Shown here: one piece after another, positions 1-64,000 of the stretch | Numbering within the stretch: position 1 is the stretch's first letter | Layout of the letters: each line of letters opens with the position of its first letter | Assembly (NCBI GenBank): GCA_016788665.1 | Contig: JAEUSF010000003.1 | Coordinates: 35,021-99,020 of the forward strand | Length of the DNA: 64,000 nt | DNA from: Candidatus Doudnabacteria bacterium | GTDB lineage: Bacteria; Patescibacteriota; Doudnabacteria; UBA920 | Direction: 5' to 3' | The notes under the pieces: model-generated | Told to the model about the DNA's origin: nothing | The model's input: the letters and a program-made list of their open reading frames with translations, nothing else | The model's database searches: none | Made by a program: the position numbers and the translations under genes

Positions 1-88
1 TATAAAAAAAGAGGCAAAAGAGGGTGATGTTGTTTTGGTCATGGCGGTGGGAAGCTTTAACACTCTTGCCTACGATTTATTGAAATAG
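1..88 (+). CDS. 3' end of an upstream gene; the C-terminus (...GDVVLVMAVGSFNTLAYDLLK*) resembles a Mur ligase C-terminus, possibly MurC
   Basis: Open frame 2..85 running in from the window edge, stop TAG at 86-88. MurB follows directly. Confidence 0.3.
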   Translation, partial: IKKEAKEGDVVLVMAVGSFNTLAYDLLK

Positions 89-92
89 ACTT

Positions 93-1184
93 ATGAATAT
101 ACATTCAAGCATTTTATTGGCCCCATACACGACTTTTAAAATAGGGGGCCCGGCAAAATTCTTTTGCGAAATTAAAGACCAGTTTGACGCACTGACTGCT
201 TTTGAGTTTGCAAAAAAAGAAAATTTATCAGTTTTTGTTTTGGGCGGAGGCAGTAATTTGCTAGTGAGTGACCGGGGTTTTAATGGTTTAGTAATAAGAG
301 TAGTAAACAGGGGGGTGGAAGTAATAAAACAGGATAACAGCGGTGTCAGTATTAGGGTTGCTTCTGGTGAAAATTGGGATGAGTTTGTAAGTTTTTGCGT
401 AAAAAATGGCTGGTGGGGTTTGGAAAATTTGTCTCATATTCCTGGCAGCACGGGAGCAATTGCTGTTCAGAATGTGGGGGCTTATGGTCAGGAAGCGAAA
501 AATGTAATAGATTCTGTGACAGTTTTTGATACTGCAACTAATCAGATTTTGAGTTTTAAAAATTCTGATTGTGGGTTTGCTTATAGGACTAGTATTTTTA
601 ATACATCGCAAAAAGGACGATATATTATTTTTGATATTATTTTTAAACTTAAAAAAACCGAAGCCCCTATACTTAGTTATAAAGATTTGGCTGAGTGGTT
701 CGAAAATAAATTTCCCGATTTGGAAAAAATAAGAAACGCGGTCATTCAGATTCGCGACCGCAAGTTTCCATTTCCCACCGAAGCAAAAAAAGGTAATGCC
801 GGTTCCTTTTTTAAAAATTTGCAGCTAAACGCCGAGCAGTATGGAATTTTAAAAGAAGCTGTGGTAAGGGAGTTCTCTTTAGAGGCTTGGGAAAAGCTCG
901 ATACAAAAGTATTTAAGGAAGGTAGTTTGTACAAAATACCGACCGCTTTTTTGCTAGAACTATGTGGACTTAAGGGTGTAGAAATTGGAGGTGCTTGTAT
1001 AAATGCAAATCAGCCCCTTGTTATTGTAAATAAAACTGGAGAAGCCACATCCTCGGATGTTGTTGAAGTGGCTAAAACTGTCTTAAATACCTTAAAATCT
1101 CGTTTGGGTGTGTGTGTGAATATTGAACCGGAACTGCTTGGTTTTTCCCAAAGTGAACTTAGGGATTTGGGGCGTGTGCTATAA
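93..1184 (+). CDS. murB: UDP-N-acetylenolpyruvoylglucosamine reductase (MurB)
   Basis: FAD-binding N-terminus (PYTTFKIGGPAKFF, VLGGGSNLL) and overall MurB-like sequence. C-terminal extension compared with typical MurB. Confidence 0.8.
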   Translation: MNIHSSILLAPYTTFKIGGPAKFFCEIKDQFDALTAFEFAKKENLSVFVLGGGSNLLVSDRGFNGLVIRVVNRGVEVIKQDNSGVSIRVASGENWDEFVSFCVKNGWWGLENLSHIPGSTGAIAVQNVGAYGQEAKNVIDSVTVFDTATNQILSFKNSDCGFAYRTSIFNTSQKGRYIIFDIIFKLKKTEAPILSYKDLAEWFENKFPDLEKIRNAVIQIRDRKFPFPTEAKKGNAGSFFKNLQLNAEQYGILKEAVVREFSLEAWEKLDTKVFKEGSLYKIPTAFLLELCGLKGVEIGGACINANQPLVIVNKTGEATSSDVVEVAKTVLNTLKSRLGVCVNIEPELLGFSQSELRDLGRVL

Positions 1185-1226
1185 TTTAGAGAGGTGGGGG
1201 TTATTGAAGAATTAATTGATTGTTTT

Positions 1227-1556
1227 ATGAATTTAAATATAAAAGCAACTAACACGACAGCCACGCCGGCTATAAAGCAGTTTATAGAAGAGAAGCTTAG
1301 TTCTTTGGAAAAATTTTTAAGGCCCGAAGATAAAATAAGGGTTGAGCTCGAGGTGTCAAAAAAACACCATACCGGGTTGGTGCATAGAGCAGAAATTGAC
1401 ATTCAGCCCCATGGGTATTATGCGGACAGTCGGGGTGTAGATTTTTACGCAGCAATGGACCTGGTAATGCCCAAAATTAAGGAACAGTTGGTTAAACAGA
1501 AGGACAAAAAGGTGAGTGAAAGGCGAAAGGTTAAAAGACTTGGAAAGGGTGCATAA
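1227..1556 (+). CDS. hpf: Ribosome hibernation promoting factor (HPF/RaiA, sigma-54 modulation protein family)
   Basis: MNLNIKATN...TPAIKQFIEEKL matches the HPF N-terminus. Basic C-terminal tail. The track ORF starts at an upstream GTG (1194); the internal ATG at 1227 is preferred. Confidence 0.75.
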   Translation: MNLNIKATNTTATPAIKQFIEEKLSSLEKFLRPEDKIRVELEVSKKHHTGLVHRAEIDIQPHGYYADSRGVDFYAAMDLVMPKIKEQLVKQKDKKVSERRKVKRLGKGA

Positions 1557-1681
1557 TAAAATATAATTTTTAATCAAGGGGAATCCTATCTTTTTTTAGG
1601 ATTCCCCTTGTTCTTTGGCGTTTTGGGTGGTATAATTAGACATCTAAAAGCAATTATTTCAGTAAATAAACCGGCTAAAAC

Positions 1682-4426
1682 ATGTCATTTTTTACAAGAA
1701 TTTTTGGAGGGGAAAAAACCGCTCTAGAAAAGTACGGTAGCGAGCTTAATAAAATCAACGGCTTTAAAGAAGACGTTTTTAAACTTACCCAAGAAGAAAT
1801 ACAGTCCGAAATTTCAAATTTTAAATTGCAAATTGCAAAATATTCTGACCGGGATTCCATACTCACTGAGCTAAAAAATATTAGGCCGAGGGTTTTTGCT
1901 TTAGTTAGGGAAGCTGCGGCCAGAAGTATTGGTCAAACGCATTATGATGTGCAAATGCTTGGGGGATTGGCCTTAAGCGATGGTCGGATCGCAGAAATGA
2001 AAACTGGTGAAGGAAAAACTTTGACCGCCACCGCGCCCATGGTTTTGTATGCCCTGGCGGGTAGGGGCGCGCATTTGGTTACGGTAAACGACTATTTAGC
2101 CAGGTGGCAGGCCAGTCTTATGGGGCCCGTTTATAAATATTTAGGTTTGAGTGTTGCTTCAATTCAGCACGAAGCTTCTTTTTTATATGACCCAAGTTAC
2201 CAGCCTGGTGAGGATGAGCTGAAAAAAATGGAAGGCGAAGTTCAGGGTTTGGTTATGGACGTAAAGCATATGAGGAAGGTTGACCGTAAGGAGGCTTATA
2301 TGGCCGATATAACTTACGGCACTAACAACGAATTTGGGTTTGACTATCTGCGCGACAACATGGCTCAGCATACTATGCAGCTTGCACAGAGAGATTTGTT
2401 TTTTGCCATTGTTGACGAAGTTGACTCTATTTTAATCGACGAAGCTAGGACGCCGCTTATAATATCTGCGCCGGATACCGAGCCCACAAGTAAATATTAC
2501 GATTTTGCTAAATTGGTAGAAAAGCTCGATGATAAGACGGATTACATAATAGATGAAAAGAAAAAAGCTACAAGTTTAACCGATGCTGGTATAAATAAAA
2601 TTGAAAAGCTTTTGAATGTGCCGAATATCTATGACACTTCAAAGGGGGTTACTACAATTCATCATATAGAGCAGTCGCTTAGAGCAAAAACCTTGTTTAA
2701 AAAGGATCGTGACTATGTTGTTAGGGAAGGTGAGATAGTTATTGTCGACGAGTTTACCGGTCGTATGATGTTTGGGAGGAGATATAGCGAAGGATTGCAT
2801 CAGGCTATCGAAGCTAAGGAAAACGTAGAAATTCAGGCAGAAAGTAAAACTCTGGCAACAATTACGTTTCAAAACTTGTTTAGGCTATATTGGTTTTTAG
2901 CTGGTATGACTGGAACGGCAAAAACGGAAGAGGAAGAATTTTTCAAAATTTACAGGCTTCAGGTGGAGCAGGTGCCTACCAACAAACCCAATGCGCGTTT
3001 GGATGGGCATGATATGGTTTATAAAACCGAAGACGCCAAGTTTAAGGCCATTGCCAAAGAAGTTAAAGAGCGCAATAAAAAGGGTCAGCCTGTTTTAATT
3101 GGTACAGTCAGCATAGCCAAGAACGAAATATTAGCAGAGCATTTAAAGTCGGAAGGTTTGAAATTTGAAATTTTGAATGCTAAAAATCATGAAAGGGAGG
3201 CTAATATTATTTCTCAGGCGGGACGCTTGGGTCAAATAACTTTGGCTACCAACATTGCTGGTCGTGGCGTGGACATTTTACTTGGTGGAAACCCCCCGGA
3301 CTTGGAAGAGGCGGAAGAAGTAAAAAAGGCAGGCGGTCTGCATGTGCTTGGTACGGAAAGACATGAGTCAAGGCGCATAGATAATCAGCTCCGAGGACGC
3401 AGCGGTAGGCAGGGGGATCCGGGCAGTAGTCAATTTTTTGTCTCTATGGAAGATGACCTAATGCGTTTGTTCGGCGGTGAACGTATGAAGTCTTTAATGA
3501 CAAGCTTAGGTTTGCCAGATGATCAGCCTATTGAAGCGAGATTGGTTTCCCGGTCAATTGAATCAGCTCAGAAGAAAATTGAAGGACTGAATTTTGACAC
3601 TCGAAAACATGTTTTAGAATTTGACGATGTCTTAAACCATCAGCGCAACCATATATACAAATTAAGAAGGAAATATTTGCCGGGCAGAGGCGCAGGGGCT
3701 GAAAAGCAAGAAGAGGCGAATGATGAGGGCGGACTAAAATCGGAATATCTGGAACTTGTTGAAAAAGAAATAGAAACTGTAGTAAAGTTTAATTTGAATG
3801 CCGGGGAACACGGGTCTTTGGAAACTCCAGAAGACAGGATTTTAAAAGAGCTGGGCACAATGATGCCAATAGATGCCGAGTTAACGGTAAAAGTTAAAGA
3901 GAGCGGTAAGAATTCGGCAGACAAAGAATTCGCAATTATAGATACTTTAACAGCATTTGCCACAGAGCTTTTGGAAAAAAGGCAAAAAGATATGGGTACG
4001 GAAGTCTTTGACGGTGCAATGCGGTTTATTGCTCTTTCCAGCATAGACCAACTGTGGATGGAACATTTGGATACCATGGACCATTTAAGAGACTCTGTAA
4101 GGCTAAGGGGATATGGACAGCGTGACCCGTTAGTGGAATACAAAAAAGAAGGTCATGAGCTGTTTAAGAATTTGCTGGAGGAAATTAATAAGCAAATGGT
4201 TTACACTGTGTTTAAGATTCAAGCTCAAATAGAGGCTTCTCCAGCGCCGGCTGCACGGTTAGTCACAAATAAGTCGGATTCTGCTGATTCTGGCCAGCTA
4301 ACGAGCGAAAGCGGCAGTGTGGGGAGGAATGACCCTTGCCCGTGTGGAGCTATTAATCCAGAAACAGGTAAGGCCTACAAGTATAAACGATGCGGTATGA
4401 TAAATGCTCCGTATCATAAAAAATAG
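1682..4426 (+). CDS. secA: Preprotein translocase ATPase SecA
   Basis: 914 aa. DEAD-like motor motifs (MKTGEGKTL, DEVDSILIDEART, TNIAGRGVDI). C-terminal zinc-binding tail CPCG...C. Confidence 0.95.
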   Translation: MSFFTRIFGGEKTALEKYGSELNKINGFKEDVFKLTQEEIQSEISNFKLQIAKYSDRDSILTELKNIRPRVFALVREAAARSIGQTHYDVQMLGGLALSDGRIAEMKTGEGKTLTATAPMVLYALAGRGAHLVTVNDYLARWQASLMGPVYKYLGLSVASIQHEASFLYDPSYQPGEDELKKMEGEVQGLVMDVKHMRKVDRKEAYMADITYGTNNEFGFDYLRDNMAQHTMQLAQRDLFFAIVDEVDSILIDEARTPLIISAPDTEPTSKYYDFAKLVEKLDDKTDYIIDEKKKATSLTDAGINKIEKLLNVPNIYDTSKGVTTIHHIEQSLRAKTLFKKDRDYVVREGEIVIVDEFTGRMMFGRRYSEGLHQAIEAKENVEIQAESKTLATITFQNLFRLYWFLAGMTGTAKTEEEEFFKIYRLQVEQVPTNKPNARLDGHDMVYKTEDAKFKAIAKEVKERNKKGQPVLIGTVSIAKNEILAEHLKSEGLKFEILNAKNHEREANIISQAGRLGQITLATNIAGRGVDILLGGNPPDLEEAEEVKKAGGLHVLGTERHESRRIDNQLRGRSGRQGDPGSSQFFVSMEDDLMRLFGGERMKSLMTSLGLPDDQPIEARLVSRSIESAQKKIEGLNFDTRKHVLEFDDVLNHQRNHIYKLRRKYLPGRGAGAEKQEEANDEGGLKSEYLELVEKEIETVVKFNLNAGEHGSLETPEDRILKELGTMMPIDAELTVKVKESGKNSADKEFAIIDTLTAFATELLEKRQKDMGTEVFDGAMRFIALSSIDQLWMEHLDTMDHLRDSVRLRGYGQRDPLVEYKKEGHELFKNLLEEINKQMVYTVFKIQAQIEASPAPAARLVTNKSDSADSGQLTSESGSVGRNDPCPCGAINPETGKAYKYKRCGMINAPYHKK

Positions 4427-4470
4427 AGCAAAATATATATTTACAAATCTAACTACTAACTACTAATACT

Positions 4471-4749
4471 ATGAGCGATTTTTTAAAAAAGCAACCAACG
4501 AAAACCGAGCAGGCTATGTATGAGCTTGCTATGCACATGCAGCATTTGGACAGAAGCCTGGTAACCAATTCGGCATTTATGGCAATTTTGGCAATGCAGT
4601 CGAAAATTGATCCGAAGGTTATTGCCGAATACTTAACTACCAAAAGGGAAGAAGTGCATGAGTACAGTAAAAAAATTAACGCAGCCATAGACGAAATAGA
4701 AGCAAAGTCCAAAGAGCAGCCAAAAGCAGAAGAAAAGCCTAATGGTTAA
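4471..4749 (+). CDS. Hypothetical protein (92 aa)
   Basis: ORF between secA and the Nudix gene, no recognisable motif. Ends at the Nudix start (14 nt apart); the listed Nudix-frame ORF start at 4742 overlaps its last 8 nt. Confidence 0.35.
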   Translation: MSDFLKKQPTKTEQAMYELAMHMQHLDRSLVTNSAFMAILAMQSKIDPKVIAEYLTTKREEVHEYSKKINAAIDEIEAKSKEQPKAEEKPNG

Positions 4750-4795
4750 AAATTTATTATCTTTTTTCGCACGCGTGAAAAAAGATAATTTTTTT

Positions 4796-5254
4796 ATGAC
4801 ACAACAAAGTGACAGGCCTAAAATAGGTATGGGGGTCTATATTTTAAACGAAAAGTTTGAGTTGCTTTTGACTTTGAGAAAAAACACAGTAGCATCGGGA
4901 AAATGGTGTCCGCCCGGCGGGCATTTGGAATACGGTGAAGAGCCGGCTGAAGGAGCGAAGCGGGAGGTTATGGAAGAAGTTGGTTTGAAAGTGGAGACAA
5001 TTGAATTATGGGCGGTAGTCAATAATATTATGAAGGATCCTGACAGGCATTATGTGAACCTGGATTTTTTTGCAGAAAAGTGGAGTGGAGAAGTTAGAAA
5101 TGTGGAGCCGGAAAAGTGTGAGAAAATAGAATGGTTCGGTCTAAACAATTTGCCTGAAAATTTAATGGATCCTTTGGTAAATTTCTTAAAGAGTAATCCC
5201 AAGTGTTTTTGCAAAAGCGGAAAACAATTAAATGAGTGCCATGGGAAAATATAA
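4796..5254 (+). CDS. NUDIX hydrolase
   Basis: Nudix box GGHLEYGEEPAEGAKREVMEEVGL (GX5EX7REUXEEXGU). Start taken at ATG 4796; the upstream ORF start at 4742 is an alternative. Confidence 0.8.
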   Translation: MTQQSDRPKIGMGVYILNEKFELLLTLRKNTVASGKWCPPGGHLEYGEEPAEGAKREVMEEVGLKVETIELWAVVNNIMKDPDRHYVNLDFFAEKWSGEVRNVEPEKCEKIEWFGLNNLPENLMDPLVNFLKSNPKCFCKSGKQLNECHGKI

Positions 5255-5808
5255 TGCTGAAATTTATTACCGGAAATAAAAATAAATTTAAAGAAGTTTC
5301 TGTAGGTTTGGCGCCTTTAAGAATTGAGCAGTTAAATATAGACCTATTGGAAATTCAGGAGCTCGACCGAAAGAAGATTATTGAACATAAAATTAAGGAA
5401 GCTTTTAAGCATCATAAGGGTGAGTTTTTAGTCGAGGATGCATCGTTTTATTTGCAAGCCTTTAATTATAAATTTCCAGGACCATTTGTTAAGTGGTTTC
5501 AGCAGGCTGTAACTAACAATGATATAGTAGCTTTGGTAAATAAAACCCAGAAACTAGGAGTCAAGTATGTGGTAGTTATTGGTTACGCTAAGAGTCCAAG
5601 CCAAATAAAGTTTTTTGAAGGTGTTGTAGAGGGGAGTATTGTAAAGAAAAAAGGTAAAGGGGGCTTTGGTTTTGATCCGATAGTTATACCCAAGGGGTCT
5701 AAAAAAACCTTGGCTCAAATGAAAGAAGTGGGTGATTATTCTTTGAGTGCTAGAGGCAAAGCTTTGGTTAAACTTAAAAAGTATTTAAAAACTAGGAACC
5801 AAAATTAA
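5254..5808 (+). CDS. rdgB: Non-canonical purine NTP pyrophosphatase (RdgB/Ham1/ITPase family)
   Basis: N-terminal ITGNKNKFKE and a later FGFDPIV motif typical of Ham1/RdgB. Start ATG overlaps the Nudix stop. Confidence 0.75.
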   Translation: MLKFITGNKNKFKEVSVGLAPLRIEQLNIDLLEIQELDRKKIIEHKIKEAFKHHKGEFLVEDASFYLQAFNYKFPGPFVKWFQQAVTNNDIVALVNKTQKLGVKYVVVIGYAKSPSQIKFFEGVVEGSIVKKKGKGGFGFDPIVIPKGSKKTLAQMKEVGDYSLSARGKALVKLKKYLKTRNQN

Positions 5809-5837
5809 GTTGGTAACATATCTGAAGTTTTGAATCT

Positions 5838-5938
5838 GATGATTCCCATTGTGATTTTTATAGTTGAAAAATGAGATGGTTGTTTAAACTAAATTTTTGA
5901 ATTTATTTTATATATTTGCTGGCACAATGGGAATCATC
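5838..5938. repeat. Long-range perfect 16-bp inverted repeat (GATGATTCCCATTGTG ... CACAATGGGAATCATC) enclosing a 69-nt AT-rich loop, between rdgB and the UDG gene
   Basis: Arms at 5838-5853 and 5923-5938 are exact reverse complements. Confidence 0.7.
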
Positions 5939-5970
5939 TGGCCTAAGCACGTGGGTCTAATTATATCTCA

Positions 5971-6534
5971 ATGAAATTGACTCTTAAACAAAAACAGGCA
6001 TCCCTTGAAATGATTAAAGGAGAGATTGAGAATTGTAAAATTTGCAAAAAAGGCAAAATAGGGAGAGCAGTTCCGGGAGAGGGAAGCGCTAATGCTAAAA
6101 TCGTTTTTTTGGGTGAAGCTCCGGGTAAAACGGAAGCCGAAACAGGCAGGCCGTTTATTGGAAGAGCGGGAAAGGTATTGCGGGGACTAATTCAGGACGT
6201 GGGTCTTAAAGAAGACGAAGTTTTTATAACTAGTCCGGTAAAATATTTGCCTAAGTATGTTACGCCGACCGAGGCTGACATAAAGCATGGTTTTTTGCAT
6301 TTAGATAAGCAGCTAGGAATAATACAGCCTAAAGTGGTGGTTTTAATGGGTAGAGTGGCAGCTTTGGCAATTTTAAAACGTCAGGTGGAAGTATCTAAGG
6401 AGCATGGTAAAATAATAGAACTTGATGAGAGAAAATATTTGTTAACCTATCATCCTGCAGCTCCCTTGTATAGCCCAAAAGTGAAACCAGAACTAGTAAA
6501 AGACTTTCGTAAAATTAAAAAATTACTCAAGTAA
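5971..6534 (+). CDS. Uracil-DNA glycosylase, family 4
   Basis: GEGSANAKIVFLGEAPGKTEAETGRPFIGRAGKVL is the family-4 UDG active-site signature. Confidence 0.75.
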   Translation: MKLTLKQKQASLEMIKGEIENCKICKKGKIGRAVPGEGSANAKIVFLGEAPGKTEAETGRPFIGRAGKVLRGLIQDVGLKEDEVFITSPVKYLPKYVTPTEADIKHGFLHLDKQLGIIQPKVVVLMGRVAALAILKRQVEVSKEHGKIIELDERKYLLTYHPAAPLYSPKVKPELVKDFRKIKKLLK

Positions 6535-6535
6535 G

Positions 6536-7054
6536 ATGCATATAAAGTTGGTCAAGCCTTCGGAGAAATATAAAAAGTCATTTCTGCAATCTTTTAAGTC
6601 TCTGTATTTGTTTAATTATCAAGACTTGGATTTGTCATATAAGCAAGTAAATCTAAATTTTAAAGAGTTTTTAAGAACACTGCATAATCAGTCAAATAAG
6701 AAAGCGTTGGCTAAAGGGCGCGTACCTAGTACAACTTATTGGCTTGTTCGGGACTTAAAATATTTAGGCAGTGTTAATATTAGACATTATTTAAACAAAC
6801 ATTTAAAAAGAGTCGGTGGTCATATTGGCTATGAAATTACACTCAAAGAAAGAGGTAAGGGGTACGGCAATGCGATTTTAAAACTGGCATTGAAAAAAGC
6901 TAAACGGCTTGGCATAGACAAAGCTTTACTGACTTGCGATAAAAGTAATATTCCTTCTAAAAAAGTTATTGAATACAATGGCGGCAGGATTATAAAAAGT
7001 TTGTTTAAACAAGGTAAAGCGCCGGAAAAACTACGATACTGGATAAAAGTATAA
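6536..7054 (+). CDS. GNAT family N-acetyltransferase
   Basis: GYEITLKERGKGYGNAILKLALKKAKRLG fits the acetyl-CoA binding motif A. Confidence 0.6.
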   Translation: MHIKLVKPSEKYKKSFLQSFKSLYLFNYQDLDLSYKQVNLNFKEFLRTLHNQSNKKALAKGRVPSTTYWLVRDLKYLGSVNIRHYLNKHLKRVGGHIGYEITLKERGKGYGNAILKLALKKAKRLGIDKALLTCDKSNIPSKKVIEYNGGRIIKSLFKQGKAPEKLRYWIKV

Positions 7055-7056
7055 AT

Positions 7057-7755
7057 ATGGAAAAACGAAATCAAAACATGCGGGAAGTATTGGATTCTTT
7101 GCCAGAAGTGGAAATAGATATTGTGGGGGCTGACCTAAAACTTTTAAAAGATTTTTTACTTATACAGGCAAAGTCTGAAACGAGGCGTTTGGCAACCAGT
7201 GTTTATGAAAAAACAAAACCATGGGTTATGCCGGAAGCGGCGAGTGTAAGTGAAAAAATTGTGCAGGCAATAAAGTTTGCTGCTGCAAATAATTTAAATA
7301 TACGTTTGCGTAAGGATGGGGAAAAACAGCTGTTTTGTGTTAAAACTAAACGAGATGAAAATAAGACGGGGCCAGATAACCGACAAGAATTTGAATTGGA
7401 GGTAACGGCTGAAGAACGAGTGGTGATTGAAAGCTTGTTGAATGCTTGTGGTTATGAGCTCTCGGCGGTTCGGGAAAAGGAACGAACCACATTTGTAATA
7501 AGCCACAGCGGGCAAAGTTTTAAGGTGGATATTGACGAGTATCCTGCGGTGGGCCTCAAGAATGAAGCCTCAGTTAAGGCTTATAAGGTTGAAGTTGAGG
7601 GTCCGGATGAGGTGGGTGTTAAAAATTTTGCAGAATCAATTATACAAAAAAGTGGGGCGGGGGGTGTTATGCAGAAAAGTACGGAAGCACAGTTTTTAAA
7701 AAGCCAGGGTTACCCTAAGAAAAAAATAAGACAGTTAAGATTTAATTATGAATAA
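7057..7755 (+). CDS. CYTH-like (triphosphate tunnel metalloenzyme) domain protein, tentative
   Basis: IRLRKDGEKQ...EFELEV...TTFVISHSG..FKVDIDEY resembles the CYTH beta-strand pattern. The canonical N-terminal EXEXK is not clear. Confidence 0.35.
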   Translation: MEKRNQNMREVLDSLPEVEIDIVGADLKLLKDFLLIQAKSETRRLATSVYEKTKPWVMPEAASVSEKIVQAIKFAAANNLNIRLRKDGEKQLFCVKTKRDENKTGPDNRQEFELEVTAEERVVIESLLNACGYELSAVREKERTTFVISHSGQSFKVDIDEYPAVGLKNEASVKAYKVEVEGPDEVGVKNFAESIIQKSGAGGVMQKSTEAQFLKSQGYPKKKIRQLRFNYE

Positions 7756-10294
7756 AGTTTTGTTGTCAAAATATATAAAGCCTGAACGTTACAAGCTTTC
7801 AGTTAAGCCCAGTTTGGAAAATTTTGTTTTTGAAGGTAAAGAAATGGTGTATTTGGAATTGTTAAAACCCGTTAAAGAAATTACACTCCATGCAAAAGAT
7901 TTGAAAGTTACTGACGTAGAATTTAAAATTCGAAATTTAAAATTTCAAACGGTAAAAATTAAATACGACACAAAAGCTGAAACTGTGACTTTTGTGTTTA
8001 GTAAGGCATTGCTAAAAGGTAAGGGTGAGTTGTCTTTAAAGTTTAAAGGCGTGTTAAATGACTTTATGCGTGGTTTTTACCGAGGCAGTTACACGCACGA
8101 AGGTAAAAAACGTTATTTGGCTACCACCCAGTTTGAAGCGACTGATGCCCGCAGAGCTTTTCCATGTTTTGATGAACCGGCATTAAAAGCGGTATTTGAG
8201 GTTAGTATTATTTTGCCTTCTGGTATGACCGCTATTTCCAACACCGTTGAAACCTCAGTTAAAGAGCATGGAGGTGGTTATAAAATAGTAGAATTTTCCC
8301 CAAGTCCGAAAATGTCTACATATTTACTTGCATTTATAGTGGGGGATTTTGAACATATTGAGGGTAAAACAAAAAGGGGTGTAACTGTAAGAGTTTTTGT
8401 TACACCCGGGAAAAGGCATCAGGCCAAATTTGCTTTAGAGTGCGGTATAAAGACTTTGGATTTTTATGAAAAATATTTCGATATAAAATATCCTTTGCCA
8501 ATAATGGATATGATTGCAATTCCAGATTTCTCCCATGGGGCAATGGAGAATTGGGGCGCGGTGACTTATAGGGAGTCGGCTTTGCTGGTTGATCCTGAAA
8601 ATTCTTCCAGTGCTAACAAGCAGTGGGTGGCTTTGGTTATTGCCCACGAATTAGCTCATCAATGGTTTGGTAATTTGGTCACAATGCATTGGTGGACAGA
8701 TCTTTGGCTTAACGAAGGCTTCGCCTCCTATATTGAATATTTGGCTGTGGACCACCTGTTTCCTGCCTGGGACATCTGGACTCAGTTTGCTTATGTAGAT
8801 TTGGGAGCGGCTTTGCGCCTCGATGGTCTTAAAAATACTCATCCTATAGAAATTGAAGTAAAGCATCCTGACGAAATTGGGGAAATTTTTGACGAAGTTA
8901 GTTACTCTAAAGGCGCAAGTTTGATTCGGATGTTAGCCGATTATTTGGGAGAAAAAAACTTTCGAGATGGGCTTAGATACTATTTAAAAAAGCATGCTTA
9001 TAAAAACACTAGGACCACAGATTTATGGGATGCTTTTGAAGCAGTGTCTAAAAGACCGGTAAAATCTCTTATGCAGAATTGGACCAAAAAAGAGGGTTAC
9101 CCGCTGCTTAAAGTTACAGAGCGTCCTAAAGAAATTGTATTAGAGCAGTCAAGATTTTATATTTCACAAATTTCCAAACGCTCCTATGGTGACAAGACGC
9201 TCTGGCAGATTCCTATTAGTATAAAGTCGGCTGGGCAAAAAAAAGTTTCCAAGATTATACTGGATACAAAGTCGAAAATTATACCGAAGCCAAAAGGCTG
9301 GGTAAAATTTAACACGGAAGAGGCTGGATTCTTTAGGACTGACTATCCGGCCCAAATGCTCAAGCTTTTGCACCCGGCCATTATGCAAAAGAAGCTATCT
9401 GCCGTGGATAGGCTAGGTATTATTCGTGACGCCTTTGCTTTAGCCGAGAGTCAGGAGTTGCCTACTGCCGAAGCTCTGAGACTAGCAGAGAGCTATAAGA
9501 ATGAAACAGATTTTACCGTTTGGACAGAAATTTCTGCTGGTATAAATTCAGTTTACCAATTAATATGTGGACAACCGTACGAGGCCTTGTACAAAAAGAT
9601 GGCCAGTGAAGTTTTTAAGAAACAAGCTCTTTTATTGGGTTTTAGGCCAAAAAAAGGTGAAAGCCATACCGCTGGGTTGCTTCGGAGTTTGTTGCTAAAT
9701 AACTACGGCTCTTTTGGCGGGCAAGAGGTAGTAAAAAAAGCGAAAGAAATTTTTTCATCTGGAAAAGTACCTGCCGATATACGGGGCGTGGTTTATCAGT
9801 TGGTTGCTGAAAGCGGGGGAAAGAAAGAATTTCAAGCTTTGCTAAAGAAATATAAAACTGAAAGCTTAAATGAGGAAAAGAATCGGATAGGAAGGGCGTT
9901 GGCAAATTTTAAGCAGCCAGAAATAGTACGCGACGTTTTAGATTTGTGTTTAAGTGAGCACGTAAGGCTTCAGGACGCCCCGCTAATTTTAGCCTCAGTT
10001 ATGGTTAACCCACATGGAAGGGAAGAGGGTTTTAAATTCTTGAAAAAGAATTGGGGCGAGTTAAGCAGGCGTTATCCTTCCAGTGGGCATATGCTGGCGC
10101 GTGTAATAAAACCTTTGGGGCTATTTTCTTCACAAAAGCATTTAGGTCTTCTAAAAAAGTTTTTTAAGAATAAAAAGTCAGCAGGTCTTGGAAGGGCAAT
10201 TGAGCAAGTATTGGAAAAATGTGAACTTAATGTTTTATGGTTAAGGAACGAAAATATTAAAATAAAAAATTGGCTGGAAAAACAGGTTGGTTAA
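7748..10294 (+). CDS. pepN: Aminopeptidase N (M1 family zinc metallopeptidase)
   Basis: GAMENWG exopeptidase motif and HELAHQWFGNLVT...LWLNEGFASY zinc-binding HEXXH-X18-E. Confidence 0.9.
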   Translation: MNKVLLSKYIKPERYKLSVKPSLENFVFEGKEMVYLELLKPVKEITLHAKDLKVTDVEFKIRNLKFQTVKIKYDTKAETVTFVFSKALLKGKGELSLKFKGVLNDFMRGFYRGSYTHEGKKRYLATTQFEATDARRAFPCFDEPALKAVFEVSIILPSGMTAISNTVETSVKEHGGGYKIVEFSPSPKMSTYLLAFIVGDFEHIEGKTKRGVTVRVFVTPGKRHQAKFALECGIKTLDFYEKYFDIKYPLPIMDMIAIPDFSHGAMENWGAVTYRESALLVDPENSSSANKQWVALVIAHELAHQWFGNLVTMHWWTDLWLNEGFASYIEYLAVDHLFPAWDIWTQFAYVDLGAALRLDGLKNTHPIEIEVKHPDEIGEIFDEVSYSKGASLIRMLADYLGEKNFRDGLRYYLKKHAYKNTRTTDLWDAFEAVSKRPVKSLMQNWTKKEGYPLLKVTERPKEIVLEQSRFYISQISKRSYGDKTLWQIPISIKSAGQKKVSKIILDTKSKIIPKPKGWVKFNTEEAGFFRTDYPAQMLKLLHPAIMQKKLSAVDRLGIIRDAFALAESQELPTAEALRLAESYKNETDFTVWTEISAGINSVYQLICGQPYEALYKKMASEVFKKQALLLGFRPKKGESHTAGLLRSLLLNNYGSFGGQEVVKKAKEIFSSGKVPADIRGVVYQLVAESGGKKEFQALLKKYKTESLNEEKNRIGRALANFKQPEIVRDVLDLCLSEHVRLQDAPLILASVMVNPHGREEGFKFLKKNWGELSRRYPSSGHMLARVIKPLGLFSSQKHLGLLKKFFKNKKSAGLGRAIEQVLEKCELNVLWLRNENIKIKNWLEKQVG

Positions 10295-10321
10295 GTATTT
10301 TAGTTTTGTCTTTTGACTAAC

Positions 10322-10350
10322 TTGCTGTAAATTTTAGCTTTTGATATAAT
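10322..10350 (+). promoter_or_regulatory. Putative sigma-70 promoter for secDF: TTGCTG-17-TATAAT with extended -10 (TGaTATAAT)
   Basis: Hexamers read directly from the sequence, about 85 nt upstream of the secD ATG. Confidence 0.4.
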
Positions 10351-10434
10351 CAGCAAAGTCAAATGTTTAACATCGGGTAAAAGCTTTTTAGCCAAATACG
10401 CCGGGTTTATACATATAATTCTTAAAGTTCTACC

Positions 10435-11904
10435 ATGAAACCGAAATTAAAGCATCTTGTTACATTCTTTGGTATTTTGCTGCTCACCTTGGCTGCGGTC
10501 TGGGTTGTACACCCTAAAGGTGCAAAAATAAATTTAAACAAACTAAAAATTCCATATAGCCAAGATTTTCGTCTTAGGCTTGGTTTAGATTTGCAGGGCG
10601 GTTCGCACTTGGTTTATAAAGCAGATTTTAAAGATGTTATAAGGGAAAACCAGGCAGATGCGCTTTCTGCTATTCGAGATATTATAGAAAGGCGTGTTAA
10701 TGGCTTCGGAGTAGCAGAACCAATTGTTCAGGTTTCTGGTAGTGACAGACTTATAGTAGAACTTCCGGGCGTTAAAGACGTAAACGAAGCAATTAGGCAA
10801 ATTGGCCAGACTCCCTATTTGGAATTTAGAGCACAAGACGAAAACACACCCACCGAAGTTCCAGAAAACGGGGTTATAACTGTTGACCCGCTGGACGGAT
10901 GGAAGGTTACAGGGTTGTCAGGTAAGCAGTTAAAGAAAGCCTCTGTTGATTTTCAGGGTTCGACTGGTTTAACAAACCAAGCGGTAGTCAGGCTTGAGTT
11001 TAACGATGAGGGCAGACAACTCTTTAACGATATTACAACTGCAAATTTGGGTAAGCCAGTAGCTATAGTTTTAGACGGTCAAATAATTAGCGCACCAACT
11101 GTGCAAACGGCAATAACTGACGGAGTGGCTATAATTTCCGGGAATTTTGGTGTAGCCGAAGCCAGAGAATTGGCAAGTCGTCTAAACAGCGGAGCTTTGC
11201 CTGTTCCTATTGAGCTAGTCTCACAGCAAAATATCGGAGCTACTTTGGGTAAAGAATCTATTCAAAAGTCAGTTATGGCAGGGTTTATTGGGTTGGTTTT
11301 GATAGCGTTGTTTATGTTGGTTTTCTATAGATTTCCAGGTTTGTTGGCGGTTATAGCTTTGCTTATTTATACCCTGCTTTCTTTGGCGGTGTTTAAGGTA
11401 GGTATATCTTTTACCGCAGTACTGCTTGTTGGGCTTTTCTTCTTCTTAGGGCTGTCTGTTAACTGGAGGTTTGGGATATTGGCTTTGGTCTCTTACATTC
11501 TTTTAATGTTCTTAAAAGCGCTTTCGCCAGTTACGTTGACTTTGGGCGGTATAGCCGGGTTTATTTTGTCGGTTGGTATGGCTGTGGATGCAAACATTTT
11601 AATTTTTGAAAGGCTGAAAGAAGAAATTCGTTCGGGGAAAGACATAGTAAGGGCTATTGACGACGGTTTTGACAGAGCGTGGTTATCTATTCGCGACTCT
11701 AATGTATCTAGCCTTATTACGACTTGTATTTTATACATGTTTGGCACGCCTTCAATAAAAGGCTTCGCCGTGACCCTTTCTATTGGTATTTTACTTTCTA
11801 TGTTTACAGCTATTTCTGTAACCAGGACCTTTTTAAAGCTTTTTGTTGGAGAAAATATTTTAAAGCATCCTTGGTTATTTGGGGTTAGTAGAAATAACCG
11901 TTAA
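10435..11904 (+). CDS. secD: Protein translocase subunit SecD
   Basis: N-terminal TM, large periplasmic domain, C-terminal 6-TM SecD/SecF fold. Followed by secF. Confidence 0.9.
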   Translation: MKPKLKHLVTFFGILLLTLAAVWVVHPKGAKINLNKLKIPYSQDFRLRLGLDLQGGSHLVYKADFKDVIRENQADALSAIRDIIERRVNGFGVAEPIVQVSGSDRLIVELPGVKDVNEAIRQIGQTPYLEFRAQDENTPTEVPENGVITVDPLDGWKVTGLSGKQLKKASVDFQGSTGLTNQAVVRLEFNDEGRQLFNDITTANLGKPVAIVLDGQIISAPTVQTAITDGVAIISGNFGVAEARELASRLNSGALPVPIELVSQQNIGATLGKESIQKSVMAGFIGLVLIALFMLVFYRFPGLLAVIALLIYTLLSLAVFKVGISFTAVLLVGLFFFLGLSVNWRFGILALVSYILLMFLKALSPVTLTLGGIAGFILSVGMAVDANILIFERLKEEIRSGKDIVRAIDDGFDRAWLSIRDSNVSSLITTCILYMFGTPSIKGFAVTLSIGILLSMFTAISVTRTFLKLFVGENILKHPWLFGVSRNNR

Positions 11905-11966
11905 GTCATTAATCCTTTGTCGGAATTTACCACCTAAACAGGCGGCGGAAACCGAGTCTAATCTAT

Positions 11967-12848
11967 ATGTTAAATATCTTAAAGTATTATAAATTGTGGT
12001 TTGTTGTCTCAGGGTTAATTTTGTTGTTTGGTATAGGCTCGCTTTCTATTTATGGTTTGAATTTGGGGATAGACTTCAAAGGCGGTACATTGACGGAAAT
12101 AAAGTTTGAACGACCTTATGACCTAAAGGCTGCAGAGAGTGCCGTAAAGTCTGCGGAACTCGGTAATTTTCAGTTACAGCCCGCCGATAATAACACTTTG
12201 CTTATAAAGACTGTTTCTGCAGAAAAAGAGAAGCATGACTTAATGCTTACTAAAATAAGAGAAATGGCTGGTGATTTTACTGAGCAACAATTCCAGTCCA
12301 TTGGGCCTTTGGTGGGAAAGGAGTTGGCGAAAAATGCATTTTATCAATTATTGCTTGTTTCTTTGGGTATAGTATTCTATATAGCCTATGCTTTCAGAAA
12401 AGTACCAAAACCATTTACCTCTTGGAAATTTGGCTTGGCTGCAATAATTGCACTTTTACACGACTTGGTTTTTGTTTTGGGTGTATTTTCCTTACTTGGT
12501 CATTTTAAAGGCGTGGAAGTGGATAGTATGTTTGTGACAGCACTGCTCACTGTTTTGGGTTTTTCGGTTCACGACACCATAGTCGTATTTGATCGTATTC
12601 GTGAAAATTTAAAGTTTTATGCCAGCCAAAGCATAGAATTTGTGGTTAATCACAGTATTGCGCAAACTATAGTTCGTTCTCTAAATACTTCCTTAACCGT
12701 TTTGTTTGTACTATTGGCCCTGCTCTTGTTCGGTGGGGAAACTATTCGTTACTTTGTGTTAGCCCTATTTGTCGGTATAATTGTGGGTACATATTCTTCT
12801 ATATTTATTGCTAGTCCGGCTTTGATGATTATGCAGAAGAAGAAGTAG
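11967..12848 (+). CDS. secF: Protein translocase subunit SecF
   Basis: DFKGGT motif, 6 TM, paired with secD. Confidence 0.9.
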   Translation: MLNILKYYKLWFVVSGLILLFGIGSLSIYGLNLGIDFKGGTLTEIKFERPYDLKAAESAVKSAELGNFQLQPADNNTLLIKTVSAEKEKHDLMLTKIREMAGDFTEQQFQSIGPLVGKELAKNAFYQLLLVSLGIVFYIAYAFRKVPKPFTSWKFGLAAIIALLHDLVFVLGVFSLLGHFKGVEVDSMFVTALLTVLGFSVHDTIVVFDRIRENLKFYASQSIEFVVNHSIAQTIVRSLNTSLTVLFVLLALLLFGGETIRYFVLALFVGIIVGTYSSIFIASPALMIMQKKK

Positions 12849-12917
12849 GACGTACTACGGATTTACCCTTTATCCTACAAAAGGTCTGGGAGGGGATGTT
12901 GCCAAAATAAATTTTCT

Positions 12918-12957
12918 AAAAATATCTTTGCAAATATGCAAAGATATTTTTTTATTG
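12918..12957. terminator. Rho-independent terminator after secF: perfect 15-bp stem (AAAAATATCTTTGCA / TGCAAAGATATTTTT), 4-nt loop, A-run before and T-run after (bidirectional-capable)
   Basis: The arms are exact reverse complements. Confidence 0.65.
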
Positions 12958-13059
12958 AATTATTAGGGAATTTACGACTTAATACGCATAAAAACAAAAG
13001 AAATTCAATATTTCCTTATAAATATGCGAGATTTTAGAAATTTAGGTAATAATTAACAT

Positions 13060-13088
13060 TTGACATAAAAAATAGTTTGTGCTATAGT
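13060..13088 (+). promoter_or_regulatory. Near-consensus sigma-70 promoter TTGACA-17-TATAGT, about 100 nt upstream of the 13186 gene
   Basis: TTGACA at 13060-13065, 17-nt spacer, TATAGT at 13083-13088, inside a 335-bp AT-rich intergenic region. Confidence 0.55.
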
Positions 13089-13185
13089 GTTGATATAAAT
13101 TTTTACACTATTATAAGCTAATTTTCTCTACGCGAATCTGCTTAGGCAGGATCTGCTGGGGAATGAATTACTTTTTCTGAATTTC

Positions 13186-14271
13186 ATGGGAATTTTAGAT
13201 ACAATTATAACTACTAGACATAACGTTAACTTTCAGGAGTTTAAACCCGAAGAAACCTTGCGGGAAATTTTGTCTTTGGTCGAAAAAGAGCGTGATAAAA
13301 AAATTCTGCGTCATCGTTATGGACTCCAAGATAGCGAAGAAAAAACTTTGGCTGCTATAGGCGAGGAGCATAATTTAACTCGTGAAAGAGTTAGGCAGAT
13401 AGAAAAAGATATAATCAAGCATTTAAAAAAGAACTCTGGACGGAGCGATGCCTTTTTAAAGGCCAAAGATTTTCTTTTAAACATAGTTGCAGAACATGGC
13501 AGGGTAATTGCAGAAGAAAATTTGCTTTTAAGGCTTAATCTGCAAAATAGTTCTGAACGAAACGCAGTTATATTCCTGCTTCACTTAATTGAAGAATTGG
13601 ACCATTTTATACACGACAACTATAAAAAAGCCTGGGTTTATGTGCTTTTTAACAATGATTTGTTGCATAAGAGCATGGAAGTCAGTAAGAATATTTTAGA
13701 CCAAAAAGGTAAACCGCTTGCTTCTGAAGAATTTTTACAGCATTTTAAGGAAACTGAGTTTTATAAGGAAAATCAAGCCGAGCTTACGGACAAAGTAATT
13801 TTGAACTTTTTAAGCTTGGCTATTGAAATTGAAAAAAATGTGTTTGAAGAATGGGGACTTTTGAATTGGAAAGAGATTAAGCCCCGTGACGTGGGTGACA
13901 AGGCTTACTTGGTTATGAAAAATGGTAAAAAGCCTTTGCACTATGCAGAAATTACTGAACTTATAAACAAGGCCGGTTTTGACAATAGAAAAGCTTATAA
14001 GGAAACAGTACATAACGAGCTTATAAAAGACGCACGCTTTGTTTTGGTTGGACGAGGAATTTATGCTTTGTCTGAATGGGGGTACAAACCCGGTGTAGTG
14101 GCCGATGTTATAAAAGAAGTTTTACTGGATTTTAAGGAGCCTATTAGTCGTGAAAAAATTATTGAAGAAGTTTTAAAACGCAGGATGGTAAAAAAGAATA
14201 CTATTTTGGTCGGTCTTTCAAACCGCAAGTTTTTTACAAAAGTCGGAAAAAACCTGTATTCTTTAGCATAG
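13186..14271 (+). CDS. Putative transcription-associated protein: N-terminal sigma-70 region-4-like HTH plus C-terminal HARE-HTH winged helix
   Basis: AAIGEEHNLTRERVRQIEKDIIKHLKK resembles sigma-70 region 4.2. The C-terminal ...HNELIKDARFVLVGRGIYALSEWGY matches the HARE-HTH ending of RNAP delta subunit N-domains (RF..l..g.WgL..W). Confidence 0.5.
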   Translation: MGILDTIITTRHNVNFQEFKPEETLREILSLVEKERDKKILRHRYGLQDSEEKTLAAIGEEHNLTRERVRQIEKDIIKHLKKNSGRSDAFLKAKDFLLNIVAEHGRVIAEENLLLRLNLQNSSERNAVIFLLHLIEELDHFIHDNYKKAWVYVLFNNDLLHKSMEVSKNILDQKGKPLASEEFLQHFKETEFYKENQAELTDKVILNFLSLAIEIEKNVFEEWGLLNWKEIKPRDVGDKAYLVMKNGKKPLHYAEITELINKAGFDNRKAYKETVHNELIKDARFVLVGRGIYALSEWGYKPGVVADVIKEVLLDFKEPISREKIIEEVLKRRMVKKNTILVGLSNRKFFTKVGKNLYSLA

Positions 14272-14314
14272 GTTACTGAGGCACAAAAGTTGGCCAAAAT
14301 ACGAAATTCAACCT

Positions 14315-15730
14315 TTGAGTATTTTGGTATCCGTCGATAGGCGGGTTAAGTACCTCAGTTGCCTTACAGAAACAAAAATGGACATATTAAAGGAGACTTT
14401 GCCAAATTTTGTTGAAATTTTTAAGATTGCCGGGCTAATAATTTTTAAATATTATGGCTGGGTGCTTTTTGTTTGGGTAATTATTTATATAATGTGGAAA
14501 AAGTATTTCGGCGAAATTCAGCACCAGTTTATACATAATCAAGAATGGGAATTTTTACAGCTTAGGGTTCCTAAGGAAAACAAAGCCAGCACTTTGGCGG
14601 TGGAGTCTATTTTTGCTCAAATGCATTCGCTTCACACCGGTCCGACTTTTGCCCAAAAATATATAGAAGGCAAGGGACAGCTTTGGTATAGCTTAGAGCT
14701 CGTGTCGCTGGGCGGCAAAATTGCATACATTATTCGCATACCAAAAAAAATGAGGCAGGTTGTAGAGGCATCTTTTTATGCACAGTATCCAGAAATTGAA
14801 ATTTTGGAAGTTAATGACTACATGGAAAATTTTAATTATGACCCGGAAAAAGATGAACATTTGGAAATTTGGGGAACAGAAGTATTAATGTCCGACGACT
14901 GGGCATTGCCAATTAGAACTTATCGCGATTTTGAACATCCTACTGCGGAGGATAAGATAATAGACCCGCTCTCTCCAACTTTTGAGGTTTTGTCTCTCAT
15001 TAAGCCCCATGAATTTTTGGGTATTCAGATTATAATTTCTCCAATAGGGGATTCTGACTGGATGCCTCATTCTGAGAGTAAGGTTAAGGAATTAATTGGC
15101 GAAGAGGCAGCGCATGAGCCAACTTTTACAGGTACTTTACTTAAGCCCGTGGAAGCTTTTTCTAGCATGAGCTACAGGTCTTTGGTTTTGGGTGGTGGGC
15201 ATGGGCGCGGTGGGCATGGAGAAGAAGAAGGTGCTCAGAAAAATAATTGGATGCAAATGACGGAAACTCAAAAAGAAAGGGTGACTTTAATTGAAAAGAA
15301 AGCAAGTAAGCCGGCTTATAAAACCAAGATTCGCTGGCTCTATATCTCGCCAAAGGAAAGTTTTGACAAGTCTAAACAGTCACTCTTGCCCGGGGCTTAT
15401 AGGCATTTTAGCAATATGCAGTCGAACAAGTTAAAACCAGATACCAAAAAAACCTGGACTAGCGCTGAATACATGTTTTCTGAAACTTTAGAAAAGCCTT
15501 ATTTGCAGAAAGTTGTTAACACCAAAAAGCGAAATATTTTTAAAGGTTATAAAAACCGCGATATTCATATAGGTAGACCTATGTTTGTAATGAACATAGA
15601 AGAAATTGCTACTTTATACCACTTTCCTATAACCACAGAAACTTCTCCAATACCGGCGGCTATAGACCGAGTTGAAAGCAAAAAGTCCCAAGCCCCTTCC
15701 AATTTACCCATAGCAGACATAGAAGAGTAG
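14315..15730 (+). CDS. Hypothetical single-pass membrane protein with a Gly/His-rich segment (GGGHGRGGHGEEEG); alternative start at ATG 14378
   Basis: One N-terminal TM helix (IAGLIIFKYYGWVLFVWVIIYIMW) and a large soluble domain. Tightly followed by the VirD4-like ATPase gene. Confidence 0.5.
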   Translation: MSILVSVDRRVKYLSCLTETKMDILKETLPNFVEIFKIAGLIIFKYYGWVLFVWVIIYIMWKKYFGEIQHQFIHNQEWEFLQLRVPKENKASTLAVESIFAQMHSLHTGPTFAQKYIEGKGQLWYSLELVSLGGKIAYIIRIPKKMRQVVEASFYAQYPEIEILEVNDYMENFNYDPEKDEHLEIWGTEVLMSDDWALPIRTYRDFEHPTAEDKIIDPLSPTFEVLSLIKPHEFLGIQIIISPIGDSDWMPHSESKVKELIGEEAAHEPTFTGTLLKPVEAFSSMSYRSLVLGGGHGRGGHGEEEGAQKNNWMQMTETQKERVTLIEKKASKPAYKTKIRWLYISPKESFDKSKQSLLPGAYRHFSNMQSNKLKPDTKKTWTSAEYMFSETLEKPYLQKVVNTKKRNIFKGYKNRDIHIGRPMFVMNIEEIATLYHFPITTETSPIPAAIDRVESKKSQAPSNLPIADIEE

Positions 15731-15751
15731 TTTATAAATAAAAAAATATAA

Positions 15752-17647
15752 ATGGATAATCAACCCAAAATTACCACATTTGCGAAAACAAACTTCCGGG
15801 GCAAGGAAGTGGCTTTTGGTATTAAGACCGACGACCGTAGACGGCATATGTACCTAATAGGTAAGACAGGTATGGGCAAAACCAGTTTAATGGAAAATAT
15901 GGTTATTCAGGATATTAGAAATGGCCACGGTGTTGCGTTTTTAGACCCACACGGCGACTCCGTTCAGCGCATACTAAACTGTATACCGCCCCACAGGGTT
16001 AACGATGTCGTGTATTTTAACCCAGCAGATTTGGAATTTCCTGTCGCATTCAATATTTTAGAAGCAGTAGATGCTAAGTATAAGCACTTGGTAGCCTCCG
16101 GACTTATGGGCGTGTTTACCAAAATTTGGGCAAATCTTTGGTCCGCCAGAATGGAATACATTTTAAACAACACCGTTTTAGCGTTGCTCGATAGCCCAGG
16201 TAATACATTGCTTGGTATAACCCGCATGTATGTAGACAAAAAATATCGAAAGAAAATAGTAGATAATATAAAAGACCCTGTTGTAAAAAGTTTTTGGGTC
16301 GATGAGTTTGCTAACTATAACGAAAAGTATAGAACCGAAGCCATTGCTCCTATTCAAAATAAGGTAGGGCAGTTTTTGTCGTCTGGGATTATACGCAACA
16401 TAGTTGGTCAGCCCAAAAGTACCATAGATTTGCGCGAGGTTATGGACAACCGGAAAATTTTAATTATGGACTTGTCTAAAGGCAAGGTGGGTGAGGATAA
16501 CTCGGCTTTGCTGGGGGCTATGATTGTTACCAAACTTCAGCTTGCTGCTATGTCCAGAACAGACATACCCGAGTCGGAACGTAAAGATTTTTATTTATAT
16601 GTAGACGAATTTCAAAATTTTGCAACAGACAGTTTTGCGACTATTCTTTCGGAAGCAAGAAAATATCGTTTAAACCTTATAGTCGGACACCAATATATTG
16701 CTCAATTGGAAAATGACAAAAATACTAAAGTTCGTGACGCAATATTTGGTAACGTGGGAACAATTGCAGTATTTAGAATTGGCGCAGCAGACGCCGAGTT
16801 TTTGGAAACTGAATTTGAGCCGATTTTTACACCAAACGATTTGGTGAATTTGCCAAAATACAATATTGTTTTAAAACTCATGATAAATGGCGTGGCCAGT
16901 GAGCCCTTCTCTGCAGTGACCCTTGCTCCCAACGACGCTTACCTAACCAATAATTCTGAGAAAGTTATACGAGTTTCCAGAGAAAGATATGCAAATCCGG
17001 TAGATGCGGTCGAGGAAAAAATAAGCCGCTGGATGGGAGCGGAATTTCATCAGGAATCTGCTGAAATGGTGGAGAGCGAGGAACAAGAAATAAAAGTTCC
17101 TACTCCTCAGGAAGAAATTGCTCCTTTGAATAATTCCGTTGTGCAAGTGACGCCTTTAACTATGTCTATGCCGGTAGAAGAGGAGCCGGCGCCTGCTGTG
17201 GTAGAAGAAAAGCAGGTTCTAAAGTTTGCCGAGCCGCCTCGAGAAGAACAAAGTTCAAAGTTTGTTAACTTTGAAGAACGAAAACCCAAAGAAGACAGAC
17301 CAAAGGGGTATAAACCTTCTTTAACTTTTAGACAGGATCCAGAATTTAAGCCTAAGCCTCAAAAATTTAACAGAGAAAAGATTTTTAAACATAGGGTAAA
17401 AGAGAAACCACAGAAAAAAGAAAATCCTATTTGGGATGCAGTTATTAAGGAGCAAAATCAAAAAAACCAAAATGCGCATAAGCGCTTGGAACAAAGTGTG
17501 AAAAGTTTGTTATCAGACGAAAAAGAGTTAGGACAACAATCTTCGCCTTCTTCCACGTCAACTCCTTCTGGTTTAGATGGTTCTGAAAAAAAACCTGACA
17601 CCTCGGTAAGGACCATTTTAAAGCCCAACAAGCCTGTTAGTTTTTAG
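15752..17647 (+). CDS. Type IV secretion coupling-protein-like ATPase (VirD4/TraD/TrwB family) with a roughly 200-aa disordered Glu/Lys/Pro-rich C-terminal tail
   Basis: Walker A IGKTGMGKTS and hydrophobic-D ILIMDLSKG. YLYVDEFQNF...ARKYRLNLIVGHQYIAQL resembles the TraD/TraG C-terminal (TraM-recognition) domain. Confidence 0.6.
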   Translation: MDNQPKITTFAKTNFRGKEVAFGIKTDDRRRHMYLIGKTGMGKTSLMENMVIQDIRNGHGVAFLDPHGDSVQRILNCIPPHRVNDVVYFNPADLEFPVAFNILEAVDAKYKHLVASGLMGVFTKIWANLWSARMEYILNNTVLALLDSPGNTLLGITRMYVDKKYRKKIVDNIKDPVVKSFWVDEFANYNEKYRTEAIAPIQNKVGQFLSSGIIRNIVGQPKSTIDLREVMDNRKILIMDLSKGKVGEDNSALLGAMIVTKLQLAAMSRTDIPESERKDFYLYVDEFQNFATDSFATILSEARKYRLNLIVGHQYIAQLENDKNTKVRDAIFGNVGTIAVFRIGAADAEFLETEFEPIFTPNDLVNLPKYNIVLKLMINGVASEPFSAVTLAPNDAYLTNNSEKVIRVSRERYANPVDAVEEKISRWMGAEFHQESAEMVESEEQEIKVPTPQEEIAPLNNSVVQVTPLTMSMPVEEEPAPAVVEEKQVLKFAEPPREEQSSKFVNFEERKPKEDRPKGYKPSLTFRQDPEFKPKPQKFNREKIFKHRVKEKPQKKENPIWDAVIKEQNQKNQNAHKRLEQSVKSLLSDEKELGQQSSPSSTSTPSGLDGSEKKPDTSVRTILKPNKPVSF

Positions 17648-17659
17648 TCCATAATTAAA

Positions 17660-17699
17660 CAGGGACACACTCTTATAAAAGAGCGTGTCCCTGTTTTTT
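17660..17699. terminator. Bidirectional rho-independent terminator between the convergent 15752 gene and trxA (CAGGGACACACTC / GAGCGTGTCCCTG, then TTTTTT)
   Basis: 13-bp stem with one mismatch, 8-nt loop, T-run after and A-rich before. Confidence 0.65.
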
Positions 17700-17711
17700 G
17701 TTATAAAAACT

Positions 17712-18032
17712 TTACAAGACAGTTTTTATAACTTCCACAATATTGCTTTTTGGCTGGGCTCCAACCATTTCGGCAACTACTTTACCATTCTTGAAAAACT
17801 TAAGGCTAGGTATACTCATTACTCCGTAACGCATTGCTAAGCTATTGTTTTCATCTACGTTTACGCTTGCAACTTTTAGTTTGCCTTGGTATTCGTTGGC
17901 TAGTTCTTCAACAATTGGAGAAAGTGCTTTGCAAGGACCGCACCATTCTGCCCAAAAATCTACTAACACCGGCATTTCTGCTTGTAATGCTTCTTTTTCA
18001 AAATTTTGTTCGTCTAATTTAACTCCGCTCAT
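17712..18032 (-). CDS. trxA: Thioredoxin
   Basis: WCGPC active site, 106 aa. Confidence 0.9.
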   Translation of the reverse strand: MSGVKLDEQNFEKEALQAEMPVLVDFWAEWCGPCKALSPIVEELANEYQGKLKVASVNVDENNSLAMRYGVMSIPSLKFFKNGKVVAEMVGAQPKSNIVEVIKTVL

Positions 18033-18152
18033 ATAAATTCCTTATCGGTTTTGTTAAAAACCTTATGTTTTTAACAAAAATAATGTTTATATTGCCAATT
18101 AATATTATCCACAATGGGAGAGTTTGTCAATTGATATAATAATAGAAGGAAT

Positions 18153-19124
18153 ATGAACGAAATGAAACAAAAAGAAAAAGGTCTGTTTTTGTTATGCTCC
18201 AGTATAGTTTTTTTGGCAGCTATTTTTTTATTGGTAAAATTTATTCATAACGCAGAATTTGGTAACGTAAAGGAGGTGGAATTACCCGGCCAGGTGCTTG
18301 GTGCGACGGTTGATGCACGTGGTGAGATGCCCTTCGTGGAAGAAGTTGTAAAAGAGCTGCCGGTTCTAAACGAAAAGTTTTTAGTGGATGTTGAGGCAAA
18401 AAGTTATATGGTTTTTAATTTAGATACCGGACAAGTGTTAGCTGAAAAAAACTCGGAAACAAAACTTCCAATTGCTAGTCTGACTAAGCTAATGACAGGC
18501 TATGTTTCTTATATAAATTTGGATTTTACAAAAAATTATACTATTTACCCAAAGCGGTTTTGGCAGGTTTCTCCGTTTTTAAACATAAAGACGGGCGATT
18601 CGATTAAGGCCGGCGACTTGTTTGAGTCTATGCTCATAGGCTCCGCTAATGACGCCGCATTTGCATTGTCCGAGGCATTTGAAACCGTAACTGGGTTGGA
18701 TTTTGTAAGGGAAATGAACACCCAGGCGTCTTTGCTGGGTATGAAAAATACGTCGTTTAGCAATCCGGCTGGATTCGACAGTCAAAATAATTTTTCAACC
18801 GCCAAAGACTTAAAAGTTTTGGTCGGTAAAGTATTTAACATCCCAGTATTCAATAACTTGGCTAGAAAAACTGTTTATTCATTTAAAAGCGAAACAGGTA
18901 ATTTGTATAGGGTAAAGGCTACCAATAAACTTATTGGTAAGTATTCAGATATTTTTGCTATAAAAACAGGCTTTACCAAAAGCTCTTTGGGGTCAATGGC
19001 CACAGTTCTGGAGGCAAATGGTAAACAAATAGTTATAATAGTTCTCGACAGCCAGACGCGGGAAGCGGATACTTTAAATATAAGAAAAGCCATTTTGGAA
19101 GCATTGGGTGCATCTGGTCAATAG
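18153..19124 (+). CDS. dacA: D-alanyl-D-alanine carboxypeptidase (S11 peptidase, PBP5/6-like)
   Basis: N-terminal signal anchor. SXXK (ASLTKLMT), SXN (SANDAA) and KTG (KTGFT) motifs. Confidence 0.8.
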   Translation: MNEMKQKEKGLFLLCSSIVFLAAIFLLVKFIHNAEFGNVKEVELPGQVLGATVDARGEMPFVEEVVKELPVLNEKFLVDVEAKSYMVFNLDTGQVLAEKNSETKLPIASLTKLMTGYVSYINLDFTKNYTIYPKRFWQVSPFLNIKTGDSIKAGDLFESMLIGSANDAAFALSEAFETVTGLDFVREMNTQASLLGMKNTSFSNPAGFDSQNNFSTAKDLKVLVGKVFNIPVFNNLARKTVYSFKSETGNLYRVKATNKLIGKYSDIFAIKTGFTKSSLGSMATVLEANGKQIVIIVLDSQTREADTLNIRKAILEALGASGQ

Positions 19125-19170
19125 TTGTTAGTTTATGGTAAAATAAAAGCATAGATTTTATAGCTATTAC

Positions 19171-20208
19171 ATGGACTTTTTGCCTTTAACTAAAATACTT
19201 TCGCTTACCAGCATTAGTTTTGCATTTGCTTTGGCGCTAACTCCGCTCCTAAGCAATTTTTTATATAAAAATGGCTTAGGTAAAAATATTCGAAACGATG
19301 GATCTACCCCTATTTTTACTAAAATGCATGCTGCTAAGGCTGGAACTCCGACTATGGGAGGCGTTCTAATTTGGGGAACGGTCACTGCACTTATAACTGT
19401 GTTTTGGTTTTTGGACAGAATTTTAAAAATTGACTTTTTTCATAACTTAAACTTTTTAACCAGAAAAGAAACCTTGTTACCACTGGGGGCTTTTTTGGGC
19501 GCTTCTTTAGTCGGGCTTCTGGACGACTGGCTTGATGTTAGAAAAAAGGGTTTTAAAGGACAAGGCTTGCGTTTCCGTTCTAAAATTTGGCTGTATGCCG
19601 GAGTGGCGGTAATTGGGGCTTGGTGGTTTTATTTTAAACTTGGTTTTAGTTCTGTGAATTTTCCATTTTTAGGCAGCCACGATTTGGGTTTTTGGTTTAT
19701 ACCTTTTTTTATGCTCGCTGTTGTGGCAACAAGTTTTGCTGTGGACTTAACTGACGGTTTGGACGGTTTAGCAGGTGGAACTTTGCTTATTGCTTTCTTT
19801 GCTTATGGTCTTATTGCTTACACACAAGGAAAGACTGACCTTGCTTCGTTAATTGGGGTAGTGTGTGGAAGTCTCCTTGCTTTTTTGTGGTTTAATGTTT
19901 ACCCGGCTAGGTTTTTTATGGGAGACACGGGCGCAATGGGTATGGGCGTGCTCTTGGCCATAGTGGCATTTTTAACTGACTCCGTTTTTTTGCTCGGGTT
20001 GGTAGGGTTTGTATTTTTAATTGAAGCCGTTTCTACTATTTTACAAATCTTGTCCAAAAAATATTTTAAACGCAAAATTTTCCTTTCGTCGCCGTTACAT
20101 CACCATTTTGAAGCTCTAGGCTGGCCCGAGACAAAAGTGACTATGCGTTTTTGGATACTAGCCGCGGTGTCGGCAATTTTGGGGGTTATTGTTTACTTTA
20201 TTGGTTAG
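19171..20208 (+). CDS. mraY: Phospho-N-acetylmuramoyl-pentapeptide transferase (MraY)
   Basis: Polytopic membrane protein. DLTDGLDGLAGG and MGDTGAMGMG motifs. Confidence 0.9.
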   Translation: MDFLPLTKILSLTSISFAFALALTPLLSNFLYKNGLGKNIRNDGSTPIFTKMHAAKAGTPTMGGVLIWGTVTALITVFWFLDRILKIDFFHNLNFLTRKETLLPLGAFLGASLVGLLDDWLDVRKKGFKGQGLRFRSKIWLYAGVAVIGAWWFYFKLGFSSVNFPFLGSHDLGFWFIPFFMLAVVATSFAVDLTDGLDGLAGGTLLIAFFAYGLIAYTQGKTDLASLIGVVCGSLLAFLWFNVYPARFFMGDTGAMGMGVLLAIVAFLTDSVFLLGLVGFVFLIEAVSTILQILSKKYFKRKIFLSSPLHHHFEALGWPETKVTMRFWILAAVSAILGVIVYFIG

Positions 20209-20247
20209 TAGGCAGTTGTTAGCAAATATCAAACTAAAATAAATACC

Positions 20248-21819
20248 ATGTATTCTCTTATAATCAAAAATGCGAAAGTAGTAGACGGCAGTGGAAAAAA
20301 TTCTTCTCCAGAACTTTTGGATGTAGCGGTGGAAAAAGACGAGATAGTAAATATTGGAAAAAATTTATCACCTAAAGCGCACAAGGTTATAGACGCAGAA
20401 GGGAAAGTTTTAGCGCCTGGGTTTGTAGATTTGCAAAACCACAGTGATAGTTATTGGCAAATTTTTGACAATCCTTCCTTAGATAGTTTGGTTAGCCAGG
20501 GCTTTACAACTATTGCCATTGGGCAGTGTGGGGCAAGTTTGGCACCTTTGGTTTCGAGTAGTGCGCCTTTAGCCATGCAAAAATGGCATAGCTTAGAAGG
20601 CGCTAATTTAAACTGGCAAACCTTTGAAGAATTTTTAAATGTGTTGTCCGAAAGAAAATACGGAACCAATGTTGCGAGTCTGGTGGGGTATGCAACTTTG
20701 AGGCGTGGTATTGTAGGGGACGAGATTCGCGCTTTAGAAAAGCCGGAGCTTGAAGCGGTAAAGAAAATATTAAAAGAAAGTTTTCAGGCGGGGGCGTTTG
20801 GTCTTTCGTCCGGCCTTTCTTACGCCCATGAAATTATTATTTCCCAGTTGGAGTTGTTTGAGCTAGCTAAATTGGTCAGTGAAAACAAAGCTTTGTTTTC
20901 TGTTCACTTAAGGAGTGAGTCCTCCGAAGCCATAGAGTCTGTAGAGGAAGTTTTAGAAATTGCCCGTTCCTCTGACTTGAACTTAAAAATTTCGCACTTA
21001 AAAATTCGCGGGGCAGCTAACTGGAAAAACCACACGCATTTGTTAGAGGTGTTGGAGAACGCATATCATAAAGGTATACGGGTGCATTTTGACTCTTATC
21101 CTTACGAAACAATTTGGCAGCCTTTGTATTCATATTTGCCAAAGTGGGCAATAGAGGGTGGTAGGAATTTAATGCTTAAGCATTTTTCTGACCCAGTTCA
21201 AAAGAACAAAATTTTAGCCTACTTAAATAGCAGCGATGTAAAATGGTCTGATATTGTACTGGCTTCCACTGGTAACCGTTTGCAGTTTTTGGGTAAGACT
21301 ATTGGTCATGTGGCAAAAAATTTAGAAATTTCTTCCGAAGCCGCTGTTCTTCATGTTTTAGAGCATGCTGGCAGTGAAGTTTTGGTTTTTGAAAAGAATT
21401 TGGACGAAAGTTCGGTGGAAGATTTTATGTATCATCCTTTAGGTTTTGTAGGCACCGACGGTGGAGGTTTTGGTATAAACCAAAAGGGCAAGCTAGTGCA
21501 TCCGCGCTGTTTTGGTACTGCACCTAAGTTTTTAAAAATGGTAATTGAGTCCTCTAAAATAACTTTGGAAGAAGCTGTTCATAAGCTAAGCGGCGGCCCG
21601 GCTCAGAAACTTGGACTGGTCGACAGAGGTTTTTTACGCATAGGTTATAAAGCCGACATGGTGTTGTTTGACCCGGAAAAAATTTCTGACAAAGCCACTT
21701 ATGAAAACCCATATCAATACAGCGAAGGCATAGAGCATGTGTTGGTAAATGGCGTGTCTGTGTTAAGCGAAGGCAAGCTTACGGGCGAACTAGGCGGCAG
21801 GGTGCTTAGGAAGAAATAG
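20248..21819 (+). CDS. Amidohydrolase-family N-acyl-D-amino-acid deacylase (D-aminoacylase)-like protein
   Basis: N-terminal IKNAKVVDGSG...PGFVDLQNHSD metal-binding motif of amidohydrolase-3/D-aminoacylase. Confidence 0.65.
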   Translation: MYSLIIKNAKVVDGSGKNSSPELLDVAVEKDEIVNIGKNLSPKAHKVIDAEGKVLAPGFVDLQNHSDSYWQIFDNPSLDSLVSQGFTTIAIGQCGASLAPLVSSSAPLAMQKWHSLEGANLNWQTFEEFLNVLSERKYGTNVASLVGYATLRRGIVGDEIRALEKPELEAVKKILKESFQAGAFGLSSGLSYAHEIIISQLELFELAKLVSENKALFSVHLRSESSEAIESVEEVLEIARSSDLNLKISHLKIRGAANWKNHTHLLEVLENAYHKGIRVHFDSYPYETIWQPLYSYLPKWAIEGGRNLMLKHFSDPVQKNKILAYLNSSDVKWSDIVLASTGNRLQFLGKTIGHVAKNLEISSEAAVLHVLEHAGSEVLVFEKNLDESSVEDFMYHPLGFVGTDGGGFGINQKGKLVHPRCFGTAPKFLKMVIESSKITLEEAVHKLSGGPAQKLGLVDRGFLRIGYKADMVLFDPEKISDKATYENPYQYSEGIEHVLVNGVSVLSEGKLTGELGGRVLRKK

Positions 21820-21920
21820 AAAAAAAGTTATGTTAGTAAAAATGGATAAAAATGGGGACATGACCCATTAATTTAGATTCAATATTTTTTGGTTATGGCT
21901 ACGTATTGTACCTTTTTTGC

Positions 21921-21954
21921 ATTTACTCCAATACTAGATAGTATTGGAGTAAAT
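21921..21954. repeat. Perfect 15-bp inverted repeat with 4-bp spacer (ATTTACTCCAATACT agat AGTATTGGAGTAAAT), just upstream of the GC-rich island A promoter
   Basis: The arms are exact reverse complements. Sits in the 260-bp AT-rich spacer at the island boundary. Confidence 0.75.
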
Positions 21955-21988
21955 GTTAAGAATCGGTTTTATTTATTTTAAGTTGCCC

Positions 21989-22018
21989 TTGTAAAAAGTT
22001 AGCAAATGTTGTATAATG
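21989..22018 (+). promoter_or_regulatory. Candidate promoter (TTGTAA-18-TATAAT) for the PEP-CTERM gene, followed by a 9-bp-stem 5' UTR hairpin (22027-22062) and GGAGGG RBS
   Basis: Hexamers and the AAATCCTTC/GAAGGATTT inverted repeat read directly. RBS at 22068-22073, ATG at 22077. Confidence 0.35.
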
Positions 22019-22076
22019 CCCTAAACAAATCCTTCAAACCTCGCTAGGTTAAGAAGGATTTTATGTTGGAGGGAAA

Positions 22077-22583
22077 ATGATTCTGTTTGTCATGCTCTTG
22101 GCAGGTAGTATGCTAGGGGCCACTCTCTCGCTCGGTACGGGGCCGACCATAGAGGTTTCGAACTTCTCGGCCGGGACGTCCGAGTTTAGTGTCCAGGTTT
22201 CGCAGCCTGGGTACAACTTTGCTGGAGTAAAAATCCAGCCGCTTGCACCGGGTCTTGACCTGGTACTGAACTCGGCTACAGTGAACGGCAATGTCGCCAC
22301 CGGCTTTTCGGTGGGTTCTTTGGACGGGGCGAAGTACATAGCCCCGGACTCGGCAACGCTGCTGTTGCCCAACTTCGCTGTTGGGACGGTGGTGTTTAAC
22401 CTCACCGCTACAGGTGCGGTCGAGGGACAGAGCCCAAGCCAGCTCTTTATGGTTTTCTTGCAAAACCAGAACAGCTACGGCTTTACGGCGTATAACACCG
22501 CCGATTCTCCGGAGCCTGCAACCTGGGCGCTCGCAGGAGCTGTGCTCCTGGTGCTTGTGGCACTGGGCAAAAAACCTAGTTAG
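22077..22583 (+). CDS. Secreted protein with signal peptide and C-terminal PEP-CTERM-type sorting signal (SPEPATWALAGAVLLVLVALGKKPS*); GC-rich gene, probably foreign
   Basis: N-terminal hydrophobic signal peptide. C-terminus is PEP + hydrophobic helix + KK, as in exosortase substrates. Gene GC is about 57% against about 39% in the flanks. Confidence 0.55.
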   Translation: MILFVMLLAGSMLGATLSLGTGPTIEVSNFSAGTSEFSVQVSQPGYNFAGVKIQPLAPGLDLVLNSATVNGNVATGFSVGSLDGAKYIAPDSATLLLPNFAVGTVVFNLTATGAVEGQSPSQLFMVFLQNQNSYGFTAYNTADSPEPATWALAGAVLLVLVALGKKPS

Positions 22584-22614
22584 CCTTCCAACTTTTGTTC
22601 GGAGGCTTTTTTAT
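22583..22614 (+). terminator. Rho-independent terminator for the PEP-CTERM gene (GCCTTCC...GGAGGC then TTTTTT)
   Basis: Hairpin followed by a T-run immediately after the stop codon. Confidence 0.5.
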
Positions 22615-22652
22615 TTGCAAAAAAATACGCTGGCAACGGTTGTCGCCAGCGT
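22615..22652 (-). terminator. Rho-independent terminator for the minus-strand gene 22680..23177 (ACGCTGGC / GCCAGCGT 8-bp stem, T-run on the minus strand)
   Basis: Perfect 8-bp stem. The A-run on the plus strand is a T-run on the minus strand. Confidence 0.5.
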
Positions 22653-22679
22653 ACAGAAGTTTCGCGAAGAGGGTCGGTA

Positions 22680-23177
22680 CTACTCTTTGAAGATCGTGGG
22701 ATAGGCCTTTTTGGCCTTTTCCCAAGCGTCGACCAGAACCTTGGGCTCCGGCGACTTGAGAGTGAGATCGGTTTCCCGAATTACGCTCTTGAACCGCTCG
22801 CAGTCTTCGGTCTCGAACGGGAAGGCAGCTCCTTCCTTGCATCCCGACGTGACTTCAATTTGGAGGCTCGTCCGGCTGTCTTCCAGCATCCTTCTTACGA
22901 CTTGGATCACGGTTCTTTGCGAACCGATCATACGGTTGATGCTCTGCAGAACTTCATGGTCTCCGAAGACAAGTCCTTTTTCCAGATCCTGGCCGCTGAC
23001 TTTTAGCTTACTCTGGAAGGTTTGGAGCTTTCCGCTCCATTCTTTGATAACCCGGACTTCGTTCCGGGCCGTCTCCAGCCTCATCTTGCCCATTTGGGCA
23101 AGAGGGTCTTCCTGCCCAAAGGCCGCGGAGGCGGCCAATACCAACACCAACCACAACACGATCATAACGCGTTTCAT
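22680..23177 (-). CDS. GC-rich secreted hypothetical protein (signal peptide MKRVMIVLWLVLVLAASAAFGQ, two Cys)
   Basis: Convergent with the PEP-CTERM gene and of similar elevated GC. Its upstream region carries CTCTTCG..CGAAGAG / TTCGCGAA palindromes. Confidence 0.5.
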   Translation of the reverse strand: MKRVMIVLWLVLVLAASAAFGQEDPLAQMGKMRLETARNEVRVIKEWSGKLQTFQSKLKVSGQDLEKGLVFGDHEVLQSINRMIGSQRTVIQVVRRMLEDSRTSLQIEVTSGCKEGAAFPFETEDCERFKSVIRETDLTLKSPEPKVLVDAWEKAKKAYPTIFKE

Positions 23178-23429
23178 TTGCTCTCTCTTCTGGTAGTAGT
23201 GTCTCTTCGTATTCGCGAAGAGCAGGCTGTGGGCCTTCTAAAAGACCCTAAAACTGCTCTTCGCGAAAAATATAGGCCTCCTTATACTTGAGTGTAATTA
23301 TAGCATATTTAGAATAAAAAGTCAATGTGCTCGTACGTACAAAAAAAACTTATAAACATTGGTGTATATGAACCAGCTTAATATTTTAGATTTGGCTAAA
23401 AATATGGTAAAATTAATAATATTTTTGGC

Positions 23430-24806
23430 ATGGAAATTAAAGATTTAAAAGACAAATTGGTCGCTGTTTTAGGCTTTGGCCTAGAAGGTCAGGCGACGAC
23501 AAAGTATTTGCTCAAGCACGGTGTAAAACCCGTGCTGTTTGACGAAAGGCCTTTGGAAAGTTTTGAAGCAGGTGAGCAGGATTTTATAAAGGCAGAAAAT
23601 TTGAATTTTATTTTTGGTCCGCAGGCTTTTTTGGAACTAAAAGGTTTTGACGTAGTTTTTAGGAGTCCCGGCATTAAGCTGTCTGAAATACAAGACAAGG
23701 TTTCGACTAAAACTGTAATTACTTCCCAAACAAAATATTTTTTTGAACATTGTCCTGCAAAAATAATTGGCGTAACCGGAACAAAAGGCAAAGGTACTAC
23801 AGCTTCTTTAATTTTCGAAATTCTACAAGCTACCAGCTACAAGCTACCACCTAGTGTTTATTTAACTGGCAATATTGGCAATGTTCAGCCTTTAGAAATA
23901 CTAGATGAACTTAAAAAGGAAGATGTGGTTGTGTATGAACTTTCGAGTTTTCAGTTGCAAGACTTAACTCAGAGCCCGCATATTGGAGTTTGTTTAATGG
24001 TTACCAGTGAGCATTTGGACTATCATAAAAGCGTGGAGGAGTATTGGCAAGCAAAGTCTGCTATAACACGATTTCAGACAAAAAATAACTTTACTGTTGT
24101 AAACGTGGATTACGAGGGGTCAAAATATATTGGTAGTTTAGGCGAAGGGATAAAAATATTCGTGAGTACAAAGCAAGTCTTACAAGAAGGTGTTTGTTTG
24201 GACGGCGAAAAAATTAAAGCAGTTTTTGGTTCGTTGAACTTAAGTATTCCGTTGCCAGTTGTAAGGTTAAGGGGTAGGCATAACTTAGAAAACATTCTAG
24301 CGAGCATTGCGGCCTGTTTGGCTTTGGGTTATGAAGTGCAGAGTATTTTAGAAACTGTAAAAAATTTTAATGGGTTGGAACACAGGCTTGAATTTGTTGG
24401 AGAAAAAAACGGAGTTAAGTACTATAACGACTCTTTTTCCACAACGCCTGACACTGCTATTGCAGCTTTGGAGAGTTTTTCTGAAAAAATTGTGGTCATA
24501 TTGGGCGGTTCTAGCAAAAAAAGTAACTTTGCCGTATTGGGAGAGAAGTTAAATACCGCTAATAATATAAGAGGTGTTGTACTGGTTGGCGACGAGGGTT
24601 CTAACATAAAAGCCCAGATAAAAAATTCAGCAATACAAATTTTAGAAGGGGCAAAGAATATGGCCGAAATTGTTAAGCAGGCAAATAGTTTGGCGGAGTC
24701 CGGTGACGTGGTTTTATTGTCCCCGGCTTGTGTGTCGTTTGGAATGTTTAAAAACTATAAGGACAGGGGAGAGCAGTTTAAATATCAAATATCAAATAAC
24801 AAGTGA
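23430..24806 (+). CDS. murD: UDP-N-acetylmuramoylalanine--D-glutamate ligase (MurD)
   Basis: Mur ligase P-loop IIGVTGTKGKGTT. The dcw-cluster context (mraY upstream, ftsW downstream) points to MurD. Confidence 0.85.
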   Translation: MEIKDLKDKLVAVLGFGLEGQATTKYLLKHGVKPVLFDERPLESFEAGEQDFIKAENLNFIFGPQAFLELKGFDVVFRSPGIKLSEIQDKVSTKTVITSQTKYFFEHCPAKIIGVTGTKGKGTTASLIFEILQATSYKLPPSVYLTGNIGNVQPLEILDELKKEDVVVYELSSFQLQDLTQSPHIGVCLMVTSEHLDYHKSVEEYWQAKSAITRFQTKNNFTVVNVDYEGSKYIGSLGEGIKIFVSTKQVLQEGVCLDGEKIKAVFGSLNLSIPLPVVRLRGRHNLENILASIAACLALGYEVQSILETVKNFNGLEHRLEFVGEKNGVKYYNDSFSTTPDTAIAALESFSEKIVVILGGSSKKSNFAVLGEKLNTANNIRGVVLVGDEGSNIKAQIKNSAIQILEGAKNMAEIVKQANSLAESGDVVLLSPACVSFGMFKNYKDRGEQFKYQISNNK

Positions 24807-24922
24807 TGGGTGATGGGATGAATCGCGAATAACAAATTTTAAATTATAAACGGAAAGTTTGGAGGATTATACTACTTCTTACTAATATCCTTTATGCTTA
24901 CTGCATCAGACAGAAAAAACAA

Positions 24923-26038
24923 ATGAAAAAGGAGATTTTAAAAACAAAGCGGTCCAAGTTAGACATTGAGCTGTTGCTTATTGCCGGTTTTTTAATATCT
25001 TTCGGGCTCATTGCTTTATATTCAGCTTCTACAGTCGTTTCTTATAAAAAATTTGGCGTGACAACTAAAAATATTGCCCACCAAATAACTAACGGCGGGT
25101 TAATTGGGTTATTGGCTTTAATTTTTTTGTATAAGATTGATTATCATATTTACAAAAAGTTTCTCCCGTATTTGCTGGGCGCTTCGGTTGTTCTTTTGCT
25201 TATGGTAAAGTTTAGTTCATTTGGTTATAGTGCCGGGGGTGCTAGCAGATGGCTTGATTTTGGCTTTATAACTTTTCAACCTTCCGAGCTTATAAAAATT
25301 ACCACAGTGGTGTATATGGCTGCTTGGCTGGAAAGAAAAAAACATTTATTAAATGACTTTTGGCAAGGTTTGTTGCCAAACTTAATAGTGGTGGGTTTAA
25401 TAGCTGGTCTAATATTGGCTCAGCCAGATTTTGGCACCATGCTTGTTGTTATTGCGATTGCTGCAGCCATGCTGTTTGCGGGAGGTTTAAGCTGGCGGTA
25501 CGTTCTGGCAGGTTTTTTTAGCTTAATCTTGGTTTTATACTTATTTATACATTTTGAACCGTATAGGGCAGAGCGCATGATGACTTTTTTAAACCCTGAA
25601 ATAGACCCACGCGGCATAAGTTATCAGGTTAACCAGTCTATTCTTGCCATAGGGGCGGGAGGGCAGTGGGGTTATGGTTATGGTTTGTCCAGGCAGAAGC
25701 ATAATTATTTACCGGCTACTTACACTGATTCAATTTTTGCTGTAACATCGGAGGAATTGGGGTTTTGGCGTGCAAGTTTAATTGTTTTGGGTTTTTTGGC
25801 ACTCGCCATTAAGGGTTTAAAAATTGCAAAAAGCGCACCCGACGTTTTTGGAAGCATGCTAGCGGTTGGAATAACCACCTGGCTTACCGTGCAGGCTATA
25901 GTTAACATTGGCGCTTTGTCTGGCCTTTTGCCTTTGACTGGTATTCCTTTGCCATTTTTTTCGTATGGAAGCACAGCTCTTATAGTTAATATGGCCGCGC
26001 TTGGCATATTACTTAATGTTTCAAAGTATTCTAAATGA
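24923..26038 (+). CDS. ftsW: SEDS family peptidoglycan glycosyltransferase FtsW/RodA
   Basis: 10-TM SEDS protein in dcw context. Confidence 0.85.
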   Translation: MKKEILKTKRSKLDIELLLIAGFLISFGLIALYSASTVVSYKKFGVTTKNIAHQITNGGLIGLLALIFLYKIDYHIYKKFLPYLLGASVVLLLMVKFSSFGYSAGGASRWLDFGFITFQPSELIKITTVVYMAAWLERKKHLLNDFWQGLLPNLIVVGLIAGLILAQPDFGTMLVVIAIAAAMLFAGGLSWRYVLAGFFSLILVLYLFIHFEPYRAERMMTFLNPEIDPRGISYQVNQSILAIGAGGQWGYGYGLSRQKHNYLPATYTDSIFAVTSEELGFWRASLIVLGFLALAIKGLKIAKSAPDVFGSMLAVGITTWLTVQAIVNIGALSGLLPLTGIPLPFFSYGSTALIVNMAALGILLNVSKYSK

Positions 26039-28206
26039 GAAAAGAACAGTTTAAAATTTATTTTCACCAGCATTATTTTCATAAGCTGATAGCTCCGAAA
26101 AGGCAACGTGGATTGTTTAAAACAATTTTTTCCGCTTTGTTTTATGCTGTGCGGTTTTTGTTTTTAGGGTTGTATGGACTTTGTTATTTGGTTGGGGAAG
26201 GCGTGCTGCTTTTTTTGCAAAAAGCCGTCACAGTTTTTATTCGCGATGTTATTAAGACCAAAGAAGTTTTATTACTTAGGGCAAAGCGGGCAAATTCGCG
26301 AGACTTTTTGGCGAACCATGTCTCACTAACCATGGCTGTTATTTGCATAGGTATTTTGTTTAGCGGTTTTGGGCTCTTTGCCCAAGGCCTTGAGCTAAAA
26401 GAAAATGTTTTAAATATATTTGGCCAGGGCAAGACCGACCTCGAAACCGCTCAGGCTCTTTTAAAAGAGCAAAAAACTGAAGCGGCCAGGCAAAGCTTGT
26501 ATGGCGCCATGAAAAATTTTCAGGCGGCTCAAAATCATATAAAGCAAACAAATACTGAATTAAAATTAATTCTCTCTTTTTTACCTCAAGGGGCAGATGC
26601 GAAAAAAATATTGGAGGCTTCTGAAAAGGTTTCTGAAGGCGGCCAAAGCCTTTTAGTCTTTTACGAAAATTTTAAATTGTTAAAATTCACGCCCGAGGGT
26701 ATTTCTTCTGCCGAAGAAAACCAAAAAGTTTTACAAAGTTCTGAGCAAGAAGTCAAAAAAGCAACCGCGAGTTTAAGAAAGGCCAGTGAGCTGCTTTCTT
26801 CAATAAACATAAAAAGTGTTCCGGAAAATTATAGAGCGGAATTTTTACAAGCAAAGAAACTAGCGGAAAATGTTTCTGGCATAAGTCAGACATTTGAGGA
26901 AATTTTTAGCTTGTTTAATTCGGTTTTGTCGCATTCGTCCAATATTTTGTTAGTGTTGCAAAACAACAACGAGCTTAGGCCAAGCGGCGGGTTTATTGGA
27001 AGTTTTGCTGCTATTAAACAAAGTTATGGCAAAATGTCCAGTATAAAACTCGGGAGTATATATGACCTTGACGGGCAATTAAAAGATAAAATTTTGCCCC
27101 CCATGCCAATGTTTGCCGTAAATGACAGATGGTATTTAAGAGACAGTAACTGGTTTTTAGACTTTAAAAAGTCTGCTAAGAAAATTACAGAATTTTATGA
27201 GAAAGAGGGCGGGGAAACCCCTGATTTGGTAGTTGCTCTAACGCCGAATTTAATAATTGACCTTTTAAAAATTACAGGTCCTGTAGAATTACCAAAATAT
27301 AAAATTTTACTTGACTCTGAAAATTTTGTGGAACGAACTCAGGTGCTCACAGAAATGGATATGACAACTCCAGAAAACACTCCTAAGCAGTTTTTGGCTG
27401 ACTTAATGCCGGTGCTTTTAGAAAGGCTTGGGCGTGTAAAATTTGAACAGTTCGACCAGCTAACGGAGAGCTTGTTTAAGAATTTATCCGAAAAGCATTT
27501 GCAAATTTACTCCCGCTATGAAAATATTCAAGAACGTCTAGAAGCATTTAACTGGGCTGGTAGAGTATACGAATCTGATTCTGACTATTTGGCCGTGGTT
27601 TCTAGTAATTTGGGCGGAACTAAGACGGACTTGTATGTAGAGCAGTCTATAAAGCTAGATGTAAGGCTCGAGGAAGACAAAGCAGTTAAAGAACTTACTT
27701 TAACTTTTAAAAACACATTGCCGGAACTCGAAAATACTTTTAACAAACGCTTTATAAGAATAATGGTTCCAAAAAATTCTAAACTCAAAAGTGTGAGGGG
27801 GTTTGATTATGTAAATTTGGAAAGGCCCGATGCGAAAGATTATAAAATTGACCCTGATGCTAAGGAGTGGGATGAAAATACTTCACGCAATATAGTAACG
27901 GGTACTTTAGTTGGTGAAGAGTCGGGCAAAACATTTTTTGGTAACTGGTTAACTCTGAAAGGCGGACAGGAAAGGGTGGTAAAAATTGTTTACGAAACTC
28001 CTTTGAGGTATGAAAAGTTTTTTAATTATAGTCTGCTTTTGCAAAAGCAACCTGGCGCAGAAGCTTCGGATTTCGAGTTAAATATTTTTCTGGGAGGCAA
28101 AAAGTTAATTTGGAGCAGTGATGGTATGGTGGTAGATGGTTTGTTTAAATTAAAATTTATATTAAATCAGGACCGCTTGCTCGGCTTGGTTTTGCAGCAG
28201 CCTTGA
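26035..28206 (+). CDS. Large membrane-anchored hypothetical protein (723 aa), possibly DUF4012-like (NNELRPSGGFIGSFAAIK)
   Basis: N-terminal TM segments and a long extracytoplasmic coiled/helical region. Sits between ftsW and murJ, overlapping the ftsW stop. Confidence 0.5.
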   Translation: MRKEQFKIYFHQHYFHKLIAPKRQRGLFKTIFSALFYAVRFLFLGLYGLCYLVGEGVLLFLQKAVTVFIRDVIKTKEVLLLRAKRANSRDFLANHVSLTMAVICIGILFSGFGLFAQGLELKENVLNIFGQGKTDLETAQALLKEQKTEAARQSLYGAMKNFQAAQNHIKQTNTELKLILSFLPQGADAKKILEASEKVSEGGQSLLVFYENFKLLKFTPEGISSAEENQKVLQSSEQEVKKATASLRKASELLSSINIKSVPENYRAEFLQAKKLAENVSGISQTFEEIFSLFNSVLSHSSNILLVLQNNNELRPSGGFIGSFAAIKQSYGKMSSIKLGSIYDLDGQLKDKILPPMPMFAVNDRWYLRDSNWFLDFKKSAKKITEFYEKEGGETPDLVVALTPNLIIDLLKITGPVELPKYKILLDSENFVERTQVLTEMDMTTPENTPKQFLADLMPVLLERLGRVKFEQFDQLTESLFKNLSEKHLQIYSRYENIQERLEAFNWAGRVYESDSDYLAVVSSNLGGTKTDLYVEQSIKLDVRLEEDKAVKELTLTFKNTLPELENTFNKRFIRIMVPKNSKLKSVRGFDYVNLERPDAKDYKIDPDAKEWDENTSRNIVTGTLVGEESGKTFFGNWLTLKGGQERVVKIVYETPLRYEKFFNYSLLLQKQPGAEASDFELNIFLGGKKLIWSSDGMVVDGLFKLKFILNQDRLLGLVLQQP

Positions 28207-28221
28207 TTCAGAATTGCATAA

Positions 28222-29835
28222 ATGATAAAGTATATAAAAATTTTGGAGTCAGATTTTACAGTTGGCAAAGCAGCTATTATTATTGGGTTTTTTAGTTTTG
28301 CGACAAAACTAGCAGCACTTTTTAGAGAAAGACTGTTTGCTTCTTATTTTGGCCAGGGCCCACTGCTCGATAGTTATTTTTCGGCTTTTCGTATACCGGA
28401 TTTTGTAACAAATTTGTTTGTTTTAAGTACTCTCTCGGTAGCTTTTTTGCCAGTATTTGCTAGGGAAAAAAAAGCCAGCAGGGAAGAAGCGGAAAAGTTT
28501 GCTAACACTTGTTTAGATTTTGGGCTTTTGTTTGTGGGGGCAGTGTGTCTGATTTTATTTGTTTTTTCTAAACCTATGACCCAATATTTGGTTCCGGGTT
28601 TCTCTGGCCAACAGCTACAAGATACGCTAAAGTTAACCCGTTTATTTTTGCTAACTCCAATTATTTTTACAGCTTCAACTATTTTTGGCGGAGTTTTAAA
28701 CGCGAAAAAAAAGTTTATAATAACCAGCTTGGCGCCACTGCTTTATAATTTGGGTATAATTTTCGGGATTGTTTTCTTATTTGGACGTTTTGGCATTTTG
28801 GGGCTAGGATATGGAGTTATTTTAGGGGCCTTGGCCCAGTTATTTGTTCAGGTTTACACGGTATGGTCGGGTGGCTTTTCTTTAAAATGGAGTTTTAATT
28901 CTAAGTTGCCGGCATTCCGCGAAATGTTGCAAATGTATTTGCCAAGAATTTTTACTTTTGACTTGGCAAATGTGACTTTGCTTCTAACCACAATTTTTGC
29001 GTCTTTGGTAGTGCCTGGATCTATAACCGCGGTGAATCAGTCTTTTAACTTACAGTCTGTTCCGATTGGAATATTTGCGTTTGCTTTGTCGTCGGCGGTG
29101 TTTCCGGTTTTTAGCGAACATTTTGCAAATAAAAACGAAATTGGGTATGCCAATAGTTTAAAAAAATCTGTACGTCAAATTTTGTTTCTAATGGTTCCCG
29201 CTACTGTTTTTCTGGTAATTTTTAGAGCTTACGTTGTTAGGCTTGTTTTAGGGGCGGGGAATTTTAGCTGGGAAGACACTGTCACAACTTTTACCTTTTT
29301 AGGTATTTTTGCTTTCTCGCTTGTAAGCCAGAGCCTTACCACTTTGCTTTCCAGGGCTTTTTTTGCAAGACATAATACCAAAACCCCTGTGAAGGCAAAC
29401 TTGGTGTCTGTGGCAATAAACATTGTTTTGTCTTATGTATTGTTTCAGAGGTTGGGTACGGAAGGTTTGGTTTTAGGATTTGTATTTTCTAGCATTTTTA
29501 ATGCATCGTACCTGGCTCTTTCCTTAAGGGATATACTGCGAAAACAGGCAGGTGTTCAGGTGGTTTATGAGTTAGAAAAATTTGTGCTTGTGGGTTTAAA
29601 TAAAATAATTATGTCTTCGGTCATAGGGGGCGCGGTTAGCTACGGCTTAATTTATGCTCTGGAGCCTTTTGTTTACACTAATACTTTTTTTGGTATATTG
29701 GTTCAGGCTGCATTAGCTGGAGCTGGTGGAGTTGCGGTATATTTGTTTGCCTCGTTTAAGTTAGGTTTAGTGGAGGCTCAGGCGGTATATATTGCAGTAA
29801 GTAAACTGCTGCCAAATAAAAAACCCTCTTTTTAA
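28222..29835 (+). CDS. murJ: Lipid II flippase MurJ (MviN)
   Basis: 14-TM MOP-superfamily protein with a MurJ-like N-terminus (FRERLFASYFGQGPLLDSYFSAFRIPDF). Confidence 0.9.
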   Translation: MIKYIKILESDFTVGKAAIIIGFFSFATKLAALFRERLFASYFGQGPLLDSYFSAFRIPDFVTNLFVLSTLSVAFLPVFAREKKASREEAEKFANTCLDFGLLFVGAVCLILFVFSKPMTQYLVPGFSGQQLQDTLKLTRLFLLTPIIFTASTIFGGVLNAKKKFIITSLAPLLYNLGIIFGIVFLFGRFGILGLGYGVILGALAQLFVQVYTVWSGGFSLKWSFNSKLPAFREMLQMYLPRIFTFDLANVTLLLTTIFASLVVPGSITAVNQSFNLQSVPIGIFAFALSSAVFPVFSEHFANKNEIGYANSLKKSVRQILFLMVPATVFLVIFRAYVVRLVLGAGNFSWEDTVTTFTFLGIFAFSLVSQSLTTLLSRAFFARHNTKTPVKANLVSVAINIVLSYVLFQRLGTEGLVLGFVFSSIFNASYLALSLRDILRKQAGVQVVYELEKFVLVGLNKIIMSSVIGGAVSYGLIYALEPFVYTNTFFGILVQAALAGAGGVAVYLFASFKLGLVEAQAVYIAVSKLLPNKKPSF

Positions 29836-30353
29836 ATGGGGTGGGGCAATTGGCCGCTGGGGTTTGCCGGCAGTGCAATGGGCAGGCCCATGTCCTTGCC
29901 CAGCTTGTCGGTAAGAGCTCGCGTCTCGGGGTACTGCTCGCCCTGCCTAAACAGGGCTTCTTGGTAGTTTCCAACAGCGCTGAGCAGGAAACTGAAAATG
30001 TTGGGTGAGAACCGGCCGCTTCTGCTTAGGCTGGTTTTGATGCTCCCTGCGTAGAACACAATGTTCTCGTACGACCTCTTTTCAACCCCCTGGTAAAACT
30101 TGTCACGAAGAGCTTGTAACTCTTCTTCGCTCGTTCCAAGCTTTGCGAGGTCACGAACGCCGGCTTTCGCCATTGTCCGCCAAATTTCGCCAATGGCGAG
30201 AACGGGGTCAGTGACGAGGCCGTCACGAAGTCCGCGCACGAGCTCGCAGGCCTGTGCGAGTTTGGTCTCTCTTTTTTCGCATTTGCTTGCGTACGCCTTT
30301 TGGGGCGCCCGCTAAAATTAGCGCGGTCAGCATGAGCGCTTTTACGAAATTCA
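29832..30353 (-). pseudogene. GC-rich secreted protein gene interrupted by a frameshift at an A6 homopolymer; restored product is about 173 aa with signal peptide MNFVKALMLTALILAGAP
   Basis: The signal-peptide frame (ATG at 30353, RBS AAGGAGGG 6 nt upstream) stops after 48 codons. Deleting one A in AAAAAAG joins it in frame to the 135-aa ORF 29832..30239. Its stop overlaps the murJ stop. Confidence 0.45.
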
Positions 30354-30460
30354 TTTTCTGATCCCTCCTTTTTGGGACTTTGGCTAGTTATCAGGAATTA
30401 TTGTTTAAGTCTAGAGCTTTAAGGCTTTATTCTTTTTGCTTTATTTGGTAAAATTGCCTT

Positions 30461-32299
30461 ATGTCACAACAAGAAAACATAAGAAATTTTTGCATAATAG
30501 CTCATATAGACCACGGGAAGAGTACGCTTGCCGACAGGCTTTTGGAAATTACGAATACTGTTTTGAAAAGGGACATGAAGAGCCAATTACTTGACCAAAT
30601 GGACTTGGAACGGGAGAGGGGCATAACGATTAAACTACAACCGGTACGCATGACTTACACAATGAAGAATGAAGAAGTTAGAACGCAGAATGGAAAAGAC
30701 ATTTCTGATTCTGAATTCTACATTCTTAATTTAATCGACACTCCTGGGCACGTGGACTTTTCTTACGAAGTGTCCAGGTCTTTGGCATGCTGCGAAGGTG
30801 CAATTTTGGTTGTCGACTCCACTCAAGGCATAGAAGCCCAAACCTTGGCCAATGTTTACTTAGCTTTAGAGCATGACTTGGCAATTATCCCGGTTATAAA
30901 TAAGATTGACCTGCCGAATTCAGACAGGCAAAAAACTGCCGAAGAGCTAAAGAGTGCTTTCGGCTTTACTGACGAAGAAATTTTGTATGCTTCGGGCAAA
31001 ACCGGCGAGGGCGTGGAAGATATAATTCATGCCGTAATTAAGCGCGTACCCGCTCCCAAAGGTGACAGTAAAAAACCTGTTAGGGCGCTAATATTTGACT
31101 CTATATATGACATACATAGAGGAGTGGTTGCTTACGTTAGGGTGTTTGACGGACAGATATTTCCGAGAGAAAAAATTTATACGTTGGAAAGTAAGACCGA
31201 GGCCGAAAGTTTAGAGGTTGGCTATTTTAAACCCAAAATGGAAAAGTCCGCTGAGATAAAAACCGGTGAAGTAGGTTATATTGTCACCGGACTTAGAGAC
31301 GTTTCCAAGGCCCGGGTGGGTGATACTATAACTCTGTTTGAGGGCCGCCAGACCGCCGAGCCTCTTCCAGGTTATAAACATGTGACTCCGATGGTTTATG
31401 CTACAATTTTTCCGGTTTCGGGCGATGATTATCCGTCTCTGCGTGATGCTATGGAAAAATTAAGGCTTTCCGACGCATCTCTTTCTTTTGAGCCTATAAA
31501 TATCCCTTCTATAGGATTTGGTTTTAGAACAGGGTTTTTAGGCCTTTTGCATATGGATATTGTGCAAGAAAGGTTGTCTCGCGAGTATAACTTAGATTTG
31601 GTTTTAACTGCTCCAAGCGTTGCGTACAGAATAGTGAAATCAGATGGTTCTGAAATTACTATCCATAATCCGGCTGAAATGCCCGACCCGAGTATAATAA
31701 AAGAAATGTACGAACCGTGGATGCTGGTTAATATTTTAACCCCGACGGATCATATTGGGCCCATTATGGAAATTGCTACTCAAAGAAGGGCTGTGAGTAA
31801 AGATATAAAATATATTTCAAAAGACAGGGTAGATATGTCTTTTGAAATGCCTCTTGCAAATATTATTTTGGACTTTTATGACAAACTTAAGTCCGTGTCT
31901 TCTGGTTACGCTTCTCTGAATTATGATTTTGTGGAAGAGCGGGTAGGAGATTTGGCTAAAGTTGATATTTTAGTGGCGGGGGAAAAGGTAGACGCTCTTT
32001 CGGTAATTATGCATCGTTCATTTGCGGCTCAGGAAGGCAAGGAATTGGTTGCGAAGCTAAAAGAGCTTATTCCGAGACATCAATTTGAAATAGCTCTTCA
32101 GGCCGCAATCGGAGGGAAAGTAGTCGCTCGGGAAACAATATCGGCGCTTAGAAAAGATGTGACAGGATATTTATATGGGGGCGATGTTACCCGAAAAATG
32201 AAGCTTTTAAACAAGCAAAAAAAAGGTAAGAAACGAATGAAAAAAATTGGCAAGGTTGACATACCGCAGGAAGCATTTTTAGCAGTACTTAAAAAATAG
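30461..32299 (+). CDS. lepA: Elongation factor 4 (LepA)
   Basis: AHIDHGKST G1 motif, 612 aa, LepA-specific C-terminal domain. Confidence 0.95.
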   Translation: MSQQENIRNFCIIAHIDHGKSTLADRLLEITNTVLKRDMKSQLLDQMDLERERGITIKLQPVRMTYTMKNEEVRTQNGKDISDSEFYILNLIDTPGHVDFSYEVSRSLACCEGAILVVDSTQGIEAQTLANVYLALEHDLAIIPVINKIDLPNSDRQKTAEELKSAFGFTDEEILYASGKTGEGVEDIIHAVIKRVPAPKGDSKKPVRALIFDSIYDIHRGVVAYVRVFDGQIFPREKIYTLESKTEAESLEVGYFKPKMEKSAEIKTGEVGYIVTGLRDVSKARVGDTITLFEGRQTAEPLPGYKHVTPMVYATIFPVSGDDYPSLRDAMEKLRLSDASLSFEPINIPSIGFGFRTGFLGLLHMDIVQERLSREYNLDLVLTAPSVAYRIVKSDGSEITIHNPAEMPDPSIIKEMYEPWMLVNILTPTDHIGPIMEIATQRRAVSKDIKYISKDRVDMSFEMPLANIILDFYDKLKSVSSGYASLNYDFVEERVGDLAKVDILVAGEKVDALSVIMHRSFAAQEGKELVAKLKELIPRHQFEIALQAAIGGKVVARETISALRKDVTGYLYGGDVTRKMKLLNKQKKGKKRMKKIGKVDIPQEAFLAVLKK

Positions 32300-32391
32300 A
32301 AAGGCGGTGCTTATCCACCAAAGGGAGGGTTGGATTTAAGAATAAAAAAAACCATACTTGATTTGGTTCATAAACCATCTTGTACGGTTTG

Positions 32392-32589
32392 CTACCAGAT
32401 TCGCGGTAAAGCCGGTAAGGTTCCGGTCTTGAACGCAAAACTAAACAGCAAGAATGCTAAGACGAATATTACAACCCGTAATCTTTCGCTTAAGCGTATT
32501 TGGCACTCGCTCAGAATCCAGCCTAGCAGGAATGTTACAACTCCTGACAAAATTGTCAGGTCGAATACCGTGCTAAAAATCTTCTCCAT
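32392..32589 (-). CDS. Small two-TM membrane protein (65 aa), hypothetical
   Basis: Hydrophobic ORF with GAGGAG Shine-Dalgarno about 9 nt upstream of the ATG. The overlapping plus-strand ORF looks spurious. Confidence 0.35.
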   Translation of the reverse strand: MEKIFSTVFDLTILSGVVTFLLGWILSECQIRLSERLRVVIFVLAFLLFSFAFKTGTLPALPRIW

Positions 32590-32663
32590 CTATCTATGAC
32601 TCCTCGTTTGATTTTTAGACTATCATTTTCTAAAACAATTTACAAATTTAATGTAAGAGCAAT

Positions 32664-33305
32664 ATGAACAAAAAAATTGGAATAGGTCTTGCTGTGATAG
32701 TAATAACTATCGCAGCTTATATGGTTTTTAATGTGAAAGACAAGGCGAGCGAATCTTCGGTTAAAAGCCAGGACCAGACTCAGATACAGTCTGAAATAAA
32801 GACAGAGTCGGAAAAAAAGTCGCTTAAAAGTTTGGCAATGGCTGGAAAGCCTCAAAAATGCACTTTTACCCAGCAAGTCGAAAATTCTGAAAGTTCGGGC
32901 ACTTATTTCATTTCTACTGGTAAAGTCCGAGGCGATTACAACGTAAAGACTCAAGGGCAAAATATTTCTGGGCATATGATTTTAGACGGGAGTATTATTT
33001 ATACTTGGTCAGATGCACAGACACAGGGTTTTAAGATGGAGGTTTTAGAAGAAAACAATTCCACTTCCCAAACTAACCAAAACATAAATGTGGCCCAGCA
33101 GCTTGCTTATAAGTGCGAAGATTGGAAATTAGACGAAGCAGTATTTTCTTTGCCTAAAGATGTAACTTTTAAAACAATGGCAGAAGCATCTGGTGGGGCC
33201 AATACTATGTCGCAAGACGATATAAAAGCTATGCAGTGTAAGGCATGTGACAATGTGCCTGCTGAAAGCGGGATGCAGTGCAAGCAGGCTTTAAATTGCA
33301 AATAA
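32664..33305 (+). CDS. Secreted/anchored Cys-containing hypothetical protein (213 aa)
   Basis: N-terminal signal anchor. Ser/Gln/Thr-rich linker. Six Cys in the C-terminal part. Confidence 0.5.
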   Translation: MNKKIGIGLAVIVITIAAYMVFNVKDKASESSVKSQDQTQIQSEIKTESEKKSLKSLAMAGKPQKCTFTQQVENSESSGTYFISTGKVRGDYNVKTQGQNISGHMILDGSIIYTWSDAQTQGFKMEVLEENNSTSQTNQNINVAQQLAYKCEDWKLDEAVFSLPKDVTFKTMAEASGGANTMSQDDIKAMQCKACDNVPAESGMQCKQALNCK

Positions 33306-33331
33306 AAAACACCTTTTAAAAAGATGTTTGA

Positions 33332-33481
33332 CTAGAGTTTGCCGATGATTAATTTGGCTGAAATGGCAATCGCTAAAGCTGTTGCAGCTGCGCCAAGCGC
33401 TACTTGGGCTGGAATGTTTAGGAGGAGCAAACTGCCAAGAGCCCCGGCTATGCCGACGCTAATACTAATGCATTTTCGCAT
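33332..33481 (-). CDS. 49-aa hydrophobic peptide (MRKCISISVGIAGALGSLLLLNIPAQVALGAAATALAIAISAKLIIGKL) with a perfect Shine-Dalgarno; not in the ORF track
   Basis: AGGAGG then 6 nt then ATG. Starts 10 nt after the stop of the 103-aa ORF 33492..33803 on the same strand. One to two predicted TM helices rich in small residues. Confidence 0.45.
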   Translation of the reverse strand: MRKCISISVGIAGALGSLLLLNIPAQVALGAAATALAIAISAKLIIGKL

Positions 33482-33491
33482 TCGATTCCTC

Positions 33492-33803
33492 CTAACTACT
33501 CATGCACAGTGGTGGCAGGTCATCCAGTGGCGATTCGCGGAACTTGGTTGGTATGCAACCGTGAGTCAGGATCGCGAGAACATACCAGCAGAATGTAGCA
33601 AACCTAACTGTCCTCCTCTGTCCTGCAATGGATAGCTCCCACGACAGCTCTGCTTCCATTGTGTGGTTTTCCCACTCGAAGACCAAGGCTGTTCTGTTGG
33701 CGAGAAGCGCCAGGTCATGATCGGTTTGTTGTGACATCGGCAAGCTTTCAAACGCTTGCCAACATTTTACAAGGTTGCTATAGCTAAGCCGAAAACTGAA
33801 CAT
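33492..33803 (-). CDS. Hypothetical protein (103 aa, possibly 81 aa from the internal Met MSQQTDHD...), first gene of a two-gene minus-strand unit in a GC-elevated patch
   Basis: ORF in a roughly 50% GC segment. TATAAT lies 8 nt upstream of its ATG on the minus strand. No recognisable domain. Confidence 0.4.
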   Translation of the reverse strand: MFSFRLSYSNLVKCWQAFESLPMSQQTDHDLALLANRTALVFEWENHTMEAELSWELSIAGQRRTVRFATFCWYVLAILTHGCIPTKFRESPLDDLPPLCMSS

Positions 33804-33840
33804 AAATTGATTATACTTTAAATTTGGTAATATTTAAAAT

Positions 33841-33957
33841 ATGAATATATTTAAACAAAGAAAGACTTTGCATAAAATAATGTATGCACTGGCAATAGTT
33901 ATGATATTTAGCATGTTGTTTTTAACACTTGGGCCAACTTTTTTTAGTGGGAACTAA
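33841..33957 (+). CDS. 38-aa single-TM peptide (MNIFKQRKTLHKIMYALAIVMIFSMLFLTLGPTFFSGN), translationally coupled (TAATG) to the downstream PH-domain gene
   Basis: Stop TAA overlaps the ATG of 33957..34427. Hydrophobic core. No clear SD. Confidence 0.3.
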   Translation: MNIFKQRKTLHKIMYALAIVMIFSMLFLTLGPTFFSGN

Positions 33958-34427
33958 TGAATTACAAAAGTGGTGAAAAAGTTATTAAGTTTTATACGCA
34001 AAGCAGGGTGTTGCCAGTTTTTTATTTTGGTATTTTTCTTTTGAGTGTAGGCATTCCCATGTACTTTTTAAAAAAGTACGAACTGTTTAGTAACTTTTCC
34101 AGAGTTTACTACGCTTGGCTTGGGGTTAGCGGGCTGTTATTTATTAGGCTATTTGCCCTCTGGCGAATGAATAAGGCCGTCTTAACAAGCCAGAGACTGT
34201 TGGTTATAATCCAGCATGGAATTTTTCATAGAGAAGTTGTGGATGTGCCAAAAGACAAGGTTGCCAACATTTCATACGAAAAAATTGGTATATTTCAGGC
34301 CATTTTTAATTTTGGAAATATGGCAATTAGACAGGTGGGTCTTACAGAACCTGTGGAAATAAAAAATTTGCAGTCCCCGCAGGTGGTAAAAGAAGAAATT
34401 ATGGCTGAAGTGAGGAAAGAGCAGTAG
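33957..34427 (+). CDS. Membrane-associated bacterial PH domain protein (bPH_2/DUF304, YdbT-like)
   Basis: Two N-terminal TM helices followed by a PH-like domain pattern (QRLLVIIQHGIFHREVVDVPKDKVANISYEKIGIFQAIFNFGNMAI). Confidence 0.55.
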   Translation: MNYKSGEKVIKFYTQSRVLPVFYFGIFLLSVGIPMYFLKKYELFSNFSRVYYAWLGVSGLLFIRLFALWRMNKAVLTSQRLLVIIQHGIFHREVVDVPKDKVANISYEKIGIFQAIFNFGNMAIRQVGLTEPVEIKNLQSPQVVKEEIMAEVRKEQ

Positions 34428-34493
34428 AGGGCGTCAAATTTTTTGAAATTTGCCTGAATTGTGTTACAATAAATAAAGAATTTAGGTAAAATT

Positions 34494-34871
34494 GTGAAAT
34501 CAAAAAAAGTTTTTTCAAACAAATATTTTCTAATATTGCTTTTAGTTTTAAGCATTTTTTTGGGTAGGCAAAAATATATTCAATACAAGCAAAGCCAAGC
34601 CGTTGAGGGTGAGAAGCAGAAGATTTTGGCCCAAATAGACAGTTTGCAAAAGAAAAATACAGAAATAGCAACTTCTTTAGAATATTTTAGATCAGAAAGT
34701 TTTAAGCAAAAAGTAGCAAGAGAACAGTTGAATCTAAAGAAACCTGGTGAGCTGGTTTATGGCTTTATAGAAGCAGATAGCCCTGTTATGACAAATGAGG
34801 GTTCTGGCTCACAAAAAAAGCCTTCTTCAAATTTTGAAGCTTGGGTTAAATATTTTATGGGTAAATTATAA
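34494..34871 (+). CDS. ftsB: Septum formation initiator family protein (FtsB/DivIC-like)
   Basis: N-terminal TM plus coiled-coil (LQKKNTEIATSLEYFRSESFKQKVAREQLNLKKPGE) typical of FtsB/DivIC. Confidence 0.55.
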   Translation: MKSKKVFSNKYFLILLLVLSIFLGRQKYIQYKQSQAVEGEKQKILAQIDSLQKKNTEIATSLEYFRSESFKQKVAREQLNLKKPGELVYGFIEADSPVMTNEGSGSQKKPSSNFEAWVKYFMGKL

Positions 34872-35617
34872 TGAAAAAAAAGAGATTGAAAAATATTCGT
34901 ATAGGAGCTGTCTTTTTTGCCATACTTTTAGTTCTGAGCGTGGTTTGGCTTTATACAAGAAACGGGCTAACTCAATCTAAAGCTAAAGTATTGCGTTTTT
35001 TGCCTTTACCAATAGCGTTAGTAGACAGCAAACCTCTTTTTGCCGAAGGCTTTTTGCAGATTAAAAACTCTTTGTCAGACCCTAATAAATTTTCTGACCG
35101 AGAAGTTTATGAGGCTTATATTAACTATGAAGCCAAAAAAACTTTGGTTCAAAAATTAAAAATTTCTTTTGACGAAAAGTCTGGTTGGTCCAATATATTT
35201 AAAAATTCTGAGTCTTTAGACGTGGCTTTAAAAACTTATTTTAATCAAAGCGAAGTATTAAACCCCGAGCCTTATAACTTGTCTAAAAATTTGGTTAGCC
35301 GCATCAGACAAGGAGAAGATTTTGCCAATGTGGCAAAAAGTTATAGTAATGACGAGTATAGTAAGTACTTTGGTGGTTTTGCCGGAATTTTGACATATAA
35401 CGAAGTTCTGCCGGAAATAAAAGCAAAGCTAGAGGTGGTAAGGGTGGGAGAGATAAGTGTTATGGCGAGCAGATATGGTCTGCATATAATTCAAGTTACG
35501 GAAAAGCTGTCAGAAAAAGCGCAAATAAGACAAATTAATTTACTGGTACCGGGCTATGAAAAATGGCTCGAAAGTGAATTGGATAAAATTAAAATCAAAA
35601 TCATTATAAAGCCTTAA
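34871..35617 (+). CDS. Membrane-anchored parvulin-type peptidyl-prolyl cis-trans isomerase (PrsA/SurA-like)
   Basis: PpiC signature GEDFANVAKSYSND...GGFAGILTYNEV...YGLHIIQV. Confidence 0.7.
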   Translation: MKKKRLKNIRIGAVFFAILLVLSVVWLYTRNGLTQSKAKVLRFLPLPIALVDSKPLFAEGFLQIKNSLSDPNKFSDREVYEAYINYEAKKTLVQKLKISFDEKSGWSNIFKNSESLDVALKTYFNQSEVLNPEPYNLSKNLVSRIRQGEDFANVAKSYSNDEYSKYFGGFAGILTYNEVLPEIKAKLEVVRVGEISVMASRYGLHIIQVTEKLSEKAQIRQINLLVPGYEKWLESELDKIKIKIIIKP

Positions 35618-35631
35618 CAGGCATAACAAAT

Positions 35632-37395
35632 ATGAACCAAGAACTATTGGCGTACGTAAAGTCTGCTAAGCAGCATAATATGTCCGATGGAGAAATTAGG
35701 CAGAATTTGCATAATGCCGGGTGGGAGGGTAAGGATATAGAAGAAGCTATACTAAATTATGCAGCAGCTTCGGGTTTGGCAGAACAGGTTTTAAGTCCTG
35801 TAATAAAGCCATCTGCTGGTGCAGAAGCGGCTCCTGCGGTTTTAGGTAATATTGCTAACACGCCAAAGAAAAATAATGTAAAAGTTATATTAAGTATTTT
35901 GGCTCTAGTTTTACTAGGCGGGGCCGGAGCTTTTGCTTACGTGTTTGGTTACCATACCCCAAACCAAGTTTGGAGCAAGTTTTTGACTGCAAAAAAGTCG
36001 GAAGTGTACGACAGTAAGTTTTCTTTGTCTTATAAAGATAATAACGCTAGTACGAGCAGCTCCGCGGAAGACTCAATTCTTGGTATTAAAAGTATTTTCT
36101 TAAAATTTGACGGCGATGTGTATTTGAACTCTGCTGACAAGAGTAATCCTGAGTCAACTGCGGACGTGCAGTATACTTTCGGTTCAGGTGATACAAATTT
36201 TAACACGGGTTTTAAATACAGGCTCAAGGGTAACGTAATTTATTTAAATATTGGTAGTAATCCTCTTTTGGACATGGCGACAGCCGGGTTAGTTCCTAGC
36301 GGCCAAGAAAAACCAGAGTGGCTTAAAATAGACACTAAGGCGTTAATGCAGGGTTCGGGTCAGGATTCTAGCTCTTTGGAAAGTTTGGGGAGTGTTTTTA
36401 CTCCGGAGCTCTCAAACCAAATTAGTGAAGTATGGAAAAATGCAAAGATTGTGAAGTTAAAAAAGTTTAAGGGCTTTGAAAAGGTTTCTGGAAGCATGAC
36501 TATGCATTTTGAAAATGAGCTCGACAAAGAAGCTTTTAAGTCTGTAATTATTGCATCGGTTCAGAAGTTAGCTGACGCCTCTAAAAATAGCGGCTCCACA
36601 AGCCCGGAAGAAATACAGAGTGGTATGGATTTAGCGACAAAAATAGTTGGAGCAATAGTTGAAAAAATTCAAGTAACAAACTTTGAAACATGGGTGGGGG
36701 TAAAAAACTTCAATTTATATAAAGTAAAGTTTTCCAGCAATGCGCCGTCCGTACTTGCTGCTTTGGGAAGTTTCCAGACTACAATGTCAGACGCAAGTTT
36801 TCAGGCAAGGGATACTAGGCGATACAGCGATATACAACAATTATCCTCCGCATTAGAGCTGTATTATAAGGACAACGGGGGTTATCCTGAAGCATTAAAT
36901 GGAAAACCTGTTGGCCTAGAGCCTGGTTATATATATAAAATTCCAGACGCTCCATTGCCACCAGATGGGAGCTGTAGTTCGTATTACAATACTTATTGGT
37001 ATACTCCAGTTGGACAAAAAAAGAACGTTAATGGTAAGAGTGTTCATTCCGATTACACGTATGATTTATGCTTTGGAGAACCTGTGGGTGGCTATCCGGC
37101 GGGACTGGCACGCTTAACACCCGAAGGTGTAACAGGAGGCTTGGTTTGTGACAGTCAAGACACTAATTGTAAGGCTAGTGAAAATGCGTCATCGGAAATT
37201 GTAGAATCTAAAGACGAAGTAGATGCAATTTTAGACAAGCTAAATTTTGCAGCAGAGTTCAATGTGGATGCTACATATGGAAACTATGGAAAGATTAGGG
37301 CTGTTGAGGAGCCAAAAGAGTTTTTTGACCTGACTGAAATGTTGTCCAGAGGGGGGAGTTATCCTTCTGACGAAGGTTTGAATATGAATCAATAA
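35632..37395 (+). CDS. Large membrane-anchored surface protein containing a type IV pilin/pseudopilin-like globular domain
   Basis: N-terminal soluble segment then a TM helix. RDTRRYSDIQQLSSALELYYKDNGGYPE resembles the pilin/GspG globular-domain start. Cys pairs in the C-terminal part. Confidence 0.5.
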   Translation: MNQELLAYVKSAKQHNMSDGEIRQNLHNAGWEGKDIEEAILNYAAASGLAEQVLSPVIKPSAGAEAAPAVLGNIANTPKKNNVKVILSILALVLLGGAGAFAYVFGYHTPNQVWSKFLTAKKSEVYDSKFSLSYKDNNASTSSSAEDSILGIKSIFLKFDGDVYLNSADKSNPESTADVQYTFGSGDTNFNTGFKYRLKGNVIYLNIGSNPLLDMATAGLVPSGQEKPEWLKIDTKALMQGSGQDSSSLESLGSVFTPELSNQISEVWKNAKIVKLKKFKGFEKVSGSMTMHFENELDKEAFKSVIIASVQKLADASKNSGSTSPEEIQSGMDLATKIVGAIVEKIQVTNFETWVGVKNFNLYKVKFSSNAPSVLAALGSFQTTMSDASFQARDTRRYSDIQQLSSALELYYKDNGGYPEALNGKPVGLEPGYIYKIPDAPLPPDGSCSSYYNTYWYTPVGQKKNVNGKSVHSDYTYDLCFGEPVGGYPAGLARLTPEGVTGGLVCDSQDTNCKASENASSEIVESKDEVDAILDKLNFAAEFNVDATYGNYGKIRAVEEPKEFFDLTEMLSRGGSYPSDEGLNMNQ

Positions 37396-37511
37396 AACCC
37401 TTTCTAAAAATACTTAAAAAAACATAATAGTAGTATAAATATTTTTTCACCCTTACAAGTGTAAGGGTGTTTTTTATTGTCAAAGAGGGTAAAATTCTAT
37501 ATAATTAAGCA

Positions 37512-38303
37512 ATGAAAATTGGTATTTTTGACTCTGGTTTGGGTGGGCTAGTTATTCTTAAGTCGGTAACGAAACTTCTGCCACAGTATTCTTATGTTTA
37601 TTTGGGGGATACTTTAAATTTGCCGTACGGAAAAAAAAGCCAGGCAGAAATTTATAACCTAACAAAAAAGGCCGTGGCGTTTTTGTTTAAACATGATTGC
37701 AAATTAGTTATAATAGCGTGTAACACGGCCTCGGCGGCAGCTTTACGCAAATTGCAAAAAGGTTGGTTGCCGAAAATGTATCCCGACCGAAGAATTTTGG
37801 GGGTTATAGTTCCTGTTGTTGAAGTTGTGAGTACAGAAAGGATTGGGGTTATTGCAACTAAGGCAACGGTGCTAACAAAAACTTATATAAAAGAGATTAA
37901 AAAATTAAATTCCTCAGCAAAAGTATTTCAGGTAGCAGCATCTGACCTGGTTCCCTTAATTGAGGCAAATAATTTTAAAGCAGCAAATGAAGCTTTAAAA
38001 AAGTATTTAACTCCTCTAATAAATAAGCATGTAAGCTCTTTGATTTTGGGCTGCACACACTACCCATTGCTAAAAAATGAAGTGCGGCGATTGGTTGGAA
38101 AAAATGTAAAAATTATTTCCCAAGACCAAATTATTCCGCTAAAATTGCAGTCATATTTAAACAAGCATGCAGAATTTAAGGACACTCTCTTAAAAAACCA
38201 CAAAACTGAATTTTATGTCACCAAGCTTGGTTCGAGCTTAAAAATAATTTCAAAGTCCCTTTTTGGAACGACTATAGAATTTAAGCGGGTCAATGTAAAT
38301 TAA
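37512..38303 (+). CDS. murI: Glutamate racemase (MurI)
   Basis: IGIFDSGLGGL, IIACNTAS and GCTHYP motifs. Confidence 0.85.
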   Translation: MKIGIFDSGLGGLVILKSVTKLLPQYSYVYLGDTLNLPYGKKSQAEIYNLTKKAVAFLFKHDCKLVIIACNTASAAALRKLQKGWLPKMYPDRRILGVIVPVVEVVSTERIGVIATKATVLTKTYIKEIKKLNSSAKVFQVAASDLVPLIEANNFKAANEALKKYLTPLINKHVSSLILGCTHYPLLKNEVRRLVGKNVKIISQDQIIPLKLQSYLNKHAEFKDTLLKNHKTEFYVTKLGSSLKIISKSLFGTTIEFKRVNVN

Positions 38304-38366
38304 ATAGGGTGTGTAAGGCATGGAATGATTCGCGGGTGCTAATTAACGAAATCTGTATTTATTGGT

Positions 38367-38442
38367 GCCGGCTTAGCTCATCTGGTAGAGCAGCGGTATC
38401 GTAAACCGCAGGTGGTCGGTTCAAGTCCGACAGCCGGCTCCA
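38367..38442 (+). tRNA. tRNA-Thr (anticodon CGT)
   Basis: Cloverleaf: acceptor GCCGGCT/AGCCGGC, D arm GCTC...GAGC, anticodon stem GCGGT/ACCGC with loop AUCGUAA, T arm GTCGG-TTCAAGT-CCGAC, encoded CCA. Confidence 0.85.
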
Positions 38443-38570
38443 TTAGGTACAGATTTGGTATTAAAAGCGTGGCCCCGGGTAGCATTGATTACCCACCAAC
38501 GAATGGTTCTGAAGTTTTAAAAGTTTATATATAAGCACAAAATGTGGGTTTTGGTCAAGTGCCTAGAGGA

Positions 38571-38599
38571 TTGACACTAAAGACACTTGTTTGTAAAAT
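38571..38599 (+). promoter_or_regulatory. Putative atp operon promoter TTGACA-17-TAAAAT
   Basis: Hexamers read directly, about 50 nt upstream of the atpI-like ORF. Confidence 0.45.
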
Positions 38600-38646
38600 T
38601 AAAGCAAATAAAATAAATAATTATTTGGCTTATATAAAAGTAATTT

Positions 38647-38991
38647 ATGCCTAAAGAAAACGACGAAAGCGATAACTACCCAGTGCCTGGCCGAATGAGC
38701 TTAGACCAATTACACAAAGAGCAGGCGGAGCTTAAGGAAGCAAAGGCTGTTAGTCAAAAAAACCCTGGTCCCAGGCTTTTAAACGCCATGTCTATGTTTA
38801 GCGTCGCTATAGATTTTGCGCTCATATTGTCTTTGCCGCTTGTTGCTTTCAGTTTGCTTGGACGTTGGCTCGATAATCGGTATAATCAAAAATTTTTTGT
38901 TATTATTGGTTTATTGTTTGCAATATTTGTCAGTAGCGTAGCAATTGCCAAACAAATAAATAAGCTCTCAAAATTAATTAAGAAAAAGTAA
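38647..38991 (+). CDS. ATP synthase protein I-like (AtpI/AtpZ) small 2-TM protein
   Basis: First gene of the atp operon, two TM helices. Confidence 0.4.
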   Translation: MPKENDESDNYPVPGRMSLDQLHKEQAELKEAKAVSQKNPGPRLLNAMSMFSVAIDFALILSLPLVAFSLLGRWLDNRYNQKFFVIIGLLFAIFVSSVAIAKQINKLSKLIKKK

Positions 38992-39870
38992 ATGCTTTTA
39001 GCAATTCCACCTCTTCAGGCCGAAACCTTGTTTAATATCGGACCTTTGCCAATTACAAATTCATACGTAAACACGACCCTGGCAACAATTGTTTTCATTG
39101 TCGTGGCCTTTTTTGTGCAACGAGGAATAAAGAAGTATTACACTAAAAATGTTGCCCCAAAAGGCTTTTTGAATTTTTTGGAAGCTTTGGTTGAATATAT
39201 GTTCGGATATCTGGACCAAGTAACCGCAGATAGGAAAAAGTCTTTGAAGTTCCTGCCTTTTATTGGAGGATTCTTCTTTTTTATATTGTTTGCAAATTGG
39301 CTTGGTCTAATGCCAGGCACAGGGTCTATATATATGTGGGGTATGCATCATGGCGAAGTTCATATGCTTCCAGTTTTTAGGCCAAGTAATACCGACTTAA
39401 ACATGACTCTGGCAATGGCAGTCTTGGCTGTGGCTACTTCTCATTTATTTGGCATTGCTGCAATAGGGTTTTTTAGGTACTTAAATAAATTTATTAAACT
39501 AGGGGACTTGTATAAAGCCATAATATCTTTTAACCCCGTTAAAATTTTAACTGCCATTGTTGAATTTTTTGTCGGAATAATTGAAATTTTTTCCGAAGTA
39601 GCAAAAATGGTTTCGCTGTCTCTTAGGCTTTATGGAAATGTTTTTGCGGGTGAAGTTTTGCTGACTGTTTTGGCAGGCTTGGTTGCGGTTTTTGTACCTT
39701 TGCCCTTTATTGCTCTTGAAATTTTGGTCGGTTTAATCCAGGCAACAGTTTTTTCTATGCTGACCCTTGTCTACTTTAATATGGCGACCATGGAGCATGG
39801 CGGGCATGATAGCGACCATGAGCATGTAGAGACCTCAAAAGAAGAGCCGGTGCGTACCCCGACTATATAA
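38992..39870 (+). CDS. atpB: F0F1 ATP synthase subunit a
   Basis: Conserved LSLRLYGNVFAGEVLL with the essential Arg. Confidence 0.9.
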   Translation: MLLAIPPLQAETLFNIGPLPITNSYVNTTLATIVFIVVAFFVQRGIKKYYTKNVAPKGFLNFLEALVEYMFGYLDQVTADRKKSLKFLPFIGGFFFFILFANWLGLMPGTGSIYMWGMHHGEVHMLPVFRPSNTDLNMTLAMAVLAVATSHLFGIAAIGFFRYLNKFIKLGDLYKAIISFNPVKILTAIVEFFVGIIEIFSEVAKMVSLSLRLYGNVFAGEVLLTVLAGLVAVFVPLPFIALEILVGLIQATVFSMLTLVYFNMATMEHGGHDSDHEHVETSKEEPVRTPTI

Positions 39871-39979
39871 TTTGCTACTAATGCCAGGCTCATTTCTTGG
39901 GCTTGGAATTAGGCGCTAATTAAGTTCCACTAGCGGACATTAAAACAATAATACGCCTAAAACAGATCCGCGTTATTAA

Positions 39980-40216
<237 letters not shown>

Positions 40217-40306
40217 GTTTTAAATTGGTTTGGCTTTATAAAAAGCCGAACCGTATTTGATACTTAACGCTACAGAATAAACTGTAGGATTCTAAAAGTA
40301 AACTTT

Positions 40307-40864
40307 ATGCTAGATTTTATACAAGTTGCTCATGCTGCAACCGAAGCTGCCGCTGTTGAAGCGGAGACCGGAGTTTTAGGAACTTTGGGAATAAACTGGA
40401 AACTTTTTTTGGCCCAATTGTTAAATTTTGGCGTCGTTTTATTTGTTTTAAACAGGTACGTTTTTACACCGGTTGGAAAAAAACTTGAAGAAAGAAGGCT
40501 TAAAATTGAAAAGGCTTTGCAAGATGCTGAAGACATAGAAAAAGAAAAGCAAGAATTTGAAAAGTGGAAGAGCGAGGCTGTGGCTGCTGCTAACAAAAAA
40601 GCTTCAGAAATTGTAACTCTGGCTCAAAATGAAGCGAGTAAAGAAAAGTCGGAAGCGCTTTTAAAAACAAAGCAGGAACAGGAGCAAGTAGTTCGCCAAG
40701 CAAAAAGCAAAATTGAGGAAGAAAAGAAGAAGTCTGTTCAAGAGGCCAAAGGTGAAATTGCAGGTATGGTGACTACGGCAACTGAAAAAATTCTTAAAGA
40801 AAAAATTACTGATAAGAAAGATAAAGAATTAATTGAAAAAACCGTCAAGGCAATAACGGAATAA
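40307..40864 (+). CDS. atpF: F0F1 ATP synthase subunit b
   Basis: N-terminal TM plus a long charged coiled coil. Operon position. Confidence 0.75.
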   Translation: MLDFIQVAHAATEAAAVEAETGVLGTLGINWKLFLAQLLNFGVVLFVLNRYVFTPVGKKLEERRLKIEKALQDAEDIEKEKQEFEKWKSEAVAAANKKASEIVTLAQNEASKEKSEALLKTKQEQEQVVRQAKSKIEEEKKKSVQEAKGEIAGMVTTATEKILKEKITDKKDKELIEKTVKAITE

Positions 40865-40865
40865 A

Positions 40866-41258
40866 ATGAAGTACACTTCAAAACAATACGCACAAAGTTT
40901 GCATGAAGCCTTGTCGGAAAGTAGTCCTAAAGACCAAGACAAGGTTTTAGACAATTTTGTTAAGATTCTCGTACAGAATGGTGATATACCTAAGTATTCG
41001 GAAATTGAAAAAGAACTTTCAGAGCTTATACTTCAAACGCAGGGCAAGAAAGTTGGCTATGTTAGTACGGCCCGGGAAATGAATTTAAGCACTGGGGTCG
41101 TTGAGGAACTGAACGAAAGTGTTAAGTCTGACCTGGAAATTCGCCAAAATGTTGAAAGCGGGCTCGTCGGCGGATTGGTTCTAAAAGTTGGCGACAAGCT
41201 TATAGACGCAAGTATAAAGGAGCAGTTAAATAAATTAAGCAAAAGTTTACAAGAATAA
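40866..41258 (+). CDS. atpH: F0F1 ATP synthase subunit delta (OSCP), unusually short (130 aa)
   Basis: Position between atpF and atpA. C-terminal [22 protein letters not shown] matches the delta C-terminus. Confidence 0.6.
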
Positions 41259-41260
41259 AT

Positions 41261-42760
41261 ATGGCACAAGCAAATTTAATAGAGCAATTAAAAAGTAAAA
41301 TTAGCGCCTTCGAGCCTTCTTCAAAAGTTGAAAAGGTTGGATATGTGTTAGAGGTTGCTGACGGCATAGCTAGAATTTCAGGTTTGACTGATGCTGCCAG
41401 TATGGAAATGCTAAGTTTTGAAAATGGCGCAAGCGGCGTTGCTTTAAACCTTGAAGAAAACCAGGTTGGTTGTATAGTTTTGGGTGACTACACGGGAATA
41501 AAAGTTGGAGGCGTAGTTAGACCGACTGGAAAAATATTATCTGTGCCTGTGGGTGAGGCTTTAATTGGCCGCACAGTCGGAGCTTTGGGTGAGCCTAAAG
41601 ATGGAAAAGGGGAGATTGTGGCTGCAAAGTTTTATCCGGTTGAGAAAATAGCTCCTGGTGTCATAACAAGACAAGGTGTAAAGGAACCTGTTCAGACCGG
41701 GGTAAAGGCTATAGACGCTCTTATCCCAATTGGTCGTGGGCAACGTGAGCTTATTATTGGTGACCGTCAAACTGGTAAAACTGCTGTTGCTATAGATGCC
41801 ATTATAAACCAAAAAGGTCAAAACATGGTTTGTATTTATGTAGCGGTTGGTCAGAAAGAAAGTAAGGTTGCAAAAATTACCGAGACTTTAAAAGAAAATG
41901 GTGCAATGGATTATACAATAGTTGTCTCTGCTTCGGCTTCTGAGCCGGCGGCTATGTCGTTTTTGGCACCTTACGCGGCAACAGCAATGGGTGAGTATTT
42001 TATGGACCAGGGTAAAGACGTTTTAGTTGTTTACGACGACCTTTCCAAGCAGGCTGTAGCTTATCGTGAAATTTCTTTGCTCTTAAGAAGACCGCCTGGA
42101 CGCGAAGCTTATCCGGGTGATGTGTTTTATTTACACTCTAGGTTATTGGAAAGAGCCGCAAAGTTAAACAAAGATTTTGGTGGTGGTTCTTTGACAGCAC
42201 TGCCAATTATAGAAACTCAGGCAGGCGACGTGTCTGCTTACATTCCAACAAATGTAATTTCTATTACAGATGGGCAAATATTCTTGGAGTCAGATTTATT
42301 TTATAAAGGTATTAGACCGGCTTTGAATGTGGGTATTTCCGTTTCCCGTGTAGGAAGTGCAGCTCAAACCAAAGCAATGAAGAAAGTGGCGGGCAAACTT
42401 AAATTAAGTCTCGCACAATTTAGAGAACTGGAAGCTTTTGCTCAGTTCGGTTCGGATCTGGACGAAAATACGAAGAACCAATTGGAACTTGGTCGCAGAC
42501 TCACGGAAATTTTAAAGCAACCTCAGTATTCTCCGCTTTCTTTAGAACAGCAAGTTACTGTTATTTACGCGGTATCTAACGGCTATTTTAACCCGATTGC
42601 GGCGGAAAAAATGCCGGAAACAGAAAAGGCTTTTCACCAGTACATGAAAGTTCATGCTAAAGATGTTTTGCAAGCTATTTCTACAACTAAAGAATTGAAC
42701 GAAGAAACGGAAAATAAATTAAAGGATGCAATTAAGAGTTTTGTGGAAAGCGTAAAATAA
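41261..42760 (+). CDS. atpA: F0F1 ATP synthase subunit alpha
   Basis: [10 protein letters not shown]-loop, 499 aa. Confidence 0.95.
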
Positions 42761-42765
42761 TTTCT

Positions 42766-43221
42766 ATGGAGTTTTTGCGGCCTGAGTTTGAAAAATATTC
42801 TGAAAAAACCGAAACGGGGTTGGAAAACAGCGTTGAGAGGCTAATGAAAATGGCGGAGTTAAAGTATGCAGAAAATAATTCTATGGTGCTGGTTGTTATA
42901 AACGGAGAGCCTAATGCTGGAAAAACTGAGTTAAAAAATAGGTTTCAGGCGTATTTTCCTAAAGTTGCCGGCCCCAAGCCTCTTTGCACAGCCGTGACCG
43001 GATTTCAAAAGCTTGAAACTTTGCAGGAATTCCCCGAAAAGTTTTTGCTCGTTGAAGAAGTGATCCCTTCGGCACTGGCGGACAAGCTGGCAGCCGATTC
43101 CGGGCTAACGGTTGGTTTATATATTTATATTTATAACCCAAATCTAGCAGAGCATATTTCTGAATCTAGTTCGAAAAGAGCGGACTTAATAATTATAAAT
43201 CCAGATTCTGTAAAAAAATAA
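42766..43221 (+). CDS. Small P-loop-containing hypothetical protein inserted between atpA and atpG (Walker A GEPNAGKTE)
   Basis: 151-aa ORF, 5 nt after atpA and 1 nt before atpG. GxxxxGKT motif at residues 47-54. Confidence 0.5.
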   Translation: MEFLRPEFEKYSEKTETGLENSVERLMKMAELKYAENNSMVLVVINGEPNAGKTELKNRFQAYFPKVAGPKPLCTAVTGFQKLETLQEFPEKFLLVEEVIPSALADKLAADSGLTVGLYIYIYNPNLAEHISESSSKRADLIIINPDSVKK

Positions 43222-43222
43222 T

Positions 43223-44107
43223 ATGGCAGGTATTAAAGAACTTAAAATTCGAATAAAGAGTATACGTGGGACAAGGAAAATTACCCGCGCAATGCAAATG
43301 GTTTCGGCGGCAAAAATGAAACGAGCTCAAAATGCAACGGTTTCTTCCCGTAGTTATTCCGAAATGGCTTGGGAAATTATTAAGAACTTAAGCCGCAAAG
43401 GTGCATTTTCACACCCCTTAATTAAGGCCTATCCGGACGCACAGAAGGTAGGTGTAATACTTATTTCTTCTAACAAAGGGTTGGTTGGAAGCTTGAATGC
43501 TAATTTAATATATTCTCTAAAACAGGTGGTAGCCGAAGCGGACACTTCCAAAATAATTGACCTAATTACTTATGGTAAAAAAGGTCAGATACTAGCTGGA
43601 AGGCTTGGAAAAAATATTAATGCAGATTTTCAAAAGATAGAAAAGGGTCCTAAAATTGAGGATATTTATCCAATTTCGCAGTACATAAGCGACGCATACG
43701 CAAAGGGCGAATACAGTAAATTTTATTTAATATATAATTTTTTCAATTCTACTCTAAGTCAAAAACCTGTTCTTAAGCAGTTGCTTCCTTTTTCTGATGA
43801 CTTGCTTAAACAGCTTGAAGACCCGGACAACCTTCCAACTTCAAACGACATTGATTATGTGTTTGAGCCAGATGTTAACCAAGTTTTGGAGCACTTAGTG
43901 CCTAGAATTTTAGAAAGCCAAATTTATCAGGCGGTTTTAGAAGCCGAAGCTAGCGAGCACAGCGCGAGAATGATAATGATGAAGAACGCGACCGAAGCGG
44001 CGGGTGACTTGATATCTGACTTAACCCTAACTTTTAACCAATTAAGGCAAAATAAGATTACTACCGAGCTCGCCGAAATTACTTCCGGTAAAATCGCTTT
44101 AGAATAA
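43223..44107 (+). CDS. atpG: F0F1 ATP synthase subunit gamma
   Basis: N-terminal ...IKSIRGTRKITRAMQMVSAAKM and C-terminal ...ITTELAEITSG are conserved gamma termini. Confidence 0.9.
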   Translation: MAGIKELKIRIKSIRGTRKITRAMQMVSAAKMKRAQNATVSSRSYSEMAWEIIKNLSRKGAFSHPLIKAYPDAQKVGVILISSNKGLVGSLNANLIYSLKQVVAEADTSKIIDLITYGKKGQILAGRLGKNINADFQKIEKGPKIEDIYPISQYISDAYAKGEYSKFYLIYNFFNSTLSQKPVLKQLLPFSDDLLKQLEDPDNLPTSNDIDYVFEPDVNQVLEHLVPRILESQIYQAVLEAEASEHSARMIMMKNATEAAGDLISDLTLTFNQLRQNKITTELAEITSGKIALE

Positions 44108-44108
44108 A

Positions 44109-44519
44109 ATGAACGAAGAAGAATTTAACCATTTTAATCCTTACGAGGGTAAAAAAGAATCTGGCTTAACACCAGATGAAAAAGATTTGGTCGCAAGTGA
44201 ATTATTTGCTGAACTTCTTGCCTCTTTGAAAGGCACTCAAGCAAGGGATCAGTTGGCAGAATTTATGATACCTGAGCTTGACGAAGATACTCCTGAGCAA
44301 GATGTAACGCCAAATCTTGAACGGCTTAAAGAGTTTTTGGTAAATAATGGTGTTGTTACCGGGCGAGAATTAGAAGAAATAGTTGAGCGAATAATAATTA
44401 AACTGCCCGACTTAAAACTTTCCCAAGAAGCAAATATTGCTACTTGGCAGCCTAGGGTTCAGAATTTTCTTGCAGATGAATTGCGTAAGTTTAACACTAA
44501 CAATTCCGACACGGAATAA
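44109..44519 (+). CDS. Acidic hypothetical protein (136 aa) inserted between atpG and atpD
   Basis: ORF 1 nt after atpG and 9 nt before atpD. Highly acidic, no recognisable motif. Confidence 0.45.
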   Translation: MNEEEFNHFNPYEGKKESGLTPDEKDLVASELFAELLASLKGTQARDQLAEFMIPELDEDTPEQDVTPNLERLKEFLVNNGVVTGRELEEIVERIIIKLPDLKLSQEANIATWQPRVQNFLADELRKFNTNNSDTE

Positions 44520-44525
44520 ATATAA

Positions 44526-45911
<1,386 letters not shown>

Positions 45912-46001
45912 CTCTATCCTAATGAACTTATGAGCTAGCGAAATACTATCGGGTTATTTAATTTTGCAGTTCAAAAAGTTTGCGAGTTCGAAGAAATTTA
46001 T

Positions 46002-46454
46002 ATGAACTTAATTACTTTTAAATTGGTGACGCCAGAAAAAACCGTTCTAAATATGGAATTGGTAAGTTTGACCTGTCCTACAACAACAGGTCAGATAACA
46101 ATTTTGCCAAATCATGAACCGCTTATTTCAACTTTAGTGCCCGGAGAAATGAAGGCTAAAACTAGCGATGAAGAATATTTGCTTAATGTGGCGGGAGGGT
46201 TTGTGCAAGTACAGGCCGGAAGTCAGGTAGTCGTTTTAGCAGATGCGGCGGAGCACTCATATGAAATAGATTTAAAGCGAGCCGAGGAAGCAAAAAAGCG
46301 CGCGGAAGCAGCAATGAAAGAAGTCAGGGTGAATCAGGAAGAGTACGCAAAAGTTGCTGCTGCTTTGGAAAGAAGCCTTGCCAGATTAAATGTAGCAAGA
46401 AAAAGATCTCGCAGAAAAAATCCAATTACCTCGGAAGGTATATTGGAGGAATAA
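46002..46454 (+). CDS. atpC: F0F1 ATP synthase subunit epsilon
   Basis: N-terminal beta-sandwich pattern (LVTPEKTVL...ITILPNHEPLIS) and a C-terminal helical hairpin. Confidence 0.85.
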   Translation: MNLITFKLVTPEKTVLNMELVSLTCPTTTGQITILPNHEPLISTLVPGEMKAKTSDEEYLLNVAGGFVQVQAGSQVVVLADAAEHSYEIDLKRAEEAKKRAEAAMKEVRVNQEEYAKVAAALERSLARLNVARKRSRRKNPITSEGILEE

Positions 46455-46462
46455 TTTGTAAC

Positions 46463-47179
46463 ATGAAATTTGAATACAAACCAGTCTCAGATTTAGAAAA
46501 CTTTGGCTGCGAAATATATAGTTTGCTTGTGGAAAACTCTAAGCAAACTTTTTTCGTTGGCGGGACTGTGCGTGATATTTTACTGAAGCGAAACGTAAAA
46601 GATGTTGATATTTCTACTAGCATTAAACCTGAAGTTGTTGCTGAAATTTTAAAAAAGCATTACATAGATTTCAATCAAACATACAAAAATTTAGGAATTA
46701 TTATTGCTTTAAAAGAACAACATGCGATTGCAGTTGCTACGTTTAGGAAAGAAGCCTACTCTAAATCCCGCTATCCTAAAATTACGTTTATACAGGAAGC
46801 AAAAAAAGATAGCGAGAGGAGAGACTTTACTATAAACTCCTTATACTTAAGCTTAAAAAACGGTCAAATATTAGACTTTCATAATGGCCTAGAGGATATA
46901 AAAAAGAAAAAGATTTGTTTTATAGGAGACCCGAAAAAACGCATTACAGATGATCCTCTGAGGATAGTTAGAGCGCTAAGATTTTCTCTAGAATTAAATT
47001 TTAAAATTGAAAATAAAAGTTATCTTGCCATAAAAAATAAGTTTTTAACTTTAGGAACTTTAACTAAAACAAAAATTTTTAGTGAAGTTGAAAAATTAAC
47101 AAACTTAAGTCAAAGAAAAATATTAATTAAGTGCTTAACTAACGAAAAAAATCTTGACAAATATTTCAAAAGCAGATAA
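46463..47179 (+). CDS. tRNA nucleotidyltransferase/poly(A) polymerase family head domain protein (minimal CCA-adding enzyme-like, 238 aa)
   Basis: FFVGGTVRDILL...DVDIST nucleotidyltransferase motif and the RRDFTINS motif. Confidence 0.7.
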   Translation: MKFEYKPVSDLENFGCEIYSLLVENSKQTFFVGGTVRDILLKRNVKDVDISTSIKPEVVAEILKKHYIDFNQTYKNLGIIIALKEQHAIAVATFRKEAYSKSRYPKITFIQEAKKDSERRDFTINSLYLSLKNGQILDFHNGLEDIKKKKICFIGDPKKRITDDPLRIVRALRFSLELNFKIENKSYLAIKNKFLTLGTLTKTKIFSEVEKLTNLSQRKILIKCLTNEKNLDKYFKSR

Positions 47180-47342
47180 AATAAATTTGTTGAACTAAAA
47201 AACTGTATTAGAAACCAATTGTAAAAAACAGAAACGTCAGGAGCGGAAATTTTTTTTACTACTAATCCGCATTTATGCGGAAGTAGAAAATTAAGAAAGC
47301 ATTAGGCCAAAATTCAGCATAATGCTTTCAAGGGAGAGCCTC

Positions 47343-47414
47343 ATGGCTGTCAAGAAAAAAGCTAAGAAGAAAGTAGCTAAGAAGAAAACCGCTTCCAAAA
47401 AGAAGCGCAGCTAG
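47343..47414 (+). CDS. Candidate 23-aa Lys/Ala-rich peptide (MAVKKKAKKKVAKKKTASKKKRS) with its own RBS and terminator
   Basis: GGGAGAG SD 5 nt upstream of the ATG. A 10-bp-stem hairpin terminator follows. Upstream leader has perfect palindromes (TCCGCATttATGCGGA, AAGCATTA...TAATGCTT). Confidence 0.3.
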   Translation: MAVKKKAKKKVAKKKTASKKKRS

Positions 47415-47442
47415 TCTTCTTAAAATCCGTTTTACGGAACAT

Positions 47443-47480
47443 AAAGCCGCCCCAAAACAGGGCGGCTTTATGTTGGTTGG
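47443..47480 (+). terminator. Hairpin terminator (AAAGCCGCCC / GGGCGGCTTT, loop CAAAACA) after the small basic ORF
   Basis: Perfect 10-bp stem followed by a U-rich stretch (TATGTTGGTT). Confidence 0.45.
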
Positions 47481-47539
47481 CGCACCTTGCTTTTTAAAAG
47501 CAAGTTTAGTATAATAATCGAAGGTCAATATCAATATAT

Positions 47540-47615
47540 CGCGGGATAGAGCAATTGGCAGCTCGTCAGGCTCATAACCTGAAGGTTCCCGGTTCGAGTC
47601 CGGGTCCCGCAACCA
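47540..47615 (+). tRNA. Initiator tRNA-fMet (anticodon CAT)
   Basis: Starts CGCGGGA and ends TCCCGCAACCA, with the C1:A72 mismatch typical of bacterial initiators. CUCAUAA anticodon loop. Close to the E. coli tRNA-fMet sequence. Confidence 0.8.
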
Positions 47616-47995
47616 TAAACCATTCGCTAACGCTCAGGTATATGGCGCGGTCATAAGTCGCGTTTTGAGTGTTGCGACCATTTGTTTATATTGGCGAATG
47701 GTTTATGACCTTACTCGGCCCCGTTTTGGCGGGAGAGTGTTTAGGGCATGAAGGCGACAAATATAATAGCAAAATCGTGACAGATTTTTCCCGCTGTCCG
47801 CGGGATTTATTTTGTTCGTAATTACGCGTGGCGGTCACGCTTAACGTGACTGTTGCCGCGCTTAGCGCGGCGGAGTAGCTGAAGTGTTACCCGCCCGAAC
47901 GTACCCCGCCAGAATGAAACTTTCGGGCTAGCGTTCGGTACGGGCGAGGAGCGTGGGACTCATAAGTCACCTAAGTGATCCGGGGTTTCTATAAT

Positions 47996-48029
47996 ATGTT
48001 TTATGCATATGTTTTATGCATATGTTTTA
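47996..48029. repeat. Tandem repeat, 13-bp unit ATGTTTTATGCAT x2.6
   Basis: Read directly (atgttttatgcat atgttttatgcat atgtttta). Confidence 0.8.
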
Positions 48030-48248
48030 AAGAACACTAAAGGAATTCTATATAAAGGATCAACGGATAATTTAGAATAAAGGAGCATAACTCAAAATTA
48101 TTTAAGTCATTCACGAGAGGTAGGGGAGCATGGATACTTGTGTATTTTGAAGAGTTTAACACTAGGCGAGAGGCGGAAATACGAGAAAAGTATTTTAAGT
48201 CTAAAGCTGGGTGGTTCTATTTTAAAAATACGTTACATCTATTATAAT

Positions 48249-48325
48249 GGCGGAGTAGCTCAGTTAGTTAGAGCGTGGGACTCATAAGCCCAAGGTCGGT
48301 GGTGCAATTCCACCCTCCGCTACCA
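48249..48325 (+). tRNA. tRNA-like gene with CAT anticodon (Met or Ile2/lysidine type), atypical T-loop (G at position 55); preceded by TATAAT
   Basis: 77-nt cloverleaf: acceptor GGCGGAG/CTCCGCT (G1:U72 wobble), D arm GCTC-AGTTAGTTA-GAGC, anticodon loop CUCAUAA, T arm GGTGG-TGCAATT-CCACC, CCA encoded. Confidence 0.5.
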
Positions 48326-48334
48326 AAACACTTT

Positions 48335-48388
48335 GGGACTCATAAGTCACTTAAGTGATCGGTGGTGCAATTCCACCCTCCGCTACCA
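48335..48388 (+). repeat. Partial tandem copy of the tRNA(CAT)-like gene: the anticodon-loop segment and the T arm/acceptor 3' end, interrupted by the palindrome GTCACTTAAGTGAT
   Basis: GGGACTCATAAG then TCACTTAAGTGATC then GGTGGTGCAATTCCACCCTCCGCTACCA. Identical to the 48249 gene except for the insert. Confidence 0.55.
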
Positions 48389-48498
48389 GTCTTCGCTAAA
48401 GCCACGGCTGGCTATGGCCAGCAATATCTAAAGAAGGCTGTCCGACGAAGTCACCTAAGTGACGAAGTTGGACATACATTTAGTCTATAAATTTACAT

Positions 48499-48575
48499 GG
48501 GACCGTAGCTCAATTGGTTAGAGCACTCGCCTGTCACGCGAGAGGTTACGGGTTCGAGCCCCGCCGGTCCCGCCA
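48499..48575 (+). tRNA. tRNA-Asp (anticodon GTC)
   Basis: Acceptor GGGACCG/CGGTCCC, anticodon stem CTCGC/GCGAG with loop CUGUCAC, T arm ACGGG-TTCGAGC-CCCGC, CCA encoded. Confidence 0.85.
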
Positions 48576-48584
48576 TTAGAAAAT

Positions 48585-48612
48585 GCCTCACCTTTATGGT
48601 GGGGCTTTTTCT
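48585..48612 (+). terminator. Rho-independent terminator after tRNA-Asp (GCCTCACC / GGTGGGGC then TTTTT)
   Basis: 8-bp stem including one G-U pair, then a T-run. Confidence 0.5.
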
Positions 48613-48664
48613 ATGGTTAGAGTGGGCGAAAAGTTTATCCGCCGTAGTTTTAGCGAAGGAGGAA

Positions 48665-48683
48665 GCCCCGCCGGTCCCGCCAG
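48665..48683 (+). repeat. 19-nt direct repeat of the tRNA-Asp 3' end (AGCCCCGCCGGTCCCGCCA), 90 bp downstream of the gene; att-like scar
   Basis: Exact copy of tRNA positions 48557-48575. Confidence 0.6.
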
Positions 48684-48825
48684 TAGAAAACCATCTTGCT
48701 TAAGATGGTTATTAGGGCCTAGGCAGGTTAGAGCTGCGGCTGAAACTATATGCTAAAATTATCCTATCAGCCCAAGAGAAAATCAAAGCCTTAAAAGAAG
48801 TAGCTAAAATATTAAGATAAAACTT

Positions 48826-49692
48826 ATGGTTGAGTATAAAAAGGGAGTCGGAATAAATTTTACAGACATACTAAAAGAAAAGCGTATTGAAAAGCAAGAA
48901 ACAATGGCCATACCCGAAACTCTTTCAGGTCAAGAGGTGGCAGATTTATTTCAAAAGGCTTACGCTGAACTAACTTTGAATATCAAGGAGCATTTAGTTG
49001 ATTCCAATGTCATACTAACTACAGCAGGATTGAAGGCTCAAACCGAATTTTTTGTAGATATAAAAGGCGAGGAGGATGCTGCCGGAGTGCAAGTACAGGT
49101 TAACAAACTAAATGAACTATTCAAGATACTAAATCCAGAGATTAAATTTTCTATGGTAAAAAAATCTATAAGTCCGCCTCGTAGAGGTAAGCGACAAATG
49201 GTTTCTATACAGAGCTTATTAGGTGCTGAAAGAGTTAGTAAAATCAGCAAAATTCCTGGCGTTATCCCTTTTGATAAAAGTACTGGTTGGGACGGTTTTG
49301 TTAAATGGCGTAGTAGCATTGCGAAAAACTTTGGTGCTCTCCAAGAAACAGGAACAAAACCTTTTGTAGACGACGAAGCATATACAAATGTATTAGCTGG
49401 CTTAATGAAAGGTTATCCTGATACAGCGATTTACGATTTTGCTGAGTGGTTCCCAACTGACAGATCAAAAGGTATGCAAGATTCGGAAATCCCATTTACT
49501 GGCTTATATTCAGAAGCTGAACCCAATTACGATTTTTACCCAGAACACGCTAATAATCCCGATATTAAAGAAAATATACAGCAAGCAGGTAAAATTTTGC
49601 AGCAATTTTACGAAAGTGATTGGCATAAACAAATAACGCAGGAATTACAGCATCATAAACGAAACGATAGCTGGCAAGTAGGAGGTGGGTAA
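48826..49692 (+). CDS. Hypothetical protein (288 aa)
   Basis: Long ORF downstream of the tRNA hotspot, no recognisable motif. Confidence 0.45.
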   Translation: MVEYKKGVGINFTDILKEKRIEKQETMAIPETLSGQEVADLFQKAYAELTLNIKEHLVDSNVILTTAGLKAQTEFFVDIKGEEDAAGVQVQVNKLNELFKILNPEIKFSMVKKSISPPRRGKRQMVSIQSLLGAERVSKISKIPGVIPFDKSTGWDGFVKWRSSIAKNFGALQETGTKPFVDDEAYTNVLAGLMKGYPDTAIYDFAEWFPTDRSKGMQDSEIPFTGLYSEAEPNYDFYPEHANNPDIKENIQQAGKILQQFYESDWHKQITQELQHHKRNDSWQVGGG

Positions 49693-49837
49693 GGGAGTAT
49701 TTTGCCAGGCTGCTTAAGATGCTTGGTCAAGAAGACGCAATTATTTGCGTTTCAATCACGATATAACAGCAATAATCTTACTGCTGTTTTTTATTTTTTC
49801 CATAAAATGCTATAGTGAAGCATATTAAAAATGTATT

Positions 49838-50266
49838 ATGAAATTTAACAAAAAACATTTAGTGTTGGTAGGTGTCATAGGCTTAGCTATTTTAGCTGTT
49901 GCCTTTTTGAATAAAAAACCTGCTTTGCCCGTTGAAAATAAGCAGGAAAGCGCCCAAGCTATTAAAAATCAAATAACCATAGTGGATAGCGTTGGTCTTG
50001 AAGCCGCCGAAAAAAACGAAATAAAGGCAGAAGTAGATGTTTATATGAATAAATATAAATTGCCCAAAGATATAGAGAATGTTTATACAATTCAAATACA
50101 GTCGCGAATAAACAATGCTTTAAAAGTTGAGACAAACCCAGGAGAACAACCCGACGATTTCCGTAGCATCCTTTATTTAAGAAATGTGAATGGAGTTTGG
50201 CGCTTGGACGAAAGCGCTGGACCTGAGTGTGCCTTTGAGCTGTTTGAAAGAGGGGAGTGTGAATAA
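49838..50266 (+). CDS. Secreted/anchored hypothetical protein (142 aa) with N-terminal signal anchor and C-terminal CAFELFERGECE
   Basis: N-terminal hydrophobic helix. Ends at a strong bidirectional terminator. Confidence 0.45.
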   Translation: MKFNKKHLVLVGVIGLAILAVAFLNKKPALPVENKQESAQAIKNQITIVDSVGLEAAEKNEIKAEVDVYMNKYKLPKDIENVYTIQIQSRINNALKVETNPGEQPDDFRSILYLRNVNGVWRLDESAGPECAFELFERGECE

Positions 50267-50304
50267 AAAAATAGACTTGCTATAATGCAAGTCTATTTTT
50301 TTTA
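50265..50304. terminator. Bidirectional terminator (ATAGACTTGC tataat GCAAGTCTAT flanked by an A-run and a T-run) between convergent genes
   Basis: Perfect 10-bp stem. The GT4 gene stop lies within the stem. Confidence 0.55.
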
Positions 50305-51362
50305 TGGTTATGCAAATTTAAAATTTTGTTATAGAGTTTTTCGTATTCTGTAACCATTTTATTATCGCTAAAGGTGTTTACAGAGTACTCGTGACAGTAT
50401 TGGCGGCTTATTTTATGAATATTTTTAATTGCCCTTACGGTTTCCTTCATATTTTTTACAACATATCCTGTTTTAGCGTATTCAATAATTTCCGGAATTG
50501 AGCCCAGATTGTTAGCGATCACCGGGCAACCGGAGGCCATGGCCTGAACGATGGTAAGCCCAAATGGCTCCGGCCATGTTGTCGGGTGCAAGGTACAAAG
50601 AGCTCTTTGAAAAAGGTTAATTAAAGACTCTTCCGACAGTTCACCTATGTATTTAACATCTTTTCTGTGCAATTTGAGTTTTGGTTTTATATATTTTTCA
50701 AAGTAGAGTTTAATATGAGGAATCTGAGAGTCGTACTTGGCAGCTATAACGAGTTTCATTTTAAGCTTTACGGCTGCTTCTATGGCTAAATGAGGCCCTT
50801 TTTCCGGGTCTATGCGTCCTGCAAACAACAAAAAATTTTCTGGGGATCTTCCTGGTTTATACTTTTTAAAATTTAGGCCGTTATAAACTTTGCCTAACAA
50901 ATTTGTTTTGGGGTATTTGTTTAAATAACTAATTTGTGATTCAGAAATACCTGTTAGAAATGGTTTGTTTAGTAGCGAAAAGTATTCAGCAGTTTCTTTG
51001 TCAAAGGCTCCATGCCAAGTTACTAAAACCGGAACTTTGGACATATTGGCTGTTGGTAAGCTAGGTAGAGAAAAATGGTCATGTATTATATCGAAGCCTG
51101 ATGTGCTGGAGTAAGCAAAACCTGCATGCATCAAATTTTGCACATTTGGTCTGTATACATTTTCGCTTTGGTATTGTCTTAAATGTTTTGGAATAAGACT
51201 TTTTAGTTTAGCGCTAGTTTTGGAATCTCCGCTGGCAAACAACGTAACTTCATGACCCCGTTTTACTAGCCCTTCTGTTAGCCAATGCACCACTCTTTCT
51301 GTTCCCCCGTATTTTTTTGGAGGAATGCTTTCTACAATAGGCGCTACAATTGCTATTTTCAT
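50280..51362 (-). CDS. Glycosyltransferase family 4 (GT-B, RfaG-like)
   Basis: EPFGLTIVQAMASGCPVIANNLGSIPEI is the GT4 C-terminal nucleotide-sugar binding motif (E-X7-E region). Confidence 0.8.
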   Translation of the reverse strand: MKIAIVAPIVESIPPKKYGGTERVVHWLTEGLVKRGHEVTLFASGDSKTSAKLKSLIPKHLRQYQSENVYRPNVQNLMHAGFAYSSTSGFDIIHDHFSLPSLPTANMSKVPVLVTWHGAFDKETAEYFSLLNKPFLTGISESQISYLNKYPKTNLLGKVYNGLNFKKYKPGRSPENFLLFAGRIDPEKGPHLAIEAAVKLKMKLVIAAKYDSQIPHIKLYFEKYIKPKLKLHRKDVKYIGELSEESLINLFQRALCTLHPTTWPEPFGLTIVQAMASGCPVIANNLGSIPEIIEYAKTGYVVKNMKETVRAIKNIHKISRQYCHEYSVNTFSDNKMVTEYEKLYNKILNLHNHKKNRLAL

Positions 51363-51426
51363 AGCCGAAATTTAACAGCTAAACCTGTATTTAAAATTAA
51401 AACCCCTTTTTAAGGGGTTTTAAAAT

Positions 51427-51834
51427 TTAAAGTCTAACGTTTATTTTTTTAGGCTCGGATTGCGGCTTTTTTTGGAAGACTACGCTCATAATACCGTTCT
51501 TGCAAACCGCTTCGGGTTCTTTGGTTTCGTCTATTTCGCCAGGCACCGCAATGCGGTATGAAAAAGAAGCGGAAGCCTTTCTGTAATATTTTTTATTTTC
51601 ACTTCCGTCTTCTTGGTCCCGACTGCCACGTATCCACAAAACTCCTTTGTCAAAAGTTACGTCAACTTTTTGGGGTTCCAGACCAGGTACCGCGGCTTCT
51701 ACCCTGACCGTTTTGTCATCTTCTGAAACCGTTAGTCCGGAAGAGGGTAAAAAGGCCGACCAGTCTTCGTCGTCAAGCCAGGTTTGCCATTTGGAAGGGC
51801 CCATAAAAGCCCTTGGTATAAGATCAAACGCCAT
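51427..51834 (-). CDS. Small heat shock protein (Hsp20/alpha-crystallin family)
   Basis: Alpha-crystallin domain pattern (VRVEAAVPGLEPQKVDVTFDKGVLWIRG...FSYRIAVPGEIDETK...NGIMSV). Confidence 0.85.
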   Translation of the reverse strand: MAFDLIPRAFMGPSKWQTWLDDEDWSAFLPSSGLTVSEDDKTVRVEAAVPGLEPQKVDVTFDKGVLWIRGSRDQEDGSENKKYYRKASASFSYRIAVPGEIDETKEPEAVCKNGIMSVVFQKKPQSEPKKINVRL

Positions 51835-51902
51835 ATAATAATCTCCTTCCTGTTAATTGCTCAATATTTTAAAGTAATTAACAGTATAAATTATTAATTC
51901 TA

Positions 51903-51929
51903 TTATCACTCTACACCAGAGAGTGATAA
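51903..51929. promoter_or_regulatory. CIRCE-like inverted repeat TTATCACTC-N9-GAGTGATAA (compare consensus TTAGCACTC-N9-GAGTGCTAA), about 70 nt upstream of hsp20
   Basis: Perfect 9-bp arms with a 9-nt spacer, a symmetric one-position variant of the HrcA operator. A TTGACA on the minus strand sits just upstream. Confidence 0.45.
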
Positions 51930-51972
51930 TTTGTCAAGAGTAAATAAAAAACCAGCTATAACAGGCTGGTTG

Positions 51973-52128
51973 TTAGTCGTCGTCGCGGCGAGGAATGAAT
52001 TCTTTGCGCGTTGGGACCGCGGGTTGGTTGTTTTGAAAGTCCGGTGCTGTTGGCACCTTAACCTGTCTGCCTCTTTCCTCAAGGCATGCGTCGTCAATCC
52101 GAGCACCTTCTTTATTTTCCCAAGACAT
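51973..52128 (-). CDS. Candidate 51-aa ORF (MSWENKEGARIDDACLEERGRQVKVPTAPDFQNNQPAVPTRKEFIPRRDDD) with GGAGGG RBS, upstream of the hsp20 operator
   Basis: ORF and SD read directly, with short SD spacing (3 nt). The region is GC-elevated. Confidence 0.2.
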   Translation of the reverse strand: MSWENKEGARIDDACLEERGRQVKVPTAPDFQNNQPAVPTRKEFIPRRDDD

Positions 52129-52219
52129 GTTCCCTCCAGTCTAGTGGATTTAACTACTTTTTTTTACCATAAAATAATTTTTTTGTCAATGTAAAGCAAA
52201 GTGTGCTAAAATTTTTTAT

Positions 52220-53239
52220 ATGACTACATTTTTATATGCGATTATTGTTATATTTGTTTTGGGTTTTGGCGCACTGCTGTATTTTTTGCTCGACTTAAAG
52301 AGAAAAAGCGAAAGTACGGACGACACGCAGGCTTTAAAGGTTATGATGGAATGGATGAAAGAAATGAAGCAAAGTACCGAGCAAACCCGCGAAGGTATGC
52401 AAAGAAGCATAGACGAAACAAATAAAGCTATAAACGAAAGGCTGGATAACGCAGCCAGAGTTATTGGCTCTTTGTCAAAGGAATTAGGCGGCATTTCACA
52501 AATTGGACCGGACATAAGAAGGCTGAGTGAAACTCTTGCAAGTCCCAAAATGCGCGGAAATTTTGGTGAGGAAATGCTTGAAAATATGCTCTCTCAAATC
52601 ATGCCCAAAGACTCTTATAAAATTCAGTATAGATTTAAAAATGGAGAGACGGTGGATGCATGCATTTTTATCGGTTCAACTATTTTGTCTATAGACAGTA
52701 AATTTTCTTTAGAAAATTTCAGGCTGTTTAAAGAGGCCAATACAGAAGAGTCGCAGGAAACTTTACGTAAGGCATTTTTAAAAGACGTAAAAAAACGTGT
52801 GGATGAGATTTGCAAAAAATACATCCTTCCTCAAGAAGGTACTTTCGACTTTGCCTTAATGTATGTCCCAAGTGAAGGTATATATCAAGAAGTTATAGAG
52901 GCTGACGACATAATTGAGTACTGCCGGGCAAAAGCCGTTATCCCAGTTAGTCCAAACACTATGTATATATACCTCCGAAACATAATGCTTTCTTTACGTG
53001 GCCAAGAAATAAACAAAAAGGCACAGGAAATCTTAAAAATGATTTCAGGAATAAAGACCGAAAGCGATAAATTTTCCAAAAATTTGGATATTTTGGGCAC
53101 TCACATAAAAAACGCTGGCAATACCATGGGTACCGTTACTACTGACTTTACACGCCTAAAATCGAACATTCAAAATGCGGCTAATTTAGAACTTGATTCG
53201 ACGGATACTGTACCGGAACCTACGAAACTTATTGAATAA
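52220..53239 (+). CDS. rmuC: DNA recombination protein RmuC
   Basis: N-terminal TM, long coiled coil, C-terminal RmuC nuclease-like region (FDFALMYVPSEGIYQE). Confidence 0.75.
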   Translation: MTTFLYAIIVIFVLGFGALLYFLLDLKRKSESTDDTQALKVMMEWMKEMKQSTEQTREGMQRSIDETNKAINERLDNAARVIGSLSKELGGISQIGPDIRRLSETLASPKMRGNFGEEMLENMLSQIMPKDSYKIQYRFKNGETVDACIFIGSTILSIDSKFSLENFRLFKEANTEESQETLRKAFLKDVKKRVDEICKKYILPQEGTFDFALMYVPSEGIYQEVIEADDIIEYCRAKAVIPVSPNTMYIYLRNIMLSLRGQEINKKAQEILKMISGIKTESDKFSKNLDILGTHIKNAGNTMGTVTTDFTRLKSNIQNAANLELDSTDTVPEPTKLIE

Positions 53240-53736
53240 TGAGGTTAAAAACATTGCCCGAAAACCCAGGGTTTACCTTGATTGAAATTTTGGTCGTAGT
53301 GTCAATAATTGGCCTATTGGCAAGTATAGCTATGGTTGGTTTACGAAACGCCAGGACACGGGCTTTAACTACTAGAGTAAGTGCGGATTTGGTACAAATT
53401 CAAAAACAAATTGACGTAACCAGATTAAGGCGCAACGCAACAGTTTTACAAATTACGGGCAGTGGATGTTCAGATTGTGCAAGCAGGAATACGAAAGTAA
53501 TAAGCAATTTTGCAAACATGGCGACTTTGCAAAGTTCTTGGAGACAGTTAGGCTTTGTAGATAGCCCAATGGACCCTTGGGGAACTCCATATTTAATAGA
53601 CGAAAATGAACTTGAGGCGGGTCCTAGTGACTGCCGATACGACAGCGTGTGGAGCGCGGGTCCAAATGGTATAAATAATGCAGGTGGTGCAGACGACGTT
53701 CAGACAAATATTACTCATTTCGTTTGTCCAAATTAA
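53239..53736 (+). CDS. Type IV pilin/pseudopilin with prepilin-type N-terminal cleavage/methylation domain
   Basis: G|FTLIEILVVVSIIGLLASIA class III signal, about 165 aa, Cys pair in the C-terminal domain. Confidence 0.75.
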   Translation: MRLKTLPENPGFTLIEILVVVSIIGLLASIAMVGLRNARTRALTTRVSADLVQIQKQIDVTRLRRNATVLQITGSGCSDCASRNTKVISNFANMATLQSSWRQLGFVDSPMDPWGTPYLIDENELEAGPSDCRYDSVWSAGPNGINNAGGADDVQTNITHFVCPN

Positions 53737-53742
53737 ACTTTT

Positions 53743-54381
53743 ATGGGAGAACTTTCTAAAAACACATGGGAAGGTCAGGAAAAAAAGGTTACAATGACTG
53801 GTTCGGAGCTTGTCACTGCTGAATATAAATTTGTTGTTTCCCGAAATTTAATAAAGGGCCTGTATTACTTAAACAATCTTTTGGAAATCCTGTTGCCTCA
53901 CCATATTCCGCATATACGACAAGCCGGAGCAAATAAATATATTGCCGACTTTGTTCCTCACGACGAAAGACATGAAAAGCTGCAAAGTAATCTGGACACT
54001 GAAATTGGCCTTTCTGTGGAAGAGGATGTTGAGAAAGATGTACGTATTAAAGAATTGAACGCTGAATTGCTGGAATTAGGTATATACGGCGACAATAAAA
54101 GCGGCCGTAATTACATTATAGACCCAAGCGGGAAGGCAGAATATGTAGACGCAATTTTACCTTGGCAAATTATTAAGGTATTTAACAAAAGTTCGTCTAA
54201 CCAGACTTCTTATGGTTTAGATTTAAACGTAGACTTTAATAAGCTGTCAGAAAAAGTTTCAGGGTTACCGGACCCAAGCTTAAAGCAAAAAGCTGCTTCT
54301 TTTCTTTCGCGATTAAATCAACTATGGGAAGAAGAAAGCCAAAAACAAGATTTATCAGAGTATTTGCACAAAATAAATTAA
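53743..54381 (+). CDS. Hypothetical protein (212 aa)
   Basis: ORF with tight spacing in the operon, no motif recognised. Confidence 0.45.
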   Translation: MGELSKNTWEGQEKKVTMTGSELVTAEYKFVVSRNLIKGLYYLNNLLEILLPHHIPHIRQAGANKYIADFVPHDERHEKLQSNLDTEIGLSVEEDVEKDVRIKELNAELLELGIYGDNKSGRNYIIDPSGKAEYVDAILPWQIIKVFNKSSSNQTSYGLDLNVDFNKLSEKVSGLPDPSLKQKAASFLSRLNQLWEEESQKQDLSEYLHKIN

Positions 54382-54391
54382 TTATAAAAAA

Positions 54392-54904
54392 ATGTCTATA
54401 CGAAATCCAGATCAAAGAGTAGGAGTGTTTGTAGATGTTCAAAATTTGTATTACAGTGCGCGAAATATTTACGGAGCCAGAATAAAGTTCAACGAAATTT
54501 TAAATGCAGCTGTAGCAGGAAGAAAACTTATTCGAGCTATTGCTTATGTGGTAGAGGCAAAAATGCCAGAGGAAGAGAATTTTTTTGAGGCATTAGAAAA
54601 AGCGGGCTTTGAAGTTAAAAGAAAAGAGCTACAAACTTTTGCCGGTGGCCATCAGAAGGGTGATTGGGACGTGGGCATTGCTATGGACATAGTTAAGCTT
54701 ATGAACAAGCTAGATGTTGTTGTTTTATGCAGCGGCGATGGAGACTATGTACCACTCCTAGAATATATGCAAATGTCCGGACAATTTACGGAAACCTTGG
54801 CCTTTGGTAAATCTTGTAGCGCTAAAGTTAAAGAGCTTACAGACCATTTTATTGACTTAGACGAGAACCCGAAAAAGTTCTTAATGCCAATTAGGAAGAA
54901 TTAA
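54392..54904 (+). CDS. NYN domain (LabA/MARF1-like) protein
   Basis: GVFVDVQNLYYSA...VVLCSGDGDYVPLL is the NYN acidic-residue pattern. Confidence 0.65.
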   Translation: MSIRNPDQRVGVFVDVQNLYYSARNIYGARIKFNEILNAAVAGRKLIRAIAYVVEAKMPEEENFFEALEKAGFEVKRKELQTFAGGHQKGDWDVGIAMDIVKLMNKLDVVVLCSGDGDYVPLLEYMQMSGQFTETLAFGKSCSAKVKELTDHFIDLDENPKKFLMPIRKN

Positions 54905-54967
54905 TAAACACAGGTTTTTTACAAGTAATCTTTGCAAACAACCTATCCGCTTTTTGTTTTATAAAAT

Positions 54968-55195
54968 ATGGAAACAATACGAAATATTGAACACGAGCCA
55001 GAACTTTCGGAATTTGAAGCGGAGTTTTTGGCGACAAATTTTCCGTCCGATAAGGTAACTAAACAGACCGAAACAGTTATGAGCAAGGGGGCTGAAACTG
55101 ACCGTTTTGTTAATTCGTTAATTAACAAAGGGGTATTAATTAATTCAAAAAGTAAATCAAATAAAGATTTTTGGTATTTGATAAGAATAAAATGA
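54968..55195 (+). CDS. Putative antitoxin (75 aa) of a PIN-type toxin-antitoxin pair
   Basis: Small ORF whose stop overlaps the toxin start (ATGA). Confidence 0.4.
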   Translation: METIRNIEHEPELSEFEAEFLATNFPSDKVTKQTETVMSKGAETDRFVNSLINKGVLINSKSKSNKDFWYLIRIK

Positions 55196-55638
55196 AAATA
55201 GTGTTAGACACCAACGTACTCATTGACGGTTTTAAAGACGAGTATTCTTACGAAAAGAAGATTATTAACGCTGTTATAGGCGGAGAAATCACAGCTTATG
55301 CCAATAAACAAACTCTGCGGGAAAACCGTTTGCTTTTGGGTATGCGAGTAGGGGACAATTCATATTTAGAGGAATTAAATCGTTTTTTCTCACAAGTAAA
55401 TAACGTTGTTAACAGAAGGCAGATTCATATTGTAAGCGATCCTGAAGACAATAAAATTCTTGAAAGTGCAGTTGAAGCCAGGGTTGACTACTTAGTAACC
55501 AATGATAAAGCCTTACTAGAGCTAAACAATTATCAAAATATTAAAGTGGTTACGCCTATAGACTTTTGGAAAACTTATAAAGACGAAGGTATGGACTTAT
55601 GGAAGCAATGGATAAACTACGTAAAAAATTCCAAATAA
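55192..55638 (+). CDS. PIN domain toxin (VapC-like)
   Basis: MKIVLDTNVLID N-terminal PIN signature, later acidic residues (SDPEDN, TNDKALL). The track ORF starts upstream at 55171. Confidence 0.6.
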   Translation: MKIVLDTNVLIDGFKDEYSYEKKIINAVIGGEITAYANKQTLRENRLLLGMRVGDNSYLEELNRFFSQVNNVVNRRQIHIVSDPEDNKILESAVEARVDYLVTNDKALLELNNYQNIKVVTPIDFWKTYKDEGMDLWKQWINYVKNSK

Positions 55639-55712
55639 CAAATATTATTTTTTTTATAACTTTTTGAGATTTTACTGTTTTGATGACTGTAATTTAGTGC
55701 TTATACAAATCA

Positions 55713-58682
55713 ATGCATTCAACAGAAGCCTTACTATCTGGACTTAATAGTGAACAAGCAGAGGCCGTTAAACACACTACGGGCCCGCTTTTAATAGTGG
55801 CTGGCGCTGGTACTGGAAAAACAACTGTTATAACCAGAAAAATCGCGTTTTTAATTGAACAAGGCTATGCAAAGCCTGAAGAAATTTTGGCACTAACCTT
55901 TACGGACAAAGCGGCAGGGGAAATGCAGGAGCGTGCAGATATGCTTTTGCCTTTGGGTTATAACGATATTTGGATTTCCACTTTTCACAGCTTCGGGGAA
56001 CGTGTCTTAAAATCGCATGGCTTGGATATAGGCCTCCCGAATGATTTTAGACTTTTAAACGAAATACAAGCATGGATACTTCTTCACAACAACTTTGAAA
56101 AGTTAAAGCTGGACTACTATCGGCCAATTGGAAGCCCCAACAGATTTATAGATTCATTATTAACCCATTTTTCTCGTTGTAAAGATGAGCTAATAACCCC
56201 CTCTGAATACTTGACGTATGCGGAAGAATTAAAATTGGGCAAACAAAAGCCTACAAGTAAGCGCACAAAAGAGCCTAAAAAATTGGTGACCGAAACTCAA
56301 GAAATTGACCAGACTGAAATAGCTAGAATACAAGAATTGGCTAATGCTTTTTCCGCTTATCAAAAACTTTTGCATGAGAACGATTACTTGGATTTTGGTG
56401 ACTTAATTAACTGCACCTTAGAACTCTTTACTAGGCGACCACAGGTATTAAATCGTTTTAGAAAAAAGTTTAAGTATATAATGGTTGATGAATTTCAAGA
56501 TACCAATTTTGCACAGTACCAGCTTGTTAAAGCCTTGGCCGGAGACCAATCAAACCTTACGGTCGTGGGAGACGACGACCAGTCTATATATAAGTTTAGA
56601 GGTGCAAGTGTTTCAAACATTTTAAAGTTTAAGGAAGATTTTCCGACCTGCAAAGAAATTACCCTTGTCGAAAACTACCGCTCTAGCCAAAATATTTTGG
56701 ACTTGGCTTACAATTTTATCCAGGCAAATAATCCAGACCGCTTGGAGGTAAAACTAAAAATAAACAAACATTTAAAAGCAGTTTCCGAAAAGGGTGAGGG
56801 TGTAATTTCGGTCCTGGAATCCGATGACTTAGGTGCCGAACTGAACTCTGTAGCAAAAAAAATTTTAGAAATCTATTCGAGCGAAGGCTCTGGGGCTTCA
56901 TGGAATGATTTTGCTGTTTTAATGCGAGCGAACTCTGCGGCAGAAGAGATTATACCTATTTTTGACTCATATCACATACCATATACATTTTTGGCTAATA
57001 AAGGGCTGTACAAAAAGCCAATAGTGCTAGATGTTTTGTCATACATGCGTATTTTGGACAATATATCGGACTCTAAGTCATTGTACCGCGTCCTTTCGCT
57101 CCCTAAATTTAATATAAGCCATTTAGAGCTTTCGGTTTTGTCTGCCTATGCTCATAAAAAAACCATAAATTTATTTGATGCAATTTATCCGGCGCTGACT
57201 TTTCCAGAACTTTCAGAAGAAGCAAAAAGCAGCTTAAAATTTCTTTGGGAAAATATACGCACCCACTCTGAAATGGCCAAAAGCTTTACCGCTGCAGAAA
57301 TGTTGGTTCGAATAATTCGCGACTTATCTTTTGAAAAAACTCTGAGTGAAGAGTCGGATATAGCGGCCCAGGCGCGTGAGCATTTGGAGCAGTTTTATAA
57401 GCGCATAGAAGAGTTTGAAAAGCAGAATGAGTATAAAAGTTTGCATGAGTTTTTGCTTGACTTAAGCCTAGAAATGAAAGCCGGTAGTGAAGGTGCTATA
57501 AAATTCGACCCCAATAGTGGGCCAGAAAGCGTTAAAATTATGACAGTCCACGCTTCTAAAGGGTTGGAATTCAAAAATGTCTTCCTGGTTAATATGGTTG
57601 ATCAACGTTTTCCAACTAGGCAAAAGAGTGAGTCTATTGAAATCCCTGAAAAACTTGTAAAGGATATTTTGCCCCAGGGTGATTTTCACCTGCAAGAAGA
57701 ACGTCGCTTGTTCTATGTGGCGGTCACCCGGGCAAAAAACAAACTTTTTCTTTCATGGGCGAAGGACTATGGCGGCAGTCGAACAAAAAAGCCTTCACAA
57801 TTTTTGGTTGAAACTTCGTTGGTGCCCAGCGAGAAAATAAACCGCGCAACAGGGAAGGTGGTTTTCACCAAGCCTTTAGTTTTACAAAGTGTTTCTCAAA
57901 AAGAAGGTTACGCTAGTTTACCGAACAAATTTTCTTATACCCAACTGACAGACTTCGAAAACTGTCCGTTAAAGTATAAATATGTCCACTACCTAAAAAT
58001 ACCTTGGGTCGGAAGTCACCATATGAGTTTCGGTTCCTCAATTCATAAAACATTCGAAGAGTTTTTAAAACAGTATAAAAATAACCAGGAACTTACACAG
58101 TTAGATCTGTTCGGAAAAAGACCCAGCGAGCAACCTCTGCCCGATTTTAGTCTTTTAGAAAACTACTACGAAAAATTTTGGATTGATGATTGGTACCCTA
58201 GTAAAGATGAAAAGGAAAAGTACAGACAAATGGGCCGTCGCATGATGCGCTATTTTTACGATAATCTTGATAATCAGAAGCCTGTCGCCAAATATATTGA
58301 GAAGTTTTTCAAACTAAAGCTTGGAGAGTTTGATTTTGTTGGCAAAATTGACCGCGCTGACCAGTTAAATAACGGTTTAGAAATTATAGATTATAAAACG
58401 GGCAAGACACCCAAAACAAAGAAAGACTTTGACCAATTGTATATTTATCAGTGGGCAGCCGAGGAATTTTTAAAAGAAAAGGTTTTAAGTCTAAAGTACT
58501 GGTACTTGCAGGAAAATGATTTTGTCGAAGAAAGTTTGGCAACCAACGAAGAAATACAAACTTTAAAGGAAAAGCTGAAGGGGCTTATGCATAGGGTTGT
58601 CGAAGCTGTGAAGTATAATCAGTTTAAAGAATTACATAAAAAAACCAAGGAGCATAATTGCGAATTCCTGGACTTGGAGTAG
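55713..58682 (+). CDS. UvrD/PcrA-type superfamily 1 helicase fused to a C-terminal PD-(D/E)XK (RecB/Cas4-like) nuclease domain
   Basis: Motif I AGAGTGKT, motif II VDEFQDTN, motif VI VAVTRAK. C-terminal GKIDRAD...LEIIDYKTGK nuclease motifs. 989 aa. Confidence 0.8.
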   Translation: MHSTEALLSGLNSEQAEAVKHTTGPLLIVAGAGTGKTTVITRKIAFLIEQGYAKPEEILALTFTDKAAGEMQERADMLLPLGYNDIWISTFHSFGERVLKSHGLDIGLPNDFRLLNEIQAWILLHNNFEKLKLDYYRPIGSPNRFIDSLLTHFSRCKDELITPSEYLTYAEELKLGKQKPTSKRTKEPKKLVTETQEIDQTEIARIQELANAFSAYQKLLHENDYLDFGDLINCTLELFTRRPQVLNRFRKKFKYIMVDEFQDTNFAQYQLVKALAGDQSNLTVVGDDDQSIYKFRGASVSNILKFKEDFPTCKEITLVENYRSSQNILDLAYNFIQANNPDRLEVKLKINKHLKAVSEKGEGVISVLESDDLGAELNSVAKKILEIYSSEGSGASWNDFAVLMRANSAAEEIIPIFDSYHIPYTFLANKGLYKKPIVLDVLSYMRILDNISDSKSLYRVLSLPKFNISHLELSVLSAYAHKKTINLFDAIYPALTFPELSEEAKSSLKFLWENIRTHSEMAKSFTAAEMLVRIIRDLSFEKTLSEESDIAAQAREHLEQFYKRIEEFEKQNEYKSLHEFLLDLSLEMKAGSEGAIKFDPNSGPESVKIMTVHASKGLEFKNVFLVNMVDQRFPTRQKSESIEIPEKLVKDILPQGDFHLQEERRLFYVAVTRAKNKLFLSWAKDYGGSRTKKPSQFLVETSLVPSEKINRATGKVVFTKPLVLQSVSQKEGYASLPNKFSYTQLTDFENCPLKYKYVHYLKIPWVGSHHMSFGSSIHKTFEEFLKQYKNNQELTQLDLFGKRPSEQPLPDFSLLENYYEKFWIDDWYPSKDEKEKYRQMGRRMMRYFYDNLDNQKPVAKYIEKFFKLKLGEFDFVGKIDRADQLNNGLEIIDYKTGKTPKTKKDFDQLYIYQWAAEEFLKEKVLSLKYWYLQENDFVEESLATNEEIQTLKEKLKGLMHRVVEAVKYNQFKELHKKTKEHNCEFLDLE

Positions 58683-58713
58683 TTTTTTGTTTTGGTTTAA
58701 ATTGTGATATAAT

Positions 58714-59091
58714 ATGATAAATACTGACCCAAGAAAATATTTAATAACCATACTGTTTGCAACTATTCTGTCAGGCTTTTCGCTGGTTAGTATTTTGGCC
58801 TACAAATCTCCAGTAGACTCAAGCTGGCAGATAATTATATTTTTGTATATTAGTATCTTTTTGTTCACGGTAGGGATAATAACAGGCCTAGGACTTTTAG
58901 CCAGAAGGCTTTTATCGTCAATGAGGTTTATGGAGAGTCTTTCTCATAGTCTTAGACAAGCATTTTTTGTAAGCACGTACCTAATTTTATGTTTAATACT
59001 TTCTTCTTTAGGCCTTTTATTCTGGTGGGTCGCACTTAGTCTACTGCTTCCATTTGTTACACTCGAGGCGTTTTTAAACCTCAAAATATAA
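58714..59091 (+). CDS. Hypothetical polytopic membrane protein (125 aa)
   Basis: Three to four hydrophobic helices. Confidence 0.4.
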   Translation: MINTDPRKYLITILFATILSGFSLVSILAYKSPVDSSWQIIIFLYISIFLFTVGIITGLGLLARRLLSSMRFMESLSHSLRQAFFVSTYLILCLILSSLGLLFWWVALSLLLPFVTLEAFLNLKI

Positions 59092-59096
59092 ACCAA

Positions 59097-60545
59097 ATGA
59101 CAGATTTACCCAAGGAAAACAAAACTGCCGCCCCACAGCAACCAGACAATCAGGAGAACCTGACATTTTTTAATGTAATGCCAAAAAATAAAAGTTCAAA
59201 CCTTATTAGGCCAGTTGTAAAAACAGTTTCAACACCTGCCGAAAAAGGCTTGTCATCCGATTTACCCAAAGAACCAGGTTTCTTTAAAAAAAACATTAAA
59301 TATTTTTTAATATTTATATTTTTATGCATACTCGGAACAGCGGGGTATTTTTATGCCCCCAGTTTTTTTGTTGACGACTATAAGTCCCAAAACTATCTCG
59401 CGACACAAACAGAACAGAATGACCAAACTTCTGAACAGAAAAATAAATGGCTTCTGGATTTTTTTGGAAAGACTGACTGCGAACAGGTTCTCTGCGGCGA
59501 CGAGGCAGATCCGGACCATGACGGTTTAAAGAACCTGGAAGAATTCGACCTGCAAACTGACCCCAACAATGCTGATTCCGACAAAGACGGAATAGCTGAC
59601 GGGGATGAGAAATATGTTTTTCTGACTAATCCTTCAAACGAGCACTCCGGTGTAAATAGTAATTACACGGATGCCGATTATGCAAAAAACGCATACGACC
59701 CAAAAACTGATGCTAAATATTTGGATAGCGAAATTGCAAATTTGCATGCAAAAATGAAGCAGTTTAGCTTGCATCAACCAACCATTACTACATTGGAAGA
59801 GCCTTTGTTAAATATTTACAAGTTTAACCAAGATTCACCTTTTGCCACAACAACGCCTTCAACAGTTTCACCAGCCCCTTCGTCTACCACAGACTCCGTG
59901 TTACCCAAAGAAACCGACCTGTCTCCTGCAGCAAAGCAAGACAGGGACACACAAAGGTCATTAACCATTAAAAACATTGGCGTCGCTCTAGTTAAGTATG
60001 GCGAAGGCAATTCTGGAAAATTTCCATCCTCAAACAGCTTTAGCCAAATGTATTCGACAGTTAAGGTGTACTTAAAAACAGCAACAAATCCAACAGACCC
60101 TTTGAATGTAAACAAATTTGTGTATACATACACAACAAATGAGGACAGAACTGACTTTACTTTAAGCTATTATAGCGAAACGTTAAATCAATTAATAAAA
60201 AAGGCCTTTAAAGACGCCAAAGAAGACAAGCAGAAAATGGAAAGTGCTGGCTTAGATGACCAACGGCGAAATGATTTAGAAATTATAAGGTCTACTCTAC
60301 TGGTCTACTCGGAAGATAATATAGCCGGGAACGAAATTTATGTTTTCCCGACAAAAGAAAAATACAAAACAGCTTTGGTTCCCAATTACATATCTAGTCT
60401 GCCCAAAGATCCTAAAAACCAGTTAGATTATGATTACCAGGTATCGGAAACTTTTGATACCTTTACGTTAAAAAGTATTTATGATGCTCCAGCAAATGGA
60501 AAGACAGGCTATATGTGTAATCAAGAAGAGTGCCGGGATTACTAA
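59097..60545 (+). CDS. Large anchored surface protein with thrombospondin-3/dockerin-like Ca-binding repeats (DPDHDGLKN, DSDKDGIADGDE) and a pilin-like domain
   Basis: N-terminal TM. DxDxDG-type acidic loops. RDTQRSLTIKNIGVALVKY resembles the pilin globular-domain start, as in the 35632 protein. Confidence 0.5.
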   Translation: MTDLPKENKTAAPQQPDNQENLTFFNVMPKNKSSNLIRPVVKTVSTPAEKGLSSDLPKEPGFFKKNIKYFLIFIFLCILGTAGYFYAPSFFVDDYKSQNYLATQTEQNDQTSEQKNKWLLDFFGKTDCEQVLCGDEADPDHDGLKNLEEFDLQTDPNNADSDKDGIADGDEKYVFLTNPSNEHSGVNSNYTDADYAKNAYDPKTDAKYLDSEIANLHAKMKQFSLHQPTITTLEEPLLNIYKFNQDSPFATTTPSTVSPAPSSTTDSVLPKETDLSPAAKQDRDTQRSLTIKNIGVALVKYGEGNSGKFPSSNSFSQMYSTVKVYLKTATNPTDPLNVNKFVYTYTTNEDRTDFTLSYYSETLNQLIKKAFKDAKEDKQKMESAGLDDQRRNDLEIIRSTLLVYSEDNIAGNEIYVFPTKEKYKTALVPNYISSLPKDPKNQLDYDYQVSETFDTFTLKSIYDAPANGKTGYMCNQEECRDY

Positions 60546-60577
60546 TAAGTTTAATTATTTAGCAATATAAATTTAAG

Positions 60578-60994
60578 ATGATAAATCTTTTGAAAAGACT
60601 TTTTGGAAAGACCGTATCTTCAAGCTTTCCAAATATTGTTGCGGCAAAAGTATTGGAAGTAAGTAAGCACCCAAATGCAGACAGATTAAGAGTAGTAAAG
60701 TTAGATATCGGAGGCAAACTGGTTGAGCCGGTTGTTTGCGGAGCATGGAATTTTGAAGCGGGCAATGTGGTTGCTCTGGCTTTACCAGGAGCTTTCATTC
60801 CGAAAAACATTCATTCCGAAAGATATGAAGGTTTTACATTGGGTAAGGCAAAGCTTCGGGGTATAGAAAGCCAGGGTATGATTTGTGCAAAGTTTGAATT
60901 AGGCCTGGGCCCTTTAGAAGACAAACCCGAAATTATGATTCTAAAACCAGACGTTGTTTTAGGTAGCGAATTTAGGCCCGAAATGCTAAAATAA
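60578..60994 (+). CDS. Stand-alone tRNA-binding domain protein (CsaA/Trbp111/PheT-B1-like OB fold)
   Basis: AAKVLEVSKHPNADRLRVVKLDIGG...VCGAWNFEAGNVVALALPGA matches the Myf/tRNA-binding domain. Confidence 0.7.
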   Translation: MINLLKRLFGKTVSSSFPNIVAAKVLEVSKHPNADRLRVVKLDIGGKLVEPVVCGAWNFEAGNVVALALPGAFIPKNIHSERYEGFTLGKAKLRGIESQGMICAKFELGLGPLEDKPEIMILKPDVVLGSEFRPEMLK

Positions 60995-61098
60995 ATTGCT
61001 CATGCCAATGGGCGATGTGCTGCAGGCCAAATATATGCCCTGAAATTTTAGATTGTTTAGGGTATTTGAAACAATAAGTATAATTAGAATATTTACAC

Positions 61099-62241
61099 AT
61101 GTCTCGTAACATCCAGATAGATCTTTCGGAGGAAAAAACTCTCAAAACTGAGCTTGAAAAACGAACAGACTTTGAGGCAGTGCGCATTAGGCGCTATTTA
61201 AACATGCCCGACTTATCTAGAACAGAAGGTAGCCCCATAAAAGAGGTGGTAGACCGGATACTGGCCTCTGAGTATTTTAAAGATTTAGACATTATACAAA
61301 CCCCGGAGATAGTCCCTGCGGATGTCAGCTTTGATTTGTTTGATTTTCCTAAAGACCATCCGGCCAGAAGTAAAAGTGACACTTACTACCTAGACGAAAA
61401 CAATATTCTCCGCACCCATACCACTGTTATGTGGTATTACTATTTAAATGACCCAGAAGTAAAAAAGGCTATTTCTGAAAATAAGCCGGTAGGCGCTTTT
61501 AGCTTTGGAAAAGTTTATAGGAAAGACGAAATAGACAGCAGGCACATGAACGTATTTCACCAAATAGATGGCTGGTATCTTGTTCCAAAGTCGGTTAAGA
61601 CACTGGACCAAAAAGACTTGGAAGAAGCTTTGGGTAACATTGCTAAAGCAATCTTTGGGCCTGAAATTAAATACAGGCTTAACCCTGACACCTTTCCATA
61701 TACCAACCCCTCTCTAGAAATGGAAGTTGACCTGAACTCCAAATGGGTAGAGGTTACAGGTTGTGGGGTTGTAAAAGGGACAGTTTTAGATAAATTGGGG
61801 GTAGATGGTAACAATTATACGGGCTGGGCTTTTGGATTTGGCTTAGAAAGGCTAGCAATTGCAAGTATGGAATTGCCTGATATAAGGCTTTTGTGGAGTG
61901 AAGACCCTAGAGTCATTAAACAACTTAAGTTAGGTTCAAAATTCCAAGAAGTCAGTAAATTTCCGCCAGTACCTAGAGATATTTCTTTTATTGTGGACAA
62001 TTCATTTGTACCCAATGATTACTTTGACTTAATTCGGGAAATCGGAGGTGACTTGGTGGAAGAAGTTTCCCTAATGGACAAATATGAAAATGAAGCCAAA
62101 TTTGGCAAAAATAAGATTAGCTATACTTACCATGTTGTGTACAGAAGCCCGGAAAGAACCTTAAAGGCCGAAGAAGTTGAGCCTCTTCATAATAAACTGT
62201 ACGAAGAAACCAGACGGATTTATAATGCGGTATTAAGGTAG
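61099..62241 (+). CDS. pheS: Phenylalanine--tRNA ligase alpha subunit
   Basis: Class II aaRS motifs (RTHTT, FGKVYRKDEID..H, GWAFGFGLERLA). Confidence 0.9.
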   Translation: MSRNIQIDLSEEKTLKTELEKRTDFEAVRIRRYLNMPDLSRTEGSPIKEVVDRILASEYFKDLDIIQTPEIVPADVSFDLFDFPKDHPARSKSDTYYLDENNILRTHTTVMWYYYLNDPEVKKAISENKPVGAFSFGKVYRKDEIDSRHMNVFHQIDGWYLVPKSVKTLDQKDLEEALGNIAKAIFGPEIKYRLNPDTFPYTNPSLEMEVDLNSKWVEVTGCGVVKGTVLDKLGVDGNNYTGWAFGFGLERLAIASMELPDIRLLWSEDPRVIKQLKLGSKFQEVSKFPPVPRDISFIVDNSFVPNDYFDLIREIGGDLVEEVSLMDKYENEAKFGKNKISYTYHVVYRSPERTLKAEEVEPLHNKLYEETRRIYNAVLR

Positions 62242-62365
62242 TTACGTTTGAAATGTAGTGCAGGCTTGTGGCTAGTCATATATAGGATTCCACCTTTATA
62301 CAAGCGGAAAAATAAACCAGCTTGGCTGGTAAAAACACCAAAATTTTGCTATAATAAATAGGTAA

Positions 62366-64000
<1,635 letters not shown>

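Follow-up and report, generated by a model that had tools for sequence, protein, structure and literature searches.

How did an ATPase resembling conjugative coupling proteins come to reside in the core chromosome of a Patescibacterium, and what might it do there? The question is raised by a 64,000-nucleotide stretch of DNA (hereafter the window) that is Candidatus Doudnabacteria (Patescibacteria) core chromosome. An earlier note on this sequence had listed three open reading frames as a module; an ORF check of the window found all three where it had placed them, and we call them P1, P2 and P3. Upstream lie secD and secF (10435 to 12848, plus strand; named after Pfam annotation of their orthologues at locus L001), which form their own transcription unit in the Doudnabacteria genome. 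A thioredoxin gene (17712 to 18032, minus strand) is convergent to P3, and D-Ala-D-Ala carboxypeptidase and MraY genes are also neighbors. As the note had said, VirB/Tra, relaxase and pilus genes are missing: none turned up among the ORFs examined in the window. Channel genes of the VirB3/VirB6/VirB8 type were absent from the module's neighbors, and no paralogue of P1, P2 or P3 occurred within the window.

Are the three genes expressed together? The top promoter site of the region is a sigma-70-type TTGACA-17-TATAGT with a TG-extended -10 (13060 to 13088, plus strand), which scores 11/12. The promoter before P1 exceeds chance: within 250 nt 5' of the P1 orthologue, a site scoring at least 10/12 was found at 32 of 48 related loci versus 13.7% of 663 other ORF upstream regions, and one scoring at least 11/12 at 18 of the 48 versus 3.2%. 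The near-consensus promoter claimed in the earlier note is therefore confirmed by an equivalent site kept in relatives. The strong terminators that it placed on either side also hold up, even though a simple consensus scan overlooked both; the first was read in the sequence, and both were scored by RNA folding. The intrinsic terminator after secF (12918 to 12964, plus strand; hairpin 12918 to 12957) has an AT-rich 15-bp stem followed by T7, and its hairpin folds with a dG of -16.7 kcal/mol (z -5.07; 0 of 200 shuffles folded equally well). The second (17660 to 17705; hairpin 17660 to 17699) is common to P3 and the convergent thioredoxin gene. Its plus strand gives a dG of -27.8 (z -9.0) followed by T6, and its minus strand a dG of -30.9 (z -9.6) with a weaker T run after the stem; its position suggests bidirectional use. 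Given the conserved consensus promoter, the flanking terminators and a gap of only 21 bp between P2 and P3, we conclude that P1-P2-P3 is a true three-gene operon across Patescibacteria (CPR).

Synteny of the trio in relatives was a check set beforehand, its loss being the outcome that would have refuted the module; counted across 80 related species loci, synteny held and the module was not refuted. P2 and P3 were neighbors at 63 of 73 evaluable loci. P1 lay upstream at 49 of 63, its frame abutting or overlapping that of P2 in some lineages; the other 14 had a SecF-P2-P3 arrangement lacking P1, of the Uhrbacteria type. The order P1-(P2)-P3 was preserved from ABY1 and Paceibacteria to Saccharimonadia, in which SecDF is not adjacent. 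SecF was directly upstream of P1 or P2 at 33 of 56 evaluable loci, and SecA was close by in the window and at nine other loci. At every locus examined the module sat amid housekeeping genes, the other neighbors being an unspecific mix, and no relaxase or T4SS genes were found in the clustered flanks of the 80 loci. There were at least 598 species hits. ATPases of the P3 kind were reported earlier as widespread orphan T4CP homologues of Patescibacteria: these genomes are very small, yet 2,918 of 3,035 (~96%) carry such homologues, of which only 148 of 5,713 lie near virB4, and VirB4 itself is present in 2,417 of the 3,035 (PMC12102498).

Could the module serve anti-phage defense or belong to a mobile element? 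Profile matches to MADS mad8, DndH and HerA-type proteins might suggest so. However, these are single-domain matches that arise from shared ATPase and HTH folds, and the partner genes of MADS, Dnd/Dpt and MZA are absent nearby. The near-universal, syntenic core-genome position under strong purifying selection argues against this reading as well, as does the lack of any flanking integrase or transposase. Neither patchy strain-level presence and absence nor a defense-island location was seen here. We consider a defense or mobile-element role extremely unlikely. The earlier note had proposed a translocation, uptake or defense module rather than a conjugation system; its view that this is not a conjugation system stands here, while the defense option does not fare well.

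What kind of ATPase is P3 (15752 to 17647, plus strand, 631 aa)? Its motor domain (15752 to 17071) is a P-loop ATPase of coupling-protein type within the FtsK-HerA superfamily, and every catalytic motif is intact. In Pfam it matched TrwB_AAD_bind (E 5.9e-13; 48.9 bits versus a cut-off of 20.5), DUF87 (E 8.6e-9), TraG-D_C (E 1.1e-7; 32.3 bits versus 22) and T4SS-DNA_transf (E 1.2e-4; 21.6 bits versus 20.1), and partial matches to the NCBIfam TraD and CD1115 families were seen. The only PDB sequences matching at E<=1 were TrwB and DotL, besides a 12-bit unrelated nucleoprotein (E 0.6). The Walker A motif GKTGMGKT and the motifs DEFQNF, RKYRL and HQYIAQL were invariant or nearly so in 49 P3 homologues, and motor domain identity across classes was 61 to 86%. 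While P3 is closest to TrwB/DotL/TraD by sequence, its predicted fold is equally near VirB4-CTD, DndH-C and TrwB; because the model is only moderate (pLDDT 67), the fold singles out neither VirB4-CTD nor T4CP. A search of the model for the all-alpha domain that T4CPs insert between Walker A and Walker B showed a helical insertion at about residues 100 to 230, predicted with a pLDDT of 37 to 60. None of the VirB4 profiles AAA_10, CagE_TrbE_VirB, TraC_F_IV and P-loop_TraG matched P3 at E<=1; AAA_10/CagE_TrbE_VirB/TraC-type profiles do match the true VirB4-like genes of an Embleya plasmid and of phage G. Judged from these comparisons, P3 is T4CP-like in sequence and VirB4-CTD/T4CP-like in predicted fold. 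Pfam, NCBIfam, PDB sequence and fold comparison thus uphold its earlier assignment as an ATPase of TraD/TrwB/VirD4 type by sequence, rather than FtsK. As FtsK/SpoIIIE it was rejected when an FtsK_SpoIIIE motor profile with a gamma winged-helix domain was not found, and as HerA when a central domain with an N-terminal HAS barrel and a NurA-type partner was not found.

P3 nevertheless departs from known members of these families. VirD4, TrwB and TraD carry a transmembrane domain on the ATPase chain and occur in a relaxase/T4SS context, whereas P3 lacks both: its chain begins at once with the ATPase domain, P2 carries the membrane helix, and this partner has a VirB4-like fold. VirB4 (TrwK) and the TrsD + VirB4 pairs of monoderm and Patescibacteria T4SS have VirB3/VirB6 neighbors, unlike P3, which also lacks a VirB4 profile match. 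The C-terminal tail (17072 to 17647) is a low-complexity K/P/E-rich linker of about 190 residues, close to the roughly 200 claimed earlier; the equivalent tail has a median of 178 aa in 83 relatives. A short conserved peptide closes it (here ...RTILKPNKPVSF), and C-terminal motifs recur among relatives, with PG[QE]x[IV][KR]F in 22 of 81.

P2 (14378 to 15730, plus strand) is a DUF8128 (PF26449) protein. Its ORF is open upstream to a TTG at 14315, from which it would encode the 471 aa given in the earlier note. Since homologues have 439 to 454 aa and align from M22, the true start is probably the ATG at 14378, yielding 450 aa. The Gly/His segment and N-terminal hydrophobic helix described in that note are present: GGGHGRGGHG lies in a loop predicted to be disordered, with a nearly invariant His, and the predicted membrane helix is followed by a predicted cytoplasmic alpha/beta domain. 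However, P2 is not the independent membrane partner it had been taken for. Two independent fold searches matched it to a VirB4 chain, and it is fused to the ATPase elsewhere. Because no other P-loop ATPase was among the P2 fold matches, we infer that the modeled resemblance is to the N-terminal domain of VirB4 specifically. The DUF8128 protein would then be the missing half of the orphan "T4CP."

Where are P2 and P3 one protein? Fusions occur in Ca. Southlakia epibionticum (SEML1_0293, 921 aa, ATPase domain 402 to 719), in phage G gp156 and SPO1 gp27.4, and in plasmid proteins, including an 885-aa "DUF87" protein of the B. subtilis plasmid NZ_CP154917 and an 812-aa protein of an Embleya linear plasmid. 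P2 and P3 each match one and the same gene in the mobile relatives, and phrog_5156 spans both. The adjacency at 63 of 73 loci, these fusions and phrog_5156 together indicate that P2 and P3 belong together. Among the closest known proteins are the fused ATPases of Gram-positive conjugative plasmids and large Bacillus phages (including 0305phi8-36 orf201), in which a DUF8128-like N-terminal domain precedes a T4CP-like motor, the same order as P2-P3. They are single polypeptides on mobile elements, whereas the window version is split, membrane-anchored, chromosomal and vertically inherited; the phage proteins lack a membrane helix (Pathria 2012, PMC3357382). The mobile relatives lie in conjugation-type clusters. 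A Replic_Relax gene adjoins the fused gene on the Embleya plasmid, on the B. subtilis plasmid and in SPO1, where the window version has a sigma-4/HARE-HTH gene and no relaxase. VirB4-like genes are found on both plasmids and, in phage G, beside the fused gene; the Embleya plasmid also has PrgI and NlpC/P60, and the B. subtilis plasmid annotated conjugal-transfer genes. These Replic_Relax and/or VirB4-like neighbors point to a conjugative origin. The breadth of species and genomes matched, the rarity of nearby virB4, the housekeeping neighbors and the 61 to 86% identity argue for subsequent domestication.

We then considered P1 (13186 to 14271, plus strand, 361 aa), for which a sigma-70 region-4.2-like HTH and a C-terminal HARE-HTH had been proposed. 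Both were found above the curated Pfam cut-offs, Sigma70_r4 at residues 35 to 82 (E 4.6e-11) and HARE-HTH, a winged helix, at residues 239 to 298 (E 2.6e-10); a variable helical middle separates them and a C-terminal winged helix follows. In 53 sequences the middle was poorly conserved, and the only positions conserved at 95% or more were T65, R66, E67, R68, R70, Q71 and the HARE-HTH core; the TRERxRQ helix of the region 4 domain is invariant. Going by the residue roles in E. coli sigma-70, we take the region 4.2 helix TRERVRQIE to match the helix with which primary sigma factors read the -35 element. P1 shares this helix with sigma-70 but lacks regions 2 and 3, neither of which was detected by Pfam or NCBIfam. 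Its top NCBIfam match is the RpoD C-terminus; as a sigma factor it was rejected, the sigma-family NCBIfam matches covering only the C-terminal 60 to 70 profile positions and falling far below cut-offs. It shares a HARE-HTH with the delta subunit (RpoE), where that domain is N-terminal, but was rejected as a delta subunit (TIGR04567 score 30.8 versus a cut-off of 42) and lacks delta's acidic tail; the region after the HARE-HTH in the orthologue SEML1_0294 is a folded winged helix, and ECOD assigns this protein one tri-helical and three winged domains. No conserved enzyme site was found in P1, which was rejected as an enzyme. Nor is it a Replic_Relax (PF13814) relaxase, its positional counterpart in the mobile relatives: there was no Pfam match, and in BLASTP neither SPO1 gp27.3 nor the relaxase-family protein of the Bacillus plasmid was similar to it. 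The predicted ligand of P1 is nucleic acid, RNA polymerase or both.

P2-P3 might be thought to replace FtsK/SpoIIIE as the chromosome-segregation pump at division: its motor belongs to the FtsK-HerA superfamily, is anchored in the membrane and has a long linker, a winged-helix protein accompanies it, and the cell-wall and division genes mraY, murD and ftsW are near the module in the window. We regard this as very unlikely.

Do the two parts of the operon serve one function? SEML1_0294 and SEML1_0293 are an orthologous pair, a Sigma70_r4 + HARE-HTH protein followed by a DUF8128+T4CP ATPase, and differ from the window in the P2-P3 fusion and in their neighbors, a GNAT gene and Cas9 instead of SecDF. 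Both families, two of the module's three, are on the "Patescibacteria-enriched core" list of largely uncharacterized families; neither gene is discussed in the main text, and in Tn-seq the P1 orthologue SEML1_0294 was essential and SEML1_0293 was scored nonessential (Wang et al. 2023, Cell, Tables S1-S2). Hence P1 has a function independent of the motor and is probably not merely an accessory of the ATPase; its adjacency to P2-P3 may reflect co-expression only.

Our preferred reading, to which we give about an even chance, is that this is a vertically inherited operon, with a strong promoter of its own, in which P2 and P3 are the halves of one membrane-anchored, coupling-lineage translocation ATPase and P1 has its own essential role. 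As to origin, Gram-positive plasmids and large Bacillus phages have the protein unsplit, and in Patescibacteria it would have lost its relaxase/VirB4 company and become domesticated. P2 would give the membrane helix and the VirB4-like-fold domain, probably resembling the N-terminal domain; P3 would give a motor of hexameric type and, behind it, a long flexible tail with a docking peptide at its end. The P2-P3 ring, driven by ATP, would pass its substrate on to a conduit in the membrane whose genes lie elsewhere; the Patescibacteria T4SS/pilus apparatus is a candidate, as is some other channel. The substrate would most likely be DNA or nucleoprotein, possibly presented by the co-transcribed P1, whose sigma-region-4 HTH with -35-reading residues and delta-like HARE-HTH would bind nucleic acid and/or RNA polymerase. 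The role would lie in exchanging DNA or interacting with the host, not in basic growth; ordinary conjugation is unlikely.

Perhaps P2-P3 is instead the coupling protein of the Patescibacteria T4SS, encoded apart from virB4 and recruiting protein or DNA substrates. The T4CP-type signatures of P3, the frequent separation of T4CP genes from virB4, the many genomes with VirB4 and the missing recognizable coupling protein of the Ca. S. epibionticum T4SS locus are all consistent with this. However, the T4SS genes of that species are essential and the fused P2-P3 orthologue is not, T4CP homologues occur in more genomes than VirB4 does, and the P3 motor is far more conserved than usual T4SS parts. We therefore think this reading rather unlikely. 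We have similar doubts that the operon joins unrelated functions, with P1 a general essential transcription factor associated with RNA polymerase (a delta-like or sigma-4-like accessory) that is mechanistically unconnected to the ATPase, and the ATPase working alongside Sec on protein substrates or in membrane biogenesis. The differing essentiality fits, as do the two P1 modules, which are known otherwise from subunits of RNA polymerase, the frequent SecDF and occasional SecA neighbors, and T4CPs such as DotL that handle proteins. Against it, the gene order persists in Saccharimonadia without adjacent SecDF, a terminator and promoter separate secF from P1 in the Doudnabacteria genome, and the remaining neighbors are an unspecific housekeeping mix.

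A bolder version of the preferred translocation ATPase, which we judge quite improbable, is that a conjugative ATPase became a phylum-wide housekeeping nucleic-acid translocator whose relaxase was replaced by P1, tethering promoter DNA or RNA polymerase to the membrane motor. If true, this could mean that DNA is exported to or imported from the host cell, or that transcription is coupled to the membrane beside the Sec machinery, by a mechanism without a described counterpart in other bacteria. More broadly, the pairing of a T4CP-like motor and a VirB4-like N-terminal domain bears on the T4CP-VirB4 relationship, and the module on the DNA- and protein-trafficking steps behind the epibiotic lifestyle. 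Saccharibacteria are now genetically tractable for testing it, and the P1 orthologue is essential in the sole species tested so far. In that species, normalized Tn-seq reads in SEML1_0293 stood at 5817 and dropped to 2940 and then 1372 in the course of two passages, with neighboring genes flat. That the motor is so highly conserved is difficult to reconcile with a function dispensable in culture.

The genes examined here sit in ordinary core chromosome. SecA, aminopeptidase N, SecD and SecF precede the trio; thioredoxin, D-Ala-D-Ala carboxypeptidase, MraY, an amidohydrolase, MurD, FtsW and a DUF4012 protein follow it, with MurJ, LepA, ATP synthase, an AddA-like helicase-nuclease and PheS further on. 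Nearly all genes of the 64-kb window are on one strand, and GC skew is positive throughout. The earlier note had remarked on the absence of VirB/Tra, relaxase and pilus genes nearby, and among the window ORFs examined we indeed found no integrase, relaxase, VirB or pilus gene. No tRNAs were found near the operon, and no paralogue of any of the three proteins was found elsewhere in the window.

Three ORFs read in the sequence, all on the plus strand, agree with those described before: P1, a sigma-70 region-4 and HARE-HTH protein (13186-14271); P2, a DUF8128 membrane protein (14315-15730 from a TTG start); and P3, a coupling-protein-type ATPase (15752-17647). For P2 the ORF stood, but because homologues are 439-454 aa long and their alignment begins at Met22, translation probably starts at ATG 14378 and not at TTG 14315. 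Site scoring and RNA folding also upheld the near-consensus promoter and flanking terminators that had been proposed. The gap between secF and P1 contains both an AT-rich hairpin followed by a T7 run (12918-12957; dG -16.7, z -5.1) and the top-scoring promoter of the region, TTGACA-17-TATAGT with a TG extended -10 (13060-13088). The unit is closed by a hairpin (17660-17699; dG -27.8, z -9.0) that is followed by T6 and is common to the operon and the convergent thioredoxin gene. An Rfam search of the leader, intergenic gaps and terminators gave nothing above noise.

Is this arrangement kept in relatives? The earlier note treated the three genes as a module, and a phmmer search of the six-frame ORFs from 80 species loci confirmed that their neighborhood is conserved. 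P2 lies directly upstream of the best P3 match in 63 of 73 evaluable loci, and P1 is upstream of P2 in 49 of those 63. Uhrbacteria-type loci lack P1 and read SecD-SecF-P2-P3. The best P3 match is an orphan in ten Paceibacteria-like loci; six of the ten have a second, more diverged P3 paralogue nearby, as in locus L075 (order SecF-P1-P2-P3'). In 32/48 loci, the 250 nt before P1 contain a promoter of score 10/12 or higher, usually one with a TG extended -10 and an exact TTGACA; among 663 other upstream regions, 13.7% do. With the threshold raised to 11/12, the proportions are 37.5% and 3.2%. We conclude that the trio is a conserved core-genome operon with its own promoter. An almost perfect TTGACA-17-TGnTATAAT was seen upstream of P1 across classes, even where SecF is directly upstream.

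Perhaps SecDF is a functional partner of the operon? SecF is directly upstream of P1 or P2 in 33/56 loci. However, this adjacency is absent in Saccharimonadia, and in the window a terminator and a promoter intervene; we therefore take it as conserved gene order and not as shared function. Clustering of flanking ORFs showed that the other recurrent neighbors are housekeeping genes (MnmA, AlaS, SecA, PGK, a RecJ-like DHH protein and D-Ala-D-Ala carboxypeptidase).

P3 had been assigned to the TraD/TrwB/VirD4 type. Against Pfam it matched TrwB_AAD_bind (E 5.9e-13, residues 26-343) as well as DUF87, TraG-D_C and T4SS-DNA_transf; its NCBIfam matches to TraD and VirD4-like families were partial. Significant matches among PDB sequences were TrwB (E 6.9e-6) and DotL (4e-5). 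Fold comparison scored the DndH C-domain and the VirB4 C-terminal domain highest (19.8 each), followed by TrwB (19.2), DotL (18.2), Cag-beta (18.1), HerA (17.7) and FtsK (13.4). The profiles favor the original assignment and, because of these fold scores, P3 is not placed in FtsK/HerA instead. By fold alone, a type IV coupling protein and a VirB4 C-terminal domain are inseparable for P3. Across 49 homologues the catalytic motifs vary little or not at all, and motor identity is 61-86% across Doudna-, Uhr-, Kerfeld-, Falkow-, Moran-, Buchanan-, Wolfe-, Colwell- and Nealsonbacteria and Paceibacteria. Relatives of P3 occur in at least 598 species genomes.

The P3 tail (17072-17647) forms a variable linker rich in K, P and E; its median length among relatives is 178 aa. 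At its C-terminal end, 22/81 tails have (I/L)xPG(Q/E)x(I/V)(K/R)F. Other tails terminate in LxE(L/V)RxxLxxxL, and those of diverged paralogues in ...EPLI; across the related loci (L001-L083), tail length and sequence differ while C-terminal peptides recur. To judge by sequence, these recurring peptides look like docking motifs.

Homologues of P2 bear Pfam PF26449 (DUF8128), a family on which our literature search found no papers. A family profile search returned 2,550 clusters at 50% identity; the best 150 are without exception stand-alone proteins, about 200-650 aa long, and the shorter members are probably fragments. The AlphaFold model of P2 was rated good (pLDDT 79.6, pTM 0.75) and has a long N-terminal hydrophobic helix, alpha/beta domains and a disordered loop holding a nearly invariant LGGGHGHG motif. 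Since P2 has no Walker motif and no other P-loop ATPases appeared among its fold hits, we infer that the part of VirB4 its fold matches is the N-terminal, non-ATPase domain. A profile search against PDB sequences gave noise and matched no solved structure; the putative link between P2 and VirB4 is one of modelled fold alone. The Gly/His segment (15170-15260; residues ~262-286 from Met22) is near-invariant family-wide, LGGGHGHG...NNW, despite its predicted disorder, and the loop could bind a metal or a partner. Near the P2 C terminus (15545-15700; residues 411-461, counted over the full 471-aa ORF), NCBIfam gave a weak match to PRK12543, a sigma-factor region 4 (E 4e-4, far under cut-off), which overlaps the invariant EEIATLYHFP motif and is probably due to chance.

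P2 and P3 occur elsewhere as one protein. PHROG family 5156 (824 profile positions) aligned with P2 at 49-288 and with P3 at 396-819. By tblastn, fused P2-P3 proteins were found in Bacillus phage G (gp156, 825 aa), in SPO1 (gp27.4, 906 aa), and in CP-51, JL, Shanette and others; the alignment of P2 to gp156 (E 2e-8) falls in the latter's N-terminal half. Bacillus plasmids have a single 885-aa "DUF87" gene matched by both proteins, and SEML1_0293 of Ca. Southlakia epibionticum ML1 is a 921-aa fusion with coupling-protein domains at 402-719. We conclude that P2 and P3 both belong to a single coupling-type ATPase whose N-terminal module is VirB4-like.

The nearest non-CPR relatives on mobile elements lie in conjugation-type clusters beside relaxase-family genes. 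On a B. subtilis plasmid, a Replic_Relax (PF13814) gene and annotated conjugal-transfer genes come after the fused gene, and a large "ATP-binding protein" would, from its size and position, be VirB4-like. An Embleya linear plasmid has the order PrgI, VirB4-like (AAA_10, P-loop_TraG), fused ATPase, Replic_Relax, NlpC/P60. In the phages, SPO1 gp27.3 is Replic_Relax and phage G gp155 is VirB4-like. From these gene contexts we therefore take the lineage to be a coupling-ATPase type that, in the elements examined, belongs to conjugation-type gene clusters. The phage version has been called a "DNA translocation operon," with a coupling ATPase lacking a transmembrane domain and having an unexplained N-terminal domain (Pathria et al. 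2012, PMC3357382). The N-terminal domain of these mobile-element ATPases matches P2.

P1 matched Sigma70_r4 and HARE-HTH significantly in Pfam. Its best NCBIfam matches, to the final ~65 positions of RpoD-type sigma factors, were all far under cut-off; its score against RNA polymerase delta was 30.8, under the cut-off of 42. Among 53 diverse orthologues, conservation is confined to two islands, the region 4.2 helix (T65 R66 E67 R68 R70 Q71) and the HARE-HTH core. We take the conserved 4.2 residues to correspond to the -35-reading residues of E. coli sigma-70. Because residues 81-220 are poorly conserved, we assign P1 no enzymatic site; judged by its sequence, it is a two-module HTH protein without an enzyme signature. 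Could P1 be a divergent relaxase? It has no Replic_Relax match, no similarity to gp27.3 or the relaxase-family protein of the plasmid and no conserved catalytic block, and we reject this reading. Nor does it appear to read a KOPS-like polarized motif that orients the motor: the counts of TTGACA, 13 on the plus strand and 11 on the minus strand, show no strand polarity. Autoregulation is conceivable, since P1 keeps the -35-reading sigma residues and its promoter is conserved.

The literature anticipates these findings, which we judge real, in part only. Quinonero-Coronel et al. (2025, PMC12102498) reported VirD4-type homologues from 2,918 of 3,035 Patescibacteria genomes, 5,713 in all, with only 148 near virB4, and proposed exaptation as possible; the DUF8128 partner, sigma-like gene and SecDF go unmentioned. 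Wang et al. (2023, Table S1) flagged SEML1_0293 and the P1 orthologue SEML1_0294 as core, Patescibacteria-enriched families, neither being discussed in the main text. SEML1_0294, with one tri-helical and three winged-helix ECOD domains, was essential at every time point; SEML1_0293 was called non-essential, and its normalized reads fell from 5817 to 2940 to 1372 while its neighbors stayed flat (Wang et al. 2023). Because P1 and P2-P3 differ in essentiality, P1 has at least one motor-independent role. The T4SS of Ca. S. epibionticum is essential and has no recognizable coupling protein.

We describe the trio as a split coupling ATPase that has been domesticated and has a VirB4-like N-terminal module, paired with a sigma-4/HARE-HTH protein. 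P2 would anchor a P3 hexamer at the membrane, and the P3 tail peptide would dock a partner. The substrate may be DNA or nucleoprotein, possibly presented by P1, and the machine would serve not growth but host interaction or the exchange of DNA. Roles in defense, ordinary conjugation and FtsK replacement are each disfavored; PADLOC matches to mad8, DndH and MzaA, which would suggest defense, are explained by shared folds.

Several observations concern the surroundings. In Saccharimonadia, as seen at SEML1_0293-0298 of ML1, the P1/P2-P3 pair has topA and dprA a few genes away and adjoins a type II CRISPR-Cas locus, not SecDF (Wang et al. 2023, Table S1). TPA MAG records L008, L009, L016, L023, L031, L033 and others, titled "uncultured Gammaproteobacteria," "Bdellovibrionales" or "Candidatus Saccharibacteria," all have a close P3 homologue and mostly a typical SecDF-(P1)-P2-P3 order; their taxonomic titles look unreliable. 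In Paceibacteria-like genomes, tandem arrays of Cys-rich proteins (~590 aa, zinc-ribbon-like CxxC repeats, no Pfam match) adjoin the orphan second ATPase paralogue: L043 10761-14186, L054 2-4569, L055 2-6726, L068 4987-8486, L075 7604-9364 (minus strand) and L020 8903-15263. These proteins may be partners or substrates of that paralogue. Within the window, coding-strand ORFs 35632-37395 (587 aa) and 59097-60545 (482 aa) lack Pfam matches. A GC-rich island at 22000-23200 (53%, versus ~38% elsewhere), without Pfam or Rfam hits or tandem repeats, has two small ORFs with signal peptides, 22077-22583 (plus strand), ending in a PEP-CTERM-like tail (SPEPATWALAGAVLLVLVALGKKPS), and 22680-23177 (minus strand); it may have been horizontally acquired.

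Follow-up and report, generated by a model that had tools for sequence, protein, structure and literature searches.

P1 and P2, two convergent genes forming a GC-rich island in the window (the whole stretch of 64,000 nt of Candidatus Doudnabacteria DNA that was analyzed), are best explained as a native, vertically inherited, lineage-specific cell-envelope gene pair of this CPR bacterium and not as a foreign insertion (probability approximately 0.6). Genes of atypical GC content and codon usage are routinely attributed to horizontal transfer or to contamination, above all in MAGs. In the present case, these features probably mark native, syntenic genes that evolve under purifying selection, with substitutions suggesting that the composition is maintained.

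Composition of the GC-rich islands

The region from 22,077 to 23,177 contained 54% GC vs. 39% for the 64-kb window. When 200-nt windows were used, the mean GC content was 0.391 (sd 0.055) over the whole stretch and 0.53 over positions 22,021–23,280, with a peak of 0.605. Thus, the sharp rise in GC content reported in the initial annotation (a segment of approximately 1.3 kb and 57% GC within DNA of approximately 39% GC) was real, with an overall figure closer to 54%. Windowed GC analysis confirmed the island and also showed that it was not unique, as further islands were found at approximately 29,750–30,400 and, weaker, at 33,332–33,803.

The coding sequences of P1 and P2 had GC contents of 0.566 and 0.536, and GC3 values of 0.66 and 0.68, respectively. 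The excess ended at the start and stop codons of both genes and was confined to the coding sequences, with the promoters and leaders showing host-like values (GC 0.34–0.40). Across all seven island genes, GC3 was 0.64–0.69 vs. 0.25–0.43 in host genes, and GC1 and GC2 were likewise raised. The shift in codon usage, which takes in G-ending codons and CGG, was the same in both genomes compared.

The second island lies between murJ and lepA and contains P3 (29,832–30,354, minus strand; GC3 0.65), the product of which is an orphan, secreted helical protein. In the window, an apparent frameshift near 30,240–30,300 separates the frame of the signal peptide from that of the mature protein; an intact orthologue of 164 aa was found at the same position in L002 (described below), so that both genomes keep P3 between these two genes.

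Organization and products of P1 and P2

P1 (22,077–22,583, plus strand) encodes a protein of 168 aa that begins with a hydrophobic signal-like stretch, continues with a predicted Ig-like beta-sandwich, and ends in an anchor. By inspection, the N-terminus MILFVMLLAGSMLGATLSLG was hydrophobic, with no charged n-region; the C-terminus ended in DSPEPATWALAGAVLLVLVALGKKPS. The beta-sandwich was predicted with moderate confidence (pLDDT 60), and the closest structural matches of this moderate-confidence model, LPXTG adhesin and pilin domains, were generic. P1 most likely sits at the cell surface as an Ig-like protein, with a simple membrane anchor at its C-terminus. P2 (22,680–23,177, minus strand) encodes a protein of 165 aa, with a signal peptide (...AAFG/QED) followed by a helical bundle that contains two invariant cysteines (C113 and C126). 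The AlphaFold2 model of P2 was confident (pLDDT 87.5), and fold searches with it returned just generic helical bundles, among them TBCA, Smac, and spectrin repeats. P2 is most likely a secreted helical bundle.

The transcription and translation signals that the initial annotation had assigned to the plus-strand gene were all recovered. The P1 promoter (TTGTAA-17-TATAAT; 21,989–22,017, plus strand) had 10 of 12 consensus matches and was identical in L001, the second relative described below. It was followed by a 5′ leader hairpin, AAATCCTTC...GAAGGATTT (22,019–22,073, plus strand; −21.4 kcal/mol, z = −3.75), also kept in L001; in the outer stem of this hairpin, CCCU is paired with some of the bases of the GGAGGG ribosome-binding site (22,068–22,073, plus strand). 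The convergent arrangement, with a terminator for each gene, was equally well borne out: two intrinsic terminator hairpins lay back-to-back between the two stop codons. That of P1 (22,583–22,612, plus strand) had a 10-bp stem, a TTTT loop, and a T run, with a consensus fold over three genomes; that of P2 (22,615–22,654, minus strand) had a 13-bp stem and a T run, with a core of approximately 30 nt that the three genomes share without change.

Downstream of the amidohydrolase gene, an inverted repeat (21,913–21,936 and 21,939–21,962) with 24-nt arms, a 2-nt spacer, and 88% complementarity was found, the perfect core of which spans 16 nt by eye (21,921–21,936 and 21,939–21,954). It corresponds to the perfect 15-bp repeat (21,921–21,954) previously placed at the left boundary of the cassette. 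The repeat is present; it was rejected as an island border, as it lies outside the conserved unit and has no counterpart in the L001 copy.

Conservation among genomes

The family comprised three genomes, namely the window, the Logan contig L001, and the NCBI contig L002, and P2 alone was represented by three full sequences. In L001, P1 and P2 were 83% and 74% identical to the window proteins, respectively. In L002, P2 was 53% identical, and P1 was represented by a truncated tail at the contig end; the cassette adjoined murD in the same divergent arrangement as in the window. Core proteins of the window and L002 were 69–91% identical, with dS ranging from 1.6 to saturated. Among the three assemblies, P2 showed a dS of approximately 0.9–1.1 and protein identities of 53–74%; the three assemblies therefore represent different organisms. 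The dN/dS values were 0.24 for P1, 0.20–0.34 for P2, and 0.14 for P3, and the GC3 shift of the islands persisted across saturated synonymous divergence. The noncoding segments of the island were 83–84% identical to L002; the corresponding values were 47–56% for third positions and 55% for the murD-ftsW spacer.

The patchy presence that would be expected of a genomic island was not observed, with both the cassette and the second island being syntenic in L002 (a comparison covering two or three relatives). The L002 contig was the sole match in the scan of the genome collection. Metagenome scans with a P2 profile and with the 24-nt terminator core returned nothing, and exact-sequence look-ups of P1, P2, and P0001 returned no record. 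Homologues were confined to the clade: searches of 5.8 billion protein clusters and 1.84 billion representatives, as well as of plasmids, phages, and viral contigs, turned up no donor homologue outside it, and PHROGs were likewise unmatched. The search for a nearest donor lineage, which the initial annotation had proposed, identified none. Two extra matches of P1 in the exhaustive HMMER search were rejected, as their scores were summed over repeats; the sequences concerned were a translated tandem repeat and a Listeria-Bacteroides repeat protein. Around the cassette, no integrase and no flanking direct repeats of note were found, and the nearest tRNA was located at 38.4 kb.

Origin and probable maintenance of the composition

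Polarized third-position changes on the window and L001 lineages were nearly balanced (19 GC→AT vs. 17 AT→GC), where decay toward the host composition would predict a ratio of roughly 4:1. The maximum-likelihood equilibrium GC3 of P2 was 0.63 when all third positions were used and 0.74 when synonymous-only codons were used, and the host value of 0.36 was rejected in both cases (P = 0.007 and P = 0.017, respectively; simplified two-state likelihood model applied to P2 in three genomes, with 165 sites, or 82 in the synonymous-only version). There is moderate support for the view that the GC-richness of the island is kept at an equilibrium of its own, in no fewer than two lineages that separated long ago.

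These data bear on two foreign origins. A recent acquisition from a high-GC Gram-negative bacterium and an assembly chimera had both been raised in the initial annotation; the sharp change in composition is the sole support for these, as for a binning chimera that attached GC-rich DNA to a CPR contig. The chimera is refuted, and a recent acquisition is very unlikely. The cassette occurs in three independent assemblies from different samples, with the level of P2 divergence given above, and both it and the second island keep their positions in L002. In all three assemblies, the AT-rich promoters, leaders, and terminators that adjoin the GC-rich coding sequences are the same, and L002 also reproduces the junction to murD. 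The balanced third-position changes and the lack of a donor homologue in the collections searched argue in the same direction. An old transfer, in which the common ancestor would have received the cassette from a donor very rich in GC and the cassette would still be slowly decaying to the host composition, is unlikely, although the atypical composition and codon usage, the raised GC1 and GC2, and the orphan status of the proteins are all compatible with it. It is also permitted by a back-calculation by hand if the ancestral GC3 was approximately 0.8–0.95, and fits with a fixed equilibrium likewise need a root GC3 of approximately 0.8. An ancestor with such a GC3 (0.8–0.95) that is still decaying is disfavored by the equilibrium fitted from substitutions and by the lack of a GC→AT excess. 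In addition, the GC shift stops exactly at the ends of the coding sequences, leaving host-like promoters and leaders. The same shift is found at at least two separate loci, and more than one transfer would therefore be needed; neither a donor homologue nor an integrase, flanking direct repeats, or an adjacent tRNA was found.

The sharp local shift (approximately +15 points of GC and +0.3 of GC3) and the presence of orphan surface-protein genes are shared with horizontally acquired genomic islands recognized by atypical composition. The differences are that the position is conserved here across genomes with saturated synonymous divergence, that mobility genes, flanking repeats, and a tRNA target are lacking, that the shift is limited to coding sequences, and that the substitution pattern is at equilibrium and not decaying.

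For the native gene pair, it is plausible, at somewhat less than even odds, that P1, P2, and P3 are compositional islands with a gene-specific equilibrium GC3 of approximately 0.65 vs. approximately 0.36 for the genome; this composition would be confined to coding sequences, would mimic horizontal transfer, and would be maintained by mRNA selection (structure or stability) or by localized conversion bias. Native island coding sequences folded into more stable structures than their synonymous-shuffled versions (z = −0.85 to −4.67, mean −2.95), compared with a mean z of −0.68 in 18 host control genes. The two sets overlapped, with z ≤ −2 in 4 of the 18 controls, and restricting the test to the three genes of the window gave P = 0.05. 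As the cause of the GC-richness, we tentatively prefer selection that acts on the nucleotide sequence or on the mRNA and favors stable, highly structured messages, maybe together with biased gene conversion, and P1 and P2 appear to be made from stabilized mRNAs. Other causes were rejected. Antisense overlapping genes do not account for the high GC3, as L001 and L002 both carry interruptions in the frames antisense to P2, and the open antisense frame over P1 is expected where TTA, CTA, and TCA codons are avoided. Translational selection alone does not fit a shift that includes G-ending codons and CGG and that raises GC1 and GC2.

The C-terminal tail of P1

The tail of P1, PEPATWALAGAVLLVLVALGKKPS (22,509–22,580, plus strand), consists of a PEP motif, a hydrophobic helix of 17 residues, and KK. 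The initial annotation had read it as a PEP-CTERM sorting signal. The layout of PEP, transmembrane helix, and basic cluster at the extreme C-terminus (SPEPATWALAGAVLLVLVALGKKPS) was found as described, with the basic part being just KK; all curated thresholds were missed. With PF07589 (gathering score 20.7 bits), the full P1 sequence scored 15.6 bits, the tail alone 20.2 bits, and the L002 tail 15.6 bits, and the P1 orthologue of L001 was unmatched. No match of TIGR02595 to P1 was reported, and the PEPxxWA-CTERM model (NF035944) gave 7.1 bits on P1 vs. a cut-off of 35. According to the initial annotation, lack of a PEP-CTERM model hit would refute the sorting signal; the outcome was a borderline failure, which gives no clear verdict in either direction. 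The layout was conserved in L001 and L002, and YNTADSPEP was invariant in all three orthologues.

No exosortase or sortase was found among the scanned proteins of the 64-kb window, as the initial annotation had also reported for the exosortase. The multi-pass membrane proteins in the window were SecD, SecF, MraY, FtsW, MurJ, and ATP synthase subunit a (MurJ and FtsW being named through Pfam matches of their L002 orthologues), together with one 125-aa orphan with four transmembrane segments that fell outside the named families. Among stop-to-stop ORFs of at least 60 aa in the window, P1 was the single case of a P[ED]P motif followed by a hydrophobic tail. P1 showed neither an LPXTG motif nor a match to an LPXTG model. 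An orphan sorting signal is a weak reading of this tail.

CPR bacteria are regarded as lacking an outer membrane. Haft et al. (2006; PMC1569441) found PEP-CTERM solely in bacteria that possess an outer membrane together with EPS genes and an EpsH homologue, usually in many copies per genome, with a median of 8. It is improbable that P1 is a true PEP-CTERM-type substrate that is cleaved at PEP by an enzyme of the exosortase/archaeosortase family, or by an unrecognized one, encoded elsewhere in the genome. Such a substrate would have a signal peptide, a PEP motif, a transmembrane helix, and terminal basic residues, an architecture to which P1 corresponds with its signal-like N-terminus and its tail, and PEPATWA in P1 literally fits the PEPxxWA variant; PEP-CTERM proteins are also typically without homology to known proteins (PMC1569441). 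The score of the tail alone was barely below the gathering score, and YNTADSPEP was invariant even though P2 is just 53% identical between the same genomes. These points have to be weighed against the missed thresholds, the unmatched L001 orthologue, the single occurrence of such a tail in the 64 kb, the lack of an exosortase or sortase among the scanned proteins of the window, and the restriction of the family to bacteria with an outer membrane (PMC1569441). In addition, LPXTG anchors are among the top noise matches of the PEP-CTERM model (PMC1569441), and we found no literature linking exosortases with CPR lineages. That the conserved tail works as a sorting signal of the PEP-CTERM type although the bacterium has no outer membrane, with its enzyme not yet recognized, is just as doubtful, if not slightly more so. 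Such a signal, if true, would widen the range of the sorting system, and the present evidence is unsupportive of this. The conserved PEP motif could be more than a passive anchor.

When P1 is compared with the PEP-CTERM/exosortase system (EpsH, XrtA; TIGR02595, PF07589), the likeness lies in the signal-like N-terminal sequence, the orphan-like passenger domain, and the C-terminal Pro-Glu-Pro, hydrophobic helix, and basic residues, with a motif kept among orthologues. P1 differs in falling below every curated cut-off, in having KK instead of an Arg-rich cluster, in being a single copy in 64 kb with no exosortase in view, and in its CPR host, the family having been defined for bacteria with an outer membrane and an EPS locus (PMC1569441). 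LPXTG/sortase-type and other tripartite anchors of monoderm surface proteins share with P1 the succession of motif, transmembrane helix, and positive tail, as well as the predicted Ig-like passenger with its generic resemblance to LPXTG domains; they differ in the LPXTG motif, which P1 does not have, and in the sortase, which was not found in the window.

Proposed function and significance

In the scheme that we propose for the native pair, P1 and P2 would be separate transcription units driven by near-consensus sigma-70-type promoters, the consensus match and conservation of which suggest activity. Each mRNA would start with a conserved stable leader, for which a role as stabilizer or in translational control is suggested by its predicted fold and by a conservation well above the neutral level. 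The back-to-back terminators would insulate the pair and block read-through from mraY and the amidohydrolase gene, and murD would restart from its own promoter-like sites. From their N-terminal signal sequences, both proteins are probably exported. The Ig-like beta-sandwich of P1, as modeled, would be displayed on the outer face of a single membrane and held by the C-terminal hydrophobic helix with KK inside, the PEP-CTERM-like tail serving as a plain stop-transfer anchor. P2, according to its model, would be a soluble bundle of three or four helices that carries the two conserved cysteines and is set free in the wall zone. P2 may be a partner of P1, as suggested by their conserved gene pairing, which is the sole basis for this proposal.

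If this reading holds, calling HGT or filtering out contamination on the basis of composition would mistakenly discard those lineage-specific surface proteins that are the likeliest mediators of the CPR episymbiotic lifestyle. The case also yields concrete candidate surface and secreted proteins, and very strongly conserved leader elements that are candidates for a part in the control of expression.

Leader and 3′-UTR elements of P2

The P2 promoter (TTGACT-17-TATAAT with an upstream TG; 23,297–23,325, minus strand) had 11 of 12 consensus matches and was conserved in L001 and L002. The 5′ leader (23,178–23,296, minus strand) was predicted to fold with −38.4 kcal/mol (z = −4.43), and leader and promoter together (23,178–23,330) were 83% identical to L002 vs. 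47–56% at third positions. Near the 5′ end, a perfectly conserved SD-like AAGGAGG (23,277–23,283) was followed by no start codon. It preceded a long hairpin (23,212–23,267) with a 14-bp outer stem and a covarying 7-bp inner stem (two compensatory pairs), then an alternative hairpin, CTCTTCGnnnnCGAAGAG, and finally the GAAGAGAG ribosome-binding site. The Rfam search matched no real family; a mir-558 match at 23,205–23,275 (29 bits vs. a gathering score of 90) was rejected, as it reflects the hairpin alone. In the 3′-UTR, a 12-nt element (22,660–22,671, minus strand; TTTCGCGAAGAG in plus-strand reading, CUCUUCGCGAAA in the mRNA) was perfectly complementary to positions 23,257–23,268 in the 5′-UTR of P2. 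One of the three TTCGCGAA palindromes found at P2 lay within this element.

In abundantly expressed bacterial genes, mRNAs can be stabilized at their 5′-end by terminal stem-loops, as in the ompA and aprE leaders, or by the STAB-SD element of cryIIIA. The conserved stable hairpins near the predicted 5′-ends of both leaders resemble the former, and the AAGGAGG without a start codon in the P2 leader resembles the latter. P2 differs from these elements in its three palindromes and in the 12-nt complementarity between its 5′-UTR and 3′-UTR, neither of which is known from them.

Structure and genomic context of the GC-rich island

The window had a GC content of 39.1% (SD 5.5%, 200-nt windows), and positions 22,021-23,280 had a mean of 53% and a peak of 60.5%. 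Windowed GC and ORF calls bore out the GC-rich segment with two convergent ORFs described in the initial annotation: P1 (22077..22583, plus strand, 168 aa, C-terminal end ...DSPEPATWALAGAVLLVLVALGKKPS) and P2 (22680..23177, minus strand, 165 aa), listed by NCBI as hypothetical proteins JNN11_02135 and JNN11_02140 on a 127-kb contig of a Candidatus Doudnabacteria MAG. The feature was real and unusual. Its interpretation as a foreign PEP-CTERM cassette, a recent transfer, or a chimera was not supported. P1 and P2 are orphan genes for envelope proteins that form a native and conserved pair, and at least one other island of this kind exists.

All of the signals attributed to the segment (plus-gene promoter, 5′ hairpin, and GGAGGG ribosome-binding site, and a terminator for each gene) were found. 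P1 had the plus-strand promoter TTGTAA-17-TATAAT (10/12 matches) and a leader hairpin (-21.4 kcal/mol, z = -3.75) pairing partially with GGAGGG; P2 had the minus-strand promoter TTGACT-17-TATAAT with an upstream TG (11/12 matches) and a leader of approximately 120 nt (-38.4 kcal/mol, z = -4.43). Two terminator hairpins, back to back, separated the stop codons. The reported boundary inverted repeat exists (21,913-21,962, upstream of the P1 promoter) but lies outside the unit conserved in L001, a Logan contig carrying relatives of both genes. A mini-ORF (ATG TTG GAG GGA AAA TGA, 22063-22080) overlapped the P1 start with its stop, and its L001 counterpart (GTG TTG GAG GGA TAA) likewise overlapped the ATG; this may be a coincidence, since the mini-ORF includes the ribosome-binding site, or a coupling device.

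Pfam scans placed the island in a cell-envelope gene region. It was preceded by genes for an S11 D-Ala-D-Ala carboxypeptidase, MraY, and an Amidohydro_3 enzyme, and followed by MurD, FtsW, DUF4012, MurJ, a second island (containing gene P3), LepA, DivIC, a PpiC-type PPIase, and glutamate racemase. FtsW and MurJ were named from precomputed Pfam hits, and LepA from Pfam hits, on orthologues in L002, an NCBI contig that also carries the cassette (LepA, 91% identical to the window copy). Just upstream of the peptidoglycan genes, 13186-14271 and 15752-17647 encoded a sigma-70 region 4 plus HARE-HTH protein and a VirD4/TrwB-like type IV coupling ATPase.

Relatives and age of the cassette

Relatives of P1 and P2 were present in only two other assemblies among 5.8 billion protein clusters searched. 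L001 (1.4 kb) encoded P1 and P2 proteins 83% and 74% identical to those of the window, with the same promoters, leaders, and terminators. In L002 (CAZGAF010000032.1, 9.9 kb), P2 was 53% identical, and the contig end fell inside P1, leaving the tail YNTADSPEPATWALAASVLLILAALGKKGPAS. The L002 cassette adjoined murD in the same divergent arrangement as in the window, and the downstream genes (murD, ftsW, DUF4012, murJ, and lepA) matched. Flanking core proteins were 69-91% identical between window and L002; synonymous divergence of their genes ranged from 1.6 to saturated, with third positions just 47-51% identical. Because the cassette occupies the same site across this divergence, it is older than a deep split, which contradicts recent acquisition. 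Nor is an assembly chimera tenable, the same cassette being found in two further assemblies and the murD junction also in L002. Values of dN/dS (P1, 0.24; P2, 0.20-0.34) indicated that both are functional genes.

The L002 record is labeled Candidatus Saccharibacteria and the window MAG Candidatus Doudnabacteria; given the 69-91% core identity and perfect synteny, one of these labels is probably wrong. A long palindrome (CACAAGGGGAATCCTTGT...ACAAGGATTCCCCTTGTG), absent from the window, separated the P2 promoter from murD in L002 (9020-9062) and recurred at the contig end in L001 (1395-1426), where it probably accounts for the break point.

With P1 as the query, an exhaustive HMMER search found nothing among 1.84 billion representatives except P1 itself and two repeat proteins, judged spurious. 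Searches of plasmids, phages, viral contigs, and PHROGs were also negative. P2 was modeled confidently as a helical bundle (pLDDT 87.5) with invariant C113 and C126, and its fold matched generic bundles only.

The P1 C-terminus

The tripartite layout underlying the proposed PEP-CTERM sorting signal was present in the P1 tail, and YNTADSPEP was invariant in all three orthologues; the family scores, however, fell short of threshold. PF07589 scored 15.6 bits with full P1, 20.2 with the tail alone, and 15.6 with the L002 tail, below the gathering score of 20.7, and gave no hit with the L001 orthologue (PEPANFLL...). TIGR02595 gave no hit to P1, and PEPxxWA-CTERM reached 7 bits (cut-off, 35). As defined by Haft et al. 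(PMC1569441), the PEP-CTERM system has several copies per genome (median eight) and is found in hosts with an outer membrane and EPS genes, all positive genomes encoding an EpsH homologue; the same authors note LPXTG anchors among the top noise hits. The P1 tail was the sole such tail among all window ORFs and, as originally reported, no exosortase (or sortase) was found among the window proteins scanned. The multi-pass membrane proteins of the 64 kb were SecD, SecF, MraY, FtsW, MurJ, and ATP synthase subunit a, leaving only a 125-aa orphan with four TM segments. Our literature search found no paper linking exosortases with CPR lineages. Because of the sub-threshold scores, the lone tail, the published criteria, and this literature result, we did not assign P1 to the PEP-CTERM family. 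The protein may nonetheless function in the manner of a tripartite anchor, in the simplest form a stop-transfer membrane anchor.

Codon composition and constraint

GC3 was 0.64-0.69 in all seven island genes of the three genomes vs. 0.25-0.43 in host genes, and GC1 and GC2 were also elevated. The codon shift was the same in window and L002: AAC, TAC, GAC, TTC, ATC, CTC/CTG, GCC, GGC, and CGG increased, and TTA was almost gone. The GC shift did not extend past the start and stop codons (GC of 0.34-0.40 in promoters and leaders), which is at odds with the prediction for transfer of a whole cassette.

Island noncoding elements were 83-84% identical between window and L002, compared with 47-56% for third positions and 55% for the murD-ftsW spacer, and are therefore strongly constrained. 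The P2 leader contained a conserved AAGGAGG, not followed by a start codon, close to the predicted 5′ end, and a 14-bp stem around a 7-bp one in which two pairs were compensatory; an alternative hairpin (CTCTTCG...CGAAGAG) is possible. The TTCGCGAA palindrome occurs three times in the window, each time flanking P2, and the P2 5′ and 3′ UTRs share a perfect 12-nt complementarity kept in L001 and L002 (elements at 22660-22671, 23212-23222, and 23257-23268). These elements could serve a dimeric regulator as an operator or mediate an RNA-RNA interaction.

Predicted folding of the island CDSs was more stable than that of synonymous-codon-shuffled versions (z from -0.85 to -4.67, mean -2.95), compared with a mean z of -0.68 (SD 1.4) in 18 host genes (Mann-Whitney, P = 0.002 for six non-independent island genes; P = 0.05 when restricted to the three window genes).

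Decay of the island composition from an ancestral GC3 of approximately 0.8-0.95 is a rival reading, mathematically possible by a rough hand calculation, but is disfavored by the substitutions. Third-position changes of P2 in the window and L001 lineages, polarized with L002, comprised 19 GC to AT and 17 AT to GC, whereas decay toward the host GC3 of 0.36 predicts approximately 4:1. A non-stationary two-state likelihood model gave an equilibrium GC3 of 0.63 (all third positions) or 0.74 (codons with unchanged amino acids) and rejected 0.36 (P = 0.007 and P = 0.017, respectively). GC-richness is limited to coding sequence and appears to be maintained rather than fading, the latter a moderately surprising and testable result based on three genomes. 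The combination of strong promoters and terminators with 5′ structures and GC-rich, structured messages would, we infer, be consistent with selection for mRNAs that are stable and abundantly expressed; biased gene conversion is an alternative source of the GC-richness. Antisense overlapping genes were rejected as a cause (antisense frames were not conserved), as was translational selection alone (the shift also involved G-ending codons and codon positions one and two).

Further GC-rich stretches

The second island (approximately 29,750-30,400, minus strand, GC 0.56, GC3 0.65), between murJ and lepA, encoded P3, an orphan secreted helical protein with relatives nowhere but in the window and L002. 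The L002 orthologue (2012-2506) was intact (164 aa), in the same position, and 65% identical (GC3 0.64; dN/dS 0.14). Window P3 was frameshifted, with the signal peptide in one ORF (30223..30354) and the mature protein in another (29832..30239), and NCBI annotates only a 113-aa fragment. A third, weaker stretch (33,332-33,803, minus strand, GC approximately 0.50) contained ORFs for a 49-aa hydrophobic peptide and a 103-aa product, neither with a Pfam or Rfam match. Two other stretches of GC 0.50-0.56, 47616-48760 (between tRNA-Met, tRNA-Met, and tRNA-Asp genes) and 63421-63840 (near the window end), contained neither a long ORF nor an Rfam family reaching the gathering score, and could be unannotated structured RNAs.

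Follow-up and report, generated by a model that had tools for sequence, protein, structure and literature searches.

This locus raises the question of why an AT-rich, ultra-small member of the CPR/Patescibacteria (NCBI label Candidatus Doudnabacteria) should carry short GC-rich stretches among its cell-envelope genes, and where these stretches came from. The window, by which we mean the whole 64-kb stretch of DNA that was analysed, has a GC content of 39.1%. A maximal-scoring-segment scan for GC (threshold 47% GC) placed three islands among its top GC-rich segments, with cores at 22094-23235 (island 1, 54.7% GC, score 88), 29838-30339 (island 2, 57.0% GC, score 50) and 33378-33745 (island 3, the least GC-rich of the three, 53.0% GC, score 22). 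Elsewhere in the window, comparable segments are found only at a tRNA cluster (47.5-48.7 kb) and in a conserved part of gyrB (63.6 kb).

Composition and setting of the islands

The GC profile shows sharp steps at the island borders, and the deviation extends to the genes: GC3 is 0.65-0.68 in P1, P2 and P3 and 0.57 and 0.46 in P4 and P5, compared with 0.25-0.44 (about 0.35) in host genes, and the amino-acid composition of the island ORFs departs from that of the host. A strong SD sequence, defined as a run of at least 5 nt complementary to the anti-SD, precedes three of the five island ORFs versus 3 of 57 host ORFs (Fisher p ~0.005). A preliminary description of this DNA had proposed three high-GC islands with strong SD sequences that are rare elsewhere, and both the GC contrast (53-57% against 39%, with deviating GC3) and the SD bias are confirmed by the GC profile, the codon positions and the ORF counts.

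The genes flanking the islands are mraY, an amidohydrolase gene, murD, ftsW, a DUF4012 gene, murJ and lepA, and the window also encodes SecA, a type IV pilin-like gene and a TraG/TrwB-like gene. The islands had been described as clustering at mraY, murD, ftsW, murJ and lepA; their location in the spacers of this array holds, but the clustering of all three within 12 kb of the 64-kb window reaches, taken alone, only p ~0.09. The further suggestion that all of them encode exported or membrane products applies to four of the five ORFs, which have a putative signal peptide or a hydrophobic product, but not to P4.

For comparison we used the independent MAG L001, L044 (a Logan assembly from another run), L039, L040-43 and L002.

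Genes and signals within the islands

Island 1, taken as the entire inserted interval (21820..23384), lies between the amidohydrolase stop and the murD promoter (AAAATATGGTAAAAT), which is conserved in the window, L001 and L002. A near-consensus sigma-70-type promoter for P1 (TTGTAA-17-TATAAT, 10/12 match) is located at 21989..22017 on the + strand and is followed by a perfect 9-bp hairpin (~22040-22066) and the SD sequence GGAGGG. The best three promoter matches in 12.4 kb are those of P2, P4 and P1. The promoters that drive island genes are AT-rich and of the host type.

P1 (22077..22583, + strand, hypothetical protein MBL8030026.1, 168 aa, GC3 0.66) has a hydrophobic N-terminus without a charged n-region, a predicted beta-sandwich and a C-terminal SPEPAT followed by a TM helix and KK; its AF2 model contains 8 strands and a C-terminal helix (pLDDT 56), and it forms a singleton cluster in the protein collection. 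We suggest that P1 could be a beta-sandwich anchored by its C-terminal transmembrane tail. The tail is 86% identical in L001, and P-E-P, the TM helix and the extreme basic cluster are present both in the window (ending in DSPEPATWALAGAVLLVLVALGKKPS before the stop) and in L001 (ending in DSPEPATWALAASVLLILAALGKKGPAS before the stop). With its hydrophobic N-terminal leader, beta-rich body and conserved tail of P-E-P, TM helix and basic residues, P1 resembles PEP-CTERM proteins (PF07589 / TIGR02595), but differs from them in that the match to the Pfam PEP-CTERM model (E = 0.018, 15.6 bits) is below the cut-off of 20.7, the NCBIfam PEP-CTERM search gave no match at E <= 0.1, and no exosortase (EpsH/Xrt) was seen among the proteins scanned, which are those of the 64-kb window. 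We know of no established case of PEP-CTERM sorting in CPR bacteria. In Zoogloea, PEP-CTERM/exosortase surface proteins (PF07589) are needed for floc formation, as the work is summarized in a later paper (Gao et al., 2018, as cited in PMC11393006).

Convergent to P1 lies P2 (22680..23177, - strand, hypothetical protein MBL8030027.1, 165 aa, GC3 0.68), and the two genes are separated by back-to-back intrinsic terminators with hairpins and T-runs (22582..22654), namely a hairpin with T-run for the + strand (~22582-22616) and a 13-bp stem with T-run for the - strand (22654-22625), a segment that is ~88% identical between the window and L001. Inspection and hydropathy point to a putative Sec signal peptide in P2 (MKRVMIVLWLVLVLAASAAFG, with Q as the first residue after the cleavage site), which is kept in L001, where the orthologue occupies the identical position with 54% amino-acid identity; P2 also has two conserved Cys (SGCKEGAAFPFE..CERF). 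Upstream of the gene (23178..23325, - strand) we find a promoter with an 11/12 match (TTGACT-17-TATAAT, 23297-23325). The 5′ leader, ~115 nt in length, is structured and contains a long hairpin (23212-23267); it folds with -38.4 kcal/mol (z = -3.9) and is ~90% identical to that of L001, including one compensatory and one half-compensatory pair. The motif TTCGCGAAGAG occurs in it at 23212-23222 (+) and 23257-23267 (-), and again 3′ of P2 at 22661-22671 (+), giving exactly three occurrences, where chance would yield 0.5 matches even with one mismatch tolerated.

In AT-rich genomes a GC peak frequently marks an RNA, and the GC-rich stretches could accordingly be structured non-coding RNA genes with incidental ORFs, as the tRNA cluster at the other GC peak and the strongly structured P2 leader might suggest. 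We regard this as very improbable: Rfam 15 matched only four tRNAs in the window at the gathering score, islands 1 and 3 gave nothing credible at E <= 1, and the P2 leader belongs to no Rfam family, while P1-P3 show codon-position GC periodicity of the coding type (GC1 > GC2 < GC3), conserved ORFs, putative signal peptides, Cys pairs and a dN/dS well below 1.

Island 2 (29836..30413) fills the interval from the murJ stop to the promoter region of lepA and holds P3 (29832..30354, - strand, from a three-frame translation), a predicted secreted-protein gene with two conserved Cys. In the window the gene is frameshifted near 30296-30303 (a GCCCCAAAAGG run) and thereby split into a 43-aa ORF for the putative signal peptide and a body of 135 aa; the NCBI annotation is a 113-aa remnant (JNN11_02165). 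Reconstructed across the frameshift, a putative Sec signal peptide (MNFVKALMLTALILAGAPQKAYA, followed by S) is recognized by inspection and hydropathy and kept in L001, where the orthologue is intact (164 aa, 58% identical); that of L044 is partial. For P3, AF2 gave a low-confidence model (pLDDT 50). From the alignment, a putative promoter is placed at 30385..30413 (- strand), reading TAGACT-17-TAACTA in the window and TAGACT-17-TAAAAT in L001. P3 in the window appears to be a recent pseudogene, with which the degenerate -10 box would fit, although the frameshift could alternatively be a sequencing error.

Island 3 (33306..33840) extends from the stop of a 213-aa gene to a conserved 38-aa small ORF upstream of a bPH-domain gene, and NCBI annotates neither of its ORFs. 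P4 (33492..33803, - strand) encodes 103 aa (81 aa if M23 at 33737 is the start), with GC1/2/3 of 0.49/0.44/0.57. Its promoter (TTTAAA-17-TATAAT, 33810-33838, - strand, 10/12 match) ends 6 nt before the ATG. P4 has no export signal, is absent from the protein collection and had no match in the family and viral searches. P5 (33332..33481, - strand, 49 aa) is a predicted hydrophobic small membrane peptide whose SD sequence AGGAGG overlaps the P4 stop; its coding status is weak (GC3 0.46). Both ORFs of this island are weak candidates for genes.

Taken as cassettes, the islands would be small self-contained expression units, each with a near-consensus sigma-70-type promoter, mostly with a structured leader and SD sequence and an ORF whose small product is secreted, anchored at the surface or located in the membrane, to which intrinsic terminators are added in island 1.

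Insertion and inheritance of the islands

A first concern with sharp GC steps in a metagenomic contig, here joined by a frameshift in P3, is that pieces of a co-occurring GC-rich organism have been spliced into the CPR contig, and an assembly or binning artefact had indeed been raised as the alternative in the preliminary description. However, syntenic genes of the same organism lie on both sides of each island, host-type AT-rich promoters stand in front of the island genes, and junctions recur in independent assemblies from other samples: in L001 island 2 is joined to its flanks at both ends as in the window, and so is island 1 at its right end, while L044 has the join between murJ and island 2. 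The window assembly is the only one to show the left end of island 1 and either end of island 3. Because the island sequences are 65% identical between L001 and the window and 93% between L044 and L001, having diverged along with their flanks, they are not a shared contaminant. We therefore consider the artefact largely refuted for islands 1 and 2, and an origin of the islands in misassembly as extremely unlikely.

The three outgroup lineages L039, L040-43 and L002 have tight empty sites. Island 1 is replaced by 2 bp in L040 and 92 bp in L002, and island 2 by 77 bp in L040, ~150 bp in L039 and 138 bp in L002. For island 3, whose filled site is seen in the window alone, the comparative support is the empty site of L040, where the flanking genes are just a few bases apart; L040 thus has empty sites for all three islands. 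In NJ trees of MurJ and of the DUF4012 protein the only island-bearing clade is (window,(L001,L044)), with (L039,L040) and L002 outside, a bracket that is drawn from five relatives and one NJ tree for each of these two genes. The islands are true insertions made on the stem of one small clade and inherited vertically from then on.

We favor, as the probable explanation, that cassettes from one or more GC-richer donors were inserted on this stem, into very short spacers of a conserved co-directional cell-envelope/lepA array, and were then inherited vertically and retained. Alternatively, the cassettes could be ancestral to a wider group and have been cleanly lost elsewhere, with their GC made locally, for example through selection for mRNA structure or through GC-biased gene conversion where surface-protein loci are prone to recombine. 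The absence of donor homologues from very large databases, the strong constraint on the non-coding parts and a GC4 that stays at ~0.7 despite near-saturated synonymous sites, suggesting a local GC-maintaining force, would fit such a history, but it would take at least two independent precise deletions per site, in (L039,L040) and in L002, at three sites, versus one gain each; moreover, SD use and amino-acid composition are unlike those of the host, and no paralogues of the island proteins occur elsewhere in the window. We consider a native origin unlikely.

Judged from the sequence comparison, islands 1 and 2 were in place before the lineages of the window and L001 split, and this split is estimated to be old, with MurJ 69-71% identical between the window and its sister genomes L001/L044 and synonymous sites near saturation. 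The dS between the window and L001 is 2.1 for P3 and 1.6-4.7 for the flanks, and between L001 and L044 it is 0.19 for P3 and 0.27-0.40 for the flanks. Flanking genes have amino-acid identities of 69-91%, above those of P2 and P3. P3 is under purifying selection in the sister lineage (dN/dS 0.19, L001 vs L044), and as P2 and P3 also preserve their ORFs, putative signal peptides and Cys pairs, they would have been retained as working genes, with P3 decaying lately in the window genome through the frameshift and the degenerate -10 box. The piecemeal acquisition that had been suggested earlier thus stands in so far as the islands are genuine insertions of foreign composition with empty sites of 2-150 bp at precisely their positions in relatives, but a recent or ongoing process does not, as islands 1 and 2 predate the old split.

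Origin, GC content and meaning

Exhaustive HMMER searching of 1.84 billion representatives with P2 retrieved only P2 itself, a P3 profile search retrieved only P3 itself and L001, and metagenome, viral and plasmid scans for the island proteins were negative. On these searches every island protein tested would be an orphan with no homologue outside the clade, and the sub-threshold PEP-CTERM-like tail of P1 is the sole hint of a donor; since no donor or outside homologue was found, it is composition and presence/absence only that argue for a foreign origin. The GC-rich partner organism, possibly the host of an episymbiont, that the preliminary description had proposed as donor gains no support from these searches. 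No integrase, transposase or other mobility genes are present in or beside the islands, shared or flanking repeats do not exceed chance, and the nearest tRNA is > 4 kb away. As there is no integrase, tRNA target or flanking repeat, the likeliest route would be illegitimate recombination of taken-up DNA.

Horizontal transfer and genomic islands are documented in Patescibacteria (PMC12455944), and the same paper cites membrane-related LGT in ultrasmall prokaryotes (Jaffe et al., 2016, as cited in PMC12455944). Our islands are similar to such islets in their atypical composition within a streamlined AT-rich genome, their restriction to one lineage and their envelope or surface cargo. They differ in measuring 0.5-1.6 kb with one or two genes, in having no mobility genes, tRNA target or detectable donor, and in being old, shared between species whose synonymous sites are saturated, yet unameliorated.

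The last point deserves attention. In the Lawrence-Ochman model of amelioration, as summarized in a later paper (J Mol Evol, 1997, cited in PMC12455944), foreign GC relaxes to that of the host at about the synonymous rate. Although synonymous sites are near saturation between the window and L001, the GC4 of the islands is still ~0.7; the observed values of 0.69/0.74 lie above the model maximum of ~0.60 (upper CI 0.66), which holds even if the donor had a GC4 of 100% and the insertion coincided with the split. The GC4 needed at the split would be above 1 under host rates and ~0.99 under the slower rate of the islands themselves. This fits poorly with a simple history of acquisition followed by amelioration, and the GC-richness seems to be upheld by something beyond slow decay, for which selection on synonymous sites, selection on RNA structure and GC-biased conversion are candidates. 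It is conceivable, though we would not expect it, that the islands are GC-rich secreted-protein cassettes in compositional disequilibrium, and that an active force preserves their synonymous sites as well as their structured leaders and terminators although the genome around them is AT-rich and SD-poor, be it selection for RNA structure or translation control, GC-biased conversion or repeated re-supply from a GC-rich partner. If so, they would constitute a dedicated, separately regulated set of effectors for interaction with a host or partner, and the conserved P2 leader, considered with its hairpin and the threefold TTCGCGAAGAG, would represent a cis-regulatory RNA or operator of a new kind.

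A related possibility is that the coding parts have been replaced repeatedly by divergent GC-rich alleles from a partner or a population pool, with the conserved non-coding flanks serving as recombination anchors. Between the species, identity in island 1 is ~88-92% for leader, promoter and terminators and 65% for the P2 coding sequence, which such exchange would explain together with the undecayed GC. On the other hand, no source alleles were found in any search, and the divergence of P3 tracks that of its flanks in two or three genomes, as vertical descent predicts, and we think recurrent exchange rather improbable, slightly more so than native origin.

Under the favored reading of acquired and retained cassettes, the island products would probably be exported by Sec (the window encodes SecA) and function on the surface of the cell or beyond it. 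The prevailing view of CPR/Patescibacteria is that they live attached to other cells, and to our knowledge almost nothing is known of the molecules they use at the cell-cell interface. P2 and P3 resemble the "effector-like" orphans of symbionts and pathogens, which are small, secreted and disulfide-bonded, in their ~165 aa, putative Sec signal peptide and two conserved Cys, and in evolving faster than housekeeping genes, under purifying selection, within a single lineage, a likeness that is drawn from the primary sequence (the P3 AF2 model having a pLDDT of 50). A role in interaction with other cells or a host may be envisaged for them.

In conclusion, we view the islands as ancient HGT islets, a real yet fairly ordinary feature. 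If their GC is the slow decay from a very GC-rich donor, they record an ordinary ancient HGT event. If it is actively maintained, dating transfers by their composition would mislead in genomes of this type, and the cassettes would make good candidate symbiosis effectors and a good place to look for a new regulatory RNA. The worry that GC spikes in MAGs are chimeras is settled for islands 1 and 2 at least, and the locus offers a clean, comparatively dated case of a streamlined CPR genome that has gained and kept small orphan proteins, predicted to be secreted or at the surface, inside its cell-envelope array.

Composition and gene content of the islands

We find that three stretches of the window, at 21820-23384, 29836-30413 and 33306-33840 (islands 1, 2 and 3), stand out from a GC content of 39.1% over the 64 kb. 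Their cores at 22094-23235 (54.7%), 29838-30339 (57.0%) and 33378-33745 (53.0%) are among the strongest GC-rich segments in a maximal-segment scan of the whole window, and GC3 of the island genes P1-P3 is 0.65-0.68 against about 0.35 in the genes outside the islands (host genes), with the usual coding periodicity. Both the GC profile and the codon-position check bear out the three high-GC islands of the preliminary description, island 3 being the weakest case. Two other GC peaks were considered as further islands and set aside: the one at 63584-63795 falls within a conserved region of gyrB, and the one at 47.5-48.7 kb coincides with a cluster of tRNAs and repeated tRNA fragments. This cluster (47540-48750; Met, Met, Asp) lies within GC-rich non-coding sequence and contains a duplicated tRNA 5′ start, GGCGGAGTAGC, at 47871 and 48249, a duplicated tRNA fragment, GGGACTCATAAGTCACYTAAGTGATC, at about 47955 and 48334, and repeats of the tRNA-Met 3′ half (about 48334-48390) and the tRNA-Asp 3′ end (about 48663-48682); its part at 47612-47985 had no Rfam match at gathering score.

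Almost all genes of the window lie on the + strand, and GC skew is positive throughout. Island 1 holds P1 (22077-22583, + strand), whose N-terminus is hydrophobic and which ends in a SPEPAT-TM-KK tail, and P2 (22680-23177, − strand), which has a classical signal peptide, as does P3 (29832-30354, − strand) in island 2. Island 3 holds P4 (33492-33803, − strand) and the 49-aa hydrophobic peptide P5 (33332-33481, − strand), in both of which the coding signature (GC3, periodicity) is weaker than in P1-P3. The islands had been described as encoding exported or membrane proteins throughout, which fits P1, P2, P3 and P5 and fails for P4, where there is no export signal. Window MurJ, P1 and P2 are 100% identical to annotated NCBI MAG proteins of Candidatus Doudnabacteria; the NCBI annotation (locus tags JNN11_02135, JNN11_02140 onward) lists P1 and P2 as hypothetical proteins and P3 as a 113-aa remnant, and lacks P4 and P5.

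Strong Shine-Dalgarno (SD) sites, which had been attributed to the islands generally, precede three of the five island ORFs and 3 of 57 host ORFs, so that the claim of their rarity elsewhere stands, although two island ORFs lack such a site. Window-wide, hardly any host gene has an SD, and in several a −10-like box ends about 6 nt before the ATG, as in lepA (30440-30463; TAAAAT-TGCCTT-ATG), a pattern that suggests leaderless or SD-independent initiation as the norm in the source organism. Short hairpins lie directly 5′ of, or overlap, the SDs of P1 (22040-22066, AAATCCTTC...GAAGGATTT) and P3 (30355-30384, AGTCCC...GGGAT in the window and GGGACT in the relative L001); their position suggests translation control by SD sequestration.

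Sister assemblies and empty sites

The preliminary description had offered a binning or assembly artefact as the alternative to acquisition. Two sister genomes bear on this: L001, a MAG of another study found by scanning a genome collection with MurJ, and L044, a Logan assembly from a separate run, found by a MurJ homologue look-up. Window MurJ is 71% identical to that of L001 in tblastn and 69% in the full-length alignment, and L044 and L001 share 93% nucleotide identity. L001 begins inside the P1 tail (28 aa covered, 86% identical to the window) and continues with the terminator region known from the window, an orthologue of P2 (54% amino acid identity), the same leader and promoter, and murD; between its murJ and lepA lies an intact P3 orthologue of 164 aa (58% identical). 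The murJ-P3 junction has the identical arrangement in L044, and the islands are also GC-rich in the relatives carrying them. Because the junctions recur in three assemblies while diverging along with their flanks, a chimera is ruled out, and we reject the artefact explanation for islands 1 and 2; for island 3 such an origin is unlikely.

More distant relatives carry empty sites. In L040-L043 (MurJ 59% identical to the window by tblastn, 57% full-length), the amidohydrolase-murD spacer at the island 1 site is 2 bp, the murJ-lepA spacer at the island 2 site is 77 bp, and at the island 3 site the homologue of the 213-aa gene directly adjoins those of the small ORF and the bPH-domain gene. The murJ-lepA spacer is about 150 bp in L039 (MurJ 63%/62%), and the spacers are 92 and 138 bp in L002 (51%/49%). 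Neighbour-joining trees of MurJ and of the DUF4012 protein both give ((window,(L001,L044)),(L039,L040)) with L002 as outgroup, and the simplest history has each island gained once, on the stem leading to the clade that carries them. The earlier claim of acquired foreign cargo is partly supported, in that these are real, clade-specific insertions of foreign composition with exported products; they are, however, old and vertically inherited, not recent, and the searches reported below turned up no partner or donor. The murD promoter AAAATATGGTAAAAT fixes the right boundary of island 1: it is conserved directly beyond that edge in the window and L001, and also at the empty site of L002. On its right side, the island 3 insertion is delimited by a conserved 38-aa hydrophobic small ORF (33841-33957), also present in L040, which runs into the start of the bPH-domain gene with an ATGA overlap.

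In L002, the variable lepA-bPH interval has a GC-richer (0.53) ORF of its own (15150-15791; 213 aa, several predicted TM segments), for which Pfam gave no match; other lineages may likewise carry GC-rich membrane cargo here. A 17-nt motif, AATGGGGACATGACCCA, consisting of a small hairpin and a T-rich tail, lies directly 3′ of the amidohydrolase stop (21851-21867) and has exact copies in L040 (14040-14056), L041 (12945-12961) and L043 (7634-7650). In a 59%-identity relative the gene preceding it is unrelated, and the motif is probably a terminator-like element conserved in the host. The window copy is thereby upstream of P1, and the 171-aa gene downstream of the motif in L040 was considered as a P1 relative and found not to be homologous.

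Integrase, transposase, tRNA target and boundary repeat were all absent at the islands, the three share no boundary repeats or att-like sites beyond chance, and no island copies beyond chance occur elsewhere in the 64-kb window. The window also encodes a TraG/TrwB-like coupling ATPase (15752-17647), whose synteny is shared by relatives, and at 53239-53736 a type IV pilin-like protein bearing an N-methylation motif; the two could be parts of a DNA-uptake or transfer machinery relevant to the entry of foreign DNA.

Expression signals and the P2 leader

The best three sigma-70-type promoter matches in 12.4 kb lie upstream of P2 (TTGACT-17-TATAAT), P4 and P1, and back-to-back intrinsic terminators separate the convergent P1 and P2. 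Between the window and L001, identity is about 88-92% in the terminator region and in the leader and promoter of P2, as against 65% for the P2 coding sequence. The leader (window 23178-23296, − strand; L001 698-826, − strand), far more conserved than P2 itself, folds as a long hairpin (-38.4 kcal/mol, z = -3.9), in which one change between the two genomes is compensatory and another half-compensatory. Both arms are made by inverted copies of an 11-mer, TTCGCGAAGAG, built around the 8-bp palindrome TTCGCGAA, and a third copy lies immediately 3′ of P2; these three exact copies compare with 0.5 matches expected with one mismatch allowed. The leader matched no Rfam family, and in the whole window (gathering threshold) and in islands 1 and 3 (E <= 1) Rfam returned only tRNAs and spurious miRNA-type hairpin matches. 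We regard the leader as a candidate new cis-regulatory RNA or operator.

Selection, GC retention and possible donors

Between L001 and L044, dN/dS of P3 is 0.19, and therefore P3 is a functional gene under purifying selection; its dS of 0.19 compares with 0.27 for murJ and 0.40 for the DUF4012 gene. The window copy is frameshifted at a C4A4 run, which splits the signal peptide from the body, and its promoter reads TAGACT-17-TAACTA where L001 has TAGACT-17-TAAAAT. The frameshift and the TAACTA −10 box point to a recent pseudogene, or partly to sequencing error.

At four-fold sites of 753 host codons, identity between the window and L001 is 0.376 against a random expectation of 0.281, which is near saturation, with a residual strong/weak (GC versus AT) correlation of 0.094 (95% bootstrap interval 0.02-0.17). 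A two-state relaxation model limits what each lineage retains of the deviation from host GC to the square root of this correlation, about 0.31 (upper bound 0.41); even if the donor had 100% GC4 and the insertion fell exactly at the split, GC4 should now be about 0.60 (upper bound 0.66). At the 74 four-fold sites of the islands, GC4 is 0.69 and 0.74 in this comparison, against 0.40 and 0.44 in host genes, and the islands' own, noisier correlation of 0.27 still demands a GC4 of about 0.99 at the split. Either an extraordinarily GC-rich donor would have to be combined with roughly two-fold slower synonymous evolution in the islands, or GC-richness would be under maintenance; with a sample this small, we take the result as suggestive. 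The window was dropped as an outgroup for polarising L001/L044 substitutions, since a saturated outgroup biases the inferred direction.

Searches of Pfam, NCBIfam, PHROGs, PADLOC and PDB sequences with all island proteins and the L001 orthologues gave nothing significant, the PEP-CTERM tail of P1 scoring below threshold in Pfam (15.6 bits, cut-off 20.7). An exhaustive HMMER search with P2 matched P2 itself alone, a P3 profile search found P3 and its L001 orthologue alone, and relatives were absent from two metagenome scans with the P3 and P2 profiles and from four viral scans and two plasmid searches. A search with concatenated P1 and P2 was empty, yet it also missed both proteins' own entries and is uninformative. 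P2 and P3 were considered as related proteins, and profile comparison shows no relationship. The AF2 model of P1 shows, at low confidence (pLDDT 56), a beta-sandwich and a C-terminal helix, and P3 is predicted at pLDDT 50; the PDB matches returned by Foldseek were generic beta-sandwiches only (E >= 0.01), leaving P1 without a significant structural neighbour. The PEP-CTERM-like tail of P1 points weakly to Gram-negative, exosortase-bearing donors, a lead and not evidence. Wastewater bacteria that form flocs are described as commonly having PEP-CTERM proteins (Gao et al., 2018, as cited in PMC11393006). The relative L039 derives from South African wastewater/river data (PMC11984125), which makes wastewater or freshwater the probable setting of the source community.

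Horizontal gene transfer and islands are already documented in Patescibacteria (PMC12455944). The islands described here are best read as ancient horizontally acquired islets with orphan secreted proteins, a fresh instance of this known type of feature, and the points that merit following are the GC content of the islands, which appears not to decay, and the ultra-conserved P2 leader.

Follow-up and report, generated by a model that had tools for sequence, protein, structure and literature searches.

The feature under study lies on the minus strand between murJ and lepA in the window (the whole 64-kb stretch of DNA that was analysed), and its coordinates are collected in Table 1. An ATG behind a Shine-Dalgarno sequence opens frame 1, whose product starts with MNFVKALMLTALILAGAP... 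and in full reads MNFVKALMLTALILAGAPKGVRKQMRKKRDQTRTGLRARARTS; the first-pass annotation had correctly seen an ATG behind a strong ribosome-binding site, placed at 30353 where 30354 was found, and had let the frame run for 48 codons instead of the 43 counted here. Frame 2, for which the last upstream stop is TAG 30314-30312, is open for 159 codons down to the end of the gene. It appears in the mechanical ORF list as a 135-aa ORF with a GTG start, one base downstream of (+1 relative to) the ATG frame, and a single-base deletion therefore fuses both frames into a product of about 173 aa; this part of the earlier frame arithmetic was reproduced. NCBI annotates a 113-aa hypothetical protein at the locus (JNN11_02165, MBL8030032.1, here P0001) with no pseudogene call, and this call reflects only the lack of database homologs. 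At the 3' end the stop codon of the gene (29832-29834) overlaps that of murJ (29833-29835), as had been noted before. On the 5' side the intergenic region shared with lepA (30355..30460) was strongly conserved against a sibling genome, with long identical runs in the DNA alignment, and presumably holds both promoters, that of the minus-strand gene being a putative one. The promoter/terminator scan gave no consensus sigma-70 site or terminator for the minus-strand gene, and its 3' hairpin was weak (z = -1.4). The GC content over 29832-30311 was 56.5%, in agreement with the 55-60% estimated earlier, against about 38% in the neighbours; GC3 was 0.65 in the gene against 0.34 in murJ and 0.39 in lepA.

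Table 1. Features of the locus between murJ and lepA (positions refer to the window; a point in the strand column marks features belonging to both strands)
Feature	Position	Strand	Remarks
Shine-Dalgarno sequence AAGGAGGG	30363-30370	-	direct reading; end of GGAGG core 9 nt before ATG
Start codon ATG	30354-30352	-	opens frame 1
Start and signal-peptide codons 1-19, frame 1, MNFVKALMLTALILAGAPK	30298..30354	-	true N-terminus of the gene
Frame-1 ORF as sequenced, 43 codons	30223..30354	-	stop TGA 30225-30223
Interval holding the net +1-nt frame break	30290..30311	-	frame-2 stop above, homolog match below
Frame-2 open stretch, 159 codons and TAA 29834-29832	29832..30311	-	c-region, cleavage site, mature protein
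A6 run	30272-30277	-	frame 2: GAA AAA AGA (E-K-R)
135-aa GTG ORF	29832..30239	-	mechanical ORF list; +1 frame
Overlapping convergent stops of the gene and murJ	29832..29835	.	within palindrome TTTAAA
Divergent intergenic region shared with lepA	30355..30460	.	lepA start 30461, + strand

For identification of homologs, the fused product was searched against 5.8 billion proteins, and only two were returned. The first, P0001, is the window's own annotated 113-aa fragment from the 127-kb contig of a Candidatus Doudnabacteria (CPR/Patescibacteria) MAG. The second, P0002 (164 aa; E = 1.4e-54, 58% identity, 94% query coverage), is collinear with the restored protein from the initiator methionine and the signal peptide as far as the conserved ...DMGLPIALP at the C-terminus, and thus provides the homolog of the restored protein that the first-pass annotation had proposed to look for. 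Its gene lies intact in the sibling genome (L001; GCA_964523855.1, contig CAZGAF010000032.1) between lepA and murJ and is read in one frame throughout with no shift needed, so that an intact sibling copy at the same position is available as well. The gene order of the sibling locus is that of the window: lepA, this gene, murJ, DUF4012, ftsW, a small ORF, murD and a GC-rich 167-aa gene. The Shine-Dalgarno sequence of the window (AAGGAGGG) was aligned with AAGGGGGG in the sibling, and the signal peptide MNFVKALMLTALILAGAPK with MNPLKMVLLCVVLALSASAAK, the latter at protein and DNA level. The two gene copies differ at their 3' ends. In the sibling, the stops of the gene and murJ are 37 nt apart, and this terminator-like spacer contains a hairpin and a T-run; in the window the stops overlap, and MurJ is longer by six residues that reach into the spacer region (537 vs 531 aa). 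Scans of genome contigs recovered the sibling only and scans of metagenome contigs a remote repeat protein only; in the collections searched, the window organism was not represented by any independent assembly, and the clusters of P0001 and of the MurJ protein (P0006) held one member and one contig each.

The E value of P0002 together with the synteny places the homology far beyond chance. Since this intact syntenic homolog spans both ORF pieces, which align with it collinearly in different frames, 29832-30370 on the minus strand is a single gene, whose restored product has about 173 aa and begins with a signal peptide, and the earlier proposal that the two pieces are one secreted-protein gene is borne out by the alignment. 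The tail of the frame-1 ORF (GVRKQMRKKRDQTRTGLRARARTS) is basic, out of frame and has no counterpart in P0002. The large public protein collections searched yielded just two close relatives: P0002 and an incomplete third copy (L007, Logan SRR12901019), which is 94% identical to P0002 and whose 5' end runs off its contig. Both form an orphan family with the window protein (58-59% amino acid identity over full length), with which they share the position between murJ and lepA, the orientation, the signal peptide, a Cys-x10-Cys pair and a GC3 of 0.64-0.65; they differ from it in that their copies are single-frame and the window copy is broken.

In a type I signal peptide one expects an N-terminal n-region with positive charge, then 10-15 hydrophobic residues as the h-region, and a c-region in which positions -3 and -1 are small (AXA). 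Signal peptides were judged by eye with the -3/-1 rule, and all three parts were recognized in the restored reading (MNFVK / ALMLTALILAGA / P(K)AYA↓S; the arrow marks the predicted cleavage); the signal peptide of P0002 reads MNPLK / MVLLCVVLALSA / SAAKA↓N. The predicted cleavage at KAYA↓S would use a good A-x-A signal-peptidase site, comparable to AAKA↓NECDK of the sibling. In the sibling a single frame encodes both the signal peptide and the mature domain, in the window two frames do (frame 1 and frame 2). A lipobox of the form L-[AS]-[GA]-C was absent: no Cys follows LAGA or LSAS, and position +3 of the predicted mature protein is the first to hold a Cys. Two Cys with the spacing C-x10-C are conserved in the mature protein, which also contains a single 'LAKxGTSEEELQ' module. 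AlphaFold2 gave all-helical models of low confidence, both for the mature window protein alone (pLDDT 59, pTM 0.47) and with a 2-sequence alignment (pLDDT 46). Judged by these features, the product would be a Sec-exported, extracytoplasmic, helical protein with a mature part of about 150 aa, possibly disulfide-bonded and specific to a CPR clade.

Remote relatives were searched with sequence profiles and structure. Pfam, NCBIfam and PHROGs gave no match above threshold for the restored protein, P0002 or the neighbouring GC-rich genes, a sequence profile search of the PDB gave nothing meaningful (best match a NifU-like chain, E = 0.01), and Foldseek against the PDB returned only generic designed helical repeats (E >= 0.03, TM < 0.4). 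An HMMER profile search of 1.84 billion representatives recovered the two clade members and three weak matches (P0003, P0004 and P0005; E 4e-9 to 7e-4), which are repeat proteins built from a module of about 55 aa ('...LSLADIGTSEEEL...'). These carry 3-6 tandem copies of the module where the window protein has one (GVRDLAKLGTSEEELQALRDKFYQ), and unlike it they have no signal peptide and lie in unrelated genomic contexts. The relation to the module repeat proteins is remote and motif-driven.

The frame break was located by comparison with the sibling. It lies within 30290-30311 because frame 2 is closed upstream by TAG 30314-30312 and the match to P0002 starts at A-S-K-C (about 30290). The sequence of this interval is CGGGCGCCCCAAAAGGCGTACG, with the runs GGG (30308-30310), CCCC (30302-30305), AAAA (30298-30301) and GG (30296-30297), and the break affects codons 16-22, where the signal peptide ends. 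When the DNA of both copies is aligned, GCGGGCGCCCCAAAA of the window (A-G-A-P-K, frame 1) stands opposite GCAAGCGCCGCAAAA of the sibling (A-S-A-A-K); compared with the sibling, the window lacks 6 nt in the h-region and then carries 7 extra (GGCGTAC), a net excess of one base. Judged by this alignment, AAAAGG (30296-30301) is most likely the place of the surplus base. Any single-base deletion in the interval leads to ...KAYA↓SKCEK... and a restored protein of 173 aa.

The first-pass annotation had instead assigned the lesion to the A6 run, which exists (at 30272-30277, where 30267-30272 had been given); the break, however, lies 13 to 39 nt upstream of it. P0002 follows frame 2 across this run (SKCEKRETKLAQAC vs NECDKKESKVADAC), and around it A-S-K-C-E-K-R-E-T-K-L-A-Q-A-C of the window corresponds to A-N-E-C-D-K-K-E-S-K-V-A-D-A-C of P0002, the two Cys being shared. 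At DNA level the alignment across the run is gapless (GAAAAAAGAGAG vs GACAAAAAGGAA), the sibling having GAC AAA AAG (D-K-K) of equal length and frame at this point. Dropping one A from the run reopens the frame arithmetically, but one extra A at this place as the lesion was rejected and has next to no probability left, as the homolog already agrees with frame 2 before the run and continues to do so across it (KAYASKCEKRE vs AAKANECDKKE, including the conserved Cys), the DNA alignment shows no gap there, and the resulting protein would contain KGVRKQMRK, which matches nothing and replaces nine conserved residues including a Cys.

Age and selection were estimated from the two relatives and from outgroup genomes. 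Amino acid identity between window and sibling was 91% for LepA, 70% for MurJ, 69% for MurD, 69% for DUF4012 and 58-59% for this protein. Synonymous divergence between the window and sibling genes was saturated as in the neighbours (pS 0.71), with pN 0.27 and a rough dN/dS of about 0.16; between the sibling gene and the third copy, dS was 0.19 (unsaturated) and dN/dS 0.19. By these ratios the gene is under purifying selection in the relatives. In one outgroup (L004; MurJ 63% identical) murJ is followed directly by lepA with a 152-nt spacer and no insert, and the same arrangement with a 76-nt spacer was found in L005/L006 (MurJ 59% identical). Absence of the insert from this position in related genomes with the same gene order means that it was gained in the ancestor of the clade formed by window and sibling; its composition is atypical relative to the flanks in the window and likewise in the sibling. 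The gene, on sequence criteria, is therefore foreign-looking and its acquisition old. The earlier suggestion of a recently acquired foreign gene does not agree with its syntenic presence in a genome whose MurJ is 70% identical, with saturated synonymous sites and with a dN/dS of about 0.16-0.19. As to a donor lineage, searches of 5.8 billion and 1.84 billion proteins found no homolog outside the clade, there was no Pfam, NCBIfam or PHROG family match as a clue to donor or mobility, and neither an integrase nor repeats were noticed in the ORF map of the window.

How the break arose was judged from the state of the gene and of its surroundings. On balance, a genuine recent inactivating frameshift is somewhat more probable than not; the copy would then be a pseudogene of young age, or else the MAG consensus has fixed a strain variant. 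The ancestor of the window genome and the sibling gained the GC-rich insert between murJ and lepA, and the gene has been kept since then under purifying selection, so that only the frameshift can be recent. The net one-base excess at 30290-30311 breaks the frame near the end of the signal peptide. As sequenced, the strong ribosome-binding site and ATG yield only a 43-aa peptide consisting of the signal peptide and an out-of-frame basic tail, and the mature domain is left with neither a start equipped with a ribosome-binding site nor an export signal. About 60 other ORFs densely tile the 64-kb window and all look intact. A Pfam scan of 20 adjacent ORFs gave complete or near-complete domains for 11, a partial profile match for 3 and no match for 6, and a domain split between neighbouring ORFs was found in none of the 20. 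The lack of any other broken gene or split domain in the window argues for a low indel error rate of the assembly, and a real mutation is favoured by this clean window, by the short runs at the lesion (only 2-4 nt) and by the correct A6 nearby.

An extra base introduced into 30290-30311 by assembly, polishing or strain collapse, with an intact 173-aa gene in the organism, is a less probable explanation but one that retains considerable weight. The source is a MAG contig, and an islet with a GC content of 0.56 in a background of 0.38 can reduce coverage or upset polishing. Beyond the single lesion the gene is pristine (ribosome-binding site, start codon, signal peptide, 159 downstream codons under purifying selection, conserved residues), and one lesion in an otherwise perfect conserved gene also fits the appearance of an artefact. 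Against an assembly error stand the absence of another broken gene among the roughly 60 ORFs in 64 kb and the shortness of the candidate runs next to a longer A6 that is correct. The homopolymer sequencing error considered in the first-pass annotation becomes less attractive for the same shortness of the runs (G3, C4, A4, G2). Young single-lesion pseudogenes and frameshift artefacts in MAGs likewise combine one net 1-nt disruption with an intact syntenic orthologue; the present case differs from the usual ones in that it concerns an orphan family and that the lesion sits exactly at the junction of signal peptide and mature protein.

Programmed +1 ribosomal frameshifting, which had also been suggested earlier as slippage, would give the full-length product if tRNA-Lys slipped from AAA (30300-30298) to AAG (30299-30297). 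The sequence CCA-AAA-GGC allows such re-pairing, which would lead to ...AGAPK-AYASKCE... in the right frame, and the remainder of the gene is intact. The sibling orthologue, however, is encoded in a single frame and requires no shift, so the frame arrangement is not conserved (this comparison rests on the sibling locus, the third copy lacking its 5' end). The need of a +1 shift for the full-length product is shared with genes of the prfB type, but unlike these the window gene has no in-frame stop at the shift site, no demonstrably rare (hungry) A-site codon and no upstream SD-like stimulator; Rfam gave no element, and no recognizable +1 signal was found. Programmed frameshifting was accordingly considered very improbable. 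Equally improbable is a pair of separate products, namely a 43-aa membrane or secreted peptide and a leaderless cytoplasmic protein of 113-135 aa. NCBI does call the 113-aa ORF as a gene, but neither of the internal starts (GTG 30239 and ATG 30173) is preceded by a ribosome-binding site, the conserved Cys pair lies upstream of both and would be lost, the tail of the 43-aa ORF is out of frame with no homolog, and where the orthologue is intact it encodes one secreted protein; the two-gene reading was rejected on these grounds.

Persistent GC-rich codon usage in an AT-rich genome is unusual, since genes gained by transfer as a rule have a higher AT content than the host; it is the one oddity here. 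GC3 was 0.64-0.65 in all three copies (window, sibling and L007). Rfam scans for an RNA family behind the GC-richness gave only a chance-level miRNA match outside the gene, and with no Rfam family match a reading as RNA gene was rejected. A second GC-rich islet, flanked by an amidohydrolase gene and murD, was observed at about 21820-23430. It carries two more orphan signal-peptide genes (22077..22583 and 22680..23177), both conserved in the sibling and absent in the outgroup; one of the two proteins has a PEP-CTERM-like tail and a single relative in the whole database. GC3 of 22680..23177 was 0.68 in the window and 0.64 in the sibling, and this gene was rejected on comparison as a paralogue of the gene between murJ and lepA.

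Simple amelioration would predict decay of GC3 towards about 0.35-0.5, which suggests that the composition is maintained and is not a fading signature of transfer. From the equal GC3 of the copies despite saturated synonymous divergence between window and sibling, one may speculate that the GC-rich codon usage of the three orphan genes (about 0.65 vs a genome GC3 of about 0.35) is actively maintained by selection on mRNA or translation or by a gene-specific process and is not that of decaying foreign DNA; we regard this idea as unlikely at present. If true, it would mean that a compositionally distinct, lineage-specific secretome module has been inserted among the clustered cell-wall genes of a CPR lineage with an episymbiotic way of life, and the frameshift would then be a snapshot of module loss or of a strain-variable on/off state.

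All in all, there is nothing extraordinary about the locus: it holds a conserved orphan gene for a secreted protein, in a copy that is frameshifted (or mis-assembled). For the annotation this means that JNN11_02165 should be described as a frameshifted gene for a 173-aa secreted protein (pseudogene or assembly error) and not as a 113-aa hypothetical protein, and that the position of the lesion differs from what a homopolymer heuristic would lead one to expect. The finding defines a very small family of orphan proteins, secreted and helical, whose genes are inserted in the murD-ftsW-murJ-lepA cluster of one Doudnabacteria-related clade, a narrow lineage of tiny, uncultured bacteria. The biological stakes are modest. 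CPR bacteria are thought to live attached to a host, and for this reason lineage-specific secreted proteins such as this one are candidate interaction factors.

In the public annotation, the frameshifted orphan gene is represented by a 113-aa hypothetical protein read from an ATG at 30173 (JNN11_02165; internal starts within window 30173-30239) and by nothing more; the record carries no frameshift or pseudogene flag, presumably because the annotation pipeline had no homolog. The neighbouring MurJ was 537 aa in the window and 531 aa in the sibling genome, and the C-terminal tails were not conserved (...SKLLPNKKPSF in the window versus ...KSFKKFFK in the sibling). The region that forms a spacer with a hairpin and T-run in the sibling (L001 2507-2546) is MurJ coding sequence in the window (29790-29835), and since MurJ reads through it, the stop codons of murJ and the orphan gene overlap in the window.

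The orphan protein contains a single copy of a tandem repeat module of ~55 aa (pattern '...G.LSLADIGTSEEEL..L....HKA.A..WL..LR.G...'), which occurs in 3-6 copies in three cytoplasmic proteins encoded on unrelated metagenomic contigs (see table); no Pfam family matched the module.

A second GC-rich islet (window 21820-23430; GC 0.53-0.57, GC3 0.66-0.68) is flanked by an amidohydrolase gene and murD and contains two convergent orphan signal-peptide genes. Both are kept in the sibling locus L001, and neither was present in the outgroup loci L005 and L006. In a search of 5.8 billion clusters, the sole relative of the PEP-CTERM-like protein was P0127 (83% identity).

Coordinates of islet genes and repeat proteins
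Feature	Locus	Position	Strand	Remark
Orphan signal-peptide gene, PEP-CTERM-like C-terminal tail	window	22077..22583	+	PF07589 E = 0.018, below cutoff
Orphan signal-peptide gene	window	22680..23177	-	downstream of near-consensus predicted promoter TTGACT-17-TATAAT
Repeat protein P0003	L003	2526-3047		
Repeat protein P0004	L008	786-1868		
Repeat protein P0005	L009	1186-1710		

Two further stretches (window 33330-33830 and 47615-48800) had a GC of 0.47-0.52, above the genome level. No convincing long ORF was found in them, and only three tRNAs (Met, Met, Asp) were matched by Rfam. A 49-aa hydrophobic peptide could be encoded at 33332..33481 (minus strand), and both stretches might harbour unrecognised RNAs or small genes.

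GC3 of orphan genes was compared across window 29832-30311 and 22680-23177, L001 2012-2506 and 9217-9720, and 2378-2773 of L007, which carries a partial third copy of the frameshifted gene. It was ~0.64-0.68 in all genomes measured versus 0.33-0.43 in flanking genes. Because GC3 is alike in every genome measured despite saturated synonymous sites between window and sibling (pS 0.57-0.71), the GC-richness of the orphan genes looks maintained, not a relic of recent transfer.
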